From: Burkholderiaceae bacterium
GTDB lineage: Bacteria > Pseudomonadota > Gammaproteobacteria > Burkholderiales > Burkholderiaceae_E
Length of the DNA stretch: 64,000 nt
Direction of reading: 5' to 3'
Assembly (NCBI GenBank): GCA_050633665.1
Contig: JBOEGY010000006.1
Span: forward strand, 564,824 to 628,823
Below the pieces are notes generated by a model. The model did not search any database. It was given only the letters and a program-made list of their open reading frames with translations, and was not told the DNA's origin. The translations under genes and the position numbers were made by a program. This document shows positions 1 to 64,000 of this stretch, piece after piece (the first letter of the stretch is position 1; each line of letters begins with the position of its first letter).

Positions 1-2
1 GT

Positions 3-506
3 GATCGCTGCCCGATTGCCGGTACTTGTCAGGCTTTTCAGCAGGACCGGGTTCACGAGTTACCAACCCGACGCAAACGGGCAAGCCTGCCGCAACGTCA
101 GACAACCGTGTTGGTGTTGCTCAACGAGCGTCGCGAAGTATTGCTTCAGTTGCGCCCTGATACCGGAATCTGGGGTGGTTTGTTGAGTTTGCCGGAATCT
201 GGTCTGCCGCCGGATAGTCGATCGATTGCTCACTTACAAGACTGTGGATTAGGCTCAATGGTCGCCCAGTCGGGGCACGCTGGTATGTCTGGTCCAGAGC
301 TTGCTCCGATCAACCATACATTCACGCATTTCAAACTCACGCTGCGACCGGTTGTCATACGCGTATCGGCGAGCATGCCGGCGCTGAATGACTCGACTGC
401 GGGCCTTGCGCGGTTTGTTTCATTGAGCCAAATAGAAACAGCCGCTTTGCCTCGTCCCATCAAAACGCTGTTGACCCGCGTGAGTCAATCTGAGTCGCCG
501 ACCTAA
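3..506 (+). CDS. mutY: A/G-specific adenine glycosylase MutY, C-terminal part (5' end outside window)
   Basis: Frame 3 is open from the window edge. Translation begins DRCPIAGTCQAF (Cys-rich Fe-S loop region) and continues into a NUDIX-like segment VLVLLNERREVLLQLRPDTGIWGGLLSLPE, typical of the MutY C-terminal domain. Confidence 0.75.
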   Translation, partial: DRCPIAGTCQAFQQDRVHELPTRRKRASLPQRQTTVLVLLNERREVLLQLRPDTGIWGGLLSLPESGLPPDSRSIAHLQDCGLGSMVAQSGHAGMSGPELAPINHTFTHFKLTLRPVVIRVSASMPALNDSTAGLARFVSLSQIETAALPRPIKTLLTRVSQSESPT

Positions 507-552
507 CATGATGCGGCAGGCTCGCGGTCGCAGGATGAAGGCTGCGGGGGAT

Positions 553-1395
553 CTAGCCTTGCGGTGTAATTGCCGTCAGCCAGGTGGGATCTCCGCCAAA
601 ATCCTCTGACAACTTCCTTGCGCCGGCCAGCAGGGCGGGCAACATGTCCATGTCTTGTCCGTTGTCAAAGCGGTACCGGGGGCCGGATATAGTGAGCGCG
701 CCGATCAGTGACTTGTTGACCCCTAGTACCGGGATCGACAAGGCTGCAATTTCGGCGTCGACTTCGCCGGCCGAAGCGCAAAAGCCATCGTTGCGCACTC
801 GGTCCAGGTGTTCGCCTGAGTCGCCGCCAAATGCGCGAAGCACATGGGAGGCTGCCCCGCAGTCGATCGGGAGTCGGTCACCTTCACGGATCGCGTCGCG
901 CACCATGCGTGCGGAGTCCACCCGATGCAGGCAGACGCCGAACTCGCCTTCACGGGTGTAGAACGATGCGCACTCGCTAGTCTGTTCAACAATCGTTCGC
1001 AGAACGGGTGGTACCAGATCGAACGTGCGGCACTGGCGCTGGAACAGTGATGCCAGCCGTAGCGTGGCAGGCCCCAGTTGGTAGGTTCCGTCAGCCAGCC
1101 TGCGCAGGTAATAAGAGCGCAACAGGGATTCTATGAGCCGCAAAATTGTACTTTTGTACAGCCCGGTTCGTTGGGCAATATCGGCCAGCGCTAACGAATG
1201 ATCTTCGTCGCGAAATGCCTCCAGAATGGATAGGGCGCGATCAACGGCAGCGACTCCGGCTTCCGGGGCAGGGGGCGAAGTAGGCATTTCGGGATTCGTC
1301 GCGAAGGTCTGGGCCGTGTGGCATGAGCGCTGTTTCTGTAGCGTCGATTCTATCGCATCGTAAAACGTGGTCACCCGGTCTGCGTGCTCAAGCAT
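553..1395 (-). CDS. IclR-family transcriptional regulator
   Basis: 280-aa ORF. It has a winged-HTH segment (VDRALSILEAFRDEDHSLALADIAQRTGLYKSTILRLIESL) plus an IclR effector-domain-like C-terminus. The true start may be the internal Met at about 1287. Confidence 0.85.
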   Translation of the reverse strand: MLEHADRVTTFYDAIESTLQKQRSCHTAQTFATNPEMPTSPPAPEAGVAAVDRALSILEAFRDEDHSLALADIAQRTGLYKSTILRLIESLLRSYYLRRLADGTYQLGPATLRLASLFQRQCRTFDLVPPVLRTIVEQTSECASFYTREGEFGVCLHRVDSARMVRDAIREGDRLPIDCGAASHVLRAFGGDSGEHLDRVRNDGFCASAGEVDAEIAALSIPVLGVNKSLIGALTISGPRYRFDNGQDMDMLPALLAGARKLSEDFGGDPTWLTAITPQG

Positions 1396-1464
1396 GGCGC
1401 TCCGGACGGCCCTTCCGATATACGCGGTGTGTACCGATGGGATGCGCCGGGCGCCGGGCTTTCG

Positions 1465-1479
1465 TTCTGATAGACAGAA
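1465..1479. promoter_or_regulatory. Inverted repeat TTCTG-N5-CAGAA in the IclR/ALDH divergent region (candidate operator)
   Basis: Sequence ttctgatagacagaa read directly. It lies between divergent genes in an AT-rich stretch. Function is inferred only. Confidence 0.25.
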
Positions 1480-1539
1480 TCACTTAATCAATAATAGAAT
1501 TCCCGAAGCAACTCTCCAGGAGCCCGGCAGGGAAGACAA

Positions 1540-3018
1540 ATGAAGCGATACAAGCTTTTTATTGGCAATGAGTGGGTCGAGCCCTCGACCGGCAAGTGGT
1601 TCGAGTCCACCGAACCCTTCTCCGGCGAGCCCTGGTCGCAAGTTCCGCAAGGGGGCGCCGAGGATGTGGAGGCAGCGGTAAGCGCAGCTCACAAGGCCTT
1701 TGATGAGCCCGCCTGGGGGGATCTGACGGCGACCCGGCGCGGCGAACTATTGCGTCAGCTGGGGGACTTGATCGCCCGGAATAGCGAGCTTCTTGCCCAT
1801 GTCGAGCAGCGCGACAATGGCAAGTTGATTTCGGAGGTGATCGGACAGGTCAACAATGTTGCCCAATGGTTCTATTACTACGCTGGCCTGGCCGATAAAG
1901 TGCAGGGCGCCGTAGTTCCGATTAACAAGGATGGCGTATTTAACTATGTTCGATACGAGCCACTGGGTGTTGTCGCGGCGATTACGCCGTGGAACTCGCC
2001 GCTGGCCTTGACGGCATGGAAAGTCGCGCCTGCACTTGCTGCCGGTAATACCATCGTTGTCAAACCTTCTGAGTACACGTCAGCGTCGTTGCTGGAGTTG
2101 GCCTCACTGGTCAAGCAGGCAGGTTTCCCGCCAGGTGTTTTCAATGTCATTACCGGGTTTGGCGCTGACGTGGGCGAGTCGCTGATCAGTCATCCCTTGG
2201 TGGCGAAAATCGCTTTCACCGGTGGCGACGCGGCCGGGCAGAGGATTAATCAAATCGCCGCTCGCGACTTTAAAAAAGTGACGCTGGAGCTCGGCGGAAA
2301 ATCGGCCAACATTGTGTTCGATGACGCGGATCAGGATCAGGCTGTTAAAGGGGTGGTCGCTGGCATTTTCGGTGCGGCCGGACAGACTTGCATGGCCGGT
2401 TCCAGGTTACTGGTTCAACGCAACATTCACGATAGTTTCGTGGACCAACTCATTGCAGTGGCGGGTCAGGCAGTGATTGGCGATCCCGCCAACCAAGCAA
2501 CCGAGATAGGTCCGATCGCAACAGAGGCCCAGTTTCAGAGAATCCTGCGATACATCGATATCGCGAAATCTGAAGGTGCCCGTCTGGTGCTTGGCGGCCA
2601 TGCCTTGACGGGAGACAAGTATGGTCAGGGCCAATTCGTTGCCCCCACGATCTTCACCGAGGTGACCAATCAGATGCAGATAGCCCGAGAGGAAGTATTC
2701 GGGCCTGTGTTGTCGATAATCCCTTTCGATGATGAAGCCGACGCGTTAACGATTGCCAACGATTCACCGTTTGGTCTGGCCGCCGGCATCTGGACCCGGG
2801 ACCTGCACCGCGCCATCTACTTGTCTGACCGAATCAAGGCGGGGACGGTGTGGGTTAACAATTATCGGGCGACTAGTTTCACGACGCCATTTGGTGGTTA
2901 TAAGCGTAGTGGCATTGGGCGTGAAGGTGGCGTCGATGCAATTAAGGCGTATCTGCAATCCAAGAGTGTCTGGATTACTACCCAACCGTCACGCGCGAAC
3001 CCATTCGTATTGGGCTAA
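1540..3018 (+). CDS. NAD(P)-dependent aldehyde dehydrogenase
   Basis: 492-aa ORF with ALDH hallmarks: VTLELGGKSANIVF, the catalytic Cys region GQTCMAGSRLLV, and EEVFGPV. A GGAAG-type RBS precedes the ATG. Confidence 0.9.
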   Translation: MKRYKLFIGNEWVEPSTGKWFESTEPFSGEPWSQVPQGGAEDVEAAVSAAHKAFDEPAWGDLTATRRGELLRQLGDLIARNSELLAHVEQRDNGKLISEVIGQVNNVAQWFYYYAGLADKVQGAVVPINKDGVFNYVRYEPLGVVAAITPWNSPLALTAWKVAPALAAGNTIVVKPSEYTSASLLELASLVKQAGFPPGVFNVITGFGADVGESLISHPLVAKIAFTGGDAAGQRINQIAARDFKKVTLELGGKSANIVFDDADQDQAVKGVVAGIFGAAGQTCMAGSRLLVQRNIHDSFVDQLIAVAGQAVIGDPANQATEIGPIATEAQFQRILRYIDIAKSEGARLVLGGHALTGDKYGQGQFVAPTIFTEVTNQMQIAREEVFGPVLSIIPFDDEADALTIANDSPFGLAAGIWTRDLHRAIYLSDRIKAGTVWVNNYRATSFTTPFGGYKRSGIGREGGVDAIKAYLQSKSVWITTQPSRANPFVLG

Positions 3019-3047
3019 CCCTGACCAGAATCAAATAAGGAGACATC

Positions 3048-4505
3048 ATGAACAGGAAACCGGATGCCGATATGGTCATTATCGGTTGCGGCGTGGCCGG
3101 CATGTCGGCTGCTGTCACTGCTCTGCAGAGCGGTTTGAAAGTCATCAATCTCGAGCGCTCGCCGGAGGAGCATTTCGGCGGTAACTCCCGTTGGACTGAA
3201 GCCTACATGCGCATGAAAAACGATACGGAGATTGCCGACGATTTCGAGGAACATTTCGCAAAGAATGCCGGCTGGAATGTCGACCCGAATGTCCTGGGCG
3301 CGCTGGTGGATGATTCCTCACAGTGGCCGTCTTATGTCAAGTCTCACTCATTGCCGGATCCCGAGTTGATCTCTGCCTTTGCCGACTCCGTGGCGCCCAC
3401 GATAAGCTGGCTCAAAAGTCTCGGTCTGAGTTTCGGGCCGCAACCAATTTACCTGTTGACGCAGAATACGACGCGCATCGCCGCCAAGGGCGGCGGGCTG
3501 GGGATCATTGAGGCATTGCGTGAGCAGGTCTTGGCACTGGGCGGCGAAATTCGGTATCAGACCACGGCGGTAGATCTCGTGCGCACGGCGAGCGGCGTCA
3601 TCAACGGCATTGTTTGTGTTGGTCCCGATGGTCAGCGCCAGACCCTGGCTGCTCGCCATGTGCTGTTGGCAAGCGGCGGTTTTCAGGGCAACCCTGAGAT
3701 GATGACGCAATATGTTGGTTTGCGAAGCAAGCATATCCGACCAGTCGCTATCGGAGGCTATTACAACAAGGGTGAAGGAATTCGAATGGCACTTGCTGCC
3801 GGCGCCGCCCCGGCTGGAGAGTATGGTTCCTACCATGCCGAGCCGGTCGATCCGAGATCCAAGATGGCTGAAGCGGTTGTGTTTATTTACCCTTACGGCA
3901 TTCTGGTCGACAAATTCGCCCAACGATTCATTGATGAAGCCCCCGGTACGGTTGATGCTCACTATGACAACATCACTCGGTCCATTGCCGATCAGCCTGA
4001 CGGGATCAGCTATGTCATTTTTGACTCGAAAGTCGAGGAAATCGAACGCTGGAAAACTAGTATCCGCTCGGATCATCCGCCCTTTGAAGCGGATACGCTC
4101 GCCGAACTGGCTCAGCAATTGGCGTTACCCGAACGGGCGCTGATTAAGACCGTGGCCGAATTTAATGCCGCCTGCCCGGACGACGCCGGACAGTTTCAAC
4201 CGTTCCAATTGGACAACCGCGCCGCGACTGACTTGCCCGTGCCCAAGAGTCATTGGGCACGGACTATCGACAAAGGCCCGTTCCGCGCGTTTCCTATTAT
4301 CGCCACCAATTGTTTTACGTTTGGCGGGCTAAAGGTCAATTCCGATGCCCAGGTTCTTGATCAGGACGGTAAGGTCATGAAGGGGCTCTATGCCGCAGGC
4401 GAGACAATGGGTATTTATCACCAGATCTACACGGGTTCGACATCCGTATTGCGTGGTCTGGTGTTCGGTCGCCGCGCCGCGCAGCACGCCGCCAACGCGG
4501 CCTGA
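3048..4505 (+). CDS. FAD-dependent oxidoreductase, fumarate-reductase/TcuA-like flavoprotein
   Basis: 485 aa. N-terminal dinucleotide fold MVIIGCGVAGMSAAVTAL, followed by GGNSRWT. C-terminal GLYAAGE motif typical of FRD/SDH-type flavoproteins. Strong RBS AAGGAG. Confidence 0.75.
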   Translation: MNRKPDADMVIIGCGVAGMSAAVTALQSGLKVINLERSPEEHFGGNSRWTEAYMRMKNDTEIADDFEEHFAKNAGWNVDPNVLGALVDDSSQWPSYVKSHSLPDPELISAFADSVAPTISWLKSLGLSFGPQPIYLLTQNTTRIAAKGGGLGIIEALREQVLALGGEIRYQTTAVDLVRTASGVINGIVCVGPDGQRQTLAARHVLLASGGFQGNPEMMTQYVGLRSKHIRPVAIGGYYNKGEGIRMALAAGAAPAGEYGSYHAEPVDPRSKMAEAVVFIYPYGILVDKFAQRFIDEAPGTVDAHYDNITRSIADQPDGISYVIFDSKVEEIERWKTSIRSDHPPFEADTLAELAQQLALPERALIKTVAEFNAACPDDAGQFQPFQLDNRAATDLPVPKSHWARTIDKGPFRAFPIIATNCFTFGGLKVNSDAQVLDQDGKVMKGLYAAGETMGIYHQIYTGSTSVLRGLVFGRRAAQHAANAA

Positions 4506-4572
4506 GACGTGCAGTCGCGCAATGAGCAGCCGGCGCGATCACCGGCGTCATTGTCAACATCAACAAAACCGA

Positions 4573-5490
4573 TTACTGACTGTTGGTTTCGAGATCGTAA
4601 ACGATACCGGTAAAAACACCGGTTTTCATGAATCCATTGCCCCAGGTTTTGCCAATTTCCGCCAACGGGTTGGCAGCCAGTACCTGCTCACGCGTCTGGC
4701 CCGCCTTGATCAATGGACGAATCGCAGCCAGTACGTTTTGCAGCATGTCTTGATAGGCGACCAGGTCTGCCTTGGTGGCGATCGGGCCGTGCCCGGGAAT
4801 AATCCGGGTTTCATCATTGATCATCGCAATCGCCGATTGCGCAGCCTTGACGATGCCGGTCACTGAACCACCACTGCTTTGGTCAATGAACGGAAAGAAC
4901 CCGTTGAAAAATGTATCGCCCATATGCAAGACGTTTGGCTCGGTGAAATAGACTACCGAATCCCCGTCGGTATGCGCTGCCGGGCGGTGCATAACTCGAA
5001 TATGATGGCCGTTAAAGTAGAACGACACATCATTGGAGAAAGTCACCACAGGCAGCGCCGCATTGGGTGAGGGCGGGACTTCTCGACCGAATGCCTTCAT
5101 GAATTGTTTGGTTGACATTCTTTCGCGCACATTGCGGTGGGCAACGACGACGGCGCCAGTCTTGCCAAAATTCTCGTTACCCCCTGTATGGTCGCCATGC
5201 CAATGGGTATTTAGAACATATCGAACCGGTTTGTCGGACAGTTCATTGATGGCCGCCATGATTTTCTTGCTAAGCGGGGCGAACTGGTCGTCAATTAGGA
5301 AAATGCCGTCCTCGCCAATCGATACGCCGATATTACCGCCCGCGCCGGTCAGCATGAAAATGCCATTCTCAAGCGCGGTAGTTTTGATCTCGACTTTGCT
5401 GAAGTCGGTCTGTGCGCCTGCCGGGATGGTCAGCGCGAGCGAAGAAAGAGTTGCAATGGAGAGAAAAGCTTGTCGGATCGTTTTTCGCAT
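4573..5490 (-). CDS. Secreted MBL-fold metallo-hydrolase
   Basis: 305 aa. Signal-peptide-like N-terminus (MRKTIRQAFLSIATLSSLALTIPAGAQT). HxHxDH motif HWHGDHTGG. Confidence 0.85.
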   Translation of the reverse strand: MRKTIRQAFLSIATLSSLALTIPAGAQTDFSKVEIKTTALENGIFMLTGAGGNIGVSIGEDGIFLIDDQFAPLSKKIMAAINELSDKPVRYVLNTHWHGDHTGGNENFGKTGAVVVAHRNVRERMSTKQFMKAFGREVPPSPNAALPVVTFSNDVSFYFNGHHIRVMHRPAAHTDGDSVVYFTEPNVLHMGDTFFNGFFPFIDQSSGGSVTGIVKAAQSAIAMINDETRIIPGHGPIATKADLVAYQDMLQNVLAAIRPLIKAGQTREQVLAANPLAEIGKTWGNGFMKTGVFTGIVYDLETNSQ

Positions 5491-5630
5491 GACGGGTCTC
5501 GTGGAAAATTAGTTCGTGGTAAGTCGTTCGGACCTATCGGTACTGACAAATCCGCAAAACCAGCCCATGGGATCATTCACTTCATTGTTCAGCGACATCA
5601 AACCGGGTCGGTAGTTCGGTTCTGCGCGGG

Positions 5631-6272
5631 TTAGATGATGCCTTGACGCTTAAGGAAGTCATGCACAACGGTTAGCCGGGCAACCGGGTCATCAACCATC
5701 ATTAGCTTGTGTTTGGTTGGTGCAGGAATCGGTAGAAATTCACACAACCGATTAGATACCCAGCTAGAAGATTCAAACCGATAAGGCGCTTCGATCATCT
5801 TGCGCATCGGGTTGGTTTCCTTCTCGACGAGACCTCGCACGATGCGTTCGAGCAGAGGCACACAAGCCGCATATTCGGCCGGCACTTGGACGTCGCATTC
5901 AGGTTCAATGAAACTGACATTGGCAATGATCAGCCCGCTTTTTTCGGTACGTGCGGTTTCGATTGAAAAGCGCTCTTGTCCGATTGTGCGAATATTCAAC
6001 AGGCCAAGCTGTTCCATATCCCACTCGGTAATGGCGGCGGCGCATCCTGTCGAGGTGTGTTCGGCCGGCTGGCCAACTTCCCCGCCATCGGTGATCAGGC
6101 AAACCCCAAAGCGGGTTTCACTTTTCAGGCAATCGCGCACCATGTCCATATAGCGCGCCTCAAAAATTCGCAGCGGCAACACGCCTTCAGGGAACAACAC
6201 CGCACTAAGCGGGAAAATTGGTATCTCGACCGTAGCAGACTTGGCAACGTCGCTTTCGGCCGATTTGCTCAC
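5631..6272 (-). CDS. LON N-terminal (substrate-binding) domain protein
   Basis: 213 aa. The IPIFPLSAVLFPEGVLPLRIFEARY start is typical of the Lon N-domain family. The gene overlaps the rapZ stop by 4 nt. Confidence 0.8.
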   Translation of the reverse strand: MSKSAESDVAKSATVEIPIFPLSAVLFPEGVLPLRIFEARYMDMVRDCLKSETRFGVCLITDGGEVGQPAEHTSTGCAAAITEWDMEQLGLLNIRTIGQERFSIETARTEKSGLIIANVSFIEPECDVQVPAEYAACVPLLERIVRGLVEKETNPMRKMIEAPYRFESSSWVSNRLCEFLPIPAPTKHKLMMVDDPVARLTVVHDFLKRQGII

Positions 6273-7159
6273 GGAGCCTGAGTGGCGGTGATCGCGGAAA
6301 CTGCTCTCATTTGAATGCCGCGATGTCGAATCAGCACACTTTCGGTTCGGGCAAACCTGTCGGCCAGGGTTTCAACGCAGTAAACGCTGCGATGCTGGCC
6401 GCCCGTGCAACCGATGCCAACGGTCAGGTAGCTCCGGTGTTCCTGAATATAGTGCGGCAGCCACGTATTGAGGAAATCGCTGATCGACTCAATCATGTTG
6501 TTTACTGACGGAATGTTGTTCAGGTATTGAGCGACCGGTTCATCCTGCCCGGTCAGTTTTTTCAACTCGGGTACGTAATGCGGGTTCGGCAGGCACCGCA
6601 CGTCAAAAACGAGGTCGGCATCCAGCGGAATGCCATATTTAAATGCGAAAGATTGAAACACTAGTGTCAGCGAGGTTCGATCAGAGCCGACCATCTCTCG
6701 CAGCCATTTTCGCATTGAGTTGGGGTGTAGATCGCTGGTGTCCAGCGCGTTACCGATTTCCATCATGTCGCTCATCAGCTCGCGCTCTTTCTCGATTGAC
6801 TCCTCGAGTGTCGGAAGGCGATCTTCAGAAGCGATACGTAAGGCGAGCGGGTGACGACGGCGCGATTCGGAGTAGCGCTGAATCAAGACGTCCGAGCGGG
6901 CATTCAGGAAAATAACTTTCACGTCATGGCCGAAGCGAGAAAGGCCGTTGACGATCTGGGGCAGGTCGCGAATATCGCCGGCCCGGGCATCGATGGCAAC
7001 CGCCACCCTGTCTAGCCCGTCTTCCTGTAACGACATGACAACTTCGTGCAGAAAGCGCAACGGCAGATTATCGATGCAAAAGTATCCATCGTCTTCGAGT
7101 GCATTCGCGGCAATGGACTTCCCCGAGCCCGAAATACCGGTGACCAGTACAACTTTCAA
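6269..7159 (-). CDS. rapZ: RNase adapter protein RapZ
   Basis: 296 aa. Walker A VTGISGSGKS. Conserved YFCIDNLP and CTGGQHRSV motifs. Located in the rpoN-operon context. Confidence 0.9.
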   Translation of the reverse strand: MKVVLVTGISGSGKSIAANALEDDGYFCIDNLPLRFLHEVVMSLQEDGLDRVAVAIDARAGDIRDLPQIVNGLSRFGHDVKVIFLNARSDVLIQRYSESRRRHPLALRIASEDRLPTLEESIEKERELMSDMMEIGNALDTSDLHPNSMRKWLREMVGSDRTSLTLVFQSFAFKYGIPLDADLVFDVRCLPNPHYVPELKKLTGQDEPVAQYLNNIPSVNNMIESISDFLNTWLPHYIQEHRSYLTVGIGCTGGQHRSVYCVETLADRFARTESVLIRHRGIQMRAVSAITATQAP

Positions 7160-7177
7160 CCGTTCATCCTTTTTTCC

Positions 7178-8119
7178 TTAATAGTCGAGCTCAGTGTCGC
7201 TGGCTATTGCCTGGCGTTGTCTCTCGACGAATTCAGCTGTCGTATCGATGCCCCGTAATTGCAAAACGGTGCTCCGAACCGCGCCCTCGGTTAATACTGC
7301 CAGATTACGGCCAGCCGCAACCGGAACAACCACTGTTCTGACAGGCAAACCCAACACGTTCTGAGTTTGAGCCTGCAGAGGCAATCGTTGGGCATCGTCC
7401 ACCATGTCGGAGCGTTTGACTAGCTGGACAATTAATTTCAGCCTCATGCGGCGACGTACGGCTGTCTCGCCAAATATGGCCTTTATGTCCAGCAGGCCAA
7501 GTCCGCGTACTTCCAGCAGATTCATCAGCAGGGGCGGACAACGCCCCTCGATCGCATTGGAGGAAATACGGCTTAATTCGACCACATCATCAGCAACCAG
7601 TCCGTGTCCCCGGCTAATCAACTCAAGAGCCAACTCGCTCTTGCCCAGTCCAGATTGACCTGAAATCAATACCCCCATGCCCAAAACATCCATAAAGACG
7701 CCATGCAAGGATGTTTGCGCGGCATTGGCTCGTGCCAGCAGCGATCGCAGCGATTCAATGACTCGCGCAGAAGTTTCCGATGAACCAAATACTGAGATGC
7801 CAGCCTTGTTGGCCTCGCGAAGGATGGAAGCGGGCGCAGCCAGATTCTCGGCAAATACGAGTGCTGGCGGGGCACCGTTAATCAGGTCTTTTAATAGTGC
7901 TTTGCCCCGGACTGGCTCAAGCCGCTCGATGTATTTCATTTCAGCCGCGCCAATGACGTGAATCCGGCCCGGATGAATCATATTCAGGTGACCAACCAGG
8001 TCGGCCGGCTCCATGCTCCCGGTACTGATTTCCCGAGAGTTGGGCTCGCTGTCAGAAAGCAAGACCATGCCAAGCACTTCTTTTCTCTCGGCAAACAACC
8101 TGGCGACAGTCATTGTCAT
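7178..8119 (-). CDS. hprK: HPr kinase/phosphorylase
   Basis: 313 aa. P-loop GQSGLGKSELALELI followed by LVADDVVEL. Sits between ptsN and rapZ. Confidence 0.9.
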   Translation of the reverse strand: MTMTVARLFAERKEVLGMVLLSDSEPNSREISTGSMEPADLVGHLNMIHPGRIHVIGAAEMKYIERLEPVRGKALLKDLINGAPPALVFAENLAAPASILREANKAGISVFGSSETSARVIESLRSLLARANAAQTSLHGVFMDVLGMGVLISGQSGLGKSELALELISRGHGLVADDVVELSRISSNAIEGRCPPLLMNLLEVRGLGLLDIKAIFGETAVRRRMRLKLIVQLVKRSDMVDDAQRLPLQAQTQNVLGLPVRTVVVPVAAGRNLAVLTEGAVRSTVLQLRGIDTTAEFVERQRQAIASDTELDY

Positions 8120-8131
8120 GATAGGCCGGGG

Positions 8132-8602
8132 TCAGGCAGCCGGACGGTAAGGGGTCCAGGTAGACAGGACCCGATGCATTTGACCTGGATCGGTTTCTGT
8201 CATCAGTGACTCGCGGATATTTTCATCCGACAGTAACTCGGCCAATTCGGAGAGTATTTCAAGATGTTCTTCGTTGGCGTTCTCAGGCACCAGCAGAAAC
8301 ACCAGCAGACTGACTGGCTCACCATCGGGGGCGTCAAACGGAATAGGCGTTGCAACCCTGATCACAGCGGCAAGCGCTTCCTTCAGGCCTTTTATACGGC
8401 CGTGCGGAATGGCGACGGCTTCGCCCAGACCGGTCGAGCCGAGTCGTTCACGTGCAAACAGCGAATCAAAGACCTTATCGCGTTCGATGTTGTGGCTGGC
8501 TTCAAACATCAGCCCAACTTGCTCGAACAGGCGCTTTTTGCTGGTTACCGGCAGGTCGACACGGACATTGTCAGGTGTCAACAGGCGGGAAATCCGGTTC
8601 AT
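8132..8602 (-). CDS. ptsN: PTS IIA-like nitrogen regulatory protein PtsN
   Basis: 156 aa. EIIA(Ntr) active-site region GLGEAVAIPHGR. Conserved position downstream of rpoN-hpf. Confidence 0.9.
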   Translation of the reverse strand: MNRISRLLTPDNVRVDLPVTSKKRLFEQVGLMFEASHNIERDKVFDSLFARERLGSTGLGEAVAIPHGRIKGLKEALAAVIRVATPIPFDAPDGEPVSLLVFLLVPENANEEHLEILSELAELLSDENIRESLMTETDPGQMHRVLSTWTPYRPAA

Positions 8603-8672
8603 TGCTTCTTGATCCCTAAGACTAAATGCTGCCCGAAAACGTCCAAAAGCAGACTAGAGGCAGTGGCACCGA

Positions 8673-8678
8673 TTATAA
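8673..8678 (-). promoter_or_regulatory. Perfect TATAAT box (minus strand) 71 nt upstream of the ptsN ATG, flanked by two GTGCCA repeats
   Basis: Minus-strand reading is cGTGCCAactctTATAATcgGTGCCActg. There is no convincing -35 element, so the promoter call is tentative. Confidence 0.3.
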
Positions 8679-8790
8679 GAGTTGGCACGAGTTAGGCGCA
8701 GAAAATTTGATGCTGTGCAGCATATAGTGTGAAGCATTTCACAGGTTCTGTCCCTTCGGCGTTCCGCATTCAGATCTCAAGGCGTTTACG

Positions 8791-8828
8791 CCAGGAACCA
8801 CCGGATTGGTCTATACCGTGGTTCCTGG
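8791..8828 (-). terminator. Stem-loop (11-bp perfect stem, 16-nt loop) directly downstream of hpf
   Basis: ccaggaaccac / gtggttcctgg read directly. There is no U-tract, so it may be a processing or stability element rather than an intrinsic terminator. Confidence 0.35.
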
Positions 8829-8843
8829 TGGGTCAAAGACTAA

Positions 8844-9182
8844 TCAAGTCTCTGAGGTCAGTTCTTCAACTGCTTGATGTTTAAGGGCTTCGTGGCCATG
8901 TTGAGCCCTTTTCTTTTTGTATTTGATAACTTGTCGATCAAGTTTGTCGACCAGACTGTCAATTGCCGCGTATAAATCTTCGTTCGTCGCTTCAGCAAAA
9001 AGATCGCGACCCCTGACATGGACGTTTATTTCCGCTTTCTGGTCGAGTTTATTGACAGAAAACAGCATCTGCACATCAATGACGTGATCAAAGTGACGAG
9101 TAATCCGTTCTAGCTTGCCGGTGGCGTAGTCCCTGAGGGCGGGAGTGACACTGACATGATGACCGCTGATCGAAAGATTCAT
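8844..9182 (-). CDS. hpf: Ribosome hibernation promoting factor
   Basis: [31 protein letters not shown] is the typical HPF/YhbH N-terminus. The ORF-track start at 9224 is a 14-codon upstream extension. Confidence 0.9.
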
Positions 9183-9272
9183 GCAACCTCCTTCTGCTTG
9201 GTGAGCCGCTTCTGCGGGCAACACGAAGCATTAATGATGACGATTGGGCAAAACCAGAATTTGCAGTGTCTG

Positions 9273-10784
9273 TCAGAGCGTCTTTCGTTGCGATACCGGA
9301 TAGATACGCATGGCTTCCCGGTACTTCGCGACGGTCCGTCGGGCGACTACAAAGCCTTGTTCGCCGAGCAGTTGGGCAATTCGATTATCTGATAGTGGGT
9401 GTTTGGTGTCCTCCGCAGCAATGAGTTGTTTGATCAGGGCCCGAATCGCGGTACTCGAAGCGGCACCGCCGCTATCGGTCGCCACATGACTGCCAAAGAA
9501 ATACTTAAGCTCAAAAGTACCATGTGGTGTGAGCATGTATTTTTGCGTCGTGACTCGTGAGACCGTTGATTCATGGAGACCCAGGGTGTCGGCGATTTCA
9601 CGCAGTACGAGTGGTCGCATCGCGACCTCGCCGTGGGAGAAGAATGCTTTTTGTCTGTCTACGATGGCTTCTGATACCCGGAGAATGGTGTCGAACCTCT
9701 GTTGAACATTCTTAATCAACCAGCGTGCTTCTTGCAACTGTCCAGACAGGTTTCCGCTAATTCCGCGGTTCTGCCGCAAAATGTCCGCGTACATGTCGTT
9801 AACGCGCAGCTTCGGCATCACGCTGGGGTTCAGGCTGACCTCCCAGCCGTTCTCTGACCGCCGAACGGTTACGTCCGGTACGATGTAGTTAAGCTCTGGT
9901 TGGGCGAATTTGGCGCCTGGTCGCGGCGATAAGCCGACAATTACTTGCTGAGCACGGCGCAAGGTCTCATCGTTGCATTTAAGACTTCTTTTCAATTTGT
10001 TGAAGTCTTTAGCCGCGAGCGCATCCAGATGTCCATCCACCAAACGCCGTGCGACAGCCAGCAGCGGTGAGACCGGTGCAGACGGGTCTTGCTGCTCCTC
10101 ATTGGCCATACTGATCTGCGCATCGAGTTGTAACAGCAGGCACTGGCGCAGGTCGCGGCCGCCTACGCCGATCGGATCGAAGCTTTGCAGCAGTCGTAAG
10201 GCTGCAACGACCTCTTGTTCCTCAATTTCCGCTTCAGCGGGAAGCATGGCGTGGATCTCCGCCACATCGGTTTGCAGGTAGCCATCTTCGCTGAGTTCGT
10301 CAATCAGCAGTTCAACCAGGACTTTGTCCCGTGAACTGACCATTGTGGCGGTTAACTGCTGCATCAGGTGATCGCGCAGACTGATCTCAGTGCCAGCCAG
10401 TTGAGCGTAATCGCTTTCATCGTCACTGCTATCGCTGCGTGATTTGCTGCCACGTTGTTGCCAGTCGCCTTCGTAAGCGGGTTCGGCCGGGGCAGCTTCC
10501 GATTGGGCGGGGGCTGCGTCACCTGATGGTGCGGCCGTCTCGCCTTCGCTGGCCCCGGCATTGGGGTCTGCCTGGCCTGATTGCTCCAGGCCGCCATTGG
10601 GGGCGAGCCGTAACGCAGAGTCAAGAGGATCGTCCGATCGCTCAAGCATCGGGTTATCGGCGAGGGCTTGATCGATTTCCTGTCCCAGCTCCATCGTCGA
10701 CATCTGCAAAAGCCGGATGGACTGCTGAAGCTGTGGGGTCAGCGTGAGTTGCTGACTGAATCGAAGCTGTAAAGAGGGTTTCAT
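9273..10784 (-). CDS. rpoN: RNA polymerase sigma-54 factor
   Basis: 503 aa. Gln/Leu-rich region I (LQLRFSQQLTLTPQLQQSIRLLQMS), an acidic region II, and the RpoN box ARRTVAKYR. Confidence 0.95.
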   Translation of the reverse strand: MKPSLQLRFSQQLTLTPQLQQSIRLLQMSTMELGQEIDQALADNPMLERSDDPLDSALRLAPNGGLEQSGQADPNAGASEGETAAPSGDAAPAQSEAAPAEPAYEGDWQQRGSKSRSDSSDDESDYAQLAGTEISLRDHLMQQLTATMVSSRDKVLVELLIDELSEDGYLQTDVAEIHAMLPAEAEIEEQEVVAALRLLQSFDPIGVGGRDLRQCLLLQLDAQISMANEEQQDPSAPVSPLLAVARRLVDGHLDALAAKDFNKLKRSLKCNDETLRRAQQVIVGLSPRPGAKFAQPELNYIVPDVTVRRSENGWEVSLNPSVMPKLRVNDMYADILRQNRGISGNLSGQLQEARWLIKNVQQRFDTILRVSEAIVDRQKAFFSHGEVAMRPLVLREIADTLGLHESTVSRVTTQKYMLTPHGTFELKYFFGSHVATDSGGAASSTAIRALIKQLIAAEDTKHPLSDNRIAQLLGEQGFVVARRTVAKYREAMRIYPVSQRKTL

Positions 10785-10923
10785 CGAACTCCATTGATAG
10801 AGTACCGATAAAGCAAGGTTGCTTCCGGGGGCAATGCATTTCCGACAGACGCCACGATGAACGTATCCAGAAGAGCTATTAGCGGCAGGTCAGGTCGTCT
10901 GACGCTCTGACTGCGCCCGATGG

Positions 10924-11775
10924 CTACATGGAAAAATGTTCTCCGAGGTAGTAACGGCGCACGTCTTCGTTTTTTACAACATCTTCTGGGCCGCCGGAAG
11001 CAAGAACGGTACCAGCTCGGATGATATACGCTCGGTCGCAGATGCCAAGTGTCTCCCTGACGTTGTGGTCCGTGATCAACACCCCGATTCCCCGGTCCTT
11101 GAGAAACTTGACGATTCGCTGGATTTCAATCACGGCAATAGGGTCTACCCCGGCGAAAGGTTCGTCCAGCAGGATAAAGCGGGGTGAATTGGCCAGCGCT
11201 CGCGCAATCTCGACCCGCCGCCTTTCGCCGCCAGACAGCGACATCGCGGTGTTTGAGCGAATATGCTCGATCTGTAGTTCGTCGAGCAATTCGTTCATGC
11301 GCTGCTTGACCACGTTACGTCCCAGTGAGCGCCCGCGCTTATCGACCTGAAGTTCGAGCACGGCCTTGATGTTCTCTTCGACGGTCAGTTTGCGGAAGAC
11401 CGAGGCTTCTTGTGGCAGGTAGCTCAAACCGAGCCGCGCTCGTCGGTGTATGGGCAATCGGCCCAGCGGAACGCCGCTCAGGTCGATCGATCCGGCGTCG
11501 CTAGGCACCAGTCCGACGATCATGTAAAAACAGGTGGTCTTACCGGCGCCGTTGGGCCCCAGCAGGCCGACAACTTCGCCACTGGCAACCGAAAGACTGA
11601 CATCCTGGACGACTTGACGGCCGTGATAAGACTTCTTGAGATTATTGACGGTCAGGATATTGTCGGGAGCCGCCTCGTTTGCCCCTGGCGGTTGGGATAC
11701 CGGCTCCGGTGCGGTTCTCGCTGCTTTCTCTACGCTTTGTTGCCCATTGGTCAGAGAGCGCTTTAGGTTCATCAT
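10924..11775 (-). CDS. lptB: LPS export ABC transporter ATP-binding protein LptB, with ~40-aa N-terminal extension
   Basis: 283 aa. Walker A GPNGAGKTT, signature LSGGERRR, Walker B ILLDEP. The start overlaps the lptA stop by 4 nt. Confidence 0.9.
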   Translation of the reverse strand: MMNLKRSLTNGQQSVEKAARTAPEPVSQPPGANEAAPDNILTVNNLKKSYHGRQVVQDVSLSVASGEVVGLLGPNGAGKTTCFYMIVGLVPSDAGSIDLSGVPLGRLPIHRRARLGLSYLPQEASVFRKLTVEENIKAVLELQVDKRGRSLGRNVVKQRMNELLDELQIEHIRSNTAMSLSGGERRRVEIARALANSPRFILLDEPFAGVDPIAVIEIQRIVKFLKDRGIGVLITDHNVRETLGICDRAYIIRAGTVLASGGPEDVVKNEDVRRYYLGEHFSM

Positions 11776-12431
11776 TGGGGCTTGCCGGGCGTTTTAAGCG
11801 ACTTGGCCGGCTGCAGTTGGGTGCTGGCCGGTGTCTTGCCTTTCTTGTCCTGTCGCGGCTGGATCACCACCTGAACCCGGCCTTTGGGGTTGGTTTCGCT
11901 GGTACCGTCTTTGCCCCCTTCAACCGAAAAGAAGTCATTGTTGCTCTGGTAGACGATTCGGGCACCTTTGACCCGGTCTGGTGCCTGACCCGGGCGCGAT
12001 CGGAGCAGGGTGGCGCCGCCAATGATCTCGACCGCTTCGGTTTTATTGCTGTAGCGCAATTCGCGCCCTTGACCTTTGACGGTCAGCTTTGTTCCGGAGC
12101 GGTGCTGGACAAACCGGGCCGGATTGCCAGTAGCCCTGGCGATCTGGTTGCCTGCTGCGTCCTGAGACAATCGTAGTTGAGCGGCCCGGATTTCAATATC
12201 GCCACGGTGCAGCACGACGTTGCCTTTAAAGATATTCACCCGAGCCTTGTCATCGTATTGCATCTGATCGGCTTCTATCTTGATCGCGCCGGCTGGTGGT
12301 TTGTCCCCGGCGTCCGCCGCCGGCGCTGCGCCGGCGGGCAGCCACAGGCAGGCAGCAACCAGGCTCAGGATAGCCAGGGGCCGGGCGTTGCCGGCCGCGG
12401 TGGGTGGCGAATGAGGTTCAGAGGCAATCAC
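11772..12431 (-). CDS. lptA: LPS transport periplasmic protein LptA
   Basis: 219 aa with a signal peptide. OstA-like beta-jellyroll repeats (IEADQMQYDDKARVNIFKGNVVL). Lies between lptC and lptB. Confidence 0.85.
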   Translation of the reverse strand: MIASEPHSPPTAAGNARPLAILSLVAACLWLPAGAAPAADAGDKPPAGAIKIEADQMQYDDKARVNIFKGNVVLHRGDIEIRAAQLRLSQDAAGNQIARATGNPARFVQHRSGTKLTVKGQGRELRYSNKTEAVEIIGGATLLRSRPGQAPDRVKGARIVYQSNNDFFSVEGGKDGTSETNPKGRVQVVIQPRQDKKGKTPASTQLQPAKSLKTPGKPQ

Positions 12432-12443
12432 GGTCTGTCAGGC

Positions 12444-13049
12444 TCACGGCTGCCGCAACGAGTCGGTAGCTTTTTCGGGTACATCGGCCTGCACCTGCGA
12501 ATGCAGGCGCATCGTTCTCAACAGGTTATCAAATTCCATGCCGACACCGCGCAGCCGGGCGCTGCCATGTTCTATCAGCACAGGGAGCTCGGTTCGGGCG
12601 GTTTCGTCATCGGGCGTCAACCGCAGTCTTTCGGTTCTGATGGTCAGTGTCGGGTTTTCCGGCATGGCCTGACGTTCCAGGACGACATTGCCTTCCAATA
12701 CGGTTGACTGACCCTCCTGGCTTGCCACGGCAATATCCGCCCGGACTGTCATGCGCGGACGGTTTCGGTCCAGGCTGACCAGGGTCGGCATTCGGAATTC
12801 ACTGGTGCCGTCAATCGGATAGTGCAGCATTGAGTGAGCCGACATCTGAAACACCGGTTCGCCATGGGTGTTGACGCGGGTCAGTGAGACGCCTTCAACA
12901 AAGACATCAGGCTCGTTGGACTTGGTCGTCAGGCTGGTTTCCTGGTCCCGGGAGACCCAGACTGCCAGGTAGTAGGTTCCGGCAGCCAGAACCAGGAGGA
13001 ACACAATGGAGGCAACCGCGGCAAGGCGGTCGTAGAACCGCGCGTTCAT
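12444..13049 (-). CDS. lptC: LPS export system protein LptC
   Basis: 201 aa with a single N-terminal TM helix. Position between kdsC and lptA. Confidence 0.8.
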   Translation of the reverse strand: MNARFYDRLAAVASIVFLLVLAAGTYYLAVWVSRDQETSLTTKSNEPDVFVEGVSLTRVNTHGEPVFQMSAHSMLHYPIDGTSEFRMPTLVSLDRNRPRMTVRADIAVASQEGQSTVLEGNVVLERQAMPENPTLTIRTERLRLTPDDETARTELPVLIEHGSARLRGVGMEFDNLLRTMRLHSQVQADVPEKATDSLRQP

Positions 13050-13579
13050 TGCCGGTCGCCAGTAAATCGGGTGATTGCACCGGCCCAGCCGCCGCGCGAT
13101 TTCAGTAGCATTTCTGCGAACGACCGGACGGCGCCGTGGCCCCCGTCCTGGTCGGCAATCCAGTTTGCCTGTGCACGCACTTCGGCCGATGCGTTGCCCA
13201 CACAGGCGGCGAGCCCGGCAATCTGCATCGCCGGTAAGTCAGGTAAGTCATCACCCATGAAAGCGGTGGCCGAGAGCGGAATGTTCAGCGAATCGGCGAG
13301 AGTGCTCAGCGCGGTTGCCTTGTCGCCGACCGCTTGCAGGACATGATCGATTCGCAGCTCGCGGCAACGGGCGGTCACGATAGATGATTCGCGCGCGGTA
13401 ATGATTGCTACGGCGATGCCGGCATCCATTAACAGTCGCAGGCCAAGACCGTCCCGCACCGAAAAAAACTTGGCCATCTCCCCGTCAGCGCCAATGATGA
13501 TCCGGCCATCAGTCAGGGTGCCGTCGACGTCAAGTCCGACCAGTTGGACGCCTGAGGCGAGTGATTGGATTGAATTCAT
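13046..13579 (-). CDS. kdsC: 3-deoxy-D-manno-octulosonate 8-phosphate phosphatase KdsC
   Basis: HAD motif LVGLDVDGTLTDG and C-terminal GDDLPD. I chose the start at MNSIQSL. The ORF-track start at 13723 is an extension overlapping kdsD. Confidence 0.85.
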   Translation of the reverse strand: MNSIQSLASGVQLVGLDVDGTLTDGRIIIGADGEMAKFFSVRDGLGLRLLMDAGIAVAIITARESSIVTARCRELRIDHVLQAVGDKATALSTLADSLNIPLSATAFMGDDLPDLPAMQIAGLAACVGNASAEVRAQANWIADQDGGHGAVRSFAEMLLKSRGGWAGAITRFTGDRQ

Positions 13580-14613
13580 TAGACGATTTTGGCGGCGAGC
13601 ATGTCCTGAAAATTCAGGGCGCCCATCAATTGTTGATCGGGACCGGCGACTAGCAGTTGGCCGATACGTTTTTCCTGCATGAGTCGGAGCGCTTCGGCGG
13701 CCAGGGTGTCGGGGGCCACGCAAGTCGGGGTGTTGGTCATGACGGCGTCGGTCCGGGTCTGGCGTAAGTCCTGGCCGCTGACCAGGAGGCGGCGCAAGTC
13801 ACCATCGGTTAGCGCGCCCACGATTTTCCCGCTCTGATCGGTTACAGCGGTGATGCCCAGACGTTTATTGGTGATCTCCATAATGGCATCGACCAGCAGC
13901 GAATCGGGCCGGACGCTGGGCAATTGTTCGCCGCGATGCATGATGTCACTCACCCGCGTCAGGAGGCGGCGGCCGAGCGCGCCACCGGGATGGGAGCGGG
14001 CGAAATCGTCCGGACTGAAAGAACGCGCTTCAAGCACTGCCACCGCCAGCGCGTCGCCGAGTGCCAGCGCGGCAGTCGTGCTGGCGGTGGGCGCCAGGTT
14101 CAGCGGACAGGCTTCTTGTTCGACACTGGCATTCAGGTGTACATCGGCAATCTGGGCCAGCTCAGATGCCGAGTTGCCGGTCATGGCAATGAGGCGCGCG
14201 CCCTGTCTTTTGATCAGGGGGACAATTCTGACCAGCTCTTCCGTGGTACCCGAATTGGACAGGCAAAGAAAGACATCAACGGCGGTAATCATGCCCAGAT
14301 CCCCGTGACTGGCTTCTGCCGGGTGGACAAAAAACGAAGGCGTGCCGGTTGAGGCGAAAGTCGCGGCCAGTTTGTTCGCGATATGCCCCGATTTGCCCAT
14401 GCCGCTGACTACCAGGCGGCCCTGGCAATTTAGAATGAGTTTGCAGGCAGCGAGAAAATCCGCGTTGATCGATTTGGCCATTCGCCCGACCGCGTCTGCT
14501 TCAATGGCCAGGACCTGCCGCGCCCGCGCAATGAGCGTCTGGTCGTTGAGTGGCTCGGACGAAGGGGCGTGGTCAGGCAGCGCGGTCGCTGCTTCGGGCG
14601 AAGGATTTGGCAT
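13579..14613 (-). CDS. kdsD: Arabinose-5-phosphate isomerase KdsD (SIS + tandem CBS)
   Basis: 344 aa. SIS motif VSGMGKSGHIANKLAATFASTGTPSFFVHPAEASHGDLG. CBS pair at the C-terminus. Confidence 0.9.
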   Translation of the reverse strand: MPNPSPEAATALPDHAPSSEPLNDQTLIARARQVLAIEADAVGRMAKSINADFLAACKLILNCQGRLVVSGMGKSGHIANKLAATFASTGTPSFFVHPAEASHGDLGMITAVDVFLCLSNSGTTEELVRIVPLIKRQGARLIAMTGNSASELAQIADVHLNASVEQEACPLNLAPTASTTAALALGDALAVAVLEARSFSPDDFARSHPGGALGRRLLTRVSDIMHRGEQLPSVRPDSLLVDAIMEITNKRLGITAVTDQSGKIVGALTDGDLRRLLVSGQDLRQTRTDAVMTNTPTCVAPDTLAAEALRLMQEKRIGQLLVAGPDQQLMGALNFQDMLAAKIV

Positions 14614-14654
14614 GTCCGAGAGTATAAGCGCTGTGTATATGGCTGACAGGTGAC

Positions 14655-16691
14655 GTGCAGGCTCTATTGACGTCGAATGTCAGTTACCCTCGAGCTGTGA
14701 CTGCTTTAGAACTAACCCTCATCCTTCTCGCGGCTGCCGTGATTGCGGTGGTCGCCCTGCGTGCGTTCGGCGTGCCGCCCTTAGTCGCCTATCTCGCCGT
14801 GGGTGTGTTGATCGGACCCCACGCCGCAGGTCTCGCCGGCGAGGAAGACGCCACGCACGGACTTGGCGAGATCGGCGTCGTATTCCTGATGTTCTCGCTG
14901 GGGCTGGAGTTCTCGCTACCCAAGCTCAATTCTCTTCGGCGTCATGTGTTTGGACTTGGTGCGGCCCAGGTGGGTACCACGATGGCGGTCAGTTTTCTGG
15001 CGCTCACCCTGATGCCACTGGCCTGGCTGACCGTGTTATTCCCGGGCGGGATCGACTGGCGCGCCGCGATTGCGGTCAGTGGCGCGGTTGCGATGAGTTC
15101 GACTGCTCTGGTCAGCAAACTGTTGACCGAACGGCGTGAGCTTGAAACAGACCATGGACGCCGAGTATTCAGTGTGCTGCTGTTTCAGGATCTGGCCGTC
15201 ATTCCGTTGCTGATTCTGATCCCGGCGCTGGCCAGTGGTGACAAAGACTGGTGGATGGGGCTCATGCTGGCCTTGTTCAAAGCGGTTTGTCTGCTGGCAA
15301 TCTTGCTCCGTTTCGGCCCGCCGCTGATGCGCCGCTGGTTCTCGCTGGTGGCCCGGCAACGCTCCCACGAAGTGTTTACGCTTAATGTGCTTCTGGCCAC
15401 CTTGCTGTTTGCCTGGCTGACCAAGCAATTTGGCTTGTCAATGGAGCTGGGCGCGTTTGTCGCCGGCATGCTGATCGCCGAAACCGAGTTTCGCTATCAG
15501 GTCGAGGAGGACATCAAACCGTTTCGGGACGTCCTGCTTGGACTGTTTTTTGTCACGGTTGGCATGCAACTGGATGTCTCGGTGCTGGTCCAGTCGTGGT
15601 TGCAGGTGTTGGTTTTACTGCTGATTCCGATTACCGCGAAGTTTTTGCTGGTCCTGGGGCTGGTCAAATTGCTTGGCGGTACTGCGGGAACGGCTATTCG
15701 AACCAGTCTGTGGCTGGCACAGGGTGGAGAGTTCGGGTTTGTGCTGTTGTCGCTGTCGTTTTCGACGGGTTTGCTCGCCGAATCAACAATGCAACCGGCG
15801 CTCGCCGCGATGTTGCTGTCGCTATTGCTCAGTCCGTTGCTGATCTCGCAGGCCAATCGCATCGCGTTGCGCGCCAGCTCCCAGGAGTGGCTGCAACGAT
15901 CGCTGCAGATTCAGACGATTGCCTCCAAGAGTATTGCCCGCTCCGGCCACATTCTGATTGCCGGTTACGGGCGTAGTGGGCAGTCTCTGGCGCACGTACT
16001 TGAGAGCGAGCAAGTCAAATATATTGCGCTCGATCTTGACCCGGACCGGGTTCGGGAGGCCAGCGCGGCAGGAGAATCGGTTGTTTATGGCGATGCCACC
16101 CGGGCTGAGGCGTTAACCGCCGCCGGTGTGCATCGGGCCAGTGCGATTGCCATTACCTTCGACGATCTGCAGGCAACTTACCGATTGCTCGACCGATTGC
16201 GGGTCCTGGCGCCGCAGCTGCCGATTCTGGTTCGGTCCAGTACCGAAGTCGAACTGCCCCGGCTGCGTGAAGCTGGTGCAACCGAAGTGGTGCCTGAAGT
16301 CACTGAAGGCAGTTTGATTCTGGCCTCGCACGCGCTCGCGCTGGCCGGCTTGTCCAGAGTCAAAGTCCTGCGCCGGATGAGAACCATCCGGGAAGGTCGT
16401 TACGAGTTGTTACAGGGGTTTTTCCGCGGTGCTGATGATTCAACCGGCGAAGCCATTGAATCAGAGCAAGTGGTGTTGCATGCGATACGTCTTGACCCCG
16501 GTAGCCAAAGCATTGGCAAAGCGCTTAATGAACTTGACTGGCACGGCGCGCGCGTGAATGCCATCATGAGGCGCTCCGGTCGTATTGTGGAGCCGCCCGA
16601 GACCCTGATTCTGGAGCCCCACGATACCGTCGTGTTAGTCGGGACTGCCGATCAGATTGGTGCTGCCGAGGCTCTCCTTCATGCTGGGTAG
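14655..16691 (+). CDS. CPA2-family monovalent cation:proton antiporter with TrkA-N/TrkA-C domains (YbaL/KefB-like)
   Basis: 678 aa. About 12 TM segments, then a Rossmann motif ILIAGYGRSGQSLA and a C-terminal RCK-C-like region. GTG start; an alternative GTG is at 14697. Confidence 0.85.
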   Translation: MQALLTSNVSYPRAVTALELTLILLAAAVIAVVALRAFGVPPLVAYLAVGVLIGPHAAGLAGEEDATHGLGEIGVVFLMFSLGLEFSLPKLNSLRRHVFGLGAAQVGTTMAVSFLALTLMPLAWLTVLFPGGIDWRAAIAVSGAVAMSSTALVSKLLTERRELETDHGRRVFSVLLFQDLAVIPLLILIPALASGDKDWWMGLMLALFKAVCLLAILLRFGPPLMRRWFSLVARQRSHEVFTLNVLLATLLFAWLTKQFGLSMELGAFVAGMLIAETEFRYQVEEDIKPFRDVLLGLFFVTVGMQLDVSVLVQSWLQVLVLLLIPITAKFLLVLGLVKLLGGTAGTAIRTSLWLAQGGEFGFVLLSLSFSTGLLAESTMQPALAAMLLSLLLSPLLISQANRIALRASSQEWLQRSLQIQTIASKSIARSGHILIAGYGRSGQSLAHVLESEQVKYIALDLDPDRVREASAAGESVVYGDATRAEALTAAGVHRASAIAITFDDLQATYRLLDRLRVLAPQLPILVRSSTEVELPRLREAGATEVVPEVTEGSLILASHALALAGLSRVKVLRRMRTIREGRYELLQGFFRGADDSTGEAIESEQVVLHAIRLDPGSQSIGKALNELDWHGARVNAIMRRSGRIVEPPETLILEPHDTVVLVGTADQIGAAEALLHAG

Positions 16692-16923
16692 GCTGAGTCG
16701 CAACACTTAAGAGGGTTTTGCTTAGCGTTTCTTTAGAGTCGCTTGCTAAACTGGCGTGTCGCGCTTTTGCACGCCTGCGGCCTGCTGTTGCCGTCTTCGC
16801 TGACCCTAACACTGACGTTAACCTTTACTCCTGACCTCATACGGTGCCCTCATCGCTTCCGCTCCCATCCTGACCATCGAGAATCTGCGCTTTGGCTACG
16901 GCGACCGGCTCATCCTCGATGAT

Positions 16924-17676
16924 GTGTCGCTGGAGTTCAATGTCGGGACCGTGTCCGCCCTGATGGGCGGCTCGGGTTGCGGCAAGACGACCTTGTTGCG
17001 CCTGATCAGTGGCCAGGAAAAACCACTGTCCGGGAAGATCACCTTTGATGGCCTGGATGTCGCGAAACTCGATCGCGACGGCTTGTATGGATTGCGGCGT
17101 CAGATGGGCATGTTGTTCCAGTTCGGTGCCTTGTTTACCGACATGTCGGTATTTGATAACGTCGCTTTCCCATTGCGCGAGCATAGCGGTCTCGACGAAG
17201 ACCTGATTCATGATCTGGTACTGATGAAGCTCAACGCGGTGGGCTTGCGCGGCGCTGCGCATTTGATGCCTGCCGAGATTTCCGGCGGCATGGCCCGCCG
17301 GGTCGCGCTGGCCCGCGCAATCGCGCTGGACCCGGCACTGCTTTTGTATGACGAGCCTTTCGCTGGCCTTGACCCGATTTCACTGGGCACGATTGCCCAG
17401 ATCATCCGCCAGCTCAATGACGCGCTCGGCGCGACCTCTATTCTGGTCAGTCATGATGTGCATGAATCATTTGAGATCTGTGACTATATCTACGTGCTTG
17501 GCCATGGCAAGGTCATCGGCCACGGCAAGCCGGCGGACCTGGCCAGGACGACTGACCCCGAACTCGACCAGTTCCTGAACGGCAAGCGGGAAGGACCGGT
17601 CGGTTTCCATTACCCGGCCCCGGATTACGCAGCGCAACTGGGTCAGGGCGGCTCGCCATCGGGGGGCAAGGTTTGA
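16924..17676 (+). CDS. mlaF: Phospholipid (Mla) ABC transporter ATP-binding protein MlaF; the true start is probably upstream
   Basis: Walker A GGSGCGKTT, signature ISGGMARRVALARA, Walker B LLYDEP. Conserved N-terminal residues (ILTIENLRFGYGDRLILDD) are encoded in frame upstream of the first canonical start (see findings). Confidence 0.85.
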   Translation: MSLEFNVGTVSALMGGSGCGKTTLLRLISGQEKPLSGKITFDGLDVAKLDRDGLYGLRRQMGMLFQFGALFTDMSVFDNVAFPLREHSGLDEDLIHDLVLMKLNAVGLRGAAHLMPAEISGGMARRVALARAIALDPALLLYDEPFAGLDPISLGTIAQIIRQLNDALGATSILVSHDVHESFEICDYIYVLGHGKVIGHGKPADLARTTDPELDQFLNGKREGPVGFHYPAPDYAAQLGQGGSPSGGKV

Positions 17677-18461
17677 ATACCTTGCTCAATGGGCTTGCGG
17701 CCATCGGCGCCTGGGTTAGAGGTGTTTTTGCCGGCGTGGGTTATGGCGCGCGATTCTTCTTTCGGCTGTTGTGGTTGTCCATCAGTTCGCTGAAGCGGCC
17801 GCGACTGGTCATCGAGCAAATTCACTTTATTGGTAACCACTCGCTCTCGATTATTCTGGTTTCCGGCCTGTTCGTTGGTTTCGTACTTGGTTTGCAGGGT
17901 TATTACACCTTGCAGCGTTACGGCTCCGGTGAGGCGCTCGGCCTGATGGTGACCTTGTCTCTGGTGCGTGAACTCGGGCCGGTTGTGGCAGCGTTGCTGT
18001 TTGCTGGTCGCGCCGGTACTTCCCTGACCGCCGAAATCGGCTTGATGAAATCCGGCGAGCAACTGGTTGCGATGGAAATGATGGCAGTGGATCCGGTGGC
18101 CCGCGTGCTGGCACCCCGGTTTCTGGCGGCGGTTATTTCACTCCCTCTGTTGGCCGCAATGTTCTCAGCGGTCGGTGTGATGGGGGGCTATATCGTTGGC
18201 GTGCCGCTAATCGGGGTTGATCCGGGCGCTTTCTGGTCGCAGACCCAGGCTGGTGTTGATGTGTTCGCCGATGTGGGCAACGGGGTCATCAAGAGCATTG
18301 TATTTGGGTTTGTCTGTGCGTTTATCGCGCTTTTTGTCGGCCATGAGGCCAAGCCCACACCCGAAGGTGTCTCGCGGGCAACCACTACGACGGTGGTCGC
18401 ATCATCACTGGCGGTGCTGGCTTTTGACTTCATCCTCACCGCGCTGATGTTCAGTACCTAA
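17673..18461 (+). CDS. mlaE: Mla ABC transporter permease MlaE
   Basis: 262-aa polytopic membrane protein, with the LVRELGPVVAALLFAGRAGTSLTAEIGLMK motif typical of the MlaE family. 4-nt overlap with mlaF. Confidence 0.9.
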   Translation: MNTLLNGLAAIGAWVRGVFAGVGYGARFFFRLLWLSISSLKRPRLVIEQIHFIGNHSLSIILVSGLFVGFVLGLQGYYTLQRYGSGEALGLMVTLSLVRELGPVVAALLFAGRAGTSLTAEIGLMKSGEQLVAMEMMAVDPVARVLAPRFLAAVISLPLLAAMFSAVGVMGGYIVGVPLIGVDPGAFWSQTQAGVDVFADVGNGVIKSIVFGFVCAFIALFVGHEAKPTPEGVSRATTTTVVASSLAVLAFDFILTALMFST

Positions 18462-18479
18462 TCATCAAGGCAAAAAATA

Positions 18480-18950
18480 ATGAATCGAAAAGTTACCGAC
18501 GTACTGGTTGGCCTGTTTGTTGTACTGGGCTTTGGGGCGCTGCTTTTTCTCGCTTTGCAGGCGGGCAATCTTGCCAGCTTCAGTCTCGCGAAGAGTTATG
18601 CGGTCTCAGCCCGTTTCGATAACATCGGCGGCTTGAAAGTACGGGCACCGATCAAAAGTGCCGGTGTTACCGTCGGCCGGATCGCGCAGATCTCTTTTGA
18701 CGATCAGACTTTCAGGGCCAGTGTGGTGCTCGAAATCGAAGAGCAGTACAAGTTTCCCAAAGACTCTTCAGTCAAAATTCTGACATCCGGGTTGCTTGGT
18801 GAGCAATATGTCGGCCTGGAGCCGGGCGGCGATCTTAAGAATCTGGCCGACGGCGACAAGCTGACGCTGACTCAGTCGGCTGTCGTGCTTGAGAACCTGA
18901 TTGGTCAGTTTCTGTATGGACGGCAAGACGACGGAGGTGGCGGTAAATGA
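18480..18950 (+). CDS. mlaD: MCE-domain protein MlaD
   Basis: 156 aa. N-terminal TM helix plus an MCE core (GLKVRAPIKSAGVTVGRI). Confidence 0.85.
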   Translation: MNRKVTDVLVGLFVVLGFGALLFLALQAGNLASFSLAKSYAVSARFDNIGGLKVRAPIKSAGVTVGRIAQISFDDQTFRASVVLEIEEQYKFPKDSSVKILTSGLLGEQYVGLEPGGDLKNLADGDKLTLTQSAVVLENLIGQFLYGRQDDGGGGK

Positions 18951-19684
18951 GGCTGAATTTCCCTGCGATCCGACTGGCAGGGCTGGCTATAACAGCCTGC
19001 CTGCTTGCCGGCTGCGCGACCAACGGCGATCCGCGTGACCCGCTGGAGCCGCTAAATCGTAAGGTCTATGCGTTTAACTCGGCGCTCGATGAGGCTGTGC
19101 TGGCGCCGACCGCTCGTGCATACAAAGAATATGTCCCGTATGTTTTTCAGTATTCGTTCCGTAGCTTTTTATCGAATATTGGCGACGTTTGGATTGGCGC
19201 GAACAACCTGCTGCAAGGCAAGCCCGGTGCCGCGGTTCACGACTGGACCCGCGTGCTGCTCAATACAACTTTTGGTTTCTTTGGGATGTCTGATCCGGCG
19301 TCCGAGATGGGGTTTCGCAAACACCGCGAAGACTTTGGCCAGACGCTGGGCGTCTGGGGGGTGCCTAGTGGTCCCTACCTCGTCCTGCCTCTGTTTGGCC
19401 CGTCCTCCGTCCGTGGTTCCACCGGCCTGGTTACTGACTGGGTCGTTGACCCGACCAATCAGATCATCGAGGACAATGGCACGCGATGGGGGGTTGGCGT
19501 AGTCAATATCGTCGATATTCGCGCCGGCCTGCTCGGTGCCTCAAATTTGCTCCAGGGCGCGGCACTCGATGAATACAGTTTCGTCCGGGATGGCTATCTG
19601 CAGCGCCGGCGCAATCAGATTTACGATGGCGACCCGCCGTTTGATGACTCCGACGAGGAAGCCCTGCCAACCTACAAAGACTAG
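18947..19684 (+). CDS. mlaA: Outer-membrane lipoprotein MlaA/VacJ
   Basis: 245 aa. Lipobox LLAGC. VacJ motifs DPLEPLNRKVYAFN and GPYLVLPLFGPSS. Confidence 0.85.
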   Translation: MRLNFPAIRLAGLAITACLLAGCATNGDPRDPLEPLNRKVYAFNSALDEAVLAPTARAYKEYVPYVFQYSFRSFLSNIGDVWIGANNLLQGKPGAAVHDWTRVLLNTTFGFFGMSDPASEMGFRKHREDFGQTLGVWGVPSGPYLVLPLFGPSSVRGSTGLVTDWVVDPTNQIIEDNGTRWGVGVVNIVDIRAGLLGASNLLQGAALDEYSFVRDGYLQRRRNQIYDGDPPFDDSDEEALPTYKD

Positions 19685-19834
19685 CCAATGAGCCTTCAGG
19701 CTGGCAGGCCCGCAAAATAGGCCGTTTGAAGCCATCCGTTACGATTGGGTCATCCGATTCTCGGACTTGCCCGTTAGTATCAACTGGTGAAAACGACTGT
19801 TCTCTCCGACTTCTACCGATTCAGGAAAAAACGC

Positions 19835-20506
19835 ATGATTCGCAATAACCGAGCTGTCTCGAAACTAACCGGGTCCCGTCCCTGGATGATGCTGGCGGCC
19901 GCTGTTGTATTGCTGGCAGGGCTTCTTTTCAGTGCCGGGCAGCTCCGGGCCGAGGTCATCGCGCCGGATCAACTGATTGACCAGGTCAGCACCGAAGTCC
20001 TGACCAAGATCAAGGCCGATCCGAAAATTCAGGCCGGAGACTTCAGTCGCATCTCGACCCTGGTCGATGAAACCATCATGCCGCATGTTAATTTTGAACG
20101 CATGACTGCCCTTGCGGTCGGTCGTGGCTGGCGTGCCGCGACCCCAGAGCAGCGTGCTGCTCTGGTCAAGGAGTTCCGGATTTTGTTGCTGCGAACCTAT
20201 TCGGGCGCGATGAGCCAGCTGAAGGACGAGACCGTCAAAATGCGCCCCCTGCGTGCCAAGCCCGGCGATGACGAAGTCATCGTGCGCAGCAATATCGTAG
20301 GCCGGGGTGAGCCTATTCAACTGAACTACCGAATGGAAAAACTGCCTGACGGCTGGAAGATTTTTGACATCAATGTCCTGGGTGTCTGGCTGATCGAGAC
20401 GTACCGCAACCAGTTCAAGCAGATTGTTAACCGGGATGGGGTTGATGGTTTGCTCAATACCCTGGTCAAGAAAAACCAGCAGTTCGCGCAGGCATCAGGT
20501 AGTTGA
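19835..20506 (+). CDS. mlaC: Periplasmic phospholipid-binding protein MlaC (Ttg2D family)
   Basis: Signal peptide followed by a Ttg2D-like sequence (FERMTALAVGRGWRAATPEQRAALVKEF). The start is uncertain (19787 GTG, 19835 ATG or 19886 ATG). Confidence 0.8.
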   Translation: MIRNNRAVSKLTGSRPWMMLAAAVVLLAGLLFSAGQLRAEVIAPDQLIDQVSTEVLTKIKADPKIQAGDFSRISTLVDETIMPHVNFERMTALAVGRGWRAATPEQRAALVKEFRILLLRTYSGAMSQLKDETVKMRPLRAKPGDDEVIVRSNIVGRGEPIQLNYRMEKLPDGWKIFDINVLGVWLIETYRNQFKQIVNRDGVDGLLNTLVKKNQQFAQASGS

Positions 20507-20775
20507 GTCAGCCTGGGACCAGCGAGGTGGCAGGCAACCGTCTCACCATGCTCGAGGCCAATCAGTTTCTGGCCCGGGCGCGTGAGCAACTGGCTGCCGG
20601 ACGCACCGAGATCGATCTGGCGGGCTATGCGCCGATCGACTCCTCGGCAGTAGCGGCTTTGCTGGCGCTGCGCCGCGCAGCAGCACCAGTCAAACCGGTT
20701 TTTCTGAACCCGCCGGATAACTTGCGTAAACTCGCGGTCTTGTACGGTGTAGAGGCGATGCTGTTTCCCGGCTAG
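20503..20775 (+). CDS. mlaB: STAS-domain protein MlaB
   Basis: 90 aa. Small STAS-like protein at the end of the mla cluster, with a 4-nt overlap with mlaC. Confidence 0.65.
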   Translation: MSQPGTSEVAGNRLTMLEANQFLARAREQLAAGRTEIDLAGYAPIDSSAVAALLALRRAAAPVKPVFLNPPDNLRKLAVLYGVEAMLFPG

Positions 20776-20867
20776 ATCGCTCTTTCAATCCGGTTTGATT
20801 CATCGGCCCGCTAGTCGCGGGCCGTTCGTTTTCCTGCGGCACTGTGTCGCGCTACTTCCGAAACCCC

Positions 20868-21770
20868 ATGGCATTGGCTCTCGATATTCAGTCGGTTAGC
20901 AAGCAATACGGTAATTTTGTGGCGCTTCATGAAACCAGCTTGCAGGTCGAAAAAGGCGAGTTTTTCGGCCTGCTCGGACCAAACGGCGCAGGCAAGACGA
21001 CGCTTATCTCCATGCTGGCAGGTCTGGCCAGACCGAGCTCCGGGACCATCCTGGTCGACGGGTTTGACGTGACCCGCCAGTACCGGCAGGCCAGGAGTGC
21101 ATTGGGTGTGGTGCCCCAGGAGTTGGTTTTTGACCCGTTTTTCACGGTTCGCGAGAGCCTGCAGCTTACCTCTGGTTATTACGGCGTGTCGGGAAACGAG
21201 CGCTGGATCGACCAGATTCTGGATGGGTTGGGTCTGGCCGACAAGGCGAATACCAACACTCGGAAGTTGTCGGGAGGCATGAAGAGACGGGTATTGGTGG
21301 CGCAGGCGCTGGTTCACCGGCCGCCGGTTATCGTGCTCGACGAGCCGACTGCCGGCGTTGATGTGGAGTTGCGCAAAACACTCTGGGAGTTCATTCGGCA
21401 ACTCAATGAGGAAGGCCACACGATTGTCCTGACGACCCATTATCTGGAAGAGGCGCAAGAGCTCTGTTCTCGAATTGGCATGCTCAAGGCTGGTCGAATG
21501 GTGGCACTGGAGCCGACTCAGTCGTTGCTCAGCCGGTTTTCAGCCGGCCGGATGATGGTGCGTTTGTCGGGTGCTCCGTTGCCCGAAACGCTCAACGAAC
21601 AAATTCTTGAACAAGAGGGCAACCGCTATACCCTGAGGATAGATCGCTACGACCTGGTCGAGCACTCTTTGGCCATGTTGCGGCAGGGAGGCTGCGTGAT
21701 CGAGGAGCTCGAAGTCTCCCATGCCGACCTGGAAGACGTATTCGTAAGCATCATGCAGGAGTCACACTGA
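20868..21770 (+). CDS. ABC transporter ATP-binding protein (ABC-2 type, YadG-like)
   Basis: Walker A GPNGAGKTT, signature LSGGMKRR, Walker B IVLDEPT. The start is taken at MALALDIQSV; the ORF-track GTG is at 20844. Confidence 0.85.
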   Translation: MALALDIQSVSKQYGNFVALHETSLQVEKGEFFGLLGPNGAGKTTLISMLAGLARPSSGTILVDGFDVTRQYRQARSALGVVPQELVFDPFFTVRESLQLTSGYYGVSGNERWIDQILDGLGLADKANTNTRKLSGGMKRRVLVAQALVHRPPVIVLDEPTAGVDVELRKTLWEFIRQLNEEGHTIVLTTHYLEEAQELCSRIGMLKAGRMVALEPTQSLLSRFSAGRMMVRLSGAPLPETLNEQILEQEGNRYTLRIDRYDLVEHSLAMLRQGGCVIEELEVSHADLEDVFVSIMQESH

Positions 21771-22525
21771 TGCTTGGCTTCAAGACCCTGCTGGTCAAGG
21801 AGTTGCGCCGGTTTGCCAAGGTTGGCATCCAGACGATTGCCGCGCCAGTGATCAGCTCGCTGCTTTATCTGATGATTTTCGCCCATGTCCTGCAAGGCAA
21901 GGTTACGGTGTTTGCCGGGGTCGACTACACCCAGTTTCTGGCGCCGGGGCTGGTCATGATGGCCATTTTGCAGAATTCGTTCGCGAATACGGCCTCTTCG
22001 ATGGTGCAAAGCAAGATCACCGGCAATATTGTTTTTGTGCTGTTGCCGCCGTTGTCTCACCTTGAAATTATGCTTGCCTACATCATTGCCTCAATGATCC
22101 GCGGCCTGGTGGTTGGGGCTGGTGTGTTGCTGGTGACGTTTATGTTTGCCGCGCCGACTCTGCTGGAGCCCCTTTGGGCGCTGGCTTTTGCGCTTCTGTG
22201 CAGTGCGATCCTCGGTACAATGGGCTTGATCGCCGGCATCTGGGCAGACAAATTCGATCAGATGGCCGCTTTTCAGAACTTCTTCATCATGCCTATGACG
22301 TTCCTGTCAGGGGTTTTTTATTCGATTCAGTCCCTGACTGGTTTTTGGCAGACAGCCTCGCATTTCAACCCGTTTTTCTACATGGTTGACGGCTTTCGTT
22401 ACGGTTTCTTTGGTCAGTCTGATACCGACCCCTGGACCAGTTTGGTTTTCGTTTCGATCGCGCTGGTCGTTTTAGTCCTGATTGCGCTCAGAATGCTCTC
22501 GAGCGGTTATAAACTGCGCCACTAA
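21770..22525 (+). CDS. ABC-2 type transporter permease (YadH-like)
   Basis: 251 aa with about 6 TM segments. Its start overlaps the stop of the preceding ATPase. Confidence 0.85.
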   Translation: MLGFKTLLVKELRRFAKVGIQTIAAPVISSLLYLMIFAHVLQGKVTVFAGVDYTQFLAPGLVMMAILQNSFANTASSMVQSKITGNIVFVLLPPLSHLEIMLAYIIASMIRGLVVGAGVLLVTFMFAAPTLLEPLWALAFALLCSAILGTMGLIAGIWADKFDQMAAFQNFFIMPMTFLSGVFYSIQSLTGFWQTASHFNPFFYMVDGFRYGFFGQSDTDPWTSLVFVSIALVVLVLIALRMLSSGYKLRH

Positions 22526-22553
22526 ATCAACACTATTTTCCAAAGGTCTGTTC

Positions 22554-24052
<1,499 letters not shown>

Positions 24053-24068
24053 GCCCAAGCTAAAACAC

Positions 24069-24716
24069 ATGGCCTATCCGATTACTTTTGCGTTGTCTAA
24101 AGGACGCATCTTTGACGAAACCCTCCCGCTGCTCGCGGCTGCCGGTATCGAGGTGAATCCTGATCTGGTTGCCGGTCGTGAGTTGATTATCCCGACCAGC
24201 GATCCCGATGTGCGCGTCATTATCGTGCGGGCGACCGATGTGCCAACTTATGTTCAGTACGGTGCCGCAGACCTCGGTGTTGCCGGTCGTGATGTGCTGA
24301 TTGAACACGGTGGTGACGGCTTGTATCAGCCTATTGATCTTGGTATTTCCGAATGCCGGCTGAGTGTCGCCGCGCCGGTCGGGTTTGACTATCAGGCGGC
24401 GGTTCGGAAGGGGGCCCGGTTGCGGATAGCGACCAAATTCGTCAAAGCAGCGCGGGAGCACTTTGCCAGCAAAGGGGTTCATGTTGATCTGATCAAGTTA
24501 TATGGCTCGATGGAACTGGCGCCGCTGGTGGGGTTGGCTGATGCAATTGTTGATATCGTTTCTTCGGGCAATACCTTGCGCGCGAATCAACTCGCCGAGG
24601 TCGAAGAAATCATGCCGGTCACCGCGCGCCTTGCCGTTAACCAGGCAGCCCTGAAAACCAAGGGAGACCGCTTGCGTCCGATGCTCGAGCGTTTGCAGGC
24701 AGCGACCCAGTCATGA
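24069..24716 (+). CDS. hisG: ATP phosphoribosyltransferase, short form
   Basis: 215 aa from [22 protein letters not shown]. The ORF-track start at 23940 is an extension overlapping murA. Confidence 0.9.
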
Positions 24717-27133
24717 GCGCGTCAGAAAGTATCCGGCACCTCAATACCGCCGATCCCGATTTTGATCAGCAACTGGCCGAGCTGACCCGTTACGAGCAAG
24801 ACGTTGATAACGCGGTCGTGGCGACTGTCAGTGGGATTCTGGCGGATGTCCGCGAGCGCGGTGACCAGGCGGTCATTGACTACACCAGGCAGTTCGACCG
24901 ACTTGATGTTGCCGGCATTGCCGAGCTCAGGATTCAGGCGGCCGAGCTGAAGTCGGCGTTTCAGTCTCTGGGGGCGGAGGCGTCAGCGGCGCTGCAAGCC
25001 GCGGCGGCAAGAGTGCGGGCGTTCCATGAGCGCCAACTCGATCAGTCCTGGGCTTATACCGAGGCAGACGGCACCCGTCTGGGTCAGCGAATCAATGCGC
25101 TGGACCGGGCGGGTTTGTATGTGCCCGGTGGTAAGGCCGCTTACCCGTCTTCGGTTCTGATGAACGCCATGCCGGCCACCGTTGCTGGCGTTGGCTCGCT
25201 GGTTGTGGCGGTGCCGACCCCGGACGGCGTGCGTAACCCAACCGTGCTGGCGGCTGCCCACTTGGCCGGTGTGTCCGAAGTGTATGCAATCGGTGGTGCA
25301 CAAGCGGTTGCCGCGCTGGCTTACGGCACCGAGACGATTGCGCCGGTCGACAAGATCACCGGTCCTGGCAATGCCTTTGTCGCGGAAGCCAAGCGGCAGG
25401 TATTCGGCGCGGTCGGTATCGACATGATCGCCGGGCCAAGTGAAATTCTGGTCATCTGCGACGGATCGGTTAATCCGGACTGGGTCGCGATGGATTTGTT
25501 CTCGCAGGCTGAACATGATCAGATGGCTCAGGCCATTCTGTTGTGCCCCGATGCGGCGTTCATTCAACAGGTACAGGCCAGCATTGACCGGTTGCTGCCG
25601 ACCATGCCGCGGGCAGAGGTTATCCGCCGCTCTCTGGCTGACCGGGGAGCGCTGATTCAGGTTGAATCCCTCGAGCAGGCCTGCGCGGTATCCAACTCGA
25701 TTGCACCGGAACATCTGGAGCTGATGGTTGAGCAGCCGCACCAGTGGGTCAGCCAGTTGCGTCACGCCGGAGCATTGTTTCTGGGGCCGTATACGTCTGA
25801 GTCGCTGGGCGATTATTGCGCAGGGCCCAATCACGTCTTGCCCACCATGCGGACGGCTCGTTTCTCGTCGCCGCTGGGGGTTTACGATTTTCAGAAGCGC
25901 TCCAGCCTGATCGAAGTCTCGCACGCCGGGGCCCAGGTCCTGGGGCAGATTGCCGGAACACTGGCGGATACCGAAGGCTTCGCTGCCCACGCGGCCAGTG
26001 CGCGCCTGCGACTCGATGAAACGACTGTTCGCACTGGCGATTCCGGCGCGGCACCCGTCAGTCCGGCGCACGAAGTTGCGCTCAGAGCCATCAGTCCGGT
26101 GGTTCGCAAGATGCACGCTTATCCGGTTGCCGATGCAGCAGGTTTTACCAAGCTTGATGCGATGGAAAACCCTTACCAGCTACCGGACGAGTTGCGCCGG
26201 GCGCTGGCCGACCGGTTGGCGACAGTCGATCTGAATCGTTATCCGGTGCCGAGTTATCTTGACCTGAAAAAGCAAATAGCGACTGCTTACGATATACCGG
26301 CCGGCTATCCGGTGGTGGTCGGCAACGGTTCCGACGAGTTGATCAGCATGTTGACCCTCGCGGTGCGCGGTAGCGGGCCGATCCTTGCGCCGGCTCCGTC
26401 GTTCGTGATGTATCAGATCGGCGCCAATCTCACCGGGTCGCGGTACATTGGGGTCGATCTCGACGAACACTTTCAATTGCGCTTGCCCGAGATGCTGGCT
26501 GCTCTTGCCGAACACCGTCCGGCGCTGGTGTATCTCGCGTATCCGAACAACCCGACCGGCGCGAGTTTTGACGCCACTGCGATGCAGGCGATTGTTGAGG
26601 CGGCCCCGGGCTTGGTTGTTATTGATGAGGCGTACCAACCGTTTGCCGGCAAGAGCTGGATGAACCGGCTGCCCGAACACCCGAATCTGGTGGTCATGCG
26701 AACCGTCTCCAAAATCGGTCTTGCTGGCATTCGAATTGGTTATCTGGCCGCAGCCGAGGCAATAACCCGCGAACTCGAAAAAGTGCGGCCTCCCTACAAC
26801 ATCAGCGTGCTTGATGAGACGGCTGCCATTTTTGCGCTCGAGCATAAGGCTATTCTGGACGCCCAGGCCGCCACGCTGGTTGCCGCGCGAGATAGGCTGA
26901 CTGCAGAGCTGGCCGCCATACCGGGCGTGACGACCTATGATTCGGCCACCAATTTCATACTCGCCCGGTTCCCGGACGGCGACAAGGTATACGCGGGACT
27001 GCTGGAACGATCTATCATGGTGAAAAACGCCGGTAAGATGCATCCGCTGTTGGAAAACTGTCTGCGTCTGACCGTCTCGACTCCCGCTGAAAACCAGTTG
27101 CTGTTGAGCTCAATCCGGCAAATCCTGGCCTGA
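24713..27133 (+). CDS. hisD/hisC: Single 806-aa ORF fusing histidinol dehydrogenase (aa 1-~433) to histidinol-phosphate aminotransferase (aa ~460-806)
   Basis: HisD motifs: [44 protein letters not shown]. These continue in frame, with no stop, into HisC motifs: [23 protein letters not shown], and the Lys region [15 protein letters not shown]. Confidence 0.85.
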
Positions 27134-27168
27134 ACGCCAGATCCTCAAGCCCCCCACGGAGAAATTGA

Positions 27169-27756
27169 ATGCGCACGGCTCAAGTCAAGCGTGTGACCGC
27201 AGAGACCAGTATTGATGTCAGTCTGAATCTGGACGGAACAGGTCAGCAATCGCTGGCGACGGGTGTCCCGTTTCTCGATCACATGCTGGATCAGATTGCC
27301 CGTCACGGTCTGGTCGACCTGACCGTCAAAGCTGATGGTGACTTGCATATCGATGCGCACCATACCGTTGAAGACATCGGCATCACGATCGGGCAGGCGC
27401 TGGCCAAAGCCATCGGTGACAAGCGCGGTATTCGTCGCTACGGGCACGCCTACGTCCCGCTGGATGAAGCCCTGTCGCGAGTGGTCATTGATTTTTCTGG
27501 TCGCCCCGGACTGGTGTTTGATGTTCAATTTAAGCGAGCAATGATCGGCGCCTTCGATGTTGATCTGGCCCATGAGTTTTTTCAAGGTCTTGTGAACCAC
27601 GCGAATATGACCGTACACATTGACAATTTGCGCGGCGAAAACGCGCATCATCAGTGTGAAACGATTTTCAAAGCGTTCGGTCGCGCGCTGCGGATGGCCG
27701 CAGAGGCAGATGACCGGGCAGCGGGCCAGATCCCTTCCACCAAAGAAACCCTCTGA
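27169..27756 (+). CDS. hisB: Imidazoleglycerol-phosphate dehydratase
   Basis: 195 aa. [22 protein letters not shown] and [15 protein letters not shown] motifs. Confidence 0.9.
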
Positions 27757-27774
27757 ATCCGGCGGCTGACAAGC

Positions 27775-28419
27775 ATGGCAACGATTGCGGTTGTTGATTA
27801 CGGAATGGGCAACCTGCGCTCGGTTGCCAAAGCGATCGAACATGTCGCGCCCCGGCACACGGTTGTGATCAGCGGCGATGCCGCGGTTATCGATAGTGCT
27901 GAGCGGGTCGTTTTCCCTGGTCAGGGGGCGATGCCTGACTGCATGGCGCATCTGCAGGAGTCGGGTCTGACTGACGCGCTCATCCGGGCGGCGGCGACTC
28001 GCCCGTTGCTGGGTATTTGTGTCGGCGAGCATATGCTGCTGACCGAGAGCGAAGAGTCAGCCGGTGCAGAGCCAACGCCTGGCCTGGGATTGATCGAAGG
28101 CCGGGTAGCCCGGTTTGCAAAGGGTTTGTCCGCAAACGGTGTCCGGCTCAAAGTGCCTCATATGGGCTGGAACCGGGTGCATCAGCTGGGTGATCATCCG
28201 CTGTGGTCCGGTATTGAAGACGGGTCGTGGTTTTACTTCGTGCACAGCTTCTATGCCGTGCCGGCCCATGCCAGCGATGCTGCGGCTGAAACCGATTACG
28301 GCGGTCGCTTTACCTGTGCGTTGGCTCGCGATAACATTTTTGCAACGCAGTTCCACCCCGAGAAGAGTGCTTCACGGGGGCTGCGGCTCTACCAGAATTT
28401 CGTCAGCTGGAATCCATAG
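27775..28419 (+). CDS. hisH: Imidazole glycerol phosphate synthase, glutaminase subunit
   Basis: 214 aa. [14 protein letters not shown], catalytic Cys in [10 protein letters not shown], and [10 protein letters not shown]. Confidence 0.9.
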
Positions 28420-28483
28420 TCTTTCCTGAGTTACCGTTTCAGCTCTACAACCTCTTCCTCAACTCTTTGAAACTGCCTTCAGA

Positions 28484-29242
28484 ATGCTGCTAATACCTGC
28501 TATCGATATCAAAGACGGTCGCTGTGTGCGCCTGCGTCAGGGGAACATGGACGACGCCACCGTTTTTTCAGAAGATCCGGCTGCCATGGCCAGACACTGG
28601 CTGGATAAAGGCGCGCGTCGCCTGCATCTGGTTGATCTGGACGGCGCGGTTGCCGGCAAGCCGAAAAACGAATCGGCGATTCGGACCATCATCGACGAAG
28701 TCGAGGAACTGATCCCGATTCAGCTTGGTGGCGGTCTGCGCGACCTCGATACAATCGAGCGCTTTCTGGATCTCGGCATCAGTACCGCAATCATCGGCAC
28801 CGCAGCAGTCAAGAACCCGGGTTTTCTGCAAGACGCGTGTAGCGCATTTGTGGGTCAGATAATCGTCGGTCTAGATGCGAAAGATGGCAAAGTCGCCACT
28901 GACGGCTGGAGCAAGCTGACTGGGCACGATGTGCTCGATCTGGCCAAGAAGTTCGAAGATTATGGTGTCAAGGCGATCATCTATACCGATATTGGTCGCG
29001 ATGGCATGATGTCCGGCATCAATCTTGACTCCACCCGCAAGCTGGCGGCCGAACTATTGATCCCGGTCATCGCTTCGGGCGGGGCGTCAAACATTGACGA
29101 CATAGAAGCGCTTTGTGAGGCCGAAGAAGACGGCGTTGAAGGTGTGATTCTGGGCCGGTCCCTGTATGAAGGAACGATCGACCTGACCGCCGCCCAGGCG
29201 CGCGCCGACGAATTGCGACCGCGTCAGTTTGGCGATGACTGA
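28484..29242 (+). CDS. hisA: ProFAR isomerase
   Basis: 252 aa. [26 protein letters not shown] and YTDIGRDGM motifs. Confidence 0.9.
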
Positions 29243-30012
29243 TGCTCTCTAAGCGCATCATCCCCTGCCTGGATGTCACCGCCGGCAGGGTGGTCAAAGG
29301 GGTCAACTTTGTCTCGCTTCGCGATGCGGGTGATCCAGTCGAAATCGCCCGCCGCTATGATGATCAGGGCGCGGACGAGCTAACCTTCCTCGATATCACC
29401 GCGTCCAGTGATGAGCGCGACATTATTCTGCATGTGATCGAAGCGGTTGCCTCGGAGGTGTTCATTCCGCTGACGGTGGGTGGCGGGGTCAGGGCTGTTG
29501 GCGATGTCCGCCGTCTGTTGAACGCCGGCGCTGACAAGATTTCAATCAATACCGCTGCGATCACCAATCCGCAACTGGTTGCCGATGCTGCCGCTCGATT
29601 CGGCTCACAGTGCATTGTCTGCGCGATTGACGCCAAAGCGGTTGCCCCCGGGCGATGGGAAGTCTTCACACATGGTGGCCGTAACCCAACCGGCCTTGAT
29701 GCTGTCGAGTGGGCTCAGCAAGTCTGCGCGCTGGGTGCTGGCGAGATCCTGCTGACCAGCATGGACCGCGACGGGACCGGCGAGGGCTTTGACTTGCCGT
29801 TGACCCGGGCCGTCAGTGATGCGGTCCCGGTTCCGGTCATCGCGTCTGGTGGCGTGGGTAATCTTGCGCATCTTGCTGAAGGTGTTACCGAAGGCCGGGC
29901 AGACGCGGTACTGGCGGCCAGTATTTTCCACTTCGGGCAGCACACGGTACGCGAAGCCAAGCAACTGATGGCTGACCGCGGTATCACCATCCGGATGCCA
30001 TTGGATGACTGA
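29242..30012 (+). CDS. hisF: Imidazole glycerol phosphate synthase, cyclase subunit
   Basis: 256 aa. [20 protein letters not shown] and [10 protein letters not shown] motifs. Confidence 0.95.
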
Positions 30013-30421
30013 GCCCGGTTCGAACTACGACACAGGCTGGCTGGCATCCGTGTCATTTGACGCCAGCGGACTGATCTGCGCCATCGCGCAGGATGCGGTG
30101 AGCCGCCGGATTCTCATGGTGGCCTGGATGAACCGGGCGGCCTTGCAGGAAACCGTCGCCAGTGGTCGGGCCGTCTACTTCTCCCGCTCACGTCGAAGGC
30201 TCTGGCGCAAAGGTGAAGAATCGGGCAATACGCAGCGGGTCAAATCGATCCGGCTTGATTGCGATGGCGATGCCGTCCTGCTTGAGATCGAGCAGGTTGG
30301 CGGCATTGCCTGTCATACGGGCCGGGAGTCGTGTTTTTATCAGGAGCTAAAAGACGGGCGCTGGCTGGAAACCGACCAGCCGATAAAATCACCTGAAGAA
30401 CTGTATGGGCCCTCTAAATGA
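30005..30421 (+). CDS. hisI: Phosphoribosyl-AMP cyclohydrolase
   Basis: 138 aa. [37 protein letters not shown] and DCDGDAVLL motifs. Confidence 0.9.
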
Positions 30422-30801
30422 CTACCCCCGACACACCCTCGAACAGCGCGGATGTTCTCGCGACCCTCGCCGCCGTCATTGAAAGCCGTCGCGGTGATGA
30501 CCCGGACTTCAGTTATGTTGCCCGCCTGCTTTCGCGCGCCCCGGACGCCGTCCTGAAGAAGATCGGCGAAGAAGCCACTGAAACCGTAATGGCGGCCAAA
30601 GATGCCGATCCAAAGGCGATCATTTCAGAAACCGCCGACCTCTGGTTTCATTGTCTGGTGATGCTGGCTCAATATGGGTTGCATCCGCAAGCGGTGCTGG
30701 ACGAACTGCAGGGGCGTGCCGGCATCAGTGGGTTAGACGAAAAAGCCGCCCGTGCGACCCGTTCCCCGGGCGCCGCCGGCGTCACTCAGGACCAATCATG
30801 A
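30418..30801 (+). CDS. hisE: Phosphoribosyl-ATP pyrophosphatase
   Basis: 127 aa. SYVARLL...[15 protein letters not shown]...[13 protein letters not shown] is the MazG-like HisE signature. Confidence 0.85.
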
Positions 30802-31169
30802 ATCACCAGGAAGATTGCCTTTTTTGCAAAATTGTGGCCGGCGAGATCCCGGCCAGGAAAGTCTACGAAGACGACGATATGCTGGCGTTTCACGACATTA
30901 ATCCGTCGGCGCCTGTGCATTTCCTGATCATCCCCAAGGAACACGTCGATAACCTTTACGATGCTGACATGTCCCACCAGGCCTTGCTGGGCAAGCTGAT
31001 GGGCATGACCGGGCAGCTCGCCCGTGAGCAAGGGTGCGATGATGGCTTCCGGGTTGTGATAAACAACGGCCGGGTAGGCAGGCAGGAGGTGTATCATCTG
31101 CATATCCACGTCATGGGCGGGTCGGAGCCGTTGCGCTCCGGTATGAAGCCTGCGCCAGACAAGACTTAG
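30798..31169 (+). CDS. HIT-family (histidine triad) nucleotide-binding protein
   Basis: [14 protein letters not shown]-terminus and histidine triad HLHIHVMGG. The start at MNHQED overlaps the hisE stop (ATGA). Confidence 0.85.
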
Positions 31170-31180
31170 GAGAGTAATTC

Positions 31181-31402
31181 ATGGGTGCGATGAGCATTTG
31201 GCACTGGTTAATCGTGCTGGTCATCATCATGCTGGTATTTGGCACTAAAAAGTTGCGAAATATCGGTTCAGATCTGGGTGGTGCTGTGCGCGGTTTCAAG
31301 GATGGCGTCAAAGAGGGTGCAGACAACGCTGCTGCTGAGTCTTCCTCGACTTCAACCAGCAATCAGCAAACCATCGATGTTGAGGCAAAAGAGAAGCCCT
31401 GA
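31181..31402 (+). CDS. tatA: Twin-arginine translocase subunit TatA
   Basis: 73 aa. [34 protein letters not shown] is a canonical TatA/E N-terminus. Confidence 0.9.
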
Positions 31403-31444
31403 TCCGGTGTCCGTTTTTTGACGGACCGCTCAGGCCCTTTTTTC
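31398..31444 (+). terminator. Imperfect stem-loop followed by a T6 tract between tatA and tatB (candidate attenuator or partial terminator)
   Basis: cctga...gtccgt-tttttg-acggac...tcagg, then cccttttttcgg, read directly. The stem has an internal loop. Confidence 0.35.
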
Positions 31445-31457
31445 GGCGCCTCTATTC

Positions 31458-31913
31458 ATGTTCGATATTGCTTTCACCGAGATGGTCATCATGGCCGTCA
31501 TTGCGCTGCTCGTGGTCGGGCCCGAGCGCCTGCCCAAACTTGCCCGTCAGGTGGGTCAATGGGCGGGCAAATTGCAGCGCTATGTCAATGATGTCAAATC
31601 CGATCTGAACAAGCAGATGGAGCTTGAAGAGCTGCGCAATATCAAATCTGAAGTCTCTGCGGCTGCCCGTGATCTGGAAGGGTCGTTCAAGGCCACGGTC
31701 AATGAAACCCAGAAGGATTTTGACGCGCTGTCCACGTCGCTGACCGGCGATGGCGATGAGTCCGAAGACCCGGTCGAGGCGGCCAACAAGGCTGCCGCGC
31801 AGACTGACTGGGACAAGGTTTATGAAAGTCGCCGCATGCGCGAGAAACTGCGCGACCGCCGCATTGAACGCGGGAAGGCGCTGGGCCAGAAGCGGCCAAG
31901 GCCGCGGTACTAA
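31458..31913 (+). CDS. tatB: Twin-arginine translocase subunit TatB
   Basis: 151 aa. MFDIAFTEMVIMAVIALLVVGPERLPKLARQVGQW. Confidence 0.85.
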   Translation: MFDIAFTEMVIMAVIALLVVGPERLPKLARQVGQWAGKLQRYVNDVKSDLNKQMELEELRNIKSEVSAAARDLEGSFKATVNETQKDFDALSTSLTGDGDESEDPVEAANKAAAQTDWDKVYESRRMREKLRDRRIERGKALGQKRPRPRY

Positions 31914-31977
31914 GTGAGATTGACCAACTTGAGCCATCGCTTGTTTTTTCGGACCCGTCCGGCCGTTGAGGTGACAG

Positions 31978-32775
31978 GTGGCTGACGAGCAACCGGAACA
32001 GGAAGAGAGTTTCGTCTCGCATCTGATCGAATTGCGCGACCGGATGATCAAGGCGCTGGTCGTGGTGCTCGCCTTGTTTTTTGTCTGTTTTTATTTCTCC
32101 GCTGATTTGATGCGGTTGTTGTCCCTGCCGCTCTACGAAGCGTTGCCCGAGGGGTCGCGGCCGATCTTCACCGATCAGGCTGGTGCGTTCTTCACGCTGA
32201 CCAAAGTCGCCTTCATGTCGGCGGTATTGATCTCAATGCCATGGATCCTCTATCAGGCGTGGGCTTTCGTGGCGCCGGGTTTGTATTCCCATGAGCGCAA
32301 GTTCGCTGTGCCGCTGATGGTCTCGAGCGTCTTTTTTCTGGTGCTGGGGATTTCATTCGCCTATACGTTTGTGCTACCGGCCGCCTACAAATTCTTTGTC
32401 CTGATGGCGACGCCGACCGGCGCCGATATCTTGCAGGATTTGCAAAAATACTGGGACTTCACGCTCGCCATCTTTTTCGGTTTCGGGTTGACGTTTGAGG
32501 TGCCGGTAGTACAAATGTTGCTAGTCAAGGCCGGCGTTGTTACCGCCTCCCAGTTGCGGGAAGCCCGTCGCTATGTGGTGGTCGGCGCCTTTGTACTGGC
32601 TGCTGTGCTGACGCCGCCCGATGTGTTGTCGCAGTTCATGCTCGCGATTCCGCTGATCCTGCTTTATGAACTCGGTATTTACCTGGCGCAGTTCATTAAG
32701 ACGCGCAGTCGCAATCCGGAAGCAGACGACGATCAAACGGAAGATCCGGCAACTGATACTGAAGAGACGGCTTGA
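31978..32775 (+). CDS. tatC: Twin-arginine translocase subunit TatC
   Basis: 265 aa with 6 TM segments. SFVSHLIELRDRMIK N-terminus and LTPPDVLSQ motif. GTG start. Confidence 0.9.
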   Translation: MADEQPEQEESFVSHLIELRDRMIKALVVVLALFFVCFYFSADLMRLLSLPLYEALPEGSRPIFTDQAGAFFTLTKVAFMSAVLISMPWILYQAWAFVAPGLYSHERKFAVPLMVSSVFFLVLGISFAYTFVLPAAYKFFVLMATPTGADILQDLQKYWDFTLAIFFGFGLTFEVPVVQMLLVKAGVVTASQLREARRYVVVGAFVLAAVLTPPDVLSQFMLAIPLILLYELGIYLAQFIKTRSRNPEADDDQTEDPATDTEETA

Positions 32776-32797
32776 TCTGAACGAGCCCGGAAGCTGG

Positions 32798-33976
32798 TCA
32801 GCGCTCCGGCTTTGGCCGTTTGCCAATCGTGATGACAACCTCTTGCGGTTTACCTTGGCGCAGCATGCCAAAAACCACCGCCGATGCTGGTGTCAGGCGC
32901 GAGACCAGGTTCAGCAAGGTAGAGGTGCTGGAGGCTGGCTGGCCTTGGACCGACAAGACGATATCGCCCACTTCGACCCCTGCGACATCGGCCGGGCCGC
33001 CTTCTACGATCCCGGCCACAAACGTACCGGCTTCCAGCGGCAGATCAAAAGCGCGGGCCAGCTCCGGCGTAATGTCTTGCGGTTCAACACCGATAAACCC
33101 TCTGACCACTGAGCCATGATCGCGTAACTGCTCGATCACATCCCGGGCCGTAGTGATCGGGATGGCAAAGCCAATTCCCAGCGAACCGCCGGTTCGTGAG
33201 TAGATTGCTGTGTTGATGCCGAGTAGCTCGCCATTGCTGTCAACCAGTGCGCCACCGGAATTACCCGGATTGATTGCCGCATCGGTCTGAATGAAATTCT
33301 CGAAGGTATTAATGCCCAGCGTATCGCGGCCCAGCGCACTGATAATGCCCATCGTGACCGTCTGGCCCACCCCAAACGGGTTGCCGATCGCGAGAACGGT
33401 GTCGCCCACCCGGGAATCATCTGTCTGCCGTAATTGAATTGCTGGCAGATTACCCTGGTCGGCCTGTAGTAGTGCAAGATCTGTTTCAGGGTCGGTGCCC
33501 AGTAGCCGCGCGCCGATCCGGCGCCCATCGGCGAGTAGCAATTCGAGGCGCTGGGCGGCATCGACAACATGGCTGTTGGTCAAAACCAATCCGCTGGCGT
33601 CAACAATAACGCCTGAGCCCAGGCTGCCAAGACTGCTTCCGTCGGGGGTGGGAATTTCCTCGTGTCCGGGAAATCCAGGCCTGGGCGGGGGTGGCCCGTC
33701 GGCATCTTCCGAGATGATATTAACGACTGCCGGGACTGCTTTGGCAGCCGCATCCGAGTACGAGGGGAGTTTCTGCACCCGGGCCGGCGGGCTGGCCGGG
33801 GCTGACGGCACCGCGGTCGGCGGCGACGGCTTGGCTGCGGGGCGGGAGCCCTGCAGCCATTCGGGCCGCATGACCGACAATGTGAATACTATTGCGAGGC
33901 AAACAGTAACTGTTTGCGCAAACACCAACCAGAGCCTTTCAGACATGGAGCCAGGCATTGAGCGCCCGTAAGCCAA
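32798..33976 (-). CDS. HtrA/DegP-family periplasmic serine endoprotease with one PDZ domain (DegS/AlgW-like)
   Basis: Catalytic motifs TNSHVV (His), TDLALL (Asp) and GNSGGAL (Ser), followed by a PDZ domain. N-terminal TM anchor. The start may be the Met at 33946. Confidence 0.85.
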   Translation of the reverse strand: MAYGRSMPGSMSERLWLVFAQTVTVCLAIVFTLSVMRPEWLQGSRPAAKPSPPTAVPSAPASPPARVQKLPSYSDAAAKAVPAVVNIISEDADGPPPPRPGFPGHEEIPTPDGSSLGSLGSGVIVDASGLVLTNSHVVDAAQRLELLLADGRRIGARLLGTDPETDLALLQADQGNLPAIQLRQTDDSRVGDTVLAIGNPFGVGQTVTMGIISALGRDTLGINTFENFIQTDAAINPGNSGGALVDSNGELLGINTAIYSRTGGSLGIGFAIPITTARDVIEQLRDHGSVVRGFIGVEPQDITPELARAFDLPLEAGTFVAGIVEGGPADVAGVEVGDIVLSVQGQPASSTSTLLNLVSRLTPASAVVFGMLRQGKPQEVVITIGKRPKPER

Positions 33977-34776
33977 AACACAAGGGTAACGCCATTAGGC
34001 CGGAGCAGACTGCAGCCGTTCCGCGCCAGACGTTACATGACTTTTTCTCCCGGACGCTGGAGCCGGCTCTTTTCAAAGACTATTGCCCGAACGGTCTCCA
34101 GGTTGAGGGGGCCGGGCAAGTCAGCATGCTGGTCACCGGGGTGACGGCCAGTCTGCGCTTCCTGGAGGCGGCCGAACAGGCCGGCGCCGACGCCGTGCTG
34201 GTCCATCACGGCTGGTTCTGGCGGGGCGAGGACGCCTGTCTGGTCGGGGCCAAAATGGCCCGTCTGAAAGTCATGATCCGGGCAGAGATGAGTCTGTTTG
34301 CCTATCATCTGCCGCTGGATGCCCACCCGGAACTTGGCAACAACGTACAACTGGCCAATCAGCTTGGCTGGTCGGTGGCCGGGCGGGCGGGGCGCGATGG
34401 TCTGGTTTTCTATACCGATCTGACCGATGCGATCAGTGCCCGCCAACTGACTCGCAAGCTGACGGGCCGCCTGGGACAGAAACCGCTGATTGTCGGAGAA
34501 CATGCCGGTCTGGAGTCGCCCGCCCTGAAGCGGATTGCCTGGTGCACCGGCGGTGCGCAGGATGCCATTGATACGGCGATCGAGCTTGGCGCCGATGCCT
34601 ATTTGAGCGGAGAGATTTCCGAGCGGACAACTCATATAGCCCGTGAAGCGGGGCTTTTGTATGTCTCAGCCGGGCATCATGCGACCGAGCGCTTCGGCGT
34701 CCAGGCGCTTGGCGAGCATGCCGCTCGGGCGTTGGGCGTGCAACACCGGTTCATTGATGACCCCAATCCGGTCTGA
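33958..34776 (+). CDS. Nif3-like dinuclear metal centre protein (YbgI family)
   Basis: DYCPNGLQVEG, VTGVTAS, ADAVLVHHG and GHHATERFG motifs. The only canonical start is TTG at 33958. Confidence 0.85.
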   Translation: MSARKPKHKGNAIRPEQTAAVPRQTLHDFFSRTLEPALFKDYCPNGLQVEGAGQVSMLVTGVTASLRFLEAAEQAGADAVLVHHGWFWRGEDACLVGAKMARLKVMIRAEMSLFAYHLPLDAHPELGNNVQLANQLGWSVAGRAGRDGLVFYTDLTDAISARQLTRKLTGRLGQKPLIVGEHAGLESPALKRIAWCTGGAQDAIDTAIELGADAYLSGEISERTTHIAREAGLLYVSAGHHATERFGVQALGEHAARALGVQHRFIDDPNPV

Positions 34777-34790
34777 AGCGGGCCTGCCAA

Positions 34791-34827
34791 CGACAAACGG
34801 CTGCCAGAAGGCAGCCGTTTGTCGTTT
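34791..34827. terminator. Bidirectional terminator hairpin between nif3-like and mscL (15-bp perfect stem, 4-nt loop)
   Basis: cgacaaacggctgcc-agaa-ggcagccgtttgtcg, followed by ttt. Read directly. It lies between convergent genes. Confidence 0.6.
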
Positions 34828-34849
34828 CGGCCCATCAAGACCCGGTAAA

Positions 34850-35272
34850 TCAGCTCTTCTTGAGCAGGTCGCGAATGTCACGCAACAAGACGGTATCTTC
34901 TGGCGGAGCGGACGGCGCAGCTTCTTCCTCTTTCTTGAAGCGGCTTACCATTTTTACCATTTGAAAAATAATAAACGCCAGAATGATGAAATTGATCAGG
35001 ACGGTAATGAAGTTACCGTAGGCGAGCATCGGCGCGCCGGCCTTGCTCAGGGCGGCATAGGTTTGAGCCACACCCTCGGGTGCTTTGCCAAGCAGTACAA
35101 AATAATTGGAGAAATCCAGTCCTCCGAAAATGGCGCCGACGACCGGCATGATTATGTCTTTGACCAGCGAATCGACTATTTTTCCAAAGGCCGCACCAAT
35201 AATCACGCCAACGGCGAGATCCATCACGTTGCCCTTGGCAATAAAATCTTTGAACTCCGACATCATGGACAT
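34850..35272 (-). CDS. mscL: Large-conductance mechanosensitive channel
   Basis: 140 aa. [43 protein letters not shown] is the canonical MscL N-terminus. Confidence 0.9.
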
Positions 35273-35545
35273 GCAATTTCTCCTTTTTATTTTCCAGAAA
35301 ACGGCCGTGACTGCCCAAGGTCAGCCAGCCGGGTTTGACGGGCGCGCCGGTTGCTGCGAGCCGTTCTCAGACGCCTGAGAGTCGCCGCGAAAATTAGCAC
35401 ATCGATGGCTCGATGAGTGTGTCAGGACGCGACATCTGTTGCTTGATGGGCAATCGCACGTTAATCCGCGTAATTGACGCACTGCAATGAGCTAGAATGT
35501 CGGGTTTGGTGGCGCCACAATTCATTGATGAGCATTGAATAACTC

Positions 35546-36205
35546 ATGTCTTCAGATACTACGAACAATCAAGCTGAACAGTACATCCCGCCGGAGCGCA
35601 GTTTCGAGCAGGGCTCTCTTGACAAAGACAAGCGCAATACCCTGGGCATGACGGCTGTTTTAGGCGCCGTTGGTGGTGCAGCGGTCGCCGTGCCTTTTGT
35701 CAGCACGTTTTCTCCGTCCGAGAAAGCCAAGGCGGCCGGTGCTCCGGTTGAGGTGGATGTTTCAGGTATTGCCCCCGGCGAGAAGAAAGTCGTCGAGTGG
35801 CGCGGCAACCCGGTCTGGATCCTGCACCGCACGCCTGAGATGATCGAGGCGGTCAAAACTCCTGACCCTCAACTGCTGGACCCCGATTCGACTGAGAGCT
35901 ATCAGCTCAAAGTGCCGGAGTACGTCAAGAATGAGACTCGCTCAATCAAGCCTGAGCTGCTGGTTGTTGTCGGAATTTGTTCGCATCTGGGGTGCTCTCC
36001 GTCAGATCGGCTGCAGGCCGGCGCTCAGCCGTCGCTGCCGACCGACTGGCCAGGCGGTTTCCTGTGTCCGTGTCATGGCTCAACCTTCGACCTGTCGGGT
36101 CGGGTGTTCCAGAACAAGCCGGCCAATAAGAATCTCGATGTGCCTCCGCACATGTACCTGTCCGACAGCACCTTGCTGATCGGCGAAGATCAAAGCGCGG
36201 CCTGA
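35546..36205 (+). CDS. petA: Ubiquinol-cytochrome c reductase Rieske iron-sulfur subunit
   Basis: 219 aa. Rieske boxes CSHLGCSP and CPCHGSTF. Confidence 0.9.
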   Translation: MSSDTTNNQAEQYIPPERSFEQGSLDKDKRNTLGMTAVLGAVGGAAVAVPFVSTFSPSEKAKAAGAPVEVDVSGIAPGEKKVVEWRGNPVWILHRTPEMIEAVKTPDPQLLDPDSTESYQLKVPEYVKNETRSIKPELLVVVGICSHLGCSPSDRLQAGAQPSLPTDWPGGFLCPCHGSTFDLSGRVFQNKPANKNLDVPPHMYLSDSTLLIGEDQSAA

Positions 36206-36250
36206 TCCGGTCTTACCAATAAAACAGCCAAGCGAATGGAGCACTAAGCC

Positions 36251-37645
36251 ATGGCGAGCGAAAAAGCGGTTGAAACCACCGGCCTGATGGGCTGGGTTGA
36301 TCGACGGTTCCCGGCCACCACTCTCTGGAAAGAACATCTTTCCGAGTACTACGCGCCCAAGAACTTTAATTTCTGGTATTTCTTCGGGTCTCTGGCAATG
36401 CTGGTGCTCGTTATCCAGATTGTCACCGGTATCTTTCTGGTCATGCATTACAAGCCGGACGCCGCCAAGGCGTTTGAGTCGGTCGAGTACATCATGCGGG
36501 ATGTGCCCTGGGGCTGGCTGGTTCGTTATATGCATTCCACCGGCGCGTCCGCGTTTTTTGTGGTGATCTACCTGCATATGTTCCGTGGGCTGATTTACGG
36601 TTCATACCGCAAGCCGCGCGAACTGGTCTGGGTGTTTGGCTGCATGATCTTCCTGTGCCTGATGGCCGAAGCCTTCTTTGGTTACCTGCTGCCGTGGGGC
36701 CAGATGTCCTACTGGGGCGCCCAGGTGATCGTCAACCTGTTCTCGGCAATTCCGTTCATCGGTCCCGACCTGTCATTGCTGATTCGCGGCGACTACGTGA
36801 TTTCCGACGCAACGCTGAACCGGTTCTTCTCGTTTCACGTGATTGCCATTCCCCTGGTGTTGCTGGGTCTGGTGGCCGCACACATTGTCGCTTTGCATGA
36901 GGTTGGCTCAAACAACCCCGATGGCATCGACATCAAGGAAAACAAGGACGAACAAGGCATTCCGCGCGACGGTATTCCATTCCATCCCTACTACTCGGTG
37001 CATGACATCGTTGGTGTGGCTGGTTTCTTGTTCATTTTCTCGGCGATTATCTTCTTCGCGCCGGAAATGGGCGGTTACTTCCTGGAATTCAATAACTTCA
37101 TCCCGGCCGATTCGCTCAAGACACCGGCGCATATCGCACCGGTCTGGTATTTCACCCCTTTCTATTCAATCCTGCGGGCGATTACCTCAGAATTCCTGTG
37201 GTGGATGGCGGCATTCCTCGGGGTCTGGTGGCTGCTGTTGATTGTTTCCAGAACCCACATGCTGAACAAGCTGATCGCGACTGTTGGCGTCGCCGGGTTT
37301 ATCGGCGCGTTTGCCTTCTTCCCTGAGCAGTTCAGTGCCAAGTTCTGGGGTGTGGCCATGATGGGCGCTTCGACGCTGATCTTCTTTGCCTTGCCCTGGA
37401 TTGACAACAGCCCGGTCCGGTCTATTCGCTACCGGCCTTCCTGGCACAAACTGATGTACGCCGCTTTCGTCGTTGCCTTTGCCATCCTCGGGTATCTTGG
37501 TGTTTTGCCTCCGTTCCCGACCGGCGAGCGACTATCGCAGTTTCTGACACTGGTTTACTTCGGCTTCTTTATGTTCATGCCTTGGTGGAGCAAGATGGGC
37601 GAGTCTAAGCCTGTGCCCAGCCGCGTGACCTTCCAGCCTCATTAA
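36251..37645 (+). CDS. petB: Cytochrome b
   Basis: 464 aa. NFNFWYFFGSLA, RYMHSTGASAFF and PEWYF-like APVWYFTPFYSILR motifs. Confidence 0.95.
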   Translation: MASEKAVETTGLMGWVDRRFPATTLWKEHLSEYYAPKNFNFWYFFGSLAMLVLVIQIVTGIFLVMHYKPDAAKAFESVEYIMRDVPWGWLVRYMHSTGASAFFVVIYLHMFRGLIYGSYRKPRELVWVFGCMIFLCLMAEAFFGYLLPWGQMSYWGAQVIVNLFSAIPFIGPDLSLLIRGDYVISDATLNRFFSFHVIAIPLVLLGLVAAHIVALHEVGSNNPDGIDIKENKDEQGIPRDGIPFHPYYSVHDIVGVAGFLFIFSAIIFFAPEMGGYFLEFNNFIPADSLKTPAHIAPVWYFTPFYSILRAITSEFLWWMAAFLGVWWLLLIVSRTHMLNKLIATVGVAGFIGAFAFFPEQFSAKFWGVAMMGASTLIFFALPWIDNSPVRSIRYRPSWHKLMYAAFVVAFAILGYLGVLPPFPTGERLSQFLTLVYFGFFMFMPWWSKMGESKPVPSRVTFQPH

Positions 37646-37658
37646 ATTCAGGGTTCTC

Positions 37659-38534
37659 ATGACATTCCGACTCACTCGCTTTGTTGCCGCTGCGGCCCTT
37701 GCTGCCGCTTCCCTCCTGACTGGCTCGCTGGCACAGGCTGCGGGCGGCGAATATCCGCTTGATCACTTCCCACAGGACAAGCTGAACAATCTGCCGTCGC
37801 TGCAGCGCGGTGCTCAGTTGTTCGTCAACTATTGTCTGGGTTGCCATAGTGCCAATTACATGCGCTATAACCGGCTCGCTGACATCGGTCTGACCGACGA
37901 CCTCATTAAAGAGAATCTCTTGTTCACCGGGACCAAAGTCGGCGATCAGATGAGGATCGCGATGAGCCCGAAGGATGCCAAAGAGTGGCTCGGCGCGGCC
38001 CCGCCGGACTTGTCGGTGATTGCGCGTGCCCGCTCGTCAGGCGCCGGTTCCGGATCAGACTGGTTGTACACTTTCCTGCGCTCTTACTACCGCGACGACT
38101 CCAAAGCGACAGGCTGGAACAATGCACTGTTCCCGAACGTCGGCATGCCGCATGTTTTGTGGACTCTGCAAGGGCAACGAGGCGCTGAAACCCTTGAGCC
38201 ATCGCATCATGGCGAGGGCCACGGTGACGGCCCGGCCGAAGCCATCAAAACCACTTACGACAACACCGGCGCGGCTTCCCAGGAAACCGTGACACCGGCT
38301 CCGGGCGTGATGTTGCATAAAAAGCAATTCACATTCGGTTCGCCTGTTCAGGGGTCAATGAATTCATTCGAGTACGACGAGGCGGTCGGAGATCTGGTTG
38401 CCTACCTGACCTATATGTCTGACCCGACAGCAAAAACCCGCAACCGCCTCGGCGTTTGGGTATTGCTGTTTATTAGCATATTCTTCGTGGTTGCCTGGAT
38501 GTTGAACAAAGCCTTCTGGAAAGACATCAAGTAG
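37659..38534 (+). CDS. petC: Cytochrome c1
   Basis: 291 aa. Signal peptide, haem motif CLGCHS, and a C-terminal TM anchor. Confidence 0.85.
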   Translation: MTFRLTRFVAAAALAAASLLTGSLAQAAGGEYPLDHFPQDKLNNLPSLQRGAQLFVNYCLGCHSANYMRYNRLADIGLTDDLIKENLLFTGTKVGDQMRIAMSPKDAKEWLGAAPPDLSVIARARSSGAGSGSDWLYTFLRSYYRDDSKATGWNNALFPNVGMPHVLWTLQGQRGAETLEPSHHGEGHGDGPAEAIKTTYDNTGAASQETVTPAPGVMLHKKQFTFGSPVQGSMNSFEYDEAVGDLVAYLTYMSDPTAKTRNRLGVWVLLFISIFFVVAWMLNKAFWKDIK

Positions 38535-38617
38535 CGGTTATTTCCAGCAGTTGTCGAGCCAGAAGCCAGGCGCTTGTTTGCCCGGTGTCAGTTTCGACAT
38601 CTTTAACAGCATTTCTA

Positions 38618-38655
38618 ACCCGGATGCACTCTTTTGGGGTGCCTCCGGGTTTGTT
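38618..38655 (+). terminator. Rho-independent terminator downstream of petC
   Basis: acccgga(t)gcac-loop-gtgc(c)tccgggt, followed by ttgtt. 11 bp paired with one mismatch. Read directly. Confidence 0.55.
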
Positions 38656-38722
38656 CCATCTTGAACTAGCTGTCCCCACGCGCCGGTCTTGCCGACGCGT
38701 CATTAATTAGGAGTTTCCCGAT

Positions 38723-39337
38723 ATGATGGTCCTGTACTCAGGAACCACCTGCCCGTTTAGCCAACGCTGCCGGTTTGTATTGTTCGAGAAGGGCATGGAT
38801 TTCGAGATTCGCGATGTCGATCTCTATAACAAGCCCGAAGACATTTCGATCATGAACCCGTATGCACAAGTGCCGGTGCTGGTTGAACGTGACTTGATTC
38901 TGTATGAGTCAAATATCATCAATGAATACATCGACGAGCGCTTCCCGCACCCGCAACTGATGCCTGCTGACCCGGTCATGCGTGCGCGTGCCCGTTTGTT
39001 CCTGTTTAACTTTGAGCGCGAATTGTTCATTCATGTTCAGACGCTGGAGCGGCGGGATCATCCGTCCAATGACACCAAGGTGTTGGAAGAAGCCCGTTCG
39101 CAGATTCGTGACCGGCTGACCCAGCTCACGCCGATATTCGTCAAGAACAAATTCATGCTTGGCGAGGAATTCTCGATGCTTGACGTAGCCATTGCTCCCT
39201 TGTTGTGGCGCCTCGATCACTACGGTATCGAGATGCCCAAGTCGGCCGCCCCGTTGCTGCGATACTCCGAGCGCATGTTCTCGCGTCCGGCCTACATCGA
39301 AGCTCTGACGCCGTCTGAAAAGGTAATGCGCCGCTAA
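38723..39337 (+). CDS. sspA: Stringent starvation protein A (GST-like)
   Basis: 204 aa. MVLYSGTTCPFSQRCRFVLFEKGMDFEI...PYAQVPVLVERDLILYESNIINEYIDERFPHPQLMP. Confidence 0.9.
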   Translation: MMVLYSGTTCPFSQRCRFVLFEKGMDFEIRDVDLYNKPEDISIMNPYAQVPVLVERDLILYESNIINEYIDERFPHPQLMPADPVMRARARLFLFNFERELFIHVQTLERRDHPSNDTKVLEEARSQIRDRLTQLTPIFVKNKFMLGEEFSMLDVAIAPLLWRLDHYGIEMPKSAAPLLRYSERMFSRPAYIEALTPSEKVMRR

Positions 39338-39342
39338 GACCT

Positions 39343-39972
39343 ATGGCAGAGATTTCTACCAAGCCCTATATGCTGCGCGCCATTCATGAATGGTGCACTG
39401 ATAGTGGATTTACCCCGTACATCGCCGTCACGGTTGATGACCGGACCCTGGTCCCTCCTGACTTCGTACGGGCTGGTGAAATTGTTCTGAATGTCTCAAG
39501 CTCGGCGACCAACCGGCTCGAAATCAGCAACGACTTGATTCAGTTTCAGGCCCGTTTCAACGGGCAGGCACAGGATTTGTCGATACCGGTTGAGAATGTC
39601 TCGGCAATCTATGCGCGTGAAAACGGCCACGGAATGGCATTTGACGTGCCTAAGGCGATGGCGCTCGTGGCGGATCAGGAAGAGCAGGGCGATGCCTCCA
39701 TGGTGCGCCTGGTGACCCCCGAAGTAGCCGATGATCCGGTTGATGATCTGCCCGGAGACGACGATCAGGCGCCGGCACCGGCGCCGCGTCCGCGCCCGAT
39801 GCTGACCGCTGTGCCCGATCCGGTTTCCTCAGTGGATTCAGGGTCTGATTCAAACGACGGTTCCGACGATGAACCCGATCCCAATGGTGACGGCACGCCC
39901 GGTTCAGCGGATAATAACGCCGGCGCGGCGCGTAAGCCACGCGGCAAGCCCAAGCTCACGAGAGTCAAGTAG
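39343..39972 (+). CDS. sspB: ClpXP adaptor SspB
   Basis: 209 aa. SspB N-domain (KPYMLRAIHEWCTDSGFTPYI), a long acidic/Pro-rich linker, and a basic C-terminal tail KPKLTRVK resembling a ClpX-binding tail. Confidence 0.85.
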   Translation: MAEISTKPYMLRAIHEWCTDSGFTPYIAVTVDDRTLVPPDFVRAGEIVLNVSSSATNRLEISNDLIQFQARFNGQAQDLSIPVENVSAIYARENGHGMAFDVPKAMALVADQEEQGDASMVRLVTPEVADDPVDDLPGDDDQAPAPAPRPRPMLTAVPDPVSSVDSGSDSNDGSDDEPDPNGDGTPGSADNNAGAARKPRGKPKLTRVK

Positions 39973-40028
39973 TAAAGAATTACCGGTACAAGATACGCCG
40001 GTAAAAGAAGCACAGTTAACAGGTAATA

Positions 40029-40104
40029 GCCGGCTTAGCTCAGTTGGTAGAGCAACCGCCTTGTAAGCGGTAGGTCGAGAGTTCGAGTCCCTCAGTCGGC
40101 ACCA
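40029..40104 (+). tRNA. tRNA-Thr (anticodon TGT), encoded CCA
   Basis: Folded by hand into a cloverleaf: acceptor GCCGGCT/AGTCGGC, D-arm GCTC-AGTTGGTA-GAGC, anticodon arm ACCGC-CTTGTAA-GCGGT, variable AGGTC, T-arm GAGAG-TTCGAGT-CCCTC, then ACCA. There is one A:C mismatch in the T-stem. Confidence 0.9.
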
Positions 40105-40161
40105 TTCCCGCAGCTTCGCAGCAGTTCACGCTCACAACCCATCTAATCGCTGTCCCGCCTC

Positions 40162-40929
40162 TCAGCTTCCTATGAAGCGTGGGGTGCGTTTTTCTACCCA
40201 TGCTGCCTGCCCCTCTTTCAAATCATCCGATTGCAGCGCGCGGGTGATATCGGCGTGGAGGGCGTTGGGGTCCAGACTGCCCCGGGCAATCGCGTTCAGG
40301 TGTTTTTTCATGCCGAGCAGGGCGATCGGCGCCATTGCGGCGCAGGCATCGGCGATTCGCGTAACTTCAGTGTGCAGTTGGTCGGCCTCAATGAGTTGCG
40401 TGAGATAGCCGATCGCTTTCATTTGCTCCGCGTCGATTTTCTCGGCTGTCAGGAAAAGTCGCTTGGTATTGTCGAGTCCGATTCGACTGACATAGCGCTC
40501 AAGCCCGCTCTGGTAGTAGTGCAGGCCGAGCCGGGCAGCGGGCATAAACATCTGGATGCCGCGGACACCGACCCTGAAGTCGCAGGCGAGCGCAAGGTCG
40601 GTTGCTCCACCATAGACGCCGCCGTGCAAGACCGCGATGGTGATTGGCCGGGCTTGCTCGACAGCGGTCACGACTTCCTCAAAATTCACCGAGCGTGTGC
40701 TCGTGCCAATCTGGGTGATGTTGTAACCGCTGCAGAAATACTTGCCGGTGCCGCACAGTTTCAGCACGAGCACTTCAGGTCGTTGATTGACGGCAGCGAT
40801 ATGGTCGGCGATTGCGGCGAGATCGTCCGGCCCGAGGCGGTTGGCCTGATCGGGGCGGCGCAAGGTGATGGTGGCGATCGCGCCGTTAAGCGTTAGTTCG
40901 GGGCTTTGCCCTTCAGTCTTGGTATTCAA
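40162..40929 (-). CDS. Enoyl-CoA hydratase/isomerase (crotonase) family protein
   Basis: 255 aa. Crotonase-fold motifs (KYFCSGYNI, ITIAVLHGGVYGGATDLALACDFRV). Confidence 0.85.
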   Translation of the reverse strand: MNTKTEGQSPELTLNGAIATITLRRPDQANRLGPDDLAAIADHIAAVNQRPEVLVLKLCGTGKYFCSGYNITQIGTSTRSVNFEEVVTAVEQARPITIAVLHGGVYGGATDLALACDFRVGVRGIQMFMPAARLGLHYYQSGLERYVSRIGLDNTKRLFLTAEKIDAEQMKAIGYLTQLIEADQLHTEVTRIADACAAMAPIALLGMKKHLNAIARGSLDPNALHADITRALQSDDLKEGQAAWVEKRTPRFIGS

Positions 40930-40939
40930 TGTCAGGTAC

Positions 40940-41758
40940 TCATTGGCCTATGAATTTCGGTTTACGTTTTTCCATGAATGCGCGGCGACCTTCCTGATAG
41001 TCGGCACTGTCGAAGCAGTGATCAACCAGCCTGGCCACCGGTTTGCTATCTGCCCCTGAAGTGTATTGCTCGTACAGGCGGACAGCCGCCTTGGCTGCGT
41101 GAATCGTAAGCGGTGCGTTGGCGACGATGCGCGCGGCATAGTCGCGCACGGTTTGTTCGAGTTCCTGAGGGGCCACTTCGTTATTGATCAAGCCAATTCG
41201 TAAGGCCTCGCCGGAATCCAGGAAGCGAGCGCTAAAGAGTAAGTCCTTGGTGTAGGAGGGGCCAATCAATCGCGCAAGCGCGGCGATACCTTCGTACTCG
41301 TAACCCAAACCGAGCTTCGCGGCCGGGATGCCGAAAGTGGCTGCGGTGCTTGCGATTCGAATATCGGCAGTAAGCGCAATCGCCAGTCCGCCACCGATGC
41401 AAAAACCGTCGATCATCGCGATCAGCGGCTTGTCGAGTTGACTTAAGCCTAGGCTCGCCCGCGCGGAAATCTCGCCGTAGTGTCGCTTTTGTTCCGCGTT
41501 GGCGCGATTGCTGTCAAATTCGCTTATGTCAGCGCCTGCCGCGAATGATTTTCCCCCGGCGCCGTGTATGACGATTACCCGAACGGTCTGGTCCGCCGAA
41601 AAGGCTTCTACCGCATCACCCAGGCCTTGCCACATTTCTAGTGACAACGCGTTGCGTCGTTCAGGGTGGTTGAGGGTGAGCCAGCCGATGCCGTCTTCAA
41701 TTCGCGCCACGATGCGAGTCGTTCTCAGGCAGACTTCGCGCGCGGCACTGGTTGTCAT
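40940..41758 (-). CDS. Enoyl-CoA hydratase/isomerase (crotonase) family protein
   Basis: 272 aa. KSFAAGADISEF and LIAMIDGFCIGGGLAIALTADIRIA motifs. Confidence 0.85.
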   Translation of the reverse strand: MTTSAAREVCLRTTRIVARIEDGIGWLTLNHPERRNALSLEMWQGLGDAVEAFSADQTVRVIVIHGAGGKSFAAGADISEFDSNRANAEQKRHYGEISARASLGLSQLDKPLIAMIDGFCIGGGLAIALTADIRIASTAATFGIPAAKLGLGYEYEGIAALARLIGPSYTKDLLFSARFLDSGEALRIGLINNEVAPQELEQTVRDYAARIVANAPLTIHAAKAAVRLYEQYTSGADSKPVARLVDHCFDSADYQEGRRAFMEKRKPKFIGQ

Positions 41759-42963
41759 TCAATGTCTCCGCTTTGCTTAAGCGTTTCAATATCGGCCGGT
41801 TCATAGCCCAGCTCGGCCAGCAGCTCATCGGTCTGTTCGCCGGGATCGGGAGCGGCGTGATGAAAGGCTTCCGGATGGGGCGATGCTGACAGGTTGATTG
41901 GCGAGCGAATCAGGGCGAGCTCACCAAGAACCGGATGGTGCGCGGGTCGGGTCATGCGAAGATGACGAACCTGAGGATCCTCGAAAGCTTCGCCAATGTT
42001 GTAGACAGGGCCGCAGGGAACGCCCGCCCGGTTTAGTTTCTCGACCAGCTCAGCGCAGGTGAGTTGACGTGTCAGCGCGTTGATTGCTGCATCGAGCTGA
42101 TGGCGGTGCTTAACCCGGTCTGCCGGTTCCCGATAATCGGGGTTGTCCTGTAACGAATCTGCCTCGAGCGCTTTACAAAAGCCGGCCCACATGTGGCGCG
42201 TGCTGGCGCAGATGTTCACCTGGCCGTCTTTGGCATCATAGGCGCTCATGGGGACCTGGGTCGGATGGGCATTGCCTTCCTGCCCGGCGACTTTGCCGTC
42301 GACGGTGTAACGCGTGGCCTGGAAGTCGAGCTTGTTCAGCATGCCTTCGATGAGTGACGTGGTCACCCACTGGCCTTCGCCAGTTCGTTCGCGGTGCAGC
42401 AGGGCGAGCAGTATTCCCTGCCCGAGAAACATGCCGGCCGTTGTGTCGGAAATCGCGATGCCGACCCGCATGGCGCCGCGACCGGGTTCGCCGGTTACCG
42501 AACTCAGGCCGGACATGCCTTGCACGATTTGGTCGACACCCGGTCGCGAGCAATACGGCCCATCCTGGCCGAAACCCGAGATGCTCGCGAGCACAACGCG
42601 CGGGTTGATGGCCTTTAGATGTTCATAGTCCAGACCGAGGCGTGTTTTGACTTCGGCGCGAAAGTTCTCAACGACGACATCGCTACGCTTGATCAGTTTT
42701 TGCAGGATCTTGGCGCCGTTAGCTGTTTTCAGGTCGACACAGATACTCCGCTTGTTGCGGTGCAGGTTCTGATCATCAGAGCCGCGGCGGCGTCCCGTGA
42801 CCGACCCGCGATCCATCCGGGCGAGTGGTTCAATCCGGGTGACGTCCGCACCCCAATCGGCGAGCAGGCGCACTGCGGTGGGACCGGCGCGGGCGATGGT
42901 CAGATCGAGCACCTTGAAACCCGACAAAGGCATTGATGAGGCGGTGGTGAGGGTCGTGGACAT
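41755..42963 (-). CDS. Family III (CaiB/BaiF) CoA-transferase
   Basis: 402 aa. LSGFKVLDLTIARAGPTAVRLLADWGADV, DVVVENFR and ISGFGQDGPY motifs. 4-nt overlap with the downstream crotonase gene. Confidence 0.9.
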   Translation of the reverse strand: MSTTLTTASSMPLSGFKVLDLTIARAGPTAVRLLADWGADVTRIEPLARMDRGSVTGRRRGSDDQNLHRNKRSICVDLKTANGAKILQKLIKRSDVVVENFRAEVKTRLGLDYEHLKAINPRVVLASISGFGQDGPYCSRPGVDQIVQGMSGLSSVTGEPGRGAMRVGIAISDTTAGMFLGQGILLALLHRERTGEGQWVTTSLIEGMLNKLDFQATRYTVDGKVAGQEGNAHPTQVPMSAYDAKDGQVNICASTRHMWAGFCKALEADSLQDNPDYREPADRVKHRHQLDAAINALTRQLTCAELVEKLNRAGVPCGPVYNIGEAFEDPQVRHLRMTRPAHHPVLGELALIRSPINLSASPHPEAFHHAAPDPGEQTDELLAELGYEPADIETLKQSGDIE

Positions 42964-42992
42964 GAGTTTTCCTGGAACAATCGGTGACAGAG

Positions 42993-44063
42993 TCAGCCGA
43001 CAAGTGCTACCCCTTCGGGGTCGACGAACAGCATCGACTGGTGGCCGATCTCAAAGACACAGGCTGGCGGTGCGTGGACTTTTATTTCGCAGCCGCCAGT
43101 CACTGGTCTGACCAGGTAGTCCCAGAACTCACCGAGATATGTGCGAGTGATGACTTCAACGGTGCCAATCTGGCGGGCTGCAGTCGGTGCTTCGTCGAGA
43201 AACAAGGCATGGGGACGAATCGATACCCGTTGCGAACGATTAGAGCTTGACGCTGAGCCGCTTACCGGAACGGTGCCGTCAAGCCCATCCAGATGAAGGT
43301 GGCCGTTGTCGAGCTGGCCTTCGATAAGATTCGTTTGACCGATGAATCCGGCGACAAACGGCGTGCGAGGTCGGTTGTACAGGTTCCAGGGGGTATCGAC
43401 TTGTTCGAGCTTCCCCTGGTTGATGACGGCAATCCGGTCCGATATGGTCATGGCTTCGGCCTGGTCGTGGGTGACATAGACCGTGGTGTAGTGAAATTCG
43501 TCGTGCAGGCGGCGGATCTCGCTGGCCATTTCTTCGCGCAAGTTGGCATCAAGATTAGACAACGGTTCGTCGAGCAGTAAAACTTCGGGGCGCACAATCA
43601 TGGCGCGGGCAAGCGCCACTCGTTGCTGCTGCCCGCCGGAAAGTTCGGCCGGGTAACGTCCGGCAAGCGCGTCAAGCTTGACCACTTCGAGCATTTCGGC
43701 GACACGGCGTCTGCGCTCCTCGCTCGGTACCCGGCGAACGTTCAGACCGAATGCGACGTTTTCTTCGACCGTCATGTTGGGCCAGATCGCGTAGCTCTGG
43801 AAAATCATGGACATGCCGCGACGTTCGGGCGGCACGGTTCGTGCTGCAGTCGAGATGGTCTGCCCATCGATTGCAATCGAACCGTCGCTTGGCTCAACAA
43901 AGCCGGCAATCATGCGCAAGGTCGTCGTTTTGCCACAGCCTGAAGGCCCCAGCAAGGTGACGAGCTCGCCTTTGTGAAGTTGCAGGTCGAGATTGTCGAC
44001 GACGGTAAGCCGACCATAGCGCTTGGTAAGTTGCGTGAGTTCGAGTTTGGTCATATTTTTCAT
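42993..44063 (-). CDS. ABC importer ATP-binding protein (PotA/FbpC type, with C-terminal regulatory domain)
   Basis: 356 aa. Walker A GPSGCGKTT, signature LSGGQQQRVALARA, Walker B LLLDEPLSNLD. Confidence 0.9.
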   Translation of the reverse strand: MKNMTKLELTQLTKRYGRLTVVDNLDLQLHKGELVTLLGPSGCGKTTTLRMIAGFVEPSDGSIAIDGQTISTAARTVPPERRGMSMIFQSYAIWPNMTVEENVAFGLNVRRVPSEERRRRVAEMLEVVKLDALAGRYPAELSGGQQQRVALARAMIVRPEVLLLDEPLSNLDANLREEMASEIRRLHDEFHYTTVYVTHDQAEAMTISDRIAVINQGKLEQVDTPWNLYNRPRTPFVAGFIGQTNLIEGQLDNGHLHLDGLDGTVPVSGSASSSNRSQRVSIRPHALFLDEAPTAARQIGTVEVITRTYLGEFWDYLVRPVTGGCEIKVHAPPACVFEIGHQSMLFVDPEGVALVG

Positions 44064-44071
44064 TGGGTTGA

Positions 44072-45772
44072 TTACCCACGTCGCAACATGAAGTCCCTGC
44101 CGGCAACGCGCATGCCGACCGCGACGACCAGAGTGACAATTACCACGAGAACGACTCCCATCGCAGCGAGGCTTTCATAGTTGCCTTGCTCACTTAAATC
44201 GAGGGTGAGGACGGAGACCACGCGAGAGGCGGGGCCGGTGAGGAAAACTGCCGTTGATAGTTCTTTGGTGCAAATCACGAACACGAGGACAAATGCACCG
44301 ACAAGCGTTTTGATCAACAAGGGCACCACTACTTTGCGTAAGACGGTGAGTCGGTTGCCGCCAAGAACACGTACCGCTTCTTCGAGTTCGGGGTTTAGTG
44401 AGCGTACTGCTGCACCACACGCTGTGACTGCAATCGGCAGGAACCGGGTCGTGAACGCCACGACGATCAAGGCGCCGGTGCCATACAGCGAGAATGGCGG
44501 TGAGGCGTAAGCGGCGTACAAACCGATTGCCAGAATCAGGCCAGGTACGGCAATTGGGGCGAGCGCCAGAAACTGGACCAGATTAGGCAGCGGGGTGATG
44601 CGCCGTTGCACGGCGTAAGCTACACAAAGTCCGACAATCACACAGATGAAAGCGGTAGCGGCAGAGTAGGTCACCGTGTTGATCAGCGCAGAGCGCACGG
44701 TAAGTTGCTGAAACAAGATGTCGTGAAAGTTGGCAAGCGTCAGGTTGTCTGGAGAAAGGCCACGGCCCCAGGCCTTTGAGAAAGAGGCTGAGATCAGGAT
44801 CGCCAACGGCAGAATGACCGTAAGCAGCGAGACCAACAGAGAAAAACCTAACAAGGGCCATTTCCAGACGCCAATTTCAAAGGGGCGACGCTCGCCGCCT
44901 TTTCCTGAAACAGATACAAAGCCTTTGCGTGCGAGCAACCGACGCTGCATGAACAACATGACAACCGTTAGCAGCAAGATGGGCATCGAGAACGCAGCCG
45001 CCTGTTCGACCCGTAATGGGTACTCGAAGAACGATACGATCTGGATGGTCGCCAGATTGATCCCGGCTGGAATGGCGAGCAACGCCGGGGTGCCGTACAG
45101 GGCGATGGTTTCAAGAAAAATCAAAATGCCGGCCCCGACGATAGACGGCAATACCAGTGGCAGCGTGACGCGGGTCAGCGTGCGGAACTTGCCGGCTCCG
45201 TGGATCGCAGCAGCGTCTTCCATTTCGGTGGAGACGAGGTCCAGGGCAGATTTGGTGAACACATAAATAAGCGGATAGACGTACAGCGCGATGACAAACG
45301 CCAGGCCCCAGAAGCTAAAGACATTGAACGGACCGGTCTCGGTTCCGAACAAGCCGTTCCAGGCCCGGTTCATCCAGCCGGCGTTCGGTCCGGCCAGAAG
45401 TATCCAGGCGATCGCGCCGAGAAAATTCGGCATGACGAACGCCGCCAGGACACTCATATGGGTGAAGCCACGGCCCGGCATGTCGGTACGTGAGACCGCC
45501 AGTGCCAGGGGCACGCCAATCGCAAGCGACACTGCAGTGACCGCGCCGCCCAGGTAGAGAGAGTTCAGCAACGCCTGTAAGTGGCGCGGCCGACTGAGCG
45601 CTTGAACGTAAGCGTTGACGGTCCAGTCGCCACTGGCTGAATGGAAGCTGTCCCAGACCAGACGCAGGATCGGATTGGCGACCAACACCACCAGAAACAG
45701 GATCAGGAGGGCGAACAGTAGCTTGGACGGGTCGAAATAGCGCCCCAGCGCGCTGGGACGCGCCAGGGGCAT
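44072..45772 (-). CDS. Two-domain ABC importer permease (FbpB-like)
   Basis: Duplicated MalFG-type permease architecture with about 12 TM segments. The start is taken at MPLARPSAL; the ORF-track start at 45814 overlaps the binding-protein gene. Confidence 0.85.
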   Translation of the reverse strand: MPLARPSALGRYFDPSKLLFALLILFLVVLVANPILRLVWDSFHSASGDWTVNAYVQALSRPRHLQALLNSLYLGGAVTAVSLAIGVPLALAVSRTDMPGRGFTHMSVLAAFVMPNFLGAIAWILLAGPNAGWMNRAWNGLFGTETGPFNVFSFWGLAFVIALYVYPLIYVFTKSALDLVSTEMEDAAAIHGAGKFRTLTRVTLPLVLPSIVGAGILIFLETIALYGTPALLAIPAGINLATIQIVSFFEYPLRVEQAAAFSMPILLLTVVMLFMQRRLLARKGFVSVSGKGGERRPFEIGVWKWPLLGFSLLVSLLTVILPLAILISASFSKAWGRGLSPDNLTLANFHDILFQQLTVRSALINTVTYSAATAFICVIVGLCVAYAVQRRITPLPNLVQFLALAPIAVPGLILAIGLYAAYASPPFSLYGTGALIVVAFTTRFLPIAVTACGAAVRSLNPELEEAVRVLGGNRLTVLRKVVVPLLIKTLVGAFVLVFVICTKELSTAVFLTGPASRVVSVLTLDLSEQGNYESLAAMGVVLVVIVTLVVAVGMRVAGRDFMLRRG

Positions 45773-45782
45773 CGATGTAGTC

Positions 45783-46826
45783 TCAGACACCGAAAGCATC
45801 CCGCCACAGTTCAATCACTTCCGGACGCTGAGCGACTGACTCCTCAGGCGTTGGGATCAGCACATTTTCGACATCATCCATACCGATCACACCCGGCAGA
45901 GGTTTGACGCCAGGGCGTCGTGGCACGCCGTATAATTCGCGCGTCAGTTGATCGGTATCGTCGCTGGAGATCAACCACTCGGAAAACAGCTTCGCCGCAT
46001 TCGGGTGTGGCGCATTGGCCAGGATGCCCGACGGCGAGACGATCATGACCGGGCCTTCCTTGGGCGCTACAGAGCCGATCGGGTTGCCCTTGGCTGCAAC
46101 CCGCGCAGCGAGCGTGAGCGGTCCGGCTGAGACGGAGCGTTCGCCCGAGTTCAAGGTGGTGACGGTATCGATAATTGACCGACCGACGTGTGGTTTGTTC
46201 GCCGCGAGTTTGTCAAACCATTCGTCTCCGTAGAGGCGTCGCATTTCGATCGCCCAGGTGCCGACCGCCCCGCTGAAGCCGGGGTGGCCGGTCGCGCCCA
46301 ACCCCATCCATTTGGGATCAAGCAGATCGGCCCAGCTCGTCGGCGCCTCTGCTGCGGTTACCTTGTTTGTGTTGTAGAGCAGGCCAACCATGAACAGGTT
46401 GGCTACATGAAAATAGCCATCGGGGTCGATGCCTTGCAGCCGCTTGTCCAGCCGGGACGTTGACTCCGGCGTGAACTGGGTGAGTAGCTTGCGTGCTTTC
46501 AGGTCCACATAGTGGCCGACATCTGTTGACGAGAACACATCGCAGTTGGCGCTGCTCGCCTTGATGTCCTGGTTCAGACGCTGGAAGGCGACTTGCGCCG
46601 TCGTGCGCACCACATTCACCTTGATGCCCGGATACCGCTTGGTGAAGGTGCGGCCCATGGTCTCGGCGTCTTCCGAGGGCAGAAATACGATGTACCAGGT
46701 GAGTTCACCTTCCTTCTTGGCAGCCTCGTACAGATTGGCGAGTGGGTCGGCCGCCCGGGCGTGAATCCAGGGGACTGCAAGCGTTGATGCTGCAAGCGTA
46801 TTGAAGCGTCGTCGGGTAATTGTCAT
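45783..46826 (-). CDS. Periplasmic solute-binding protein (Fe3+/polyamine-type family) with a twin-arginine-like signal
   Basis: MTITRRRFNTLAASTLAVPWIHARA, followed by a type-II SBP-like sequence. First gene of the ABC operon. Confidence 0.8.
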   Translation of the reverse strand: MTITRRRFNTLAASTLAVPWIHARAADPLANLYEAAKKEGELTWYIVFLPSEDAETMGRTFTKRYPGIKVNVVRTTAQVAFQRLNQDIKASSANCDVFSSTDVGHYVDLKARKLLTQFTPESTSRLDKRLQGIDPDGYFHVANLFMVGLLYNTNKVTAAEAPTSWADLLDPKWMGLGATGHPGFSGAVGTWAIEMRRLYGDEWFDKLAANKPHVGRSIIDTVTTLNSGERSVSAGPLTLAARVAAKGNPIGSVAPKEGPVMIVSPSGILANAPHPNAAKLFSEWLISSDDTDQLTRELYGVPRRPGVKPLPGVIGMDDVENVLIPTPEESVAQRPEVIELWRDAFGV

Positions 46827-46968
46827 GGCTGTCGCCTCCATTTGAGTTTGTTTTTGTTGCGCAATTTAGTGTACTCATAATTTATATAAATATGCAAAAC
46901 CTATTTATAAGTATTTTTATAGGGCGTCGTCGGGTAAACTTCACCTGGTTCATTCAGTCGGAAACCCT

Positions 46969-47949
46969 ATGCAAAGCACCGCGATCCAGTTCTCCCGCAA
47001 TGGCGACCCCGACGTGCTTGAAGTTGTGACCGTCGATGTGCCGGCGCTAGCCCCAGGTGAGGTCCGCATCCGCCAAACAGCAATCGGGCTCAACTTCGCT
47101 GATATCTATCAACGTAAAGGGGCTCATGGCCCGCAGGCGCCGACGCCGTTTCCGATCACACCGGGCTCGCAGGGGGCTGGTGTGATTGAGGCGGTGGGCG
47201 CCGATGTCGAAGGCTTTGCTGTTGGGCAGTCTGTTGCTTACTTTTTGCCCGGCGCCTACCAGACCGTCCGCAACGTACCAGCCGTGCGGGTACTAAAGCT
47301 GCCCGACGGGGTTTCGCAAGAACTCGCTGGCGCCAACCTGCTGCGCGGTCTCACGGCTGAGTATCTGTTGCGCCGGCTCTATGTGGTGCAGCCCGGCGAC
47401 ACCGTTCTGGTCCATGCCGCCGCTGGCGGGATGGGGGTGATCCTGACGCAGTGGGCAAGAGCCCTTGGCGCAACCGTCATCGGTACTGTCGGCTCCGCTG
47501 AGAAAGTAGACGTCGCACGTGCCAATGGTTGTCACCATGTCATTGACTATCGGGCTGAGGATTTCGTCGCAAGGACGCTCGAATTCACTTCAGGCGAAGG
47601 AGTCGCAGTCGTTTATGACGCCGTCGGCAAAGATGTCTTCGTGGCTTCTCTGCAATGTCTGCAGGTACTCGGCATGGCGATCAACTACGGTACCGCCTCC
47701 GGCGACGTCGAAGGGTTTGACCTGAACCTGCTCCATGCGAAATCGCTTCGGGTTTGTCGTCCAACCTTACGCAGTTTCATCGCGGACCCGGCAGATTTGC
47801 GCCAATCGGCGGACCGCTTCTTTGAGGCACTGAATCGCGGCCATGTGAGCCTGGCCGTTGGACAGCGGTTCGCGCTTACCGATGCGCGCGGCGCCCATCG
47901 CGCGCTTGAAGGTCGCTTAACTACCGGTGCGCCGGTATTGATTCCTTAA
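46969..47949 (+). CDS. NADPH:quinone oxidoreductase (MDR superfamily)
   Basis: 326 aa. GLNFADIYQRKG and the nucleotide fold VHAAAGGMGVILTQWA. Confidence 0.9.
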   Translation: MQSTAIQFSRNGDPDVLEVVTVDVPALAPGEVRIRQTAIGLNFADIYQRKGAHGPQAPTPFPITPGSQGAGVIEAVGADVEGFAVGQSVAYFLPGAYQTVRNVPAVRVLKLPDGVSQELAGANLLRGLTAEYLLRRLYVVQPGDTVLVHAAAGGMGVILTQWARALGATVIGTVGSAEKVDVARANGCHHVIDYRAEDFVARTLEFTSGEGVAVVYDAVGKDVFVASLQCLQVLGMAINYGTASGDVEGFDLNLLHAKSLRVCRPTLRSFIADPADLRQSADRFFEALNRGHVSLAVGQRFALTDARGAHRALEGRLTTGAPVLIP

Positions 47950-47973
47950 ACCCTTAAACAATAGGTAGCCCCA

Positions 47974-48753
47974 ATGACAATTAAGCTGTATCACGCATGG
48001 CTCTCAAGTGCCTCCCGGCGGGTTCGGTTGTGCCTGGCTGAAAAAGGGATTGCCTACGAAAGCTTGCCCGTGGACATGGGACGTCAAGAGCATCATTCAC
48101 CCGAATATCTGGCCTTAAATCCGGAGGGTGTGGTGCCGGCATTACTGACTGAAGCGGGGCAGTCCCTGCACGAGAGCTCAACAATCTGCGAGTACCTGGA
48201 CGATTGTTATGAAGAGCCACCGCTGCGCCCAAAAGATCCGTTTGCACGAGCGGTGATGCGCAATTTCGTGCGCTGGACTGATGACAAAGCCCTACCAAAC
48301 CTGCTCATTCTGAACTGGAGTATTGCCTTGCAGCCTGGAGCCAGTCAGTGGAGTGACGCCGAATTGAAGGAAAAACTGGCGCGGATTCCAAATGCCGAGA
48401 GACGCGAGGCCTGGGAGCGAATTGCGCGACGCCCCTATTCACCGGAGGAAAAGGCTGCTGCGCTTAATCGGCTGTTGAAAATCCTGGACAAAATGGAGGC
48501 GATGCTGGTCGATTCCCCTTGGTTGGTGGGCGAAGTCTTTTCTCTGGCTGATATTGCGGCGATTCCGTTTATTGCGCGAATCGAAGAGTTGGCGCCCGAT
48601 GCGCTGGCCGGCAATCATCTGCCTCAGGTTCGAGCCTGGTGGGCGGCTGTTCAACGACGAGCTTCGTGGAAAGAGGCGCGAATCGACCGGTTCGACCAGG
48701 CGTTGGCTGCGCGAGCAGCCAACGCCGCCGCCGGCGAGCCCGCGAACAGGTGA
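47974..48753 (+). CDS. Glutathione S-transferase family protein
   Basis: 259 aa. Thioredoxin-like N-domain (IKLYHAWLSSASRRVRLCLAEKGI...LNPEGVVPAL...ESSTICEYLDD) plus a helical C-domain. Confidence 0.85.
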   Translation: MTIKLYHAWLSSASRRVRLCLAEKGIAYESLPVDMGRQEHHSPEYLALNPEGVVPALLTEAGQSLHESSTICEYLDDCYEEPPLRPKDPFARAVMRNFVRWTDDKALPNLLILNWSIALQPGASQWSDAELKEKLARIPNAERREAWERIARRPYSPEEKAAALNRLLKILDKMEAMLVDSPWLVGEVFSLADIAAIPFIARIEELAPDALAGNHLPQVRAWWAAVQRRASWKEARIDRFDQALAARAANAAAGEPANR

Positions 48754-48787
48754 CTGAGAGGGTTAAAATAAGCGAATCAAACAAGGC

Positions 48788-48814
48788 AATGAGCTATGAA
48801 GCTAATGAGCTATG
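48788..48814 (+). repeat. Tandem direct repeat, 2 x AATGAGCTATG separated by AAGCT, 45 nt upstream of the GntR gene
   Basis: Read directly: aatgagctatg aagct aatgagctatg. Confidence 0.6.
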
Positions 48815-48858
48815 CCCATCGCGCGTCGGCGTTACCGGCTTGAACAATCACAGGACCC

Positions 48859-49521
48859 ATGGCGAACTCGAATCGTATCAACCTTAGTGCAAAGATTCGC
48901 GAAACACTTGAGGACGAGATAACGTCTGGTAAGTTGGTCGCGGGCGAGCATATCGATGAACAGGCACTGATGGATCGGTTCAGCGTCTCGCGTACGCCGG
49001 CGCGCGAGGCCATTTTGCAATTGCTGTCGCTTGGTCTTGTGACCAATATGCCGCGCCAGGGAGTGGTGGTTGCCCAGTTGTCGCTCGCCGAATATATCGC
49101 GATGCTGGAAATTCTGATGGCGCTTGAAGGGCTGGCTGCGCGGCTGGCTGCGCGACGTATGCCCGCATCGCAGCGCAAGTTGCTCAAGGATGCAAATAAG
49201 GCCTGCCGGCTTGCCGCAAAAAACGACGATCCGGCCGCCTATGGCGAGGCAAATCGCATTTTTCACGAGATCATTTATGACGGTAGCCTCAACGAGGTGC
49301 TGGCGCGCCAGCTGAGGGCCATGCGTCTGCGTATGCGTCACCCGAGGCGTGCCTTGTTCGATCGGCCCAGGCGTATGGTGAACTCGCTCGCTGAGCATCA
49401 GACATTGCTCGAGGCGATTGTTAGGGGCGACGAAGATGCTGCATTCGAAATTATGACTGAACACATTTCGAGCGGTGGCAACGTCTATGCAGACTCCATC
49501 GCCGAGATGAGTGATGCTTAG
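48859..49521 (+). CDS. GntR-family transcriptional regulator (FadR/FCD subfamily)
   Basis: 220 aa. Winged HTH (EQALMDRFSVSRTPAREAILQL) plus an all-helical FCD-like C-domain. Confidence 0.9.
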   Translation: MANSNRINLSAKIRETLEDEITSGKLVAGEHIDEQALMDRFSVSRTPAREAILQLLSLGLVTNMPRQGVVVAQLSLAEYIAMLEILMALEGLAARLAARRMPASQRKLLKDANKACRLAAKNDDPAAYGEANRIFHEIIYDGSLNEVLARQLRAMRLRMRHPRRALFDRPRRMVNSLAEHQTLLEAIVRGDEDAAFEIMTEHISSGGNVYADSIAEMSDA

Positions 49522-49587
49522 CCGTCGGCTGTCGCATGCCACCCGGACGATGTTCGCCTGGCCGGCATGCGTTAACGCGAGAAGAAC

Positions 49588-49614
49588 GAGGGGTCGAGCC
49601 CCTCAGTCGGTACC
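49588..49614 (+). repeat. Degenerate copy of a tRNA-Thr 3' half (T-arm + acceptor 3' strand); candidate att remnant that can also fold as a hairpin
   Basis: gaggggtcgagcccctcagtcggtacc versus tRNA 40076-40103 gagagttcgagtccctcagtcggcacc gives 23/27 identities in the same orientation. GAGGG/CCCTC forms a perfect 5-bp stem. Confidence 0.6.
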
Positions 49615-49615
49615 G

Positions 49616-50413
49616 CTAACTGGCAATGAGATCAAACCGTTTGATCCGATAGAGCATCAACGCCAATACCGAACTGAGCAAGGTGCAGGCCCCGATTACC
49701 CACAGGCTCCCGGAAGCGGCCGGGTAGTTCGAAAAAATCGCTACCCGAATCAAATCAAGCCAGTGTGCCAGAGGGTTCATTAGCGCCCATTCGCGCAAAT
49801 TACCCGGCAACGTCGCCAGCATGAAAAAGATGCCAGACGCAAAATACAACGGGCGCATGACTGCCGGAACAAATTTGCCGACGTCGGGCCGCCGGTTCGT
49901 CGCAATGGCCAGAATCAGACCGATCGCGCCGCTGAAAACCAGCAGACTAAGTACCAGGAAGACGAGCAGAAGCGGATTCTGAATCTGAACTGGAAACCCC
50001 AGCCACCAGGCAATGGCTGCCAGTACAATCGCAACGCTGATGAACATGATCAGTTCAACCAGCATCCTGGTGATCACGGTATCAATGGGTTTCACCGGGC
50101 TGAACCCCATCAGCCCTCGGTTTGATGCCATTGCCACCATGCATCGTGTGACGGTATTGCTGAATAACAACCATGGCGCAACGCCACTGGCAAGGAAGAC
50201 AGGGAAGCTGATGTTGGGCATGGTTCGCGCACTGAGCAGCCCGAATACAACCAGCAACGTGCCGATGTGTACCAGAGGCTCCAGCACGACCCACAGGTAG
50301 CCGAGGCGATGGTCGCCAAACCGGGTGCGTAACTCGCGCAGGTATAGGGCAAAGACAACCGCGCGTTGTACCTGCCACGCCGGACGTCTGCTTGGCGCTG
50401 AATAGACGTTCAT
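49616..50413 (-). CDS. ABC-2 type polysaccharide export permease (KpsM-like)
   Basis: 265 aa with about 6 TM segments. The N-terminal segment VVFALYLRELRTRFGDHRLGYLWVVLEPLVHI matches the KpsM/Wzm-type pattern. Confidence 0.8.
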   Translation of the reverse strand: MNVYSAPSRRPAWQVQRAVVFALYLRELRTRFGDHRLGYLWVVLEPLVHIGTLLVVFGLLSARTMPNISFPVFLASGVAPWLLFSNTVTRCMVAMASNRGLMGFSPVKPIDTVITRMLVELIMFISVAIVLAAIAWWLGFPVQIQNPLLLVFLVLSLLVFSGAIGLILAIATNRRPDVGKFVPAVMRPLYFASGIFFMLATLPGNLREWALMNPLAHWLDLIRVAIFSNYPAASGSLWVIGACTLLSSVLALMLYRIKRFDLIAS

Positions 50414-51228
50414 GATGACCAGAAATCAATCATTTGAAAGAGTCTTTCGCGGGTTAGGTGGTTGGTGCTGTGGTCTCCAGCGACGAAGTTCCGGTTATAG
50501 GACAGTCGCAGGTCGTCCAGTGAGGCGACCAGGCGGTTGACAGCCGAGACGTCGGCCGGATATTCCCCGTGCTCCAGGTGCAGCCTGGGTCGCGACGGAT
50601 ATCGGTACACGAAGTCATGCATATCGACCCAACTGCTGCCCACCTCGCGAATCTTTCGTTCCCAGTTCTGGAGCGAGTGGCGGCGGGTGCTCGCATAGTC
50701 GATTTGCGGGTTGATTGCGATAATGCCACCCACATCAAGCCAGAAACCGAAATACAGGGCTGCATAACCGCCCATCGAGCTGCCCAGCAGGTAAGTCTCT
50801 TTTACGCCGAGCCCGTTTTTCTCTAGCAGTCCGCTGATGAATCGGTGATGTCGAAGATTCATCGCCTTTTGATCATCGCCAAGGTAGTAGTGATGTGATT
50901 CATCCTTGAATACGATGTATAAGTCTTCGCTGCCGCTCATGTGTCGGTCGAAGAACCATGACCAGCGCTCGTACTTGCCAGGACTCATGCTGGAAAACGA
51001 GATAATCGCCTTGCGTGGGTTGGCACCGCACATGACCAGGGCGTCAATGCCGTTTTCCTGCACCACGAATCGCTCGAATGGCTTTGGCGTCGGGGGTGTT
51101 GGGGCTGCTTCGGCGCGGCCAGGGGGGGTGGGCGGCTGAGCCGGCAAAACCTGTGCGGCGATTGCGGGGGTGTCCAGCGGGGGGCTCGGATTGGTTCGCA
51201 CAGATGTCGGATCGGTGATCAACTTCAT
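50410..51228 (-). CDS. Alpha/beta-hydrolase-fold protein with a Pro-rich N-terminus (function unknown)
   Basis: 272 aa. Nucleophile-elbow motif LGSSMGGYAALYFG and a late GDHS segment that could supply the catalytic His. I recognise no specific family. Confidence 0.5.
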   Translation of the reverse strand: MKLITDPTSVRTNPSPPLDTPAIAAQVLPAQPPTPPGRAEAAPTPPTPKPFERFVVQENGIDALVMCGANPRKAIISFSSMSPGKYERWSWFFDRHMSGSEDLYIVFKDESHHYYLGDDQKAMNLRHHRFISGLLEKNGLGVKETYLLGSSMGGYAALYFGFWLDVGGIIAINPQIDYASTRRHSLQNWERKIREVGSSWVDMHDFVYRYPSRPRLHLEHGEYPADVSAVNRLVASLDDLRLSYNRNFVAGDHSTNHLTRERLFQMIDFWSS

Positions 51229-51908
51229 GCCGGGACGGTTGCAGATGAGACGACGTCGTCAAATTGCCGGAAAGGCAAATGGGGTCGCAGAAGCGAATGC
51301 TCGCTGCAATTGACTAACTGGCAGCCGGCTTGCGCCATGACCTTGGAGGCATTGGCGATGTTCCAAATCTGAACTGACGTAAACGAGTCTTCAATCTGGG
51401 GGTTGGCTTCAGTGTAGCAACGAGGCGATTCGGCGCTGTATCGTAAATCAACCCCCATCAGGAAAACCCGTCGGCATCCCATAAAGGCCGCAAGCTGAAT
51501 CGCAAGCATGGTTGTCGTGCACCCATAGAAAAATCCGGCGGACAAGTCTGCTGAAAAACCGTCTCGCTTGATATGCGGCGTGTAAGTGGTTCGATCTGCG
51601 AATGCCGGATCGTCATCGGCTTCCAGGTCGGCGCGCAGCACTCGAATCGTGCTGGCGTCTAAGTCGCTGGTCGCCCATCTTCGTTTGACCGGGTGGGTGA
51701 GGAATCGGCGATCAGAAACAACGTAGTAGTCCTGAATGAATCCGAACCGACTCTGGAGGCTGGTCGATCCGTTCATGCCGATGACCAGCTTGTCAGTCAG
51801 TTTGGTCAGGTCTTCGTTTAGAACAGAAGGGCCGTTTCCCAGAATAAAAACATCTTTGTCCTGCTCTTTGTTACGCAAACTTCCGGCGACGTCAAAGTAC
51901 ATTGTCAT
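51225..51908 (-). CDS. Hypothetical protein, DUF115/MptE-like or GT42 sialyltransferase-like
   Basis: 227 aa. DVFILGNGPSV...VIGMNGS near the N-terminus and GCRRVFLMGVDLRYS later. The resemblance is recalled from memory and is not verified. Confidence 0.4.
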   Translation of the reverse strand: MTMYFDVAGSLRNKEQDKDVFILGNGPSVLNEDLTKLTDKLVIGMNGSTSLQSRFGFIQDYYVVSDRRFLTHPVKRRWATSDLDASTIRVLRADLEADDDPAFADRTTYTPHIKRDGFSADLSAGFFYGCTTTMLAIQLAAFMGCRRVFLMGVDLRYSAESPRCYTEANPQIEDSFTSVQIWNIANASKVMAQAGCQLVNCSEHSLLRPHLPFRQFDDVVSSATVPA

Positions 51909-52881
51909 AGACCTTAATATACGGTTTGATCAGTGCTTCGGGCCGAAGATGCTCGCAATAGTAGTCATAGCTCTCCTGCTGTAACCGGCGGGTCAGCTCA
52001 AAGTCGTCAGACAGATTAATCAGTAATTCCTGAGCCGTTTGCTCGTCGGCATAGGTAAACGGCGGAAGATCTTCAGTGTCTGCACATTGGGCCATCATGG
52101 CTCTGCAAAAAAAGTCGGCCCGGTTCACTACAATATTGCCCGCGCACAGACCTTCAAGGGAAACCTGGTGGAAAGCACCGGTCACTATTTCATCAATGGT
52201 CACGTGGCAGGTTTTACGCAGAAACATCAGGGTTGATGGCGACAGTGGCTTCTCAGGTGTCACCAGTTCAATCTTGCCCAATGTGGCCAAGGCCTCGAGA
52301 ATTTTCATCAGGGAATCGGAACATTTCGAGTTCCAGCGTCCACCGCGGGTGTGACTCGGGCTGAACAACACACGCAGCGGCTCACCTTGCTTACGCAAAT
52401 TGATCGTCGGTTGATCCAGCACCAAATTCGGCACCGGCGTGTAATCGGGGTAATGGCGTGGTTGGTATTGACCCACGACCAATCGTGCCCGAAAAGGCAG
52501 CCTGATGGTTTTTGCCCGTTCATAGTACAGAGGGCCTTCACCAAGCGGCGAATGGACTTGATAGACGTATGCGGCGCGAGGCGCAAGACCTTGAATCCAG
52601 TCCTGTTGCTCCGCAGGCAGGTCATTATGGACATGAATGATGTCAGCCTGGGCGAGGGCATGGTCTATCGAGTCGAGGCAGTAGTCATCGGCGTTATCAA
52701 CGATAAGTGAATCGGCGATAAATTTCCCGGACAGTGGGCCGCCGGACGGATAATCGCGCAAACAAATATGCAGGGCTTCGAAGCCGTTGGTATTCAGGAC
52801 CCGGGTTACTTTCGCCGGAGCGCCGACCAGCGGGGTCGGACTGATATGAATGACGTTAACGGACATCGAACAGCATTCCAT
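51892..52881 (-). CDS. Divergent GT-B-like glycosyltransferase (hypothetical)
   Basis: 329 aa. C-terminal half has RVLFSPSHTRGGRWNSK and FHQVSLEGLCAGNIVV, resembling the GT4 EX7E region. The start could instead be the Met at 52866. Confidence 0.45.
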   Translation of the reverse strand: MECCSMSVNVIHISPTPLVGAPAKVTRVLNTNGFEALHICLRDYPSGGPLSGKFIADSLIVDNADDYCLDSIDHALAQADIIHVHNDLPAEQQDWIQGLAPRAAYVYQVHSPLGEGPLYYERAKTIRLPFRARLVVGQYQPRHYPDYTPVPNLVLDQPTINLRKQGEPLRVLFSPSHTRGGRWNSKCSDSLMKILEALATLGKIELVTPEKPLSPSTLMFLRKTCHVTIDEIVTGAFHQVSLEGLCAGNIVVNRADFFCRAMMAQCADTEDLPPFTYADEQTAQELLINLSDDFELTRRLQQESYDYYCEHLRPEALIKPYIKVYDNVL

Positions 52882-54940
52882 CTCTCAGGGCCAGGCGAAT
52901 CAGATCGCTCGCTGACTCGCCATTTTCAACGGCCTCGCATAACGAGCGATATCGCATATAGACCGAATCCAGAACAAGCATTCGTTTTATGCTTGGCGCC
53001 ATGTTGCGCAGATAGTCGTCCAGGCAGTCGGCCTTGATTGCGCGCATTTCGCCAAGCTCGATAATCCCCTGAAATCTATTCGGATCAAACCCGAACAACT
53101 CAGGGTCGTAATCGTTCGCACCGATCAGTGGCAGCAACATGTCGGGCTGCTTGGGGCCCAGTTCCTGGACGACGCGTCGAATCGTTGCCGGGAGGTTTTC
53201 GGCCCGCAAGAACGGGGTACTTCGTCGCCAGGGGGCAGGGCTGGACGGGGCGCAGCGATTGTCGAAAATCAGGGCGTCGGTTGATACCGGGTCTAGTGGC
53301 AGATCTGCCGGAGCCCGGTCGGTCAGAATCAAAACGGTTTTTCCGGTCGGCATGCAAGCCTTGAATGCTCGAATCAGGTGGGCTGGGGTATCGACGAAGA
53401 AGACAAAATCGAATGTTTCGATTTTCTCTTTGTTCTTGCGATCAATGCGTTCAATGATTGAATCGTCCGTCTGATCGATCAGGTCGTCGTATTCGAACAA
53501 AGACAGGTTACGGGTCTGGGTGGGCGAAAAGTCTTCAAAACAATCCAGGTTCGCGCAAAGCTGGGCGATTCGTTCACGGTCACCACTGTCATGAGCCAGG
53601 CCGGTGGTCCAGCCATTGGCTTTTTTGTTCGGCAGATCGATCTTGATGAAGTCTGTTTTCTTGATCCGACTGACCAGTTGCCGCTCGGGATAGCGGCTCG
53701 CTCTGCTGGCCGGTTTGATATTCAGTCCTGACGCGGTGTTGAAAACTTGTCGGGTGACGGCGGCGTGAGCCTCTGGACGAGTTAGCGTACTGCGCAGCGT
53801 TGAATCCAGCCAGAACTGATTCGGATCGCGCACCAGTTTGCGCACTTTTCGTTGCAATATACGGCTGCGTTGTGTCCAGTCCGTGCGGTTCATTCTCTTG
53901 ATTTCCTGGGTCAAAGTCTGCCTGATATTGGTGTGGTCTGGCGAGCTCAAAGGAGGAATCGACGCAGGTCGAGTCTGTCGTAACAGGGTGTTGGTGGCCA
54001 TATCGAATCCACAGTTTATTCGTGAGATCGCTTCATCAACGTTCGAAATACGGGTCTCTTTCAGCGCTGATTCAACTTTAGTCGCAAGGTCATCCAGGCT
54101 GAACGGCTTCGCGTGATACAGAAGATCGTTGCCCGCGTATTCTGTTAAGCCCAGGTGTGACCAGCAGACTATTCGACAACCCGCTGCGAGAGCCTCTAGT
54201 CCAACCATCGAGGCGGTCTCAAATTGACTCGGAATGATGACGACTTTTGATCTGGACAGCGCTTCGGCTCGTTTCGCCGGCGTGTCGGCGGCTAGCGCGA
54301 TCGCGTTTCGCGGCAATCGCAAATCTTGAGCGGCAGTGGCGAGTGCAAAGCGACAATCGGGCAGCCGCTTTATCAGTGCGCGCACATAGTCCCGTCCTTT
54401 CAGTGACTGCCAGCGCCCCAGAAACAAGACATCAATATCGGGTTGTCTGCGGCGGGTTTCGCTCGGCGGCGCCGGGTTTGGATAGACGACAACGCCATCG
54501 GGAAGTCTGAAAGACATATTGCCGGCGGTTACCGCAGCCTGAGAGGGCGCGGAAATCATCCACGCCCGGTCCAGTAGTTCTTGCTCTAGTGTCTGGGCTG
54601 TTTCGTCTACCGGCAGGCCCTGGAGTCTGGCGCCGAGATCTCTGGAGCCATGTAGCCGAACGTGTATGAGCCAGCGCTTGTCGATATGTCGTGCGGCGGC
54701 AAGCGTTTCCGGGACTTCAACAATTGCACCGGGGCGGGCGGTTCGCGCGAGCTCACGTGGCAGCCTCTTGGCGAAGGCCTCGATGGATTCATCAGCTTGT
54801 CGGGTGATCTGGGTGATCGAGTCGGCTTGTTGCCGGAGGCGTTCGCCAGCAAGCTGACAATAACGCGTTACGCCGCTTGTATGCGATGAGAAGGGATCGA
54901 CCAGGACGTAGCTCGCCCGGGCCTGGTCAGGTCTAACCAC
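52856..54940 (-). CDS. 694-aa protein: N-terminal GT4-type glycosyltransferase domain plus ~350-aa uncharacterised C-terminal region
   Basis: GT4 signature VVIIPSQFETASMVGLEALAAGCRIV at about aa 240-265. I cannot assign the downstream region (RKVRKLVRDPNQFWLDS ... DFVFFVDTPAHLIRAF ...). Confidence 0.6.
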   Translation of the reverse strand: MVRPDQARASYVLVDPFSSHTSGVTRYCQLAGERLRQQADSITQITRQADESIEAFAKRLPRELARTARPGAIVEVPETLAAARHIDKRWLIHVRLHGSRDLGARLQGLPVDETAQTLEQELLDRAWMISAPSQAAVTAGNMSFRLPDGVVVYPNPAPPSETRRRQPDIDVLFLGRWQSLKGRDYVRALIKRLPDCRFALATAAQDLRLPRNAIALAADTPAKRAEALSRSKVVIIPSQFETASMVGLEALAAGCRIVCWSHLGLTEYAGNDLLYHAKPFSLDDLATKVESALKETRISNVDEAISRINCGFDMATNTLLRQTRPASIPPLSSPDHTNIRQTLTQEIKRMNRTDWTQRSRILQRKVRKLVRDPNQFWLDSTLRSTLTRPEAHAAVTRQVFNTASGLNIKPASRASRYPERQLVSRIKKTDFIKIDLPNKKANGWTTGLAHDSGDRERIAQLCANLDCFEDFSPTQTRNLSLFEYDDLIDQTDDSIIERIDRKNKEKIETFDFVFFVDTPAHLIRAFKACMPTGKTVLILTDRAPADLPLDPVSTDALIFDNRCAPSSPAPWRRSTPFLRAENLPATIRRVVQELGPKQPDMLLPLIGANDYDPELFGFDPNRFQGIIELGEMRAIKADCLDDYLRNMAPSIKRMLVLDSVYMRYRSLCEAVENGESASDLIRLALRDGMLFDVR

Positions 54941-55084
54941 AAGAGACTTTCGCAGCCGGTTAATAAAGAAGTGGCGAACGCCTCGTTAAGCGGCGTCATC
55001 GAACTTTGATTATCGACACCTCGGGTGCGGCCAATTCCGTAAAAAGGAAAGCAGAAACCGGCTTTATCGGCTCTATCGAATGGA

Positions 55085-55864
55085 TCAGCCCACGCTGGTC
55101 TTGTCGCGCAGATGGCGACCGGCGGTGGCGGATCGAGTTTGGCCAAGTTCGTTGCCGATCAGCGCACCAATGACCAGGCAGCCGCCCCAAAGGGTGGCGT
55201 CCGCAGGGCGTTCGCCAACGCCCAGCCAGACCCATACCGGGCCAAAAACGACTTCCAGCAATAGAATCATCGCGACTTCCTGTGGCGCGAGATACCGGGC
55301 TGCAATGACAATCAGACTGCACGGCAAGCCCAGTTGAAAGACTCCAAGGGCTGCCAGCCAGGCAATGTCGCGACCAGTTGCGCTTACCGGGAAGAGTAAC
55401 GGCAGCATCAACAACGAGGATATGGCTGCGCCAATCAGGATTGCCGGCAGAAAATCGATTTGCCCCTGGTTTTTCTTGAGCAAGATCAGATTGGTGGCTG
55501 AGGCCAGAGGGACTGCGGCGGCGATCAGCATTCCCCAGTGGCTGTGGGGCAGGCTGTCCTCAGACAGTAGCCCATCCGACACCATCCAGATGCACCCCAG
55601 TGCGGCGACGGTTATCGCCAGCCAGGTGTGTGGCGCAATTCGTTCGCTCAGAAAGAGCCGCGCCATCAATGCGGCCACTAACGGCGCTATCGCGATGAGG
55701 ATCAATGCGTTGGCAACAGTCGTCAGAGTCAGCGCGACTGAAAAGCAGGTGAACATGACTGCCCAGAGCATGCCCGACAGCAAGATTGGCCAGCCGCCCC
55801 GGCGCAGTTCGCGCGTCCAGTGCTGCCGTTCGCGTGCGATCAGGATGGCCAGCAAGAAAATCAA
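55085..55864 (-). CDS. EamA/DMT-family transporter (the N-terminus as called is probably truncated)
   Basis: 259 aa from TTG, with about 9 TM segments. A further 65 in-frame codons upstream encode a typical first TM helix but contain no ATG, GTG or TTG (see findings). Confidence 0.8.
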   Translation of the reverse strand: MIFLLAILIARERQHWTRELRRGGWPILLSGMLWAVMFTCFSVALTLTTVANALILIAIAPLVAALMARLFLSERIAPHTWLAITVAALGCIWMVSDGLLSEDSLPHSHWGMLIAAAVPLASATNLILLKKNQGQIDFLPAILIGAAISSLLMLPLLFPVSATGRDIAWLAALGVFQLGLPCSLIVIAARYLAPQEVAMILLLEVVFGPVWVWLGVGERPADATLWGGCLVIGALIGNELGQTRSATAGRHLRDKTSVG

Positions 55865-56100
55865 ACAGGTGAATGAGCGCCAGAAGGTGATTTCAAATCC
55901 GGCCGCTTGTTCGAGTCGGCGTACGACAATACCGGCACTGCTTAACAGCAGGCCACAAATGATCAGCGTGGCAATTGCAAGTCCGCGTGTATGTCTGCTG
56001 GGCTGGTGGGTTGGGCTTGAAGGGATGGCTTGCTCCTGACGGGGAAATACTGACCACCGCTATTATCTGTCAGACCGAATCACAAGTGAGCATCTTCCAA

Positions 56101-56904
56101 ATGAATCTGAGAGACAAAGTTATTGTTATTACCGGAGCGGCCAGCGGAATCGGGGCCGGCCTGGCGCAACGGTTTGCGGCAGAGCAGCCCAGGGCAATCG
56201 TCTTATCTGACTTACCCGCCCAGCAGTCGGGCCTGGAGGCAGTCGCGGCCGAATTGTCAGCGGCTGGTGATGCCGCCCCTGAAACCGTGATTCATCCGGC
56301 TGATGTGGGGGTTGAGGCGGATGTACAAGCACTGACGGCCGCCGCTCTAACTCGCTTTGGCCGCGTGGATTTATTCTGTTCCAACGCCGGCATCATCCGG
56401 GATGGCACCGAACACGCGCCCGATTCGGAATGGAATCTTAACTTTCAGGTACATGTGATGGCGCACCTCTATGCCGCCCGTGCGGTTGTGCCGTCAATGA
56501 TTGCAGCCGGGGGTGGGTATCTGCTCAATACCGCCTCAGCGGCCGGATTGATTACGTCGCTCCCGTCAGCGACTTATGCGGTTAGCAAGCATGCGGCTAT
56601 CGCGCTCGCAGAATATCTGTCTATCAGCCATGGTGACGATGGCGTTCGTGTCTCCGTGCTTTGTCCGCAGGCGGTGGCTACTCCAATGATCAGCGGTCGT
56701 GCAGGCTCGATGGCCGCAGCGAATGACGGGGTGATCAGCGCGCAGGATCTTGCGGACTGTGTGGTCAAAGGGTTGGCCGATGAAAAATTCCTGATCCTCC
56801 CGCATGCTGATGTGTTGACGTATTTCCAGCGCAAAGCCGCAGACTACGATCGGTGGCTGGGCGGCATGCGTCGGTTCGCGAAACGTTTGCGCGGAACTGC
56901 CTAG
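56101..56904 (+). CDS. Short-chain dehydrogenase/reductase
   Basis: 267 aa from MNLRDKVIVITGAASGIGAGLA (TGxxxGxG), NAG motif CSNAGI, and catalytic YAVSKHA. The ORF-track start at 55975 is an extension. Confidence 0.9.
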   Translation: MNLRDKVIVITGAASGIGAGLAQRFAAEQPRAIVLSDLPAQQSGLEAVAAELSAAGDAAPETVIHPADVGVEADVQALTAAALTRFGRVDLFCSNAGIIRDGTEHAPDSEWNLNFQVHVMAHLYAARAVVPSMIAAGGGYLLNTASAAGLITSLPSATYAVSKHAAIALAEYLSISHGDDGVRVSVLCPQAVATPMISGRAGSMAAANDGVISAQDLADCVVKGLADEKFLILPHADVLTYFQRKAADYDRWLGGMRRFAKRLRGTA

Positions 56905-56969
56905 ACCGTCAGTTGCAGGTGCAATTGCACTGATACTGGACAGTGCGTCGGCCTCCGGTTGGGCTCGGG

Positions 56970-56996
56970 CGCCCGATCAATTCGGGCGGGTTTTTC
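56970..56996 (+). terminator. Rho-independent terminator downstream of the SDR gene
   Basis: cgcccga-tcaat-tcgggcg, followed by ggtttttcc. Read directly. Confidence 0.5.
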
Positions 56997-57243
56997 CCCA
57001 CCCAGAATGCGGTTTCGTGTTGTGCGAGGTTTTAGGTGATCAAAGAGTTATTGAGTCATCCGAGCCAAAAAGTTTCTTGCGGAAATTCACGTTTATAGCG
57101 GTATGCCAACCGCTGGCTTGCATATCCTGACAAAGTTCAGGCTAGAATGAGCCCAGATTTGCTGGCACGGACTGGCTTGTCACACTCATTCACAGGGGGC
57201 CGTATCCGTCAGGGTATCGGTACTACCATCAATGGAGACACTT

Positions 57244-58488
57244 ATGAGACGCAATCTGATCGGCGCCGTCACCACGGCTGCCATTCTCGGCGCATCCGCG
57301 CTACCGGCACAAGCGGCCGACACTATCCGCATGGCGTTTATTGATCCGCTTTCCGGTCCTTTCGCCGCTACCGGCTCTACCGGCCTGAAGGAATTTCAGT
57401 TCTTCGCCGAAGAAATCAACAAAGCCGGCGGCGTCATGGGCAAGAAGCTCGAAGTCATCGGTTTCGACAACAAGATCTCTCCCAAAGAAAGCCTGATCCA
57501 GCTCAAGCGTGTGATCGGCGAGGGGATCCAGTTTGTTTTCCAGGGTAATTCCTCAGGTGTGGCCAACGCGTTGACCGACGCGATCGCCAAGCACAACAAG
57601 CGCAATCCCAAAGAGCGTGTTCTGTTCCTGAACTACTCGGCTGTTGATCCTGCACTGACCAACAAGAAGTGCAATTTCTGGCATTTCCGTTTTGATGCCA
57701 ACGCTGACATGAAGATGAAGGCGCTGGCTGCAAATCTCGCCGCCAACAAAGACCTCAAGAATGTCTACGTGATTGGTCAGGATTATTCCTTCGGCAAAGC
57801 GGTTGCTGCCGCCGCTGCCAAGTACCTGCCGGAAGCTCGTAGCGACCTGAAGATCGTCGGTAGCGAACTGCACCCGATTGGTAAGGTTAAGGATTTCTCA
57901 CCTTACATCGCCAAGATTAAGTCTTCTGGTGCTGATGCTGTGATTACCGGTAACTGGGGCGCTGACATGGTTGGTCTGGCTAAAGCCGCCAGCGACGCAG
58001 GTCTGGATGTGCCCGTCTACACCTACTACGGTGCCAAGACCGGTATTACCAAGGCCATCGGCGCCGGTGGTGTCGATCGTGTTCGCCTCGTTCACGAAGG
58101 CACCGACAACCCGGCAATCACTGATGAATGGCGTGCGTTGCAGGTTGCATTCAAGAAGCTGCATCCGGATGCTGACTTCACCCAGAATCGCATCACAAAC
58201 GCTATCGGTATGACCGCCAAGGCCATTGAAAAAGCCGGGTCGACTGAGCCGTTTGCGGTTGCAACCGCATTGGAAGGCATGACCCACAAGACGTATTGGG
58301 GTGATGAAGTATCCATGCGTGCCTCTGATCACCAGCTTCAGTTGCCTTTGCGTATTTCGGTGCACACTGACAAAGACGTCGTTCAAGATGGCGACAACTC
58401 CGGATTTGGTCTGGTTACCGAGGCAACCATCTCGGCAGCTGATGCATCGACCGAAACCTCTTGCAAGATGAAGCGGCCCAAGTCTTAA
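57244..58488 (+). CDS. Branched-chain amino acid type ABC transporter substrate-binding protein (LivK-like)
   Basis: Signal peptide MRRNLIGAVTTAAILGASALPAQA followed by a type-I periplasmic binding fold sequence. First gene of the liv-like operon. Confidence 0.85.
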   Translation: MRRNLIGAVTTAAILGASALPAQAADTIRMAFIDPLSGPFAATGSTGLKEFQFFAEEINKAGGVMGKKLEVIGFDNKISPKESLIQLKRVIGEGIQFVFQGNSSGVANALTDAIAKHNKRNPKERVLFLNYSAVDPALTNKKCNFWHFRFDANADMKMKALAANLAANKDLKNVYVIGQDYSFGKAVAAAAAKYLPEARSDLKIVGSELHPIGKVKDFSPYIAKIKSSGADAVITGNWGADMVGLAKAASDAGLDVPVYTYYGAKTGITKAIGAGGVDRVRLVHEGTDNPAITDEWRALQVAFKKLHPDADFTQNRITNAIGMTAKAIEKAGSTEPFAVATALEGMTHKTYWGDEVSMRASDHQLQLPLRISVHTDKDVVQDGDNSGFGLVTEATISAADASTETSCKMKRPKS

Positions 58489-58633
58489 GCGGCTGCCGAC
58501 GACGCAGGCCCTGCATGGGCCGGCGTCGCCTTTCATTGCCGAGCGTCAGCGTTATTGGACATGACTGCTTGGCCATTCTCATATTTGAATTTCCCGGTGC
58601 GGCTTTGCTGCACCGATATAAGGACGTCGGGCC

Positions 58634-59584
58634 GTGGCGGAACTGATCCTATTCTCCTTGCTCAACGGGCTGGTATATGGCCTGTTGTTGTTCATGCTCT
58701 CCAGCGGTTTGACGCTGATTTTTTCGATGATGGGCGTGCTCAATTTCGCGCACGCCAGTGTCTATATGCTGGGCGCTTACCTGGCCTACTCGGTCAGTGC
58801 CGCGATCGGCTTCTGGCCCGCGCTGATCATCGCTCCAATTCTTGCGGGGCTTGTTGGTGCGTTTATTGAACGGTACGGATTACGCCGCGTTCACCAGTAT
58901 GGCCACGTTGCGGAACTGATCTTCACCTTCGGCGTTGCCTATCTGATTGAAGAGGTTGTGCAGTTAATCTGGGGCAAGGAAAACGTTGACTACACGGAGC
59001 CGGTTGAGCTGACGTTCGCATTGTTTACGCTGTTCGGCACGACATTCCCCGCTTATAAAGCGTTCATGTTGCTGGTGTCGATCTCAATCTTTGCCCTGTT
59101 AATGCTTGTTCTGACCAAGTCGCGGGTTGGCCTGATTATTCAGGCTGCAATCACGCATCCCAATCAGGTTGCGATGCTCGGACATAACGTGCCTCTGGTA
59201 TTTATGGGCGTTTTTGGTGTTGGATCTGCGCTGGCCGGATTGGCCGGGGTTATTGCGGGGCCGGTACTTGGGACCTTTCCGGGTATGGCTATCGTGCTGG
59301 GCAGTATTGTCTTTGTCGTCATCGTGGTCGGCGGACTCGGCTCGTTGATGGGCGCGTTCGTGGCCTCATTGCTGATTGGTATGTTGCAGACATTCGCGGT
59401 CGCGATTGACTACTCCTTGAACGACTTTTTCGCCACCATCGGCGTGACAGCAGACGCCGACAGCATGCTCAGCGATTTGTATTCGCTGACGGTCGCGCAA
59501 ATTGGTCCAATCCTGCCGTATCTATTGCTGGTTCTGATTCTGGTCTTTAAACCTACCGGCCTGTTCGGCACACGCGAGAGTTAA
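58634..59584 (+). CDS. Branched-chain amino acid ABC transporter permease (LivH-like)
   Basis: 316 aa. LLNGLVYGLLLFMLSSGLTLIFSMMGVLNFAHASVYMLGAY is a typical LivH N-terminus. GTG start. Confidence 0.9.
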   Translation: MAELILFSLLNGLVYGLLLFMLSSGLTLIFSMMGVLNFAHASVYMLGAYLAYSVSAAIGFWPALIIAPILAGLVGAFIERYGLRRVHQYGHVAELIFTFGVAYLIEEVVQLIWGKENVDYTEPVELTFALFTLFGTTFPAYKAFMLLVSISIFALLMLVLTKSRVGLIIQAAITHPNQVAMLGHNVPLVFMGVFGVGSALAGLAGVIAGPVLGTFPGMAIVLGSIVFVVIVVGGLGSLMGAFVASLLIGMLQTFAVAIDYSLNDFFATIGVTADADSMLSDLYSLTVAQIGPILPYLLLVLILVFKPTGLFGTRES

Positions 59585-59588
59585 TCTA

Positions 59589-60878
59589 ATGAGTACAACT
59601 GCAGCCGGTCTGCCGCTTTCACGACCGTCATTTGCCAGGCGCAATCTGGTCTGGGTTATTGCCGCTATTGTCCTGGCCATCATGCCTTTGATCTTCGATG
59701 GCGGCCTGGGAATGGCAGTGTTGAATCAAATGCTGATCATGGTTCTGTTTACCGTTTCCTACAACATGTTGCTCGGGCAAGGCGGGATGTTGTCGTTTGG
59801 TCATGCGGTTTATTTCGGACTGGGCGGATATTTTTCCATTCACCTGATCAATATGATCGGCGAAGGCGAATGGGCTATACCGCTGCCACTGGTGCCACTC
59901 ATTGGCGGGGTGGCAGGCCTGATCTTTTCGTTCATCATTGGCAGTTTCTCTACCAATAAAGCCGGTACGGTGTTCGCAATGATCTCGCTAGGTATTGGCG
60001 AAATGATTGCCTCTTCCTCGCTAATTCTCACCAAGTTTTCCGGTGGTGAGGAAGGCATTACGGCCGATCGGACCGAGCCGCCAGAGTTCATGGGGTTCGA
60101 TTTTGCTCAGGAGACTGAGGTCTATTACCTGATTGCCGCCTGGATGTTGTTTTCTGTTTGGCTGATGTACAAGTTTTCACGAACGCCCGTTGGGCGAATG
60201 GCCAATGCTGTCCGTGACAATCCGGAGCGGGCCGAGTTCGTGGGGTACTCCCAAAAGCGCATTCGCTTCCTGTCATTTTGTATTGCCGGCTTCTTCGCTG
60301 GTATTGCCGGCGCCTTGTTTGCGATTAACTACGAAATTGTCACCGAAGAAACCGTTAATGCGATTACCTCGGGCGTCGTCTTGCTGCAGGCTTATATTGG
60401 CGGCGTTGGATTCTTTGCCGGTCCGATTGTTGGTGCCGTGGTCTTCACCTTGTTGCAGACTTTGTTGTCCAACTACACGGGTATCTGGGCGCTCTACGTC
60501 GGCATTCTGTTCGTTGCTACGGTCATGTATGCACCAGCCGGGCTGACGGGAATCGTCATGATGCATGTTCCGATCTGGAAGAGCGGGCAAATCGGGCGAC
60601 TGGTCAAACCTTATCTGACCATCGCTGGTCCAGCCCTGTTATGCCTGATCGGTCTGATCGGCATTCTCGAATTACTGCATCATGTTTCTGAGGCTGCTAC
60701 AGGGGAAACAGAGGCGCATGTCTTTGGTATTACCTGGACATTCACAACTTTCTGGCCCTGGCTAATCTTCGGCGCGCTGTTGATTGGTGGGTTCTTGATC
60801 TGCAAGCGACTGGCTCCCGGAATCTATGATGTCTATCAGTCGGCTCTTGAGAAAGCCTACAACCGGAGCGCATCATGA
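59589..60878 (+). CDS. Branched-chain amino acid ABC transporter permease (LivM-like)
   Basis: 429-aa polytopic protein. LLGQGGMLSFGHAVYFGLGGY motif. Confidence 0.9.
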   Translation: MSTTAAGLPLSRPSFARRNLVWVIAAIVLAIMPLIFDGGLGMAVLNQMLIMVLFTVSYNMLLGQGGMLSFGHAVYFGLGGYFSIHLINMIGEGEWAIPLPLVPLIGGVAGLIFSFIIGSFSTNKAGTVFAMISLGIGEMIASSSLILTKFSGGEEGITADRTEPPEFMGFDFAQETEVYYLIAAWMLFSVWLMYKFSRTPVGRMANAVRDNPERAEFVGYSQKRIRFLSFCIAGFFAGIAGALFAINYEIVTEETVNAITSGVVLLQAYIGGVGFFAGPIVGAVVFTLLQTLLSNYTGIWALYVGILFVATVMYAPAGLTGIVMMHVPIWKSGQIGRLVKPYLTIAGPALLCLIGLIGILELLHHVSEAATGETEAHVFGITWTFTTFWPWLIFGALLIGGFLICKRLAPGIYDVYQSALEKAYNRSAS

Positions 60879-61642
60879 ATCAGCAAACTGCACCGGCGAT
60901 TGAACTCAAAGATGTTTGCAAGCAGTTTGGCGCCACGGAGATTATCCGCGGCGTTAATCTGAGTATTGCAGACGGTGAGCGTCACGCGGTGATCGGCCCG
61001 AACGGGGCTGGTAAATCTACTATGTATAACCTGATAACTGCCCGGTTTCCGGTGACTTCCGGCGAGATCAAGCTGCGCGGCGAAAGCCTGGCCGGGCTGG
61101 CGCCGTATCAAATAAACCGTAAGGGCTTGTCACGTAGTTTTCAGGTCACCAATATCTTCCCGCGACTCAGCGTTTTCGAAAACGTCCGGTGCGGGGTTTT
61201 ATATTCACTGGGCTACAAATATTCGTTCTGGCATAACGTCGACAAACTGACCGACGCGAACGACAGAGCTGCCGAAATATTGGCCGAAATTGGTATGACC
61301 GCACGGGCCGAGGTGCCAGCAGGCGTGCTGACCTATGCCGAGCAGCGAGCTTTGGAAATCGGTATCACGATGGCCAGCGGGGCCAGTGTGATTCTGCTGG
61401 ACGAACCTACGGCCGGTATGAGCATGTCAGAGACTGATCAGGCGATTGAGTTGATTCGCCGCGTGACAGAAGGCAAGACACTGGTAATGGTCGAGCACGA
61501 CATGGGCGTCGTGTTCGGTCTTGCTGATCGAATTTCAGTGCTGGTCTACGGCCAGATTATTGCGTCCGGTACGCCGGACCAGATCCGCGGCAATGCTGCG
61601 GTGCGTGAAGCCTATCTGGGCGAGGAGCTCGACGAATGCTAG
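60875..61642 (+). CDS. Branched-chain amino acid ABC transporter ATP-binding protein (LivG-like)
   Basis: 255 aa. Walker A GPNGAGKST, Walker B ILLDEPTAGM, MVEHDM motif. Confidence 0.9.
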   Translation: MNQQTAPAIELKDVCKQFGATEIIRGVNLSIADGERHAVIGPNGAGKSTMYNLITARFPVTSGEIKLRGESLAGLAPYQINRKGLSRSFQVTNIFPRLSVFENVRCGVLYSLGYKYSFWHNVDKLTDANDRAAEILAEIGMTARAEVPAGVLTYAEQRALEIGITMASGASVILLDEPTAGMSMSETDQAIELIRRVTEGKTLVMVEHDMGVVFGLADRISVLVYGQIIASGTPDQIRGNAAVREAYLGEELDEC

Positions 61643-62331
61643 TCGTCAAAGATCTCAATGCTTACTATGGCAAGAGCCACATCCTGCAAGGGGTGAATTT
61701 CGACGTTAAGGAAGGCGAAATCGTCAGCCTGCTGGGGCGCAACGGCGTCGGCCGATCAACGACATGCAAGGCGATCATGGGCGATGTCGTGCCGCACGGT
61801 TCAATCAAGTTTCGCGACAAAGAAATCGCCGGGCTTAAGCCACACGAAATCGCTCGTCGCGGGCTGGGTTATGTCCCTGAAAACCGCGATATTTTTCCGA
61901 CGTTGACAGTGCGCCAGAATCTCTTGCTCGGCCAGAAAAAGGCTAACCGGGAAGGCAGCTGGAAAATGCAGGACATGTTCGATATGTTCAGCAACCTGCG
62001 CGAGCGGGCGGATACCCCGGCCGGAGTTTTGTCCGGCGGTGAGCAGCAGATGCTGACTATGTGTCGCGCGCTGATGGGTGATCCCGAATTGATCATGATC
62101 GACGAGCCCACCGAAGGGCTTGCTCCCAAGATCGTTGAACAGGTAGCCCGCCTGCTAGAAGAAATCGCCAATCGCGGTCTGTCGATTCTGCTGGTGGAGC
62201 AGAAGTTGACGATCGCCTTGAACATTTCGCACCGCGTTTTCGTCATGGGCCATGGTCATATGGTGTTCGAGGGAACACCAGCAGAACTGCGGGCAAACGA
62301 GCAAATCCGTCAGGAGTGGCTGGAAGTCTGA
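61636..62331 (+). CDS. Branched-chain amino acid ABC transporter ATP-binding protein (LivF-like)
   Basis: 231 aa. Walker A GRNGVGRST, signature LSGGEQQML, Walker B IMIDEPTEGL. Confidence 0.9.
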   Translation: MLVVKDLNAYYGKSHILQGVNFDVKEGEIVSLLGRNGVGRSTTCKAIMGDVVPHGSIKFRDKEIAGLKPHEIARRGLGYVPENRDIFPTLTVRQNLLLGQKKANREGSWKMQDMFDMFSNLRERADTPAGVLSGGEQQMLTMCRALMGDPELIMIDEPTEGLAPKIVEQVARLLEEIANRGLSILLVEQKLTIALNISHRVFVMGHGHMVFEGTPAELRANEQIRQEWLEV

Positions 62332-62455
62332 CCGATTAATCCAGACTTCTGCCGCAGGGCAATTCTGCGTTAGTTCACTGAACAGTGCTACCGTCCCGGT
62401 TGTGTAGTCTTGAGCTGACGCTCATCTAAGAAAGGCAACCAACCAGGAGACTCGG

Positions 62456-62914
62456 ATGCTTACCCTCAATGTCAACGGGAAAGACGTCGAAATCGACGCC
62501 GACCCGTCTACGCCCGTCCTTTGGGCGCTGCGCGATCATCTCAACATGACCGGCACCAAGTTCGGCTGCGGTGCCGCGCTCTGCGGAGCTTGCACGGTTC
62601 ACTTGAACGGCGCTCCGGTGCGCTCTTGCTCAACCCCGATCAGTGCGGCCGCGGGAAGTCAGATCACCACGATTGAAGCCATTGTTGATGACGCAATTGG
62701 CTCGGCGGTACAGGCCGCCTGGGTCCAGCATGATGTGCCACAGTGCGGCTACTGCCAGTCCGGTCAGATTATGAGTGCGGTTGCCTTGTTGCGCGAGAAC
62801 CCGCAGCCAGATGATGAGGCGATTGATCAGGCCATGTCAGGCAATGTCTGCCGATGTGGAACCTATAACCGGATTCGCGCGGCAATCAAAGACGCCGCCA
62901 GCGATCTCGCCTGA
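62456..62914 (+). CDS. (2Fe-2S)-binding small subunit of a molybdopterin oxidoreductase (IorA / aldehyde oxidase small-subunit type)
   Basis: 152 aa. Cys clusters GCGAALCGACTV and QCGYCQSG...CRCGTY. Confidence 0.9.
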   Translation: MLTLNVNGKDVEIDADPSTPVLWALRDHLNMTGTKFGCGAALCGACTVHLNGAPVRSCSTPISAAAGSQITTIEAIVDDAIGSAVQAAWVQHDVPQCGYCQSGQIMSAVALLRENPQPDDEAIDQAMSGNVCRCGTYNRIRAAIKDAASDLA

Positions 62915-62924
62915 CCTGGAGCCA

Positions 62925-64000
62925 ATGATGAACAGACTAATTGAAAAACAGGACCAGGTCAGTGAGAATCCGGCCGGTATGTCACGTCGGTCGTTTTTGT
63001 CGGTAAGCGCTCTGGCCGGTGGCGGTGTTGCGCTTGGCGTCATGATGCCTTCGTTGCTGCCCGGCGCGCTGGGCGCAGCTAGCGAGGCGAATGCCGCCGC
63101 TCCGGCGTTGAATCCGATGCAATGGATCAAGATCCTGCCCGATAACTCAGTGATTTTCGTCGTTGATAAATCCGAAATGGGGCAAGGCGTTTCCACTTCG
63201 ATGCCGATGCTGATCGCCGAAGAACTTGATCCGGACTGGTCACTGGTCTCATTCGAATACGCACCGGCCGCGCAGCAATATGCCAACCCGTTGTTTGGGG
63301 TTCAGGGCACCGGCGGTTCCACCTCGGTTCGGGCGATGTACGAACCCTTGCGTCGGGCGGGTGCCGCGGCTCGCCAGCTACTGGTTGCTGCCGCAGCCAG
63401 TGAGTGGGGCGTTGATGCCGGGCAGATCTCGGCGGCCGCCGGCAAACTTACGGGTCCGGATGGCAAAGAGGCAACCTATGGCGACATGGCCCAGGCTGCC
63501 GCCTCGATGACTCCGCCTGATATGGCCGCTGTCACGCTTAAACCGGCGGCCGATTTCAAAGTCATTGGTCAGCGGGTCAAGAGACTGGATACGCCATCGA
63601 AAGTGAACGGTACTGCCGAATTCGGGATGGACGTGAAGTTGCCCGGTTTGCTGACTGCCGTGGTCGCCAAAGCGCCGGTTCTCGGCGCGAAGCTGGCTTC
63701 ATTCAACGCAGACAAGGCCCGCGACGTTGCCGGCGTGCGCATGGTGTTGCCTCTGCGCGGGCCGATCCAGCAAGGGGTGGCTGTGGTTGCTGAAACCTAT
63801 TGGGCTGCCAAGATGGGGCGTGATGCGCTGGAGATTGAGTGGGATAACGGCGCTAATCAGTCGGTGTCGTCAGAGTCGATTCGGGCTGCGATGCTGGAGG
63901 CCGGGCAGACCGCTGAAGACCCGGTTGTGGCGCTTGACCAGGGCGATGTCGACAGTGTTCAACCGATCAAATCCATAAAGGCGACCTACGAGCAACCGTA
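62925..64000 (+). CDS. Molybdopterin-dependent oxidoreductase large subunit (IorB-like), Tat signal, 3' end outside window
   Basis: Hand-translated frame, open to the window end. MMNRLIEK...SRRSFLSVSALAGGGVALG (twin-arginine signal), then SEMGQGVSTSMPMLIAEELD and TGGSTSV, typical of the xanthine-dehydrogenase-family Mo-binding subunit. Not listed in the ORF track because no stop lies within the window. Confidence 0.85.
   Translation, partial: MMNRLIEKQDQVSENPAGMSRRSFLSVSALAGGGVALGVMMPSLLPGALGAASEANAAAPALNPMQWIKILPDNSVIFVVDKSEMGQGVSTSMPMLIAEELDPDWSLVSFEYAPAAQQYANPLFGVQGTGGSTSVRAMYEPLRRAGAAARQLLVAAAASEWGVDAGQISAAAGKLTGPDGKEATYGDMAQAAASMTPPDMAAVTLKPAADFKVIGQRVKRLDTPSKVNGTAEFGMDVKLPGLLTAVVAKAPVLGAKLASFNADKARDVAGVRMVLPLRGPIQQGVAVVAETYWAAKMGRDALEIEWDNGANQSVSSESIRAAMLEAGQTAEDPVVALDQGDVDSVQPIKSIKATYEQP

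Follow-up and report, generated by a model that had tools for sequence, protein, structure and literature searches.

A catabolic gene cluster of Comamonadaceae type lies between tRNA-Thr(UGU) and a probable attachment-site scar in a Burkholderiaceae genome

Genomic islands anchored at tRNA genes, the decay of such islands and the cis-mobilizable remnants they leave are textbook material. The signature of an island is a regenerated tDNA together with its displaced 3' fragment, as set out in the Islander paper (Hudson, Lau and Williams 2015, PMC4383910), and attP sites in the T-stem region form a common class, with 1836 of 3919 islands in the table of that paper. By definition, the att sites of CIMEs are intact and their cognate ICE is known (ICEberg 2.0 paper, PMC6323972); the CIMEs cited there come from ICE work in Streptococcus (Firmicutes), not in Burkholderiales. 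In a member of another family of the latter order (G029), tRNA-Thr(UGU) is followed immediately by an integrase gene and, 21.2 kb away, by a perfect repeat (45 nt or more), and this arrangement, as read from the sequence, proves tRNA-Thr(UGU) to be an integrase target in Burkholderiales. Displaced 3' halves of tRNA-Thr are also found in metagenome contigs L082, L088 and L102.

The locus described here lies in a 64,000-nt stretch from a Burkholderiaceae genome of 5.26 Mb, and we refer to that whole stretch as the window. Its sole tRNA gene, tRNA-Thr(tgt), points with its 3' end into a block of metabolic genes (Table 1), and 9.5 kb downstream, on the same strand, is the sequence GAGGGGTCGAGCCCCTCAGTCGGTACC. 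This sequence aligns without gaps to positions 49-75 of the tRNA (GAGAGTTCGAGTCCCTCAGTCGGCACC), thus copying the T-arm and the 3' acceptor strand. It departs from the tRNA at positions 52 (A>G), 54 (T>G), 60 (T>C) and 72 (C>T), and a 21-nt core matches at 19 of 21 positions; ARAGORN and the gapless alignment here reproduced the figures of a preliminary description of the locus. A conspecific assembly (L017) has C at position 72, so that the T at 49611 is a within-species polymorphism. All three differences of the L017 variant lie within the left 12 nt, and its right 15 nt equal the tRNA exactly; the identical core measures 15 nt there and 10 nt in the window, with the T-arm part differing at three positions. 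The T-arm of the tRNA itself reads GAGAG-TTCGAGT-CCCTC, with an A52.C62 mismatch, and the gene is identical at 76 of 76 positions in metagenome contig L091 and in two species of the same genus, G004 and G005; none of the three has the island.

Table 1. Features of the tRNA-Thr locus, in window coordinates.
Position	Strand	Feature	Basis
40029..40104	+	tRNA-Thr(UGU), intact, attL side	ARAGORN
40105..40161	.	Spacer, 57 nt, from tRNA 3' end to stop codon of first crotonase gene	Sequence, ORF list
40162..46841	-	Six-gene operon: crotonase, crotonase, family III CoA-transferase, ABC ATPase, fused double permease, solute-binding protein	Pfam, NCBIfam
46969..49521	+	Quinone oxidoreductase, GST, GntR/FCD regulator, divergent; complete the nine-gene cluster	Pfam, synteny
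49522..49587	.	Spacer, 66 nt, 3' of GntR stop codon	Sequence
49588..49614	+	Direct copy of tRNA-Thr positions 49-75, read as a probable attR-type scar	23/27; 24/27 in L017
49616..54940	-	Capsule-type operon, five genes, ending in kpsM (ABC-2 permease); outside the repeat-bounded block	Pfam
55085..56038	-	EamA-family transporter gene, last lineage-specific gene	Pfam
56101..56904	+	Short-chain dehydrogenase gene, first one common with relatives; right edge of the ~16-kb variable region	tblastn, Pfam

A match of this length might arise by coincidence, the 27-mer being a GC-rich terminator hairpin of independent origin, set between two convergent genes and only by chance similar to a T-arm. The repeat does fold as a perfect 6-7-bp GC-rich hairpin, at -12.7 kcal/mol versus -2.1 for the live tRNA segment (RNA fold); our scan marks it as terminator-like on the minus strand, where it comes directly after the kpsM stop codon and is followed by TTCTTCT. 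However, the similarity extends beyond the hairpin: 10 nt on its 3' side (AGTCGG[C/T]ACC) match the tRNA acceptor strand at 9-10 of 10 positions, and terminator-like matches in the region show no excess over shuffles (17 found versus 16.6 expected). Moreover, the 27-mer is absent from the homologous GntR and kpsM loci, of which 40-odd were searched. The probability of at least 23 matches in 27 is 8.4e-11 per position, so that about 9e-4 matches are expected in a whole genome and about 2e-6 in the 20 kb downstream (our own calculation, equal base frequencies), and the core at two mismatches did not occur in 100 dinucleotide-preserving shuffles of the window. Given these match statistics, we regard coincidence as extremely improbable.

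When both strands of the whole genome were searched at up to five mismatches, the 27-mer had a single other match, the 3' end of tRNA-Thr(TGT), and among the 46 tRNAs of the genome the adjacent one is the best partner, the runners-up reaching 19/27. A REP-type or otherwise genome-wide repeated hairpin was considered and rejected, since besides the tRNA itself the 27-mer is single-copy at up to five mismatches; a better match to another tRNA, another outcome that the preliminary description had named, is likewise excluded by the comparison with the 46 tRNAs. Genome uniqueness, shuffles and the tRNA comparison together show, at the level of sequence, that the repeat is real and tRNA-derived, as that description had proposed.

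A tRNA-derived repeat could also be the 3' remnant of a second, tandem tRNA-Thr gene that lost its 5' half to insertion of the cluster between the copies. The fragment does lie downstream of the tRNA in the same orientation, and tandem tRNA arrays with tRNA-Thr(UGU) occur in other organisms (contigs L084 and L099). Nevertheless, a single tRNA-Thr(TGT) follows sspB in all eight same-genus species and in L091, no trace of the 5' two-thirds of a tRNA is present upstream of 49588 (49522-49587 inspected), and the fragment begins at the T-arm, a canonical att boundary (PMC4383910). We therefore consider a tandem gene very unlikely.

The block between the tRNA and its partial copy is, judging from its protein families, a cluster for uptake and CoA-dependent catabolism. 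All ORFs of the block region are assigned by Pfam to metabolic or transport families, in agreement with the genes previously listed. The nine genes span 40162-49521 and fill the tRNA-to-repeat interval, with spacers below 70 nt on each side and no other content. The left spacer could be aligned to no relative's tRNA-downstream flank, and the right one contains an 8-bp inverted repeat (CGCATGCC at 49533-49540 and GGCATGCG at 49563-49570; RNA fold).

About 30 Comamonadaceae loci contain these nine genes in unchanged order, with 60-82% identity at the amino-acid level. Their order and orientation there is GntR-GST-QOR / SBP-permease-ATPase-CoA-transferase-crotonase-crotonase (for example in L021, L023 and L028; the example loci L021-L045 are from Variovorax, Acidovorax and Pseudorhodoferax). 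Nucleotide homology to these clusters, at about 70%, covers only 40161-49510 and stops at the cluster's own gene ends. In trees built for two block proteins, the permease and the CoA-transferase, the window copies nest inside a Comamonadaceae clade (support 100/99 and 100/100), and the same-genus homologues, at 52-55% identity, form a separate clade. The permease is 78-82% identical to Comamonadaceae proteins, whereas cytochrome b is only 71-72% identical to that of those taxa and 82-93% identical within the genus. The eight same-genus species and the metagenomic relative L091 keep sspB-tRNA-Thr and lack both block and repeat. The block is thereby shown, by phylogeny and distribution, to be foreign and lineage-specific, and the nine-gene operon is, on the evidence of the trees, one of Comamonadaceae type acquired from another bacterial family.

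In Comamonadaceae the cluster is an ordinary chromosomal operon in the roughly 30 loci, and no mobile version is known. Unlike the window cluster, which has both, these clusters are neither beside tRNA-Thr nor accompanied by a tRNA fragment, and neither these nor an integrase was found within 10 kb of them. They also differ in GC3, which is mostly 0.89-0.95 in Comamonadaceae (0.71 and 0.77 in two loci) versus 0.67 in the window cluster. The composition and GC3 of the block are host-like. Composition thus gave no independent sign of foreign origin, and the scan that had been suggested for detecting a foreign signal returned none. All five conspecific assemblies carry the block. Its fixation in the species, the host-like composition and the imperfect repeat argue that the insertion is old.

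Genes for mobility were not encountered. A six-frame PF00589 search of the genome gave eight matches, none of them within C6:604928-620900, which confirms the reported absence of an integrase; a custom integrase HMM had no match in the whole window; and 40105-56100 holds no integrase, excisionase, relaxase or transposase, nor a fragment of any. The spacers are too short to accommodate a pseudogene, and the 57 nt on the left leave no room for an integrase remnant. A cognate tRNA-Thr-specific integrase or ICE beside tRNA-Thr was found neither in this genome nor in same-genus relatives.

In our interpretation, a tyrosine integrase probably acted long ago at the T-loop region and left 49588-49614 as an attR-type scar; the island that this scar bounds would be CIME-like, carrying cargo only and occupying a variable hotspot at tRNA-Thr. 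A tyrosine integrase would have inserted an element into the 3' end of tRNA-Thr(UGU), crossing over within the T-loop or immediately 3' of it. Of the 27 nt in the scar, the left 12 (GAGGGGTCGAGC) would then be attP-arm sequence brought in by the element, and the right 15 (CCCTCAGTCGGCACC, as the older variant has them) would represent the host tRNA end that was displaced. The confinement of the L017 differences to the left 12 nt is as a hybrid of P-arm and B'-arm predicts. The left part of the repeat resembles the T-arms of tRNA-Thr(UGU) from other organisms; the T-arm segment of L087 (GGGGGTTCGAGCCCCTCAGTCGGCACC) matches the window's repeat at 24/27 and the C72 variant at 25/27 (the latter by our own count). 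The integrase and transfer genes may have been lost, or may never have been in this part, which would then be a cis-mobilizable element left when a partner element excised. We infer the integrase origin of the repeat, and likewise a single event behind repeat and block.

The right flank complicates the picture. Reciprocal tblastn of the relatives' tRNA-Thr-downstream ORFs against the genome that holds the window (G000) showed that the gene order common to relatives resumes only at 56101, so that the lineage-specific DNA amounts to about 16 kb and includes 49615-56100. A single island predicts ancestral flank directly right of 49614, and this prediction failed. The proposal of an old, immobilised island accordingly holds in part: absence of the block from the same-genus species and L091, the Comamonadaceae trees, the lack of an integrase, fixation and host-like composition support it, but the ancestral flank is missing. 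The classical empty-site test fails because the DNA right of the scar is not ancestral flank. Comparison with relatives thus yielded the expected sspB-tRNA-Thr without block or repeat, but no empty site could be reconstructed, the flanks not being alignable between species.

A second island in tandem, suggested earlier, did not find support either, as no second repeat was found right of 49614. The glycan operon, said to start 2 nt beyond the repeat, runs along the minus strand and so ends there, with the kpsM stop codon at 49616-49618. In G002, G004 and G005 the kpsM orthologues adjoin kpsT in the kps locus; the distant kps locus of G000 (C6:274667-282702) is without kpsM. Since 49615-56100 has no repeat or integrase of its own and holds the kpsM missing from the kps locus, it is better described as a mosaic than as a demonstrated tandem island. 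The EamA gene was not found downstream of tRNA-Thr in relatives. Every related species has different DNA at this position, without repeats. Among the 10 relatives searched for PF00589, only G029 has an integrase near tRNA-Thr, and G000 has none either; the variability of the hotspot is therefore not visibly integrase-driven.

These observations bear on an alternative that we consider possible, if rather unlikely, namely that the att scar is genuine but stems from a different event. An earlier tRNA-Thr island would have been lost or replaced, and the nine-gene cluster and the capsule segment would have come by other routes, for example homologous exchange of flanks, illegitimate recombination or rearrangement. 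In its favor, the locus is a mosaic in which capsule genes with a relocated kpsM and the EamA gene also precede the first conserved gene without a repeat of their own, the relatives' differing DNA is equally without integrases or repeats, the nine-gene cluster is known on no mobile element, and the scar, 2 nt from the kpsM stop codon, could equally mark the edge of the capsule segment. However, the block exactly fills the interval between tRNA and scar, and this alternative needs an extra, undocumented insertion mechanism that landed between two att sites.

The scar may have had a later history as well. Three of the four substitutions strengthen the hairpin, and selection on a terminator-like structure explains them as well as a P-arm origin does. 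It is conceivable, but improbable, that A52G and the pair T54G/T60C reshaped the remnant T-arm into a hairpin that now serves as intrinsic terminator of the kpsM operon, perhaps also of the convergent GntR gene, or that the block is a still trans-mobilizable, integrase-less cassette excisable by a tRNA-Thr-specific integrase. If true, the terminator reading would be a case of an att site put to regulatory use.

The block is real but ordinary, and no concept is changed by it. It is a clean, well-bounded case of a complete catabolic operon crossing between Burkholderiales families, in which the att scar would be the only surviving trace of the vehicle and nothing but cargo has reached the tRNA hotspot. 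Such islands escape finders that depend on an integrase gene (Islander and ICEfinder, for example), which makes this one useful for calibrating scar-based detection. Whatever the island's history, the nine-gene cluster occurs widely in Comamonadaceae and would be worth studying functionally.

Compared with the island of G029 (L077/L078, 21.2 kb), in which the repeat is perfect and begins at the anticodon loop, the window has a 27-nt fragment that begins at the T-arm and matches at 23-24 positions, and it lacks the integrase gene that G029 has directly downstream of the tRNA. The block likewise differs from Islander tDNA islands (PMC4383910) in having no integrase gene, which Islander requires, and in being followed on the right by further accessory DNA rather than ancestral chromosome. 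It shares with them flanking by an intact tRNA on one side and by a same-strand 3' fragment of that tRNA on the other, a tRNA 3' end facing the island, a size of about 10 kb, accessory metabolic cargo, absence from relatives and foreign ancestry. Unlike CIMEs (PMC6323972), it has an imperfect distal site, and no cognate ICE was found beside tRNA-Thr in this genome or its same-genus relatives; like them, it is cargo-only, without integration or conjugation/transfer genes, and could have been left after accretion with a partner element and the subsequent excision of that partner.

The partial copy of tRNA-Thr(UGU) at the far end of the nine-gene metabolic block is probably an att scar left long ago by a tyrosine integrase; it would mark the end of an island that holds cargo genes only, within a tRNA-Thr hotspot of variable content. 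A gapless alignment confirms the 27-nt direct repeat reported in the preliminary description: its sequence, GAGGGGTCGAGCCCCTCAGTCGGTACC, shares 23 of 27 nucleotides with tRNA positions 49-75, which span the T-arm and the 3′ acceptor strand, and differs at positions 52, 54, 60 and 72. The 27-mer is single-copy in the 5.26-Mb assembly, in which the window occupies C6:564824-628823, and its sole partner there within five mismatches is the adjacent tRNA-Thr. This gene is also its best partner among the genome's 46 tRNAs, with the runners-up at 19/27. In 100 dinucleotide-preserving shuffles the 21-nt core did not appear once with two mismatches, and about 9e-4 such matches would be expected per genome (our own calculation, assuming equal base frequencies). 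Together, its single copy, the shuffles, this expectation and its best tRNA partner place the repeat beyond chance, and pure coincidence is therefore a most improbable account of it. Exact searches with a 25-nt core of the repeat retrieved nothing from metagenome or viral contigs. A looser 21-mer search matched mostly genuine tRNA-Thr genes; the other matches were tRNA halves displaced from their genes, three in number, and a handful of coincidences in coding sequences, and no viral contig was among them.

Features at the tRNA-Thr locus and related loci (plain numbers are window positions)
Feature	Position	Strand	Content or remark
tRNA-Thr(UGU)	40029-40104	+	Sole tRNA of the window (ARAGORN)
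Lineage-specific segment	40105-56100		About 16 kb: nine-gene block, repeat, five-gene capsule-type operon, EamA gene
Nine-gene block	40162-49521		Two crotonases, family III CoA-transferase, ABC ATPase, fused double permease, solute-binding protein, quinone oxidoreductase, GST, GntR/FCD regulator (Pfam and NCBIfam)
Inverted repeat	49533-49570		8 bp, with inner stem; candidate terminator
Partial tRNA copy	49588-49614	+	Single-copy repeat
Five-gene capsule-type (glycan) operon	49616-54940	-	Stop codon of last gene at 49616-49618
kpsM-type ABC-2 permease gene	49616-50413	-	Last gene of the operon
Short-chain dehydrogenase (SDR) gene	56101-56904		First gene shared with relatives
kps locus	C6:274667-282702		kpsS, kpsC / kpsT, kpsE, kpsD, kpsF
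Island in G029 (another family, same order)	G029:C1:3031838-3053159 (L077:839-914 to L078)		21.2 kb, at tRNA-Thr(UGU)

The arrangement of the mismatches suggests how the repeat may have formed. Among the four conspecific assemblies that reach the site (L016-L019), all of which carry the repeat, one has C at position 72 and so matches the tRNA at 24/27. The three remaining differences of this older variant (A52G, T54G and T60C) all fall in the left 12 nt, and its right 15 nt are those of the tRNA. This pattern fits a hybrid attR, in which the left arm would come from the attP of the element, the crossover would fall within the T-loop or immediately beyond it, and the host would supply the right arm. 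Sites in the T-stem region form a common class in the Islander collection, with 1836 of 3919 islands (PMC4383910). The left arm resembles the T-arms that tRNA-Thr(UGU) has in other organisms; that of L087, for example, matches the window repeat at 24/27. Likeness to the adjacent gene could also be read as a truncated tandem copy of the tRNA, but we regard such a copy as unlikely.

With the same three differences the T-stem, 5 bp long and mismatched in the tRNA, becomes a perfect hairpin of 6-7 bp, with a predicted fold energy of -12.7 kcal/mol for the scar versus -2.1 kcal/mol for the tRNA segment. On the minus strand this hairpin directly follows the kpsM stop codon and precedes TTCTTCT, and a terminator scan flags it as terminator-like. 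Such matches are no commoner here than in shuffles, and a terminator role for the scar hairpin is therefore only a lead. Of the structures predicted in the spacer, the strongest is the inverted repeat CGCATGCC ... GGCATGCG, located 12 nt past the GntR stop codon; it may serve as a terminator for the plus-strand genes. The motif GCCGGC at 49561-49566, upstream of the scar, was considered as a leftover of the 5′ half of the tRNA and rejected, since its spacing is wrong and it belongs to an unrelated 8-bp inverted repeat. The T-stem of the live tRNA itself contains a mismatch, A52.C62. The sequence of this tRNA is 76/76 identical, mismatch included, in two same-genus species (G004 and G005) and a metagenome contig (L091), where the repeat is absent. 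Three further contigs (L081, L084 and L099) share this T-arm, and in other same-genus species the stem is fully paired (GTCCG/CGGAC). The mismatch is thus inherited and is no artefact of the island.

As claimed earlier, the enclosed genes are purely metabolic, with all nine assigned by Pfam and NCBIfam. None passes an NCBIfam equivalog cut-off and no curated family names the substrate of the cluster; the sole subfamily-model pass is one crotonase (NF004781). With one genome scanned per species, the same nine genes recur in about 30 Comamonadaceae loci, from Variovorax, Acidovorax, Pseudorhodoferax, Caenimonas, Xenophilus and Giesbergeria, several with identical order and orientation, at 60-82% amino-acid identity. 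No relevant integrase or tRNA lies near these clusters. The homologous loci (L021-L045, L054, L061) include two variants: in one the GntR gene adjoins the solute-binding protein gene, and in the other the ATPase and CoA-transferase genes are separated by about 1.7 kb of additional sequence. Nucleotide homology spans 40161-49510, starting at the first stop codon and stopping where the last gene ends. These limits are the cluster's own gene ends. The block thus comprises one operon set in full, with 57 nt between it and the tRNA and 66 nt between it and the repeat.

Maximum-likelihood trees, built for the permease and for the CoA-transferase, place the window copy among the Comamonadaceae sequences, inside their clade, with support of 100/99 and 100/100; same-genus homologues fall into a clade of their own. 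The block permease is 78-82% identical to Comamonadaceae proteins; its best same-genus homologues, at other loci, reach 52-55%. For comparison, the cytochrome b encoded in the left flank shows 82-93% identity within the genus and only 71-72% to Variovorax, Acidovorax, Pseudorhodoferax and Herminiimonas. The proposed composition scan of the block gave no foreign signal: its GC is 0.583 versus 0.572 for the genome, its tetranucleotide distance ranks at the 86th percentile among genome windows of equal size, and its GC3 is 0.668 versus 0.666 in the flanks, with homologous clusters mostly at 0.89-0.95. Such host-like composition can therefore neither date nor prove a transfer. Two explanations would account for it: an old transfer followed by adaptation to the host's composition, or a donor from an unsampled lineage whose GC content is similar.

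The tRNA-Thr site is variable across the genus. sspB was found in 40 of 40 relatives searched, most with tRNA-Thr beside it. When DNA 3′ of the tRNA was compared in eight same-genus species, the content differed in each, and neither a block gene nor a capsule-operon gene was present downstream. Relatives' downstream genes map to the window only from the SDR gene onward, which therefore delimits the lineage-specific DNA. In G005 and the contig L091, a gene related to C6:302310-303656 follows the tRNA, and G005 also has two genes related to contig C15 there and lacks the SDR gene, showing independent turnover at the same hotspot. When 300 nt 3′ of tRNA-Thr from the eight relatives were compared with 40105-57000, only the inverted SDR gene of G001 aligned. 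With flanks unalignable between species, the exact empty site cannot be rebuilt, and the suggested comparison with relatives thus produced none. Within the species, five assemblies at 99.7-99.9% identity, found through an exact SspB protein look-up, all carry the block, and none represents a strain without the island.

To the right of the repeat lies the kpsM-type permease gene. Its orthologues, at 68-72% identity, occur in G002, G004 and G005 as the first gene of the kps capsule export locus, directly before kpsT. The kps locus of the present genome lacks kpsM, which lies about 336 kb away beside the repeat. The capsule system is therefore split, and the segment beyond the repeat is a rearranged part of it, not the ancestral tRNA flank. 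Nor does the glycan operon begin 2 nt past the repeat, as had been stated; it ends there. A pair of tandem islands, also suggested, finds no counterpart in a second tRNA fragment at the edge of the right part, and nothing else in the window matches the tRNA 3′ end at 16/20 or 14/17 or better, as a repeat bounding the capsule segment would. Of the earlier reading as an old island, the att scar is retained as the favoured explanation; the ancestral right flank that a simple single island would predict is not there. The main rival accepts the scar as real and assigns it to an event other than the one that brought the operon; with the right flank rearranged this is conceivable, but we consider it distinctly less probable than an att scar left by the island itself.

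The absence of an integrase from the block, noted previously, holds. A six-frame PF00589 search found eight integrases in the genome, none within C6:604928-620900; a custom integrase HMM had no match in the whole window, and the intergenic gaps are too short for a hidden pseudogene. Among 15 relatives searched with PF00589, only G029 has an integrase next to tRNA-Thr(UGU). Its island is of canonical form, with the integrase gene directly downstream of the tRNA, whereas the window's block has none, and with a perfect far-end direct repeat of at least 45 nt that starts in the anticodon loop. Three metagenome contigs (L082, L088 and L102) carry tRNA-Thr(UGU) 3′ halves that also start at the anticodon loop (TTTGTAATCAGTGGGTCGGGGGTTCGAGTCCCTCAGTCGGCACCA), preceded by unrelated sequence and not called as tRNAs by ARAGORN; these are probably att sites of other elements targeting this gene. 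Together with the G029 island, they show that tRNA-Thr(UGU) is a genuine integrase target in nature. The Islander definition requires an integrase, and the window's island, having none, lies outside it. The island is comparable to cis-mobilizable elements (CIMEs; PMC6323972), whose definition it fits only in part.

Follow-up and report, generated by a model that had tools for sequence, protein, structure and literature searches.

Analysis of the window, the whole 64-kb stretch of DNA studied here, revealed an operon of five minus-strand genes, and the ORF list contained exactly the five tightly overlapping genes that an earlier note on this sequence had described. These genes are p1 (52856-54940; 694 aa, with a GTG start), p2 (51892-52881; a 329-aa ORF, or 324 aa from the Met at 52866), p3 (51225-51908; 227 aa, or 225 aa as called in databases), p4 (50410-51228; 272 aa) and, last in the operon, kpsM (p5; 49616-50413; 265 aa). 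Consecutive ORFs overlap by 26 nt (52856-52881), 17 nt (51892-51908), 4 nt (51225-51228) and 4 nt (50410-50413), the kpsM/p4 junction being an ATGA overlap; the p1/p2 overlap is reduced to 11 nt if p2 begins at Met6 (52866), the start used by every 324-aa homologue. The five genes are intact in four other assemblies, with 98-100% protein identity to those of the window. A 144-nt spacer on the minus strand (54941-55084) lies between p1 and the co-directional eamA (55085-55864; precomputed Pfam annotation) and is the presumed site of the operon promoter; a promoter scan of this spacer found neither a σ70 consensus nor an ops/JUMPStart element. The sequence GGCGGTAG has its sole occurrence in the window at 3566. 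At the other end of the operon, a degenerate copy of a tRNA-Thr 3' end (T-arm and acceptor strand; ~49585-49612) lies 3 nt past the kpsM stop codon; the earlier note had recognized a tRNA remnant here, and alignment with the tRNA-Thr at 40029-40104 bore this out. The hairpin of the remnant and a T-rich tail form a terminator-like site after kpsM (minus strand 49605-49587).

By sequence comparison, p1 to p4 are colinear homologues of ORF1-5 of the Escherichia coli K15 capsule locus. The K15-type product is an O-acetylated GlcNAc-Kdo polymer. The comparison was made with region 2 from E. coli 536 (L071); the K15 locus of strains 536 and F8316/41 has the order kpsM-kpsT-ORF1-ORF5-kpsC-kpsS, and the functions given for its ORFs are bioinformatic predictions (PMC7387560, published in 2020). 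Both gene sets run in the same order, from a GT4 enzyme and an ORF2-like domain through an ORF3-like GT-B protein and a CstII/Maf-like ORF4 to the α/β-hydrolase ORF5, with significant homology for ORF2-5 and a more distant relationship for the GT4 part (ORF1). The family assignments of the earlier note held up, with matches to PF00534 in p1, PF01973 in p3, PF01061 in p5 and, weakly, an α/β-hydrolase in p4.

The first gene product, p1, matched PF00534 (Glycos_transf_1) over residues 200-296 only (36.3 bits, cut-off 26.4), and its N-terminal half is predicted to be a GT4-type retaining glycosyltransferase like K15 ORF1, with which it shares 31% identity over 91 aa (blastp, E=0.002) and a Pfam GT4-type assignment. 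The C-terminal ~350 aa, which open with the basic motif RKxxKLxRxPxxFFxDS, had no relative in Pfam or the PDB, and positions 361-677 of a p1-family HMM matched residues 2-308 of K15 ORF2 with 80 bits (E=6e-26, an E-value from a nine-sequence database). Judged from these matches, p1, with full-length homologues in 20 loci, corresponds to ORF1 fused to ORF2, which are separate in K15. The next product, p2, had no Pfam match and shares 38.5% identity with K15 ORF3 (E=6e-80); its 225 homologues (45-60% identity) are all annotated as hypothetical. Structure prediction with a Foldseek search, as the earlier note had proposed, gave a confident AlphaFold2 model of p2 (pLDDT 90.2, pTM 0.89) whose top PDB matches were GT4 retaining enzymes: BshA (3MBO; E=2e-10, TM 0.65), followed by T4 α-glucosyltransferase, PglA and WaaG. 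BshA is a UDP-GlcNAc-using GT4 enzyme. The model indicates that p2 is a compact GT-B glycosyltransferase, its placement near GT4 being one of fold resemblance only. The family to which p2 belongs is highly conserved and has no name, and K15 ORF3 is its counterpart there.

The two remaining biosynthetic proteins also have K15 equivalents. Family PF01973 (DUF115, MptE-like) takes in Maf and WaaZ-type ulosonic-acid transferases, and p3, which contains the motif FILGNGPS, passed its cut-off (40.9 bits versus 34.6). With 46.9% identity to K15 ORF4 (E=3e-65), p3 is a putative MptE-/WaaZ-/CstII-like, CMP-Kdo-dependent Kdo transferase equivalent to that protein; the sole PDB match of a p3-family profile was a weak one to the C. 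jejuni CstII sialyltransferases (E=0.04), and for their model of K15 ORF4 itself Azurmendi et al. (PMC7387560) drew on Maf and CstII. Similarly, p4 is a putative capsule O-acetyltransferase of the CsaC/SacC type with an α/β-hydrolase fold, equivalent to K15 ORF5 (28.7% identity, E=1e-23) and with homologues in at least 12 kps loci. It scored 23.1 bits against Abhydrolase_6, under the cut-off of 26.3, and matched SacC (PDB 6YUO; E=0.0019) and, weakly, Asp2. The nucleophile elbow G149-x-S151-M-G-G (G149, S151, G153 and G154), D226 and H253 are kept in 13 or more of 14 family members, K15 ORF5 among them. Like p4, CsaC/SacC of Neisseria meningitidis serogroup A has the α/β-hydrolase fold signature, with a GxSxGG elbow and the Asp and His residues conserved, whereas sequence similarity between the two is marginal and the substrate polymer differs.

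The last gene had been described as encoding a KpsM-type permease, and each search agreed. The protein matched PF01061 (ABC2_membrane; 64.6 bits) and aligned over residues 8-262 with chain C of 8TSH, which is KpsM in the experimental structure of the KpsMT-KpsE complex (183 bits). Its best-scoring model by far was the NCBIfam KpsM model NF050053 (153.3 bits, spanning profile positions 3-256 of 257), with a score below the equivalog cut-off of 300 bits. It is 43% identical to K15 KpsM and groups with chromosomal KpsM proteins of related Burkholderiaceae (67-73% identity). Its identity to the kpsT-linked KpsM of SGMAG-27 (GCA_045106815.1), a Burkholderiaceae MAG that is the closest named relative, is 69%. 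In a relative of a second species (L058), kpsM stands alone beside eamA without region-2 genes, with an intact tRNA-Thr 28 nt from its stop codon.

The position of kpsM directly at a tRNA-Thr 3' end in that relative, and at the remnant of one in the window, is what would be expected had the five genes arrived together recently, as a serotype-switching island at tRNA-Thr that displaced an older region 2, and the GC3 of p2 and p3 is ~1.3-1.8 sd below the window mean. However, the comparison with the rest of the window that the earlier note had suggested showed mildly lower GC in the operon, a GC3 of 0.59-0.68 where the background is 0.66 ± 0.04, and codon usage within the background range, both pooled (Jensen-Shannon distance 0.016) and gene by gene. 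Moreover, neither an integrase nor an IS element is present, the tRNA and its remnant bracket a neighbouring 9.5-kb metabolic segment rather than the operon, and KpsM has the chromosomal affinities described above. We consider such a recent arrival unlikely.

The earlier note had pointed out that the usual partners of KpsM are missing from the window, and tblastn with queries from three complete kps loci indeed found no KpsT, KpsE, KpsD, KpsC or KpsS homologue in the 64 kb, returning only generic ABC ATPases (at most 27% identity) and the housekeeping genes kdsD and kdsC. The proposed search for an unpaired KpsT was successful in a conspecific genome: the 715-kb contig JBFPEM010000169.1, which is 99.76% identical to the window over 20.8 kb and belongs to a different assembly, carries both the operon and, ~334 kb apart, a kps export locus (L063) with kpsT but no kpsM. 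In this locus kpsS-kpsC is divergent from kpsT-kpsE-kpsD-kpsF, and the kpsC-proximal spacer leads directly into kpsT; tblastn of the locus found no kpsM within it. The comparison covered loci rather than whole genomes, and a further kpsM may exist elsewhere in that genome. The encoded proteins resemble those of the export locus of SGMAG-27 (L059): KpsT (218 aa; 82% identity), KpsE (397 aa, directly after kpsT; 71%), KpsD (525 aa, PF02563; 79%), and KpsC (692 aa) and KpsS (426 aa), both PF05159 (61% and 47%, respectively). Counting this conspecific locus, the system comprises KpsM with KpsT, KpsE with KpsD and KpsC with KpsS, as in group-2 systems, in which all components (regions 1-2-3) are contiguous; here they are separated by the ~334-kb gap.

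Comparison with SGMAG-27 suggested how this separation is to be read. Its export locus has the order kpsS-kpsC | kpsM-kpsT-kpsE-kpsD-kpsF and shares its flanks with the export locus of the window organism, and its p1-p2-p3 set stands alone on another contig (L008), away from the export module. Unlike the window organism, it has kpsM adjoining kpsT, and neither p4 nor kpsM accompanies the trio. Because the conspecific export locus lacks exactly kpsM and the sister MAG has kpsM at that very position, the orphan status of kpsM in the window reflects a split locus, for which SGMAG-27 is an independent precedent. A point against the split model is the lone kpsM of the second species, which the model by itself leaves unaccounted for. 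Another kps-type capsule system with dispersed genes is the rkp K-antigen system of Sinorhizobium meliloti, whose loci lie on the chromosome and a megaplasmid, as summarised in PMC2864759.

The lack of contiguity with the export genes could alternatively mean that a rearrangement broke the capsule locus and that the five genes, kpsM included, are unused and becoming pseudogenes. Consistent with such decay, one conspecific assembly has both a shortened kpsE (L060; 341 aa versus 397 aa) and a p2 called at 320 aa (L056), and only kpsM was kept in the second species. In contrast, all five ORFs and their tight overlaps are intact in five assemblies, and kpsM is full length and appears to be under purifying selection, its dN/dS of ~0.14 against the L058 copy (27% protein divergence) being in line with that against kpsT-linked copies (0.10-0.13), values that are approximate because dS is saturated (1.5-2.5). 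Furthermore, the export locus is missing just the gene that the operon has, which argues for complementation rather than decay, and decay is very improbable.

The gene neighbourhoods of the homologues bear on what the operon makes. Of 25 genome loci carrying p2 and p3, 20 lie within 10 kb of kps genes for export or linker synthesis, an association that bears on the co-occurrence check put forward in the earlier note. In about 20 other proteobacterial genomes the set is embedded in complete kpsMTED…kpsFCS loci. The typical order is kpsM-kpsT-kpsE-kpsD-[p1-p2-p3]-(methyltransferase/p4)-kdsA/kdsB/kpsF-kpsC-kpsS, and such loci include those of Sphaerotilus, Cupriavidus, Pseudomonas, Brucella pseudogrignonensis, Acinetobacter and Catenovulum. 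Canonical group-2 loci with the trio, such as those of the uncultured betaproteobacterium MFD04651 (L007 and L010), Sphaerotilus natans (L012), Cupriavidus consociatus (L013) and Pseudomonas spp. (L003, L019-23), resemble the system described here in their KpsMT/E/D and KpsC/S machinery and in having genes for Kdo supply, and their proteins are 30-61% (p1-p3) and 29-57% (p4) identical to those of the operon. Unlike the window organism, they are contiguous, with kpsM clustered with kpsT in all 17 of the other kpsM-containing loci surveyed.

These data also bear on an autonomous role for the module, in which KpsM would export independently of KpsT or by means of an unrelated ATPase, or in which the genes would only decorate another glycan such as the LPS core, with p3 acting on Kdo as WaaZ does. 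No ATPase gene lies in or near the operon, the L058 kpsM stands by itself beside eamA, and the only NCBIfam matches of p3 were to WaaZ Kdo-III transferase models. Those matches, however, were far below the equivalog cut-offs (TIGR04437, 40.3 versus 200 bits; NF007333, 29.7 versus 473 bits), p2 and p3 keep company with kps genes in 20 of the 25 loci, and in loci with listed annotation LPS-core genes were not noted as neighbours. We know of no ATPase-independent mode for ABC-2 permeases, and a cognate-type kpsT without kpsM is present in the conspecific genome. Autonomous export or decoration of another glycan thus appears the least probable of the alternatives, and the non-canonical export system that the earlier note had considered is unsupported, given the kpsT-kpsE-kpsD-kpsF and kpsC-kpsS genes on the same conspecific contig. 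Its other suggestion, a compact accessory module with partners elsewhere, was right about the partners; the operon comprises the complete serotype-specific (region-2) genes for a K15-like capsule and is not a mere glycan-modifying accessory.

In sum, the operon is very probably the region-2 half, with the permease gene added, of an ABC-transporter-dependent capsule system of the group-2 (kps) type, split over two chromosomal sites. It differs from E. coli K15 in having kpsM after the biosynthetic genes rather than before them with kpsT, in the remote position of kpsT/E/D/F/C/S and in GC content (~55% versus ~31% for K15 regions 2 and 3). The earlier note had asked whether the arrangement was already described: the K15-like gene set is known (PMC7387560), and the unlinking of kpsM from kpsT is unusual, a full-text literature search having returned no such case.

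We propose that capsule synthesis would begin, as established for group-2 systems, with KpsS and KpsC making a β-Kdo linker on phosphatidylglycerol, possibly primed by one GT-B enzyme or the ORF2-like domain. The N-terminal half of p1, p2 or both, with a UDP-sugar that from the K15 parallel may be GlcNAc, would then alternate with p3, using CMP-Kdo, to yield a hexosamine-Kdo polymer that p4 may O-acetylate via its Ser-Asp-His triad. Operon-made KpsM would partner the remotely encoded KpsT, and the lipid-linked polymer would cross the envelope via KpsE and KpsD. CMP-Kdo could be supplied by the housekeeping kdsD and kdsC of the window, by kpsF of the export locus and by housekeeping kdsA and kdsB, which are assumed to reside elsewhere on the genome.

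The unlinked architecture is common to the window organism and the second species, in which kpsM stands alone beside eamA and a tRNA-Thr. Two broader readings, which we put forward tentatively and regard as doubtful, are that the unlinking of kpsM and kpsT may be a stable, selected architecture and that the ORF2-like domain and p2/ORF3 may represent new types of Kdo-capsule enzyme. If the unlinking is selected, KpsM, co-translated with the polymer-specific enzymes, could aid polymer recognition or assembly of a biosynthesis-export complex; if the enzymes are of new types, candidates would be a transition or priming transferase or a new glycosyltransferase family.

Analysis of the operon at 49616-54940 found its five minus-strand ORFs, p1 to p5 in gene order, where the earlier note had placed them, with overlaps of 4, 4, 17 and 11/26 nt in the ORF listing of the window, and Pfam and NCBIfam scans of the products upheld its rough family calls. 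PF00534 identified a GT4-type domain at residues 200-296 of p1 (694 aa), in the first half only; p2 matched no Pfam family; p3 passed the gathering score of the MptE-like family PF01973 and gave weak NCBIfam matches, below threshold, to WaaZ Kdo-III transferase models; and p4 gave a weak match to alpha/beta-hydrolases. The p5 product is an ABC-2 permease. Among NCBIfam models it matched KpsM best, over the full length at 153 bits, under the 300-bit equivalog cut-off, and it aligned end to end with the KpsM chain of 8TSH, the solved KpsMT-KpsE complex (183 bits). The composition of the operon was near background, with GC3 of p2 and p3 1.3-1.8 sd below the window mean and codon usage inside the background spread, and motif and promoter scans upstream of p1 found neither an ops/JUMPStart element nor a sigma-70 consensus.

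Comparison with the capsule locus of E. coli 536 (L071), used as the K15 reference, revealed matches to every serotype-specific region-2 gene. The products of p2, p3 and p4 matched ORF3 (38.5% identity, E=6e-80), ORF4 (46.9%, E=3e-65) and ORF5 (28.7%, E=1e-23), respectively, and the two KpsM proteins were 43% identical. ORF2 matched the C-terminal half of the p1 family at 80 bits in an HMM comparison, and ORF1 matched the GT4 half weakly (E=0.002). Thus, p1-p4 are colinear with ORF1-5, except that ORF1 and ORF2, separate in E. coli, are fused as p1 in the window. The K15 polymer is 4)-alpha-GlcNAc-(1->5)-alpha-Kdo-(2->, O-acetylated in part (PMC7387560), and Azurmendi et al. predicted, as predictions only, that ORF1 is a GlcNAc transferase, ORF4 a Maf/CstII-like Kdo transferase and ORF5 an O-acetyltransferase, giving no role to ORF2 or ORF3 (PMC7387560). 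That the polymer made here is specifically GlcNAc-Kdo is a tentative reading, somewhat short of an even chance.

The genomic context of p2-family members settles the predicted identity of the biosynthetic genes. Scanning the family alignment against one genome per species yielded 45 loci, which were then surveyed by tblastn. In 25 of these p2 adjoins p3, and in 20 of the 25 there are export or linker genes of the kps type no more than 10 kb away; the others lie mostly on truncated contigs, yet kdsA, kdsB or kpsF is still present. Homologues of p4 occurred in at least 12 of the surveyed p2+p3 loci, and kpsM was clustered with the ATPase gene kpsT in all 17 surveyed loci where kpsM was seen. The gene order in Pseudomonas, Cupriavidus and an uncultured betaproteobacterium was kpsM-kpsT-kpsE-kpsD-[p1-p2-p3]-…kdsA/kdsB/kpsF…-kpsC-kpsS. 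Individual loci varied: the p1 match in Acinetobacter corruptisaponis (L026) is broken into two parts, one on each strand, an insertion separates the two halves of p1 in Cupriavidus (L002/L013), and an Enterobacterales MAG (L032) carries two tandem p4 paralogues, its low-GC trio having no DNA match among E. coli genomes.

At the protein level, p2 belongs to a conserved but unnamed family (225 matches at 45-60% identity, every one annotated hypothetical). An AlphaFold2 model of p2 built from 28 homologues was confident (pLDDT 90.2) and showed a GT-B fold nearest the GT4 retaining enzymes BshA, T4 alpha-glucosyltransferase, PglA and WaaG; a search of the plasmid collection with p2 gave no match. 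Distant homologues at 25-37% identity occur in Microlunatus, Propionibacteriaceae, Acidobacteriota, Holosporales and others, spanning Gram-positive bacteria and other phyla (L034-L054), where kps genes were not detected and p3 was absent except for one weak match in L043, indicating that this GT-B family is broader than Kdo capsules. Two of these loci (L046 and L049) have the p2-family gene duplicated. The sole PDB match of the p3 family profile was to C. jejuni CstII sialyltransferases, weakly (E=0.04) and through the GNGPS region. The p4 family, K15 ORF5 included, keeps G-x-S151-M-G-G, D226 and H253, and p4 also marginally matches SacC/CsaC, the O-acetyltransferase of the meningococcal serogroup A capsule.

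The ORF2-like domain, the C-terminal half of p1 (about 350 aa, 52859-53908; K15 ORF2 at L071 27005-27994), is kept from E. coli K15 to Burkholderiaceae with an N-terminal basic motif, RKxxKLxRxPxxFFxDS. Its family profile found no PDB relative, members scanned singly matched no Pfam family, single-sequence PDB searches with p1, p2 and p3 gave nothing useful, and a single-sequence AlphaFold2 model of p1 was useless (pLDDT 36). A GT107-like Kdo-transferase origin of this domain was unsupported, since hhalign probabilities were below 1% against KpsC and KpsS, as they were against p2 and the N-terminal half of p1. Kinship of p1-p3 with the beta-Kdo transferases KrkA/GT140 and GT99/GT107 (PMC12887879) was likewise set aside, there being no sequence link and the p2 fold being GT4-like. 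Priming of the beta-Kdo linker, a concept taken from PMC11666461, could be among the roles of the ORF2-like domain and the p2/ORF3 GT-B enzyme.

The claim that KpsM stands without partners in the window proved true: tblastn with KpsT, KpsE, KpsD, KpsC and KpsS from three complete loci found no homologue in the 64 kb, only generic ABC ATPases at no more than 27% identity and the housekeeping kdsD-kdsC. An ABC ATPase and ABC-2 permease pair at 20844-22525, at 27% identity to a KpsT and 21% to a KpsM, is a generic ABC-2 exporter rather than a kps partner. The kdsD-kdsC genes, part of the housekeeping cluster kdsD-kdsC-lptC-lptA-lptB (10924-14613), cover two steps in the synthesis of CMP-Kdo, on which the capsule module depends, and this helps to explain why the operon has no kds genes of its own.

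The partners were found elsewhere on the chromosome of close relatives. An exact-sequence look-up of the window KpsM gave no match; homologue searches found near-identical copies and a tight clade at 67-73% identity, the next best being 43% identical. One clade member, P0129 (69%), lies in the sister MAG SGMAG-27 in a locus with kpsS-kpsC and kpsM-kpsT-kpsE-kpsD-kpsF (L059), while p1-p2-p3 lie alone on a separate contig (L008), indicating that split loci were already present in the lineage. The SGMAG-27 KpsT identified an 82% identical KpsT, P0220, on the 715,731 bp contig JBFPEM010000169.1, which also carries the five-gene operon (L055) and matches the window at 99.76% identity over 20.8 kb. 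Its export locus, kpsS-kpsC and kpsT-kpsE-kpsD-kpsF at about 427-448 kb of the record, shares its LysR, MFS, EmrA-like, MarR and PagP-like flanks with SGMAG-27; tblastn found no kpsM in it, the spacer on the kpsC side leading straight into kpsT. On this contig kpsM (102,018-102,815) and kpsT (437,169-437,825) are about 334 kb apart. Three further conspecific assemblies have the kpsM-less export locus, among them GCA_041156745.1, which carries the operon too (L056). In that assembly the gene calls are shorter for kpsE, at 341 aa versus 397 aa (L060 10629-11654), and for p2, at 320 aa versus 324 aa (L056 7560-8522); the cause may be faulty assembly or a capsule system damaged at strain level. 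By gene content, the lone permease and the permease-less exporter appear to fit each other as complements.

Marine relatives keep kpsM-kpsT-kpsE-kpsD-kpsF together, so the unlinked kpsM is a derived state. In a related species (GCA_041156645.1, L058 1770-2567), an intact kpsM stands alone between eamA and tRNA-Thr, with neither region-2 genes nor kpsT nearby; its product is 73% identical to that of the window, and flanking housekeeping genes show 77-83% nucleotide identity. P0219 was rejected as a KpsT candidate for this genome: it belongs to marine contigs where kpsM and kpsT are linked in the ordinary way. The solo kpsM at the same site suggests that relocation happened before these two lineages diverged. 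After that, either the window's lineage gained the region-2 genes between eamA and kpsM, or the lineage of L058 lost them; the eamA-p1 spacer had no convincing similarity to the eamA-kpsM spacer of L058. Between the two unlinked kpsM copies dN/dS was 0.14, and comparison with linked copies gave 0.10-0.13 (approximate values, dS being saturated), which argues for continued function.

The tRNA remnant beside the operon is a genuine copy of the tRNA-Thr 3' end. Together with tRNA-Thr(tgt) at 40029-40104, this degenerate copy bounds a 9.5-kb metabolic block (40029-49612) encoding two enoyl-CoA hydratases, a CoA-transferase, an ABC importer, a Zn-ADH, a GST and a GntR regulator. The block is missing from L058, where kpsM abuts tRNA-Thr, and it has the look of an island that entered at the tRNA and carries no integrase; its insertion is a separate event in which the capsule genes were not involved.

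The peculiarity first noticed is thus real, yet largely explained. Very probably the operon belongs to a K15-like group-2-type capsule system with region 2 and kpsM at one site and kpsTED, kpsF and kpsCS at another. A kps-type system spread over several sites has precedents, such as the rkp loci of S. meliloti (PMC2864759). The unusual feature is the separation of kpsM from kpsT, absent from the 17 other loci, and a literature search on unlinked kpsM and kpsT found nothing relevant. The apparent anomaly is removed: the capsule exporter is divided over two sites, and the lone permease is half of it. The E. coli K15-type Kdo-capsule gene set, itself little studied, occurs widely across environmental Proteobacteria, mostly as a version in which ORF1 is fused to ORF2, and the ORF2-like domain and ORF3-like GT-B enzyme, kept from E. 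coli to Burkholderiaceae, are reasonable targets for work on Kdo-capsule priming and polymerisation. Having kpsM apart from kpsT provides a natural test of whether it matters that the two exporter genes are linked.
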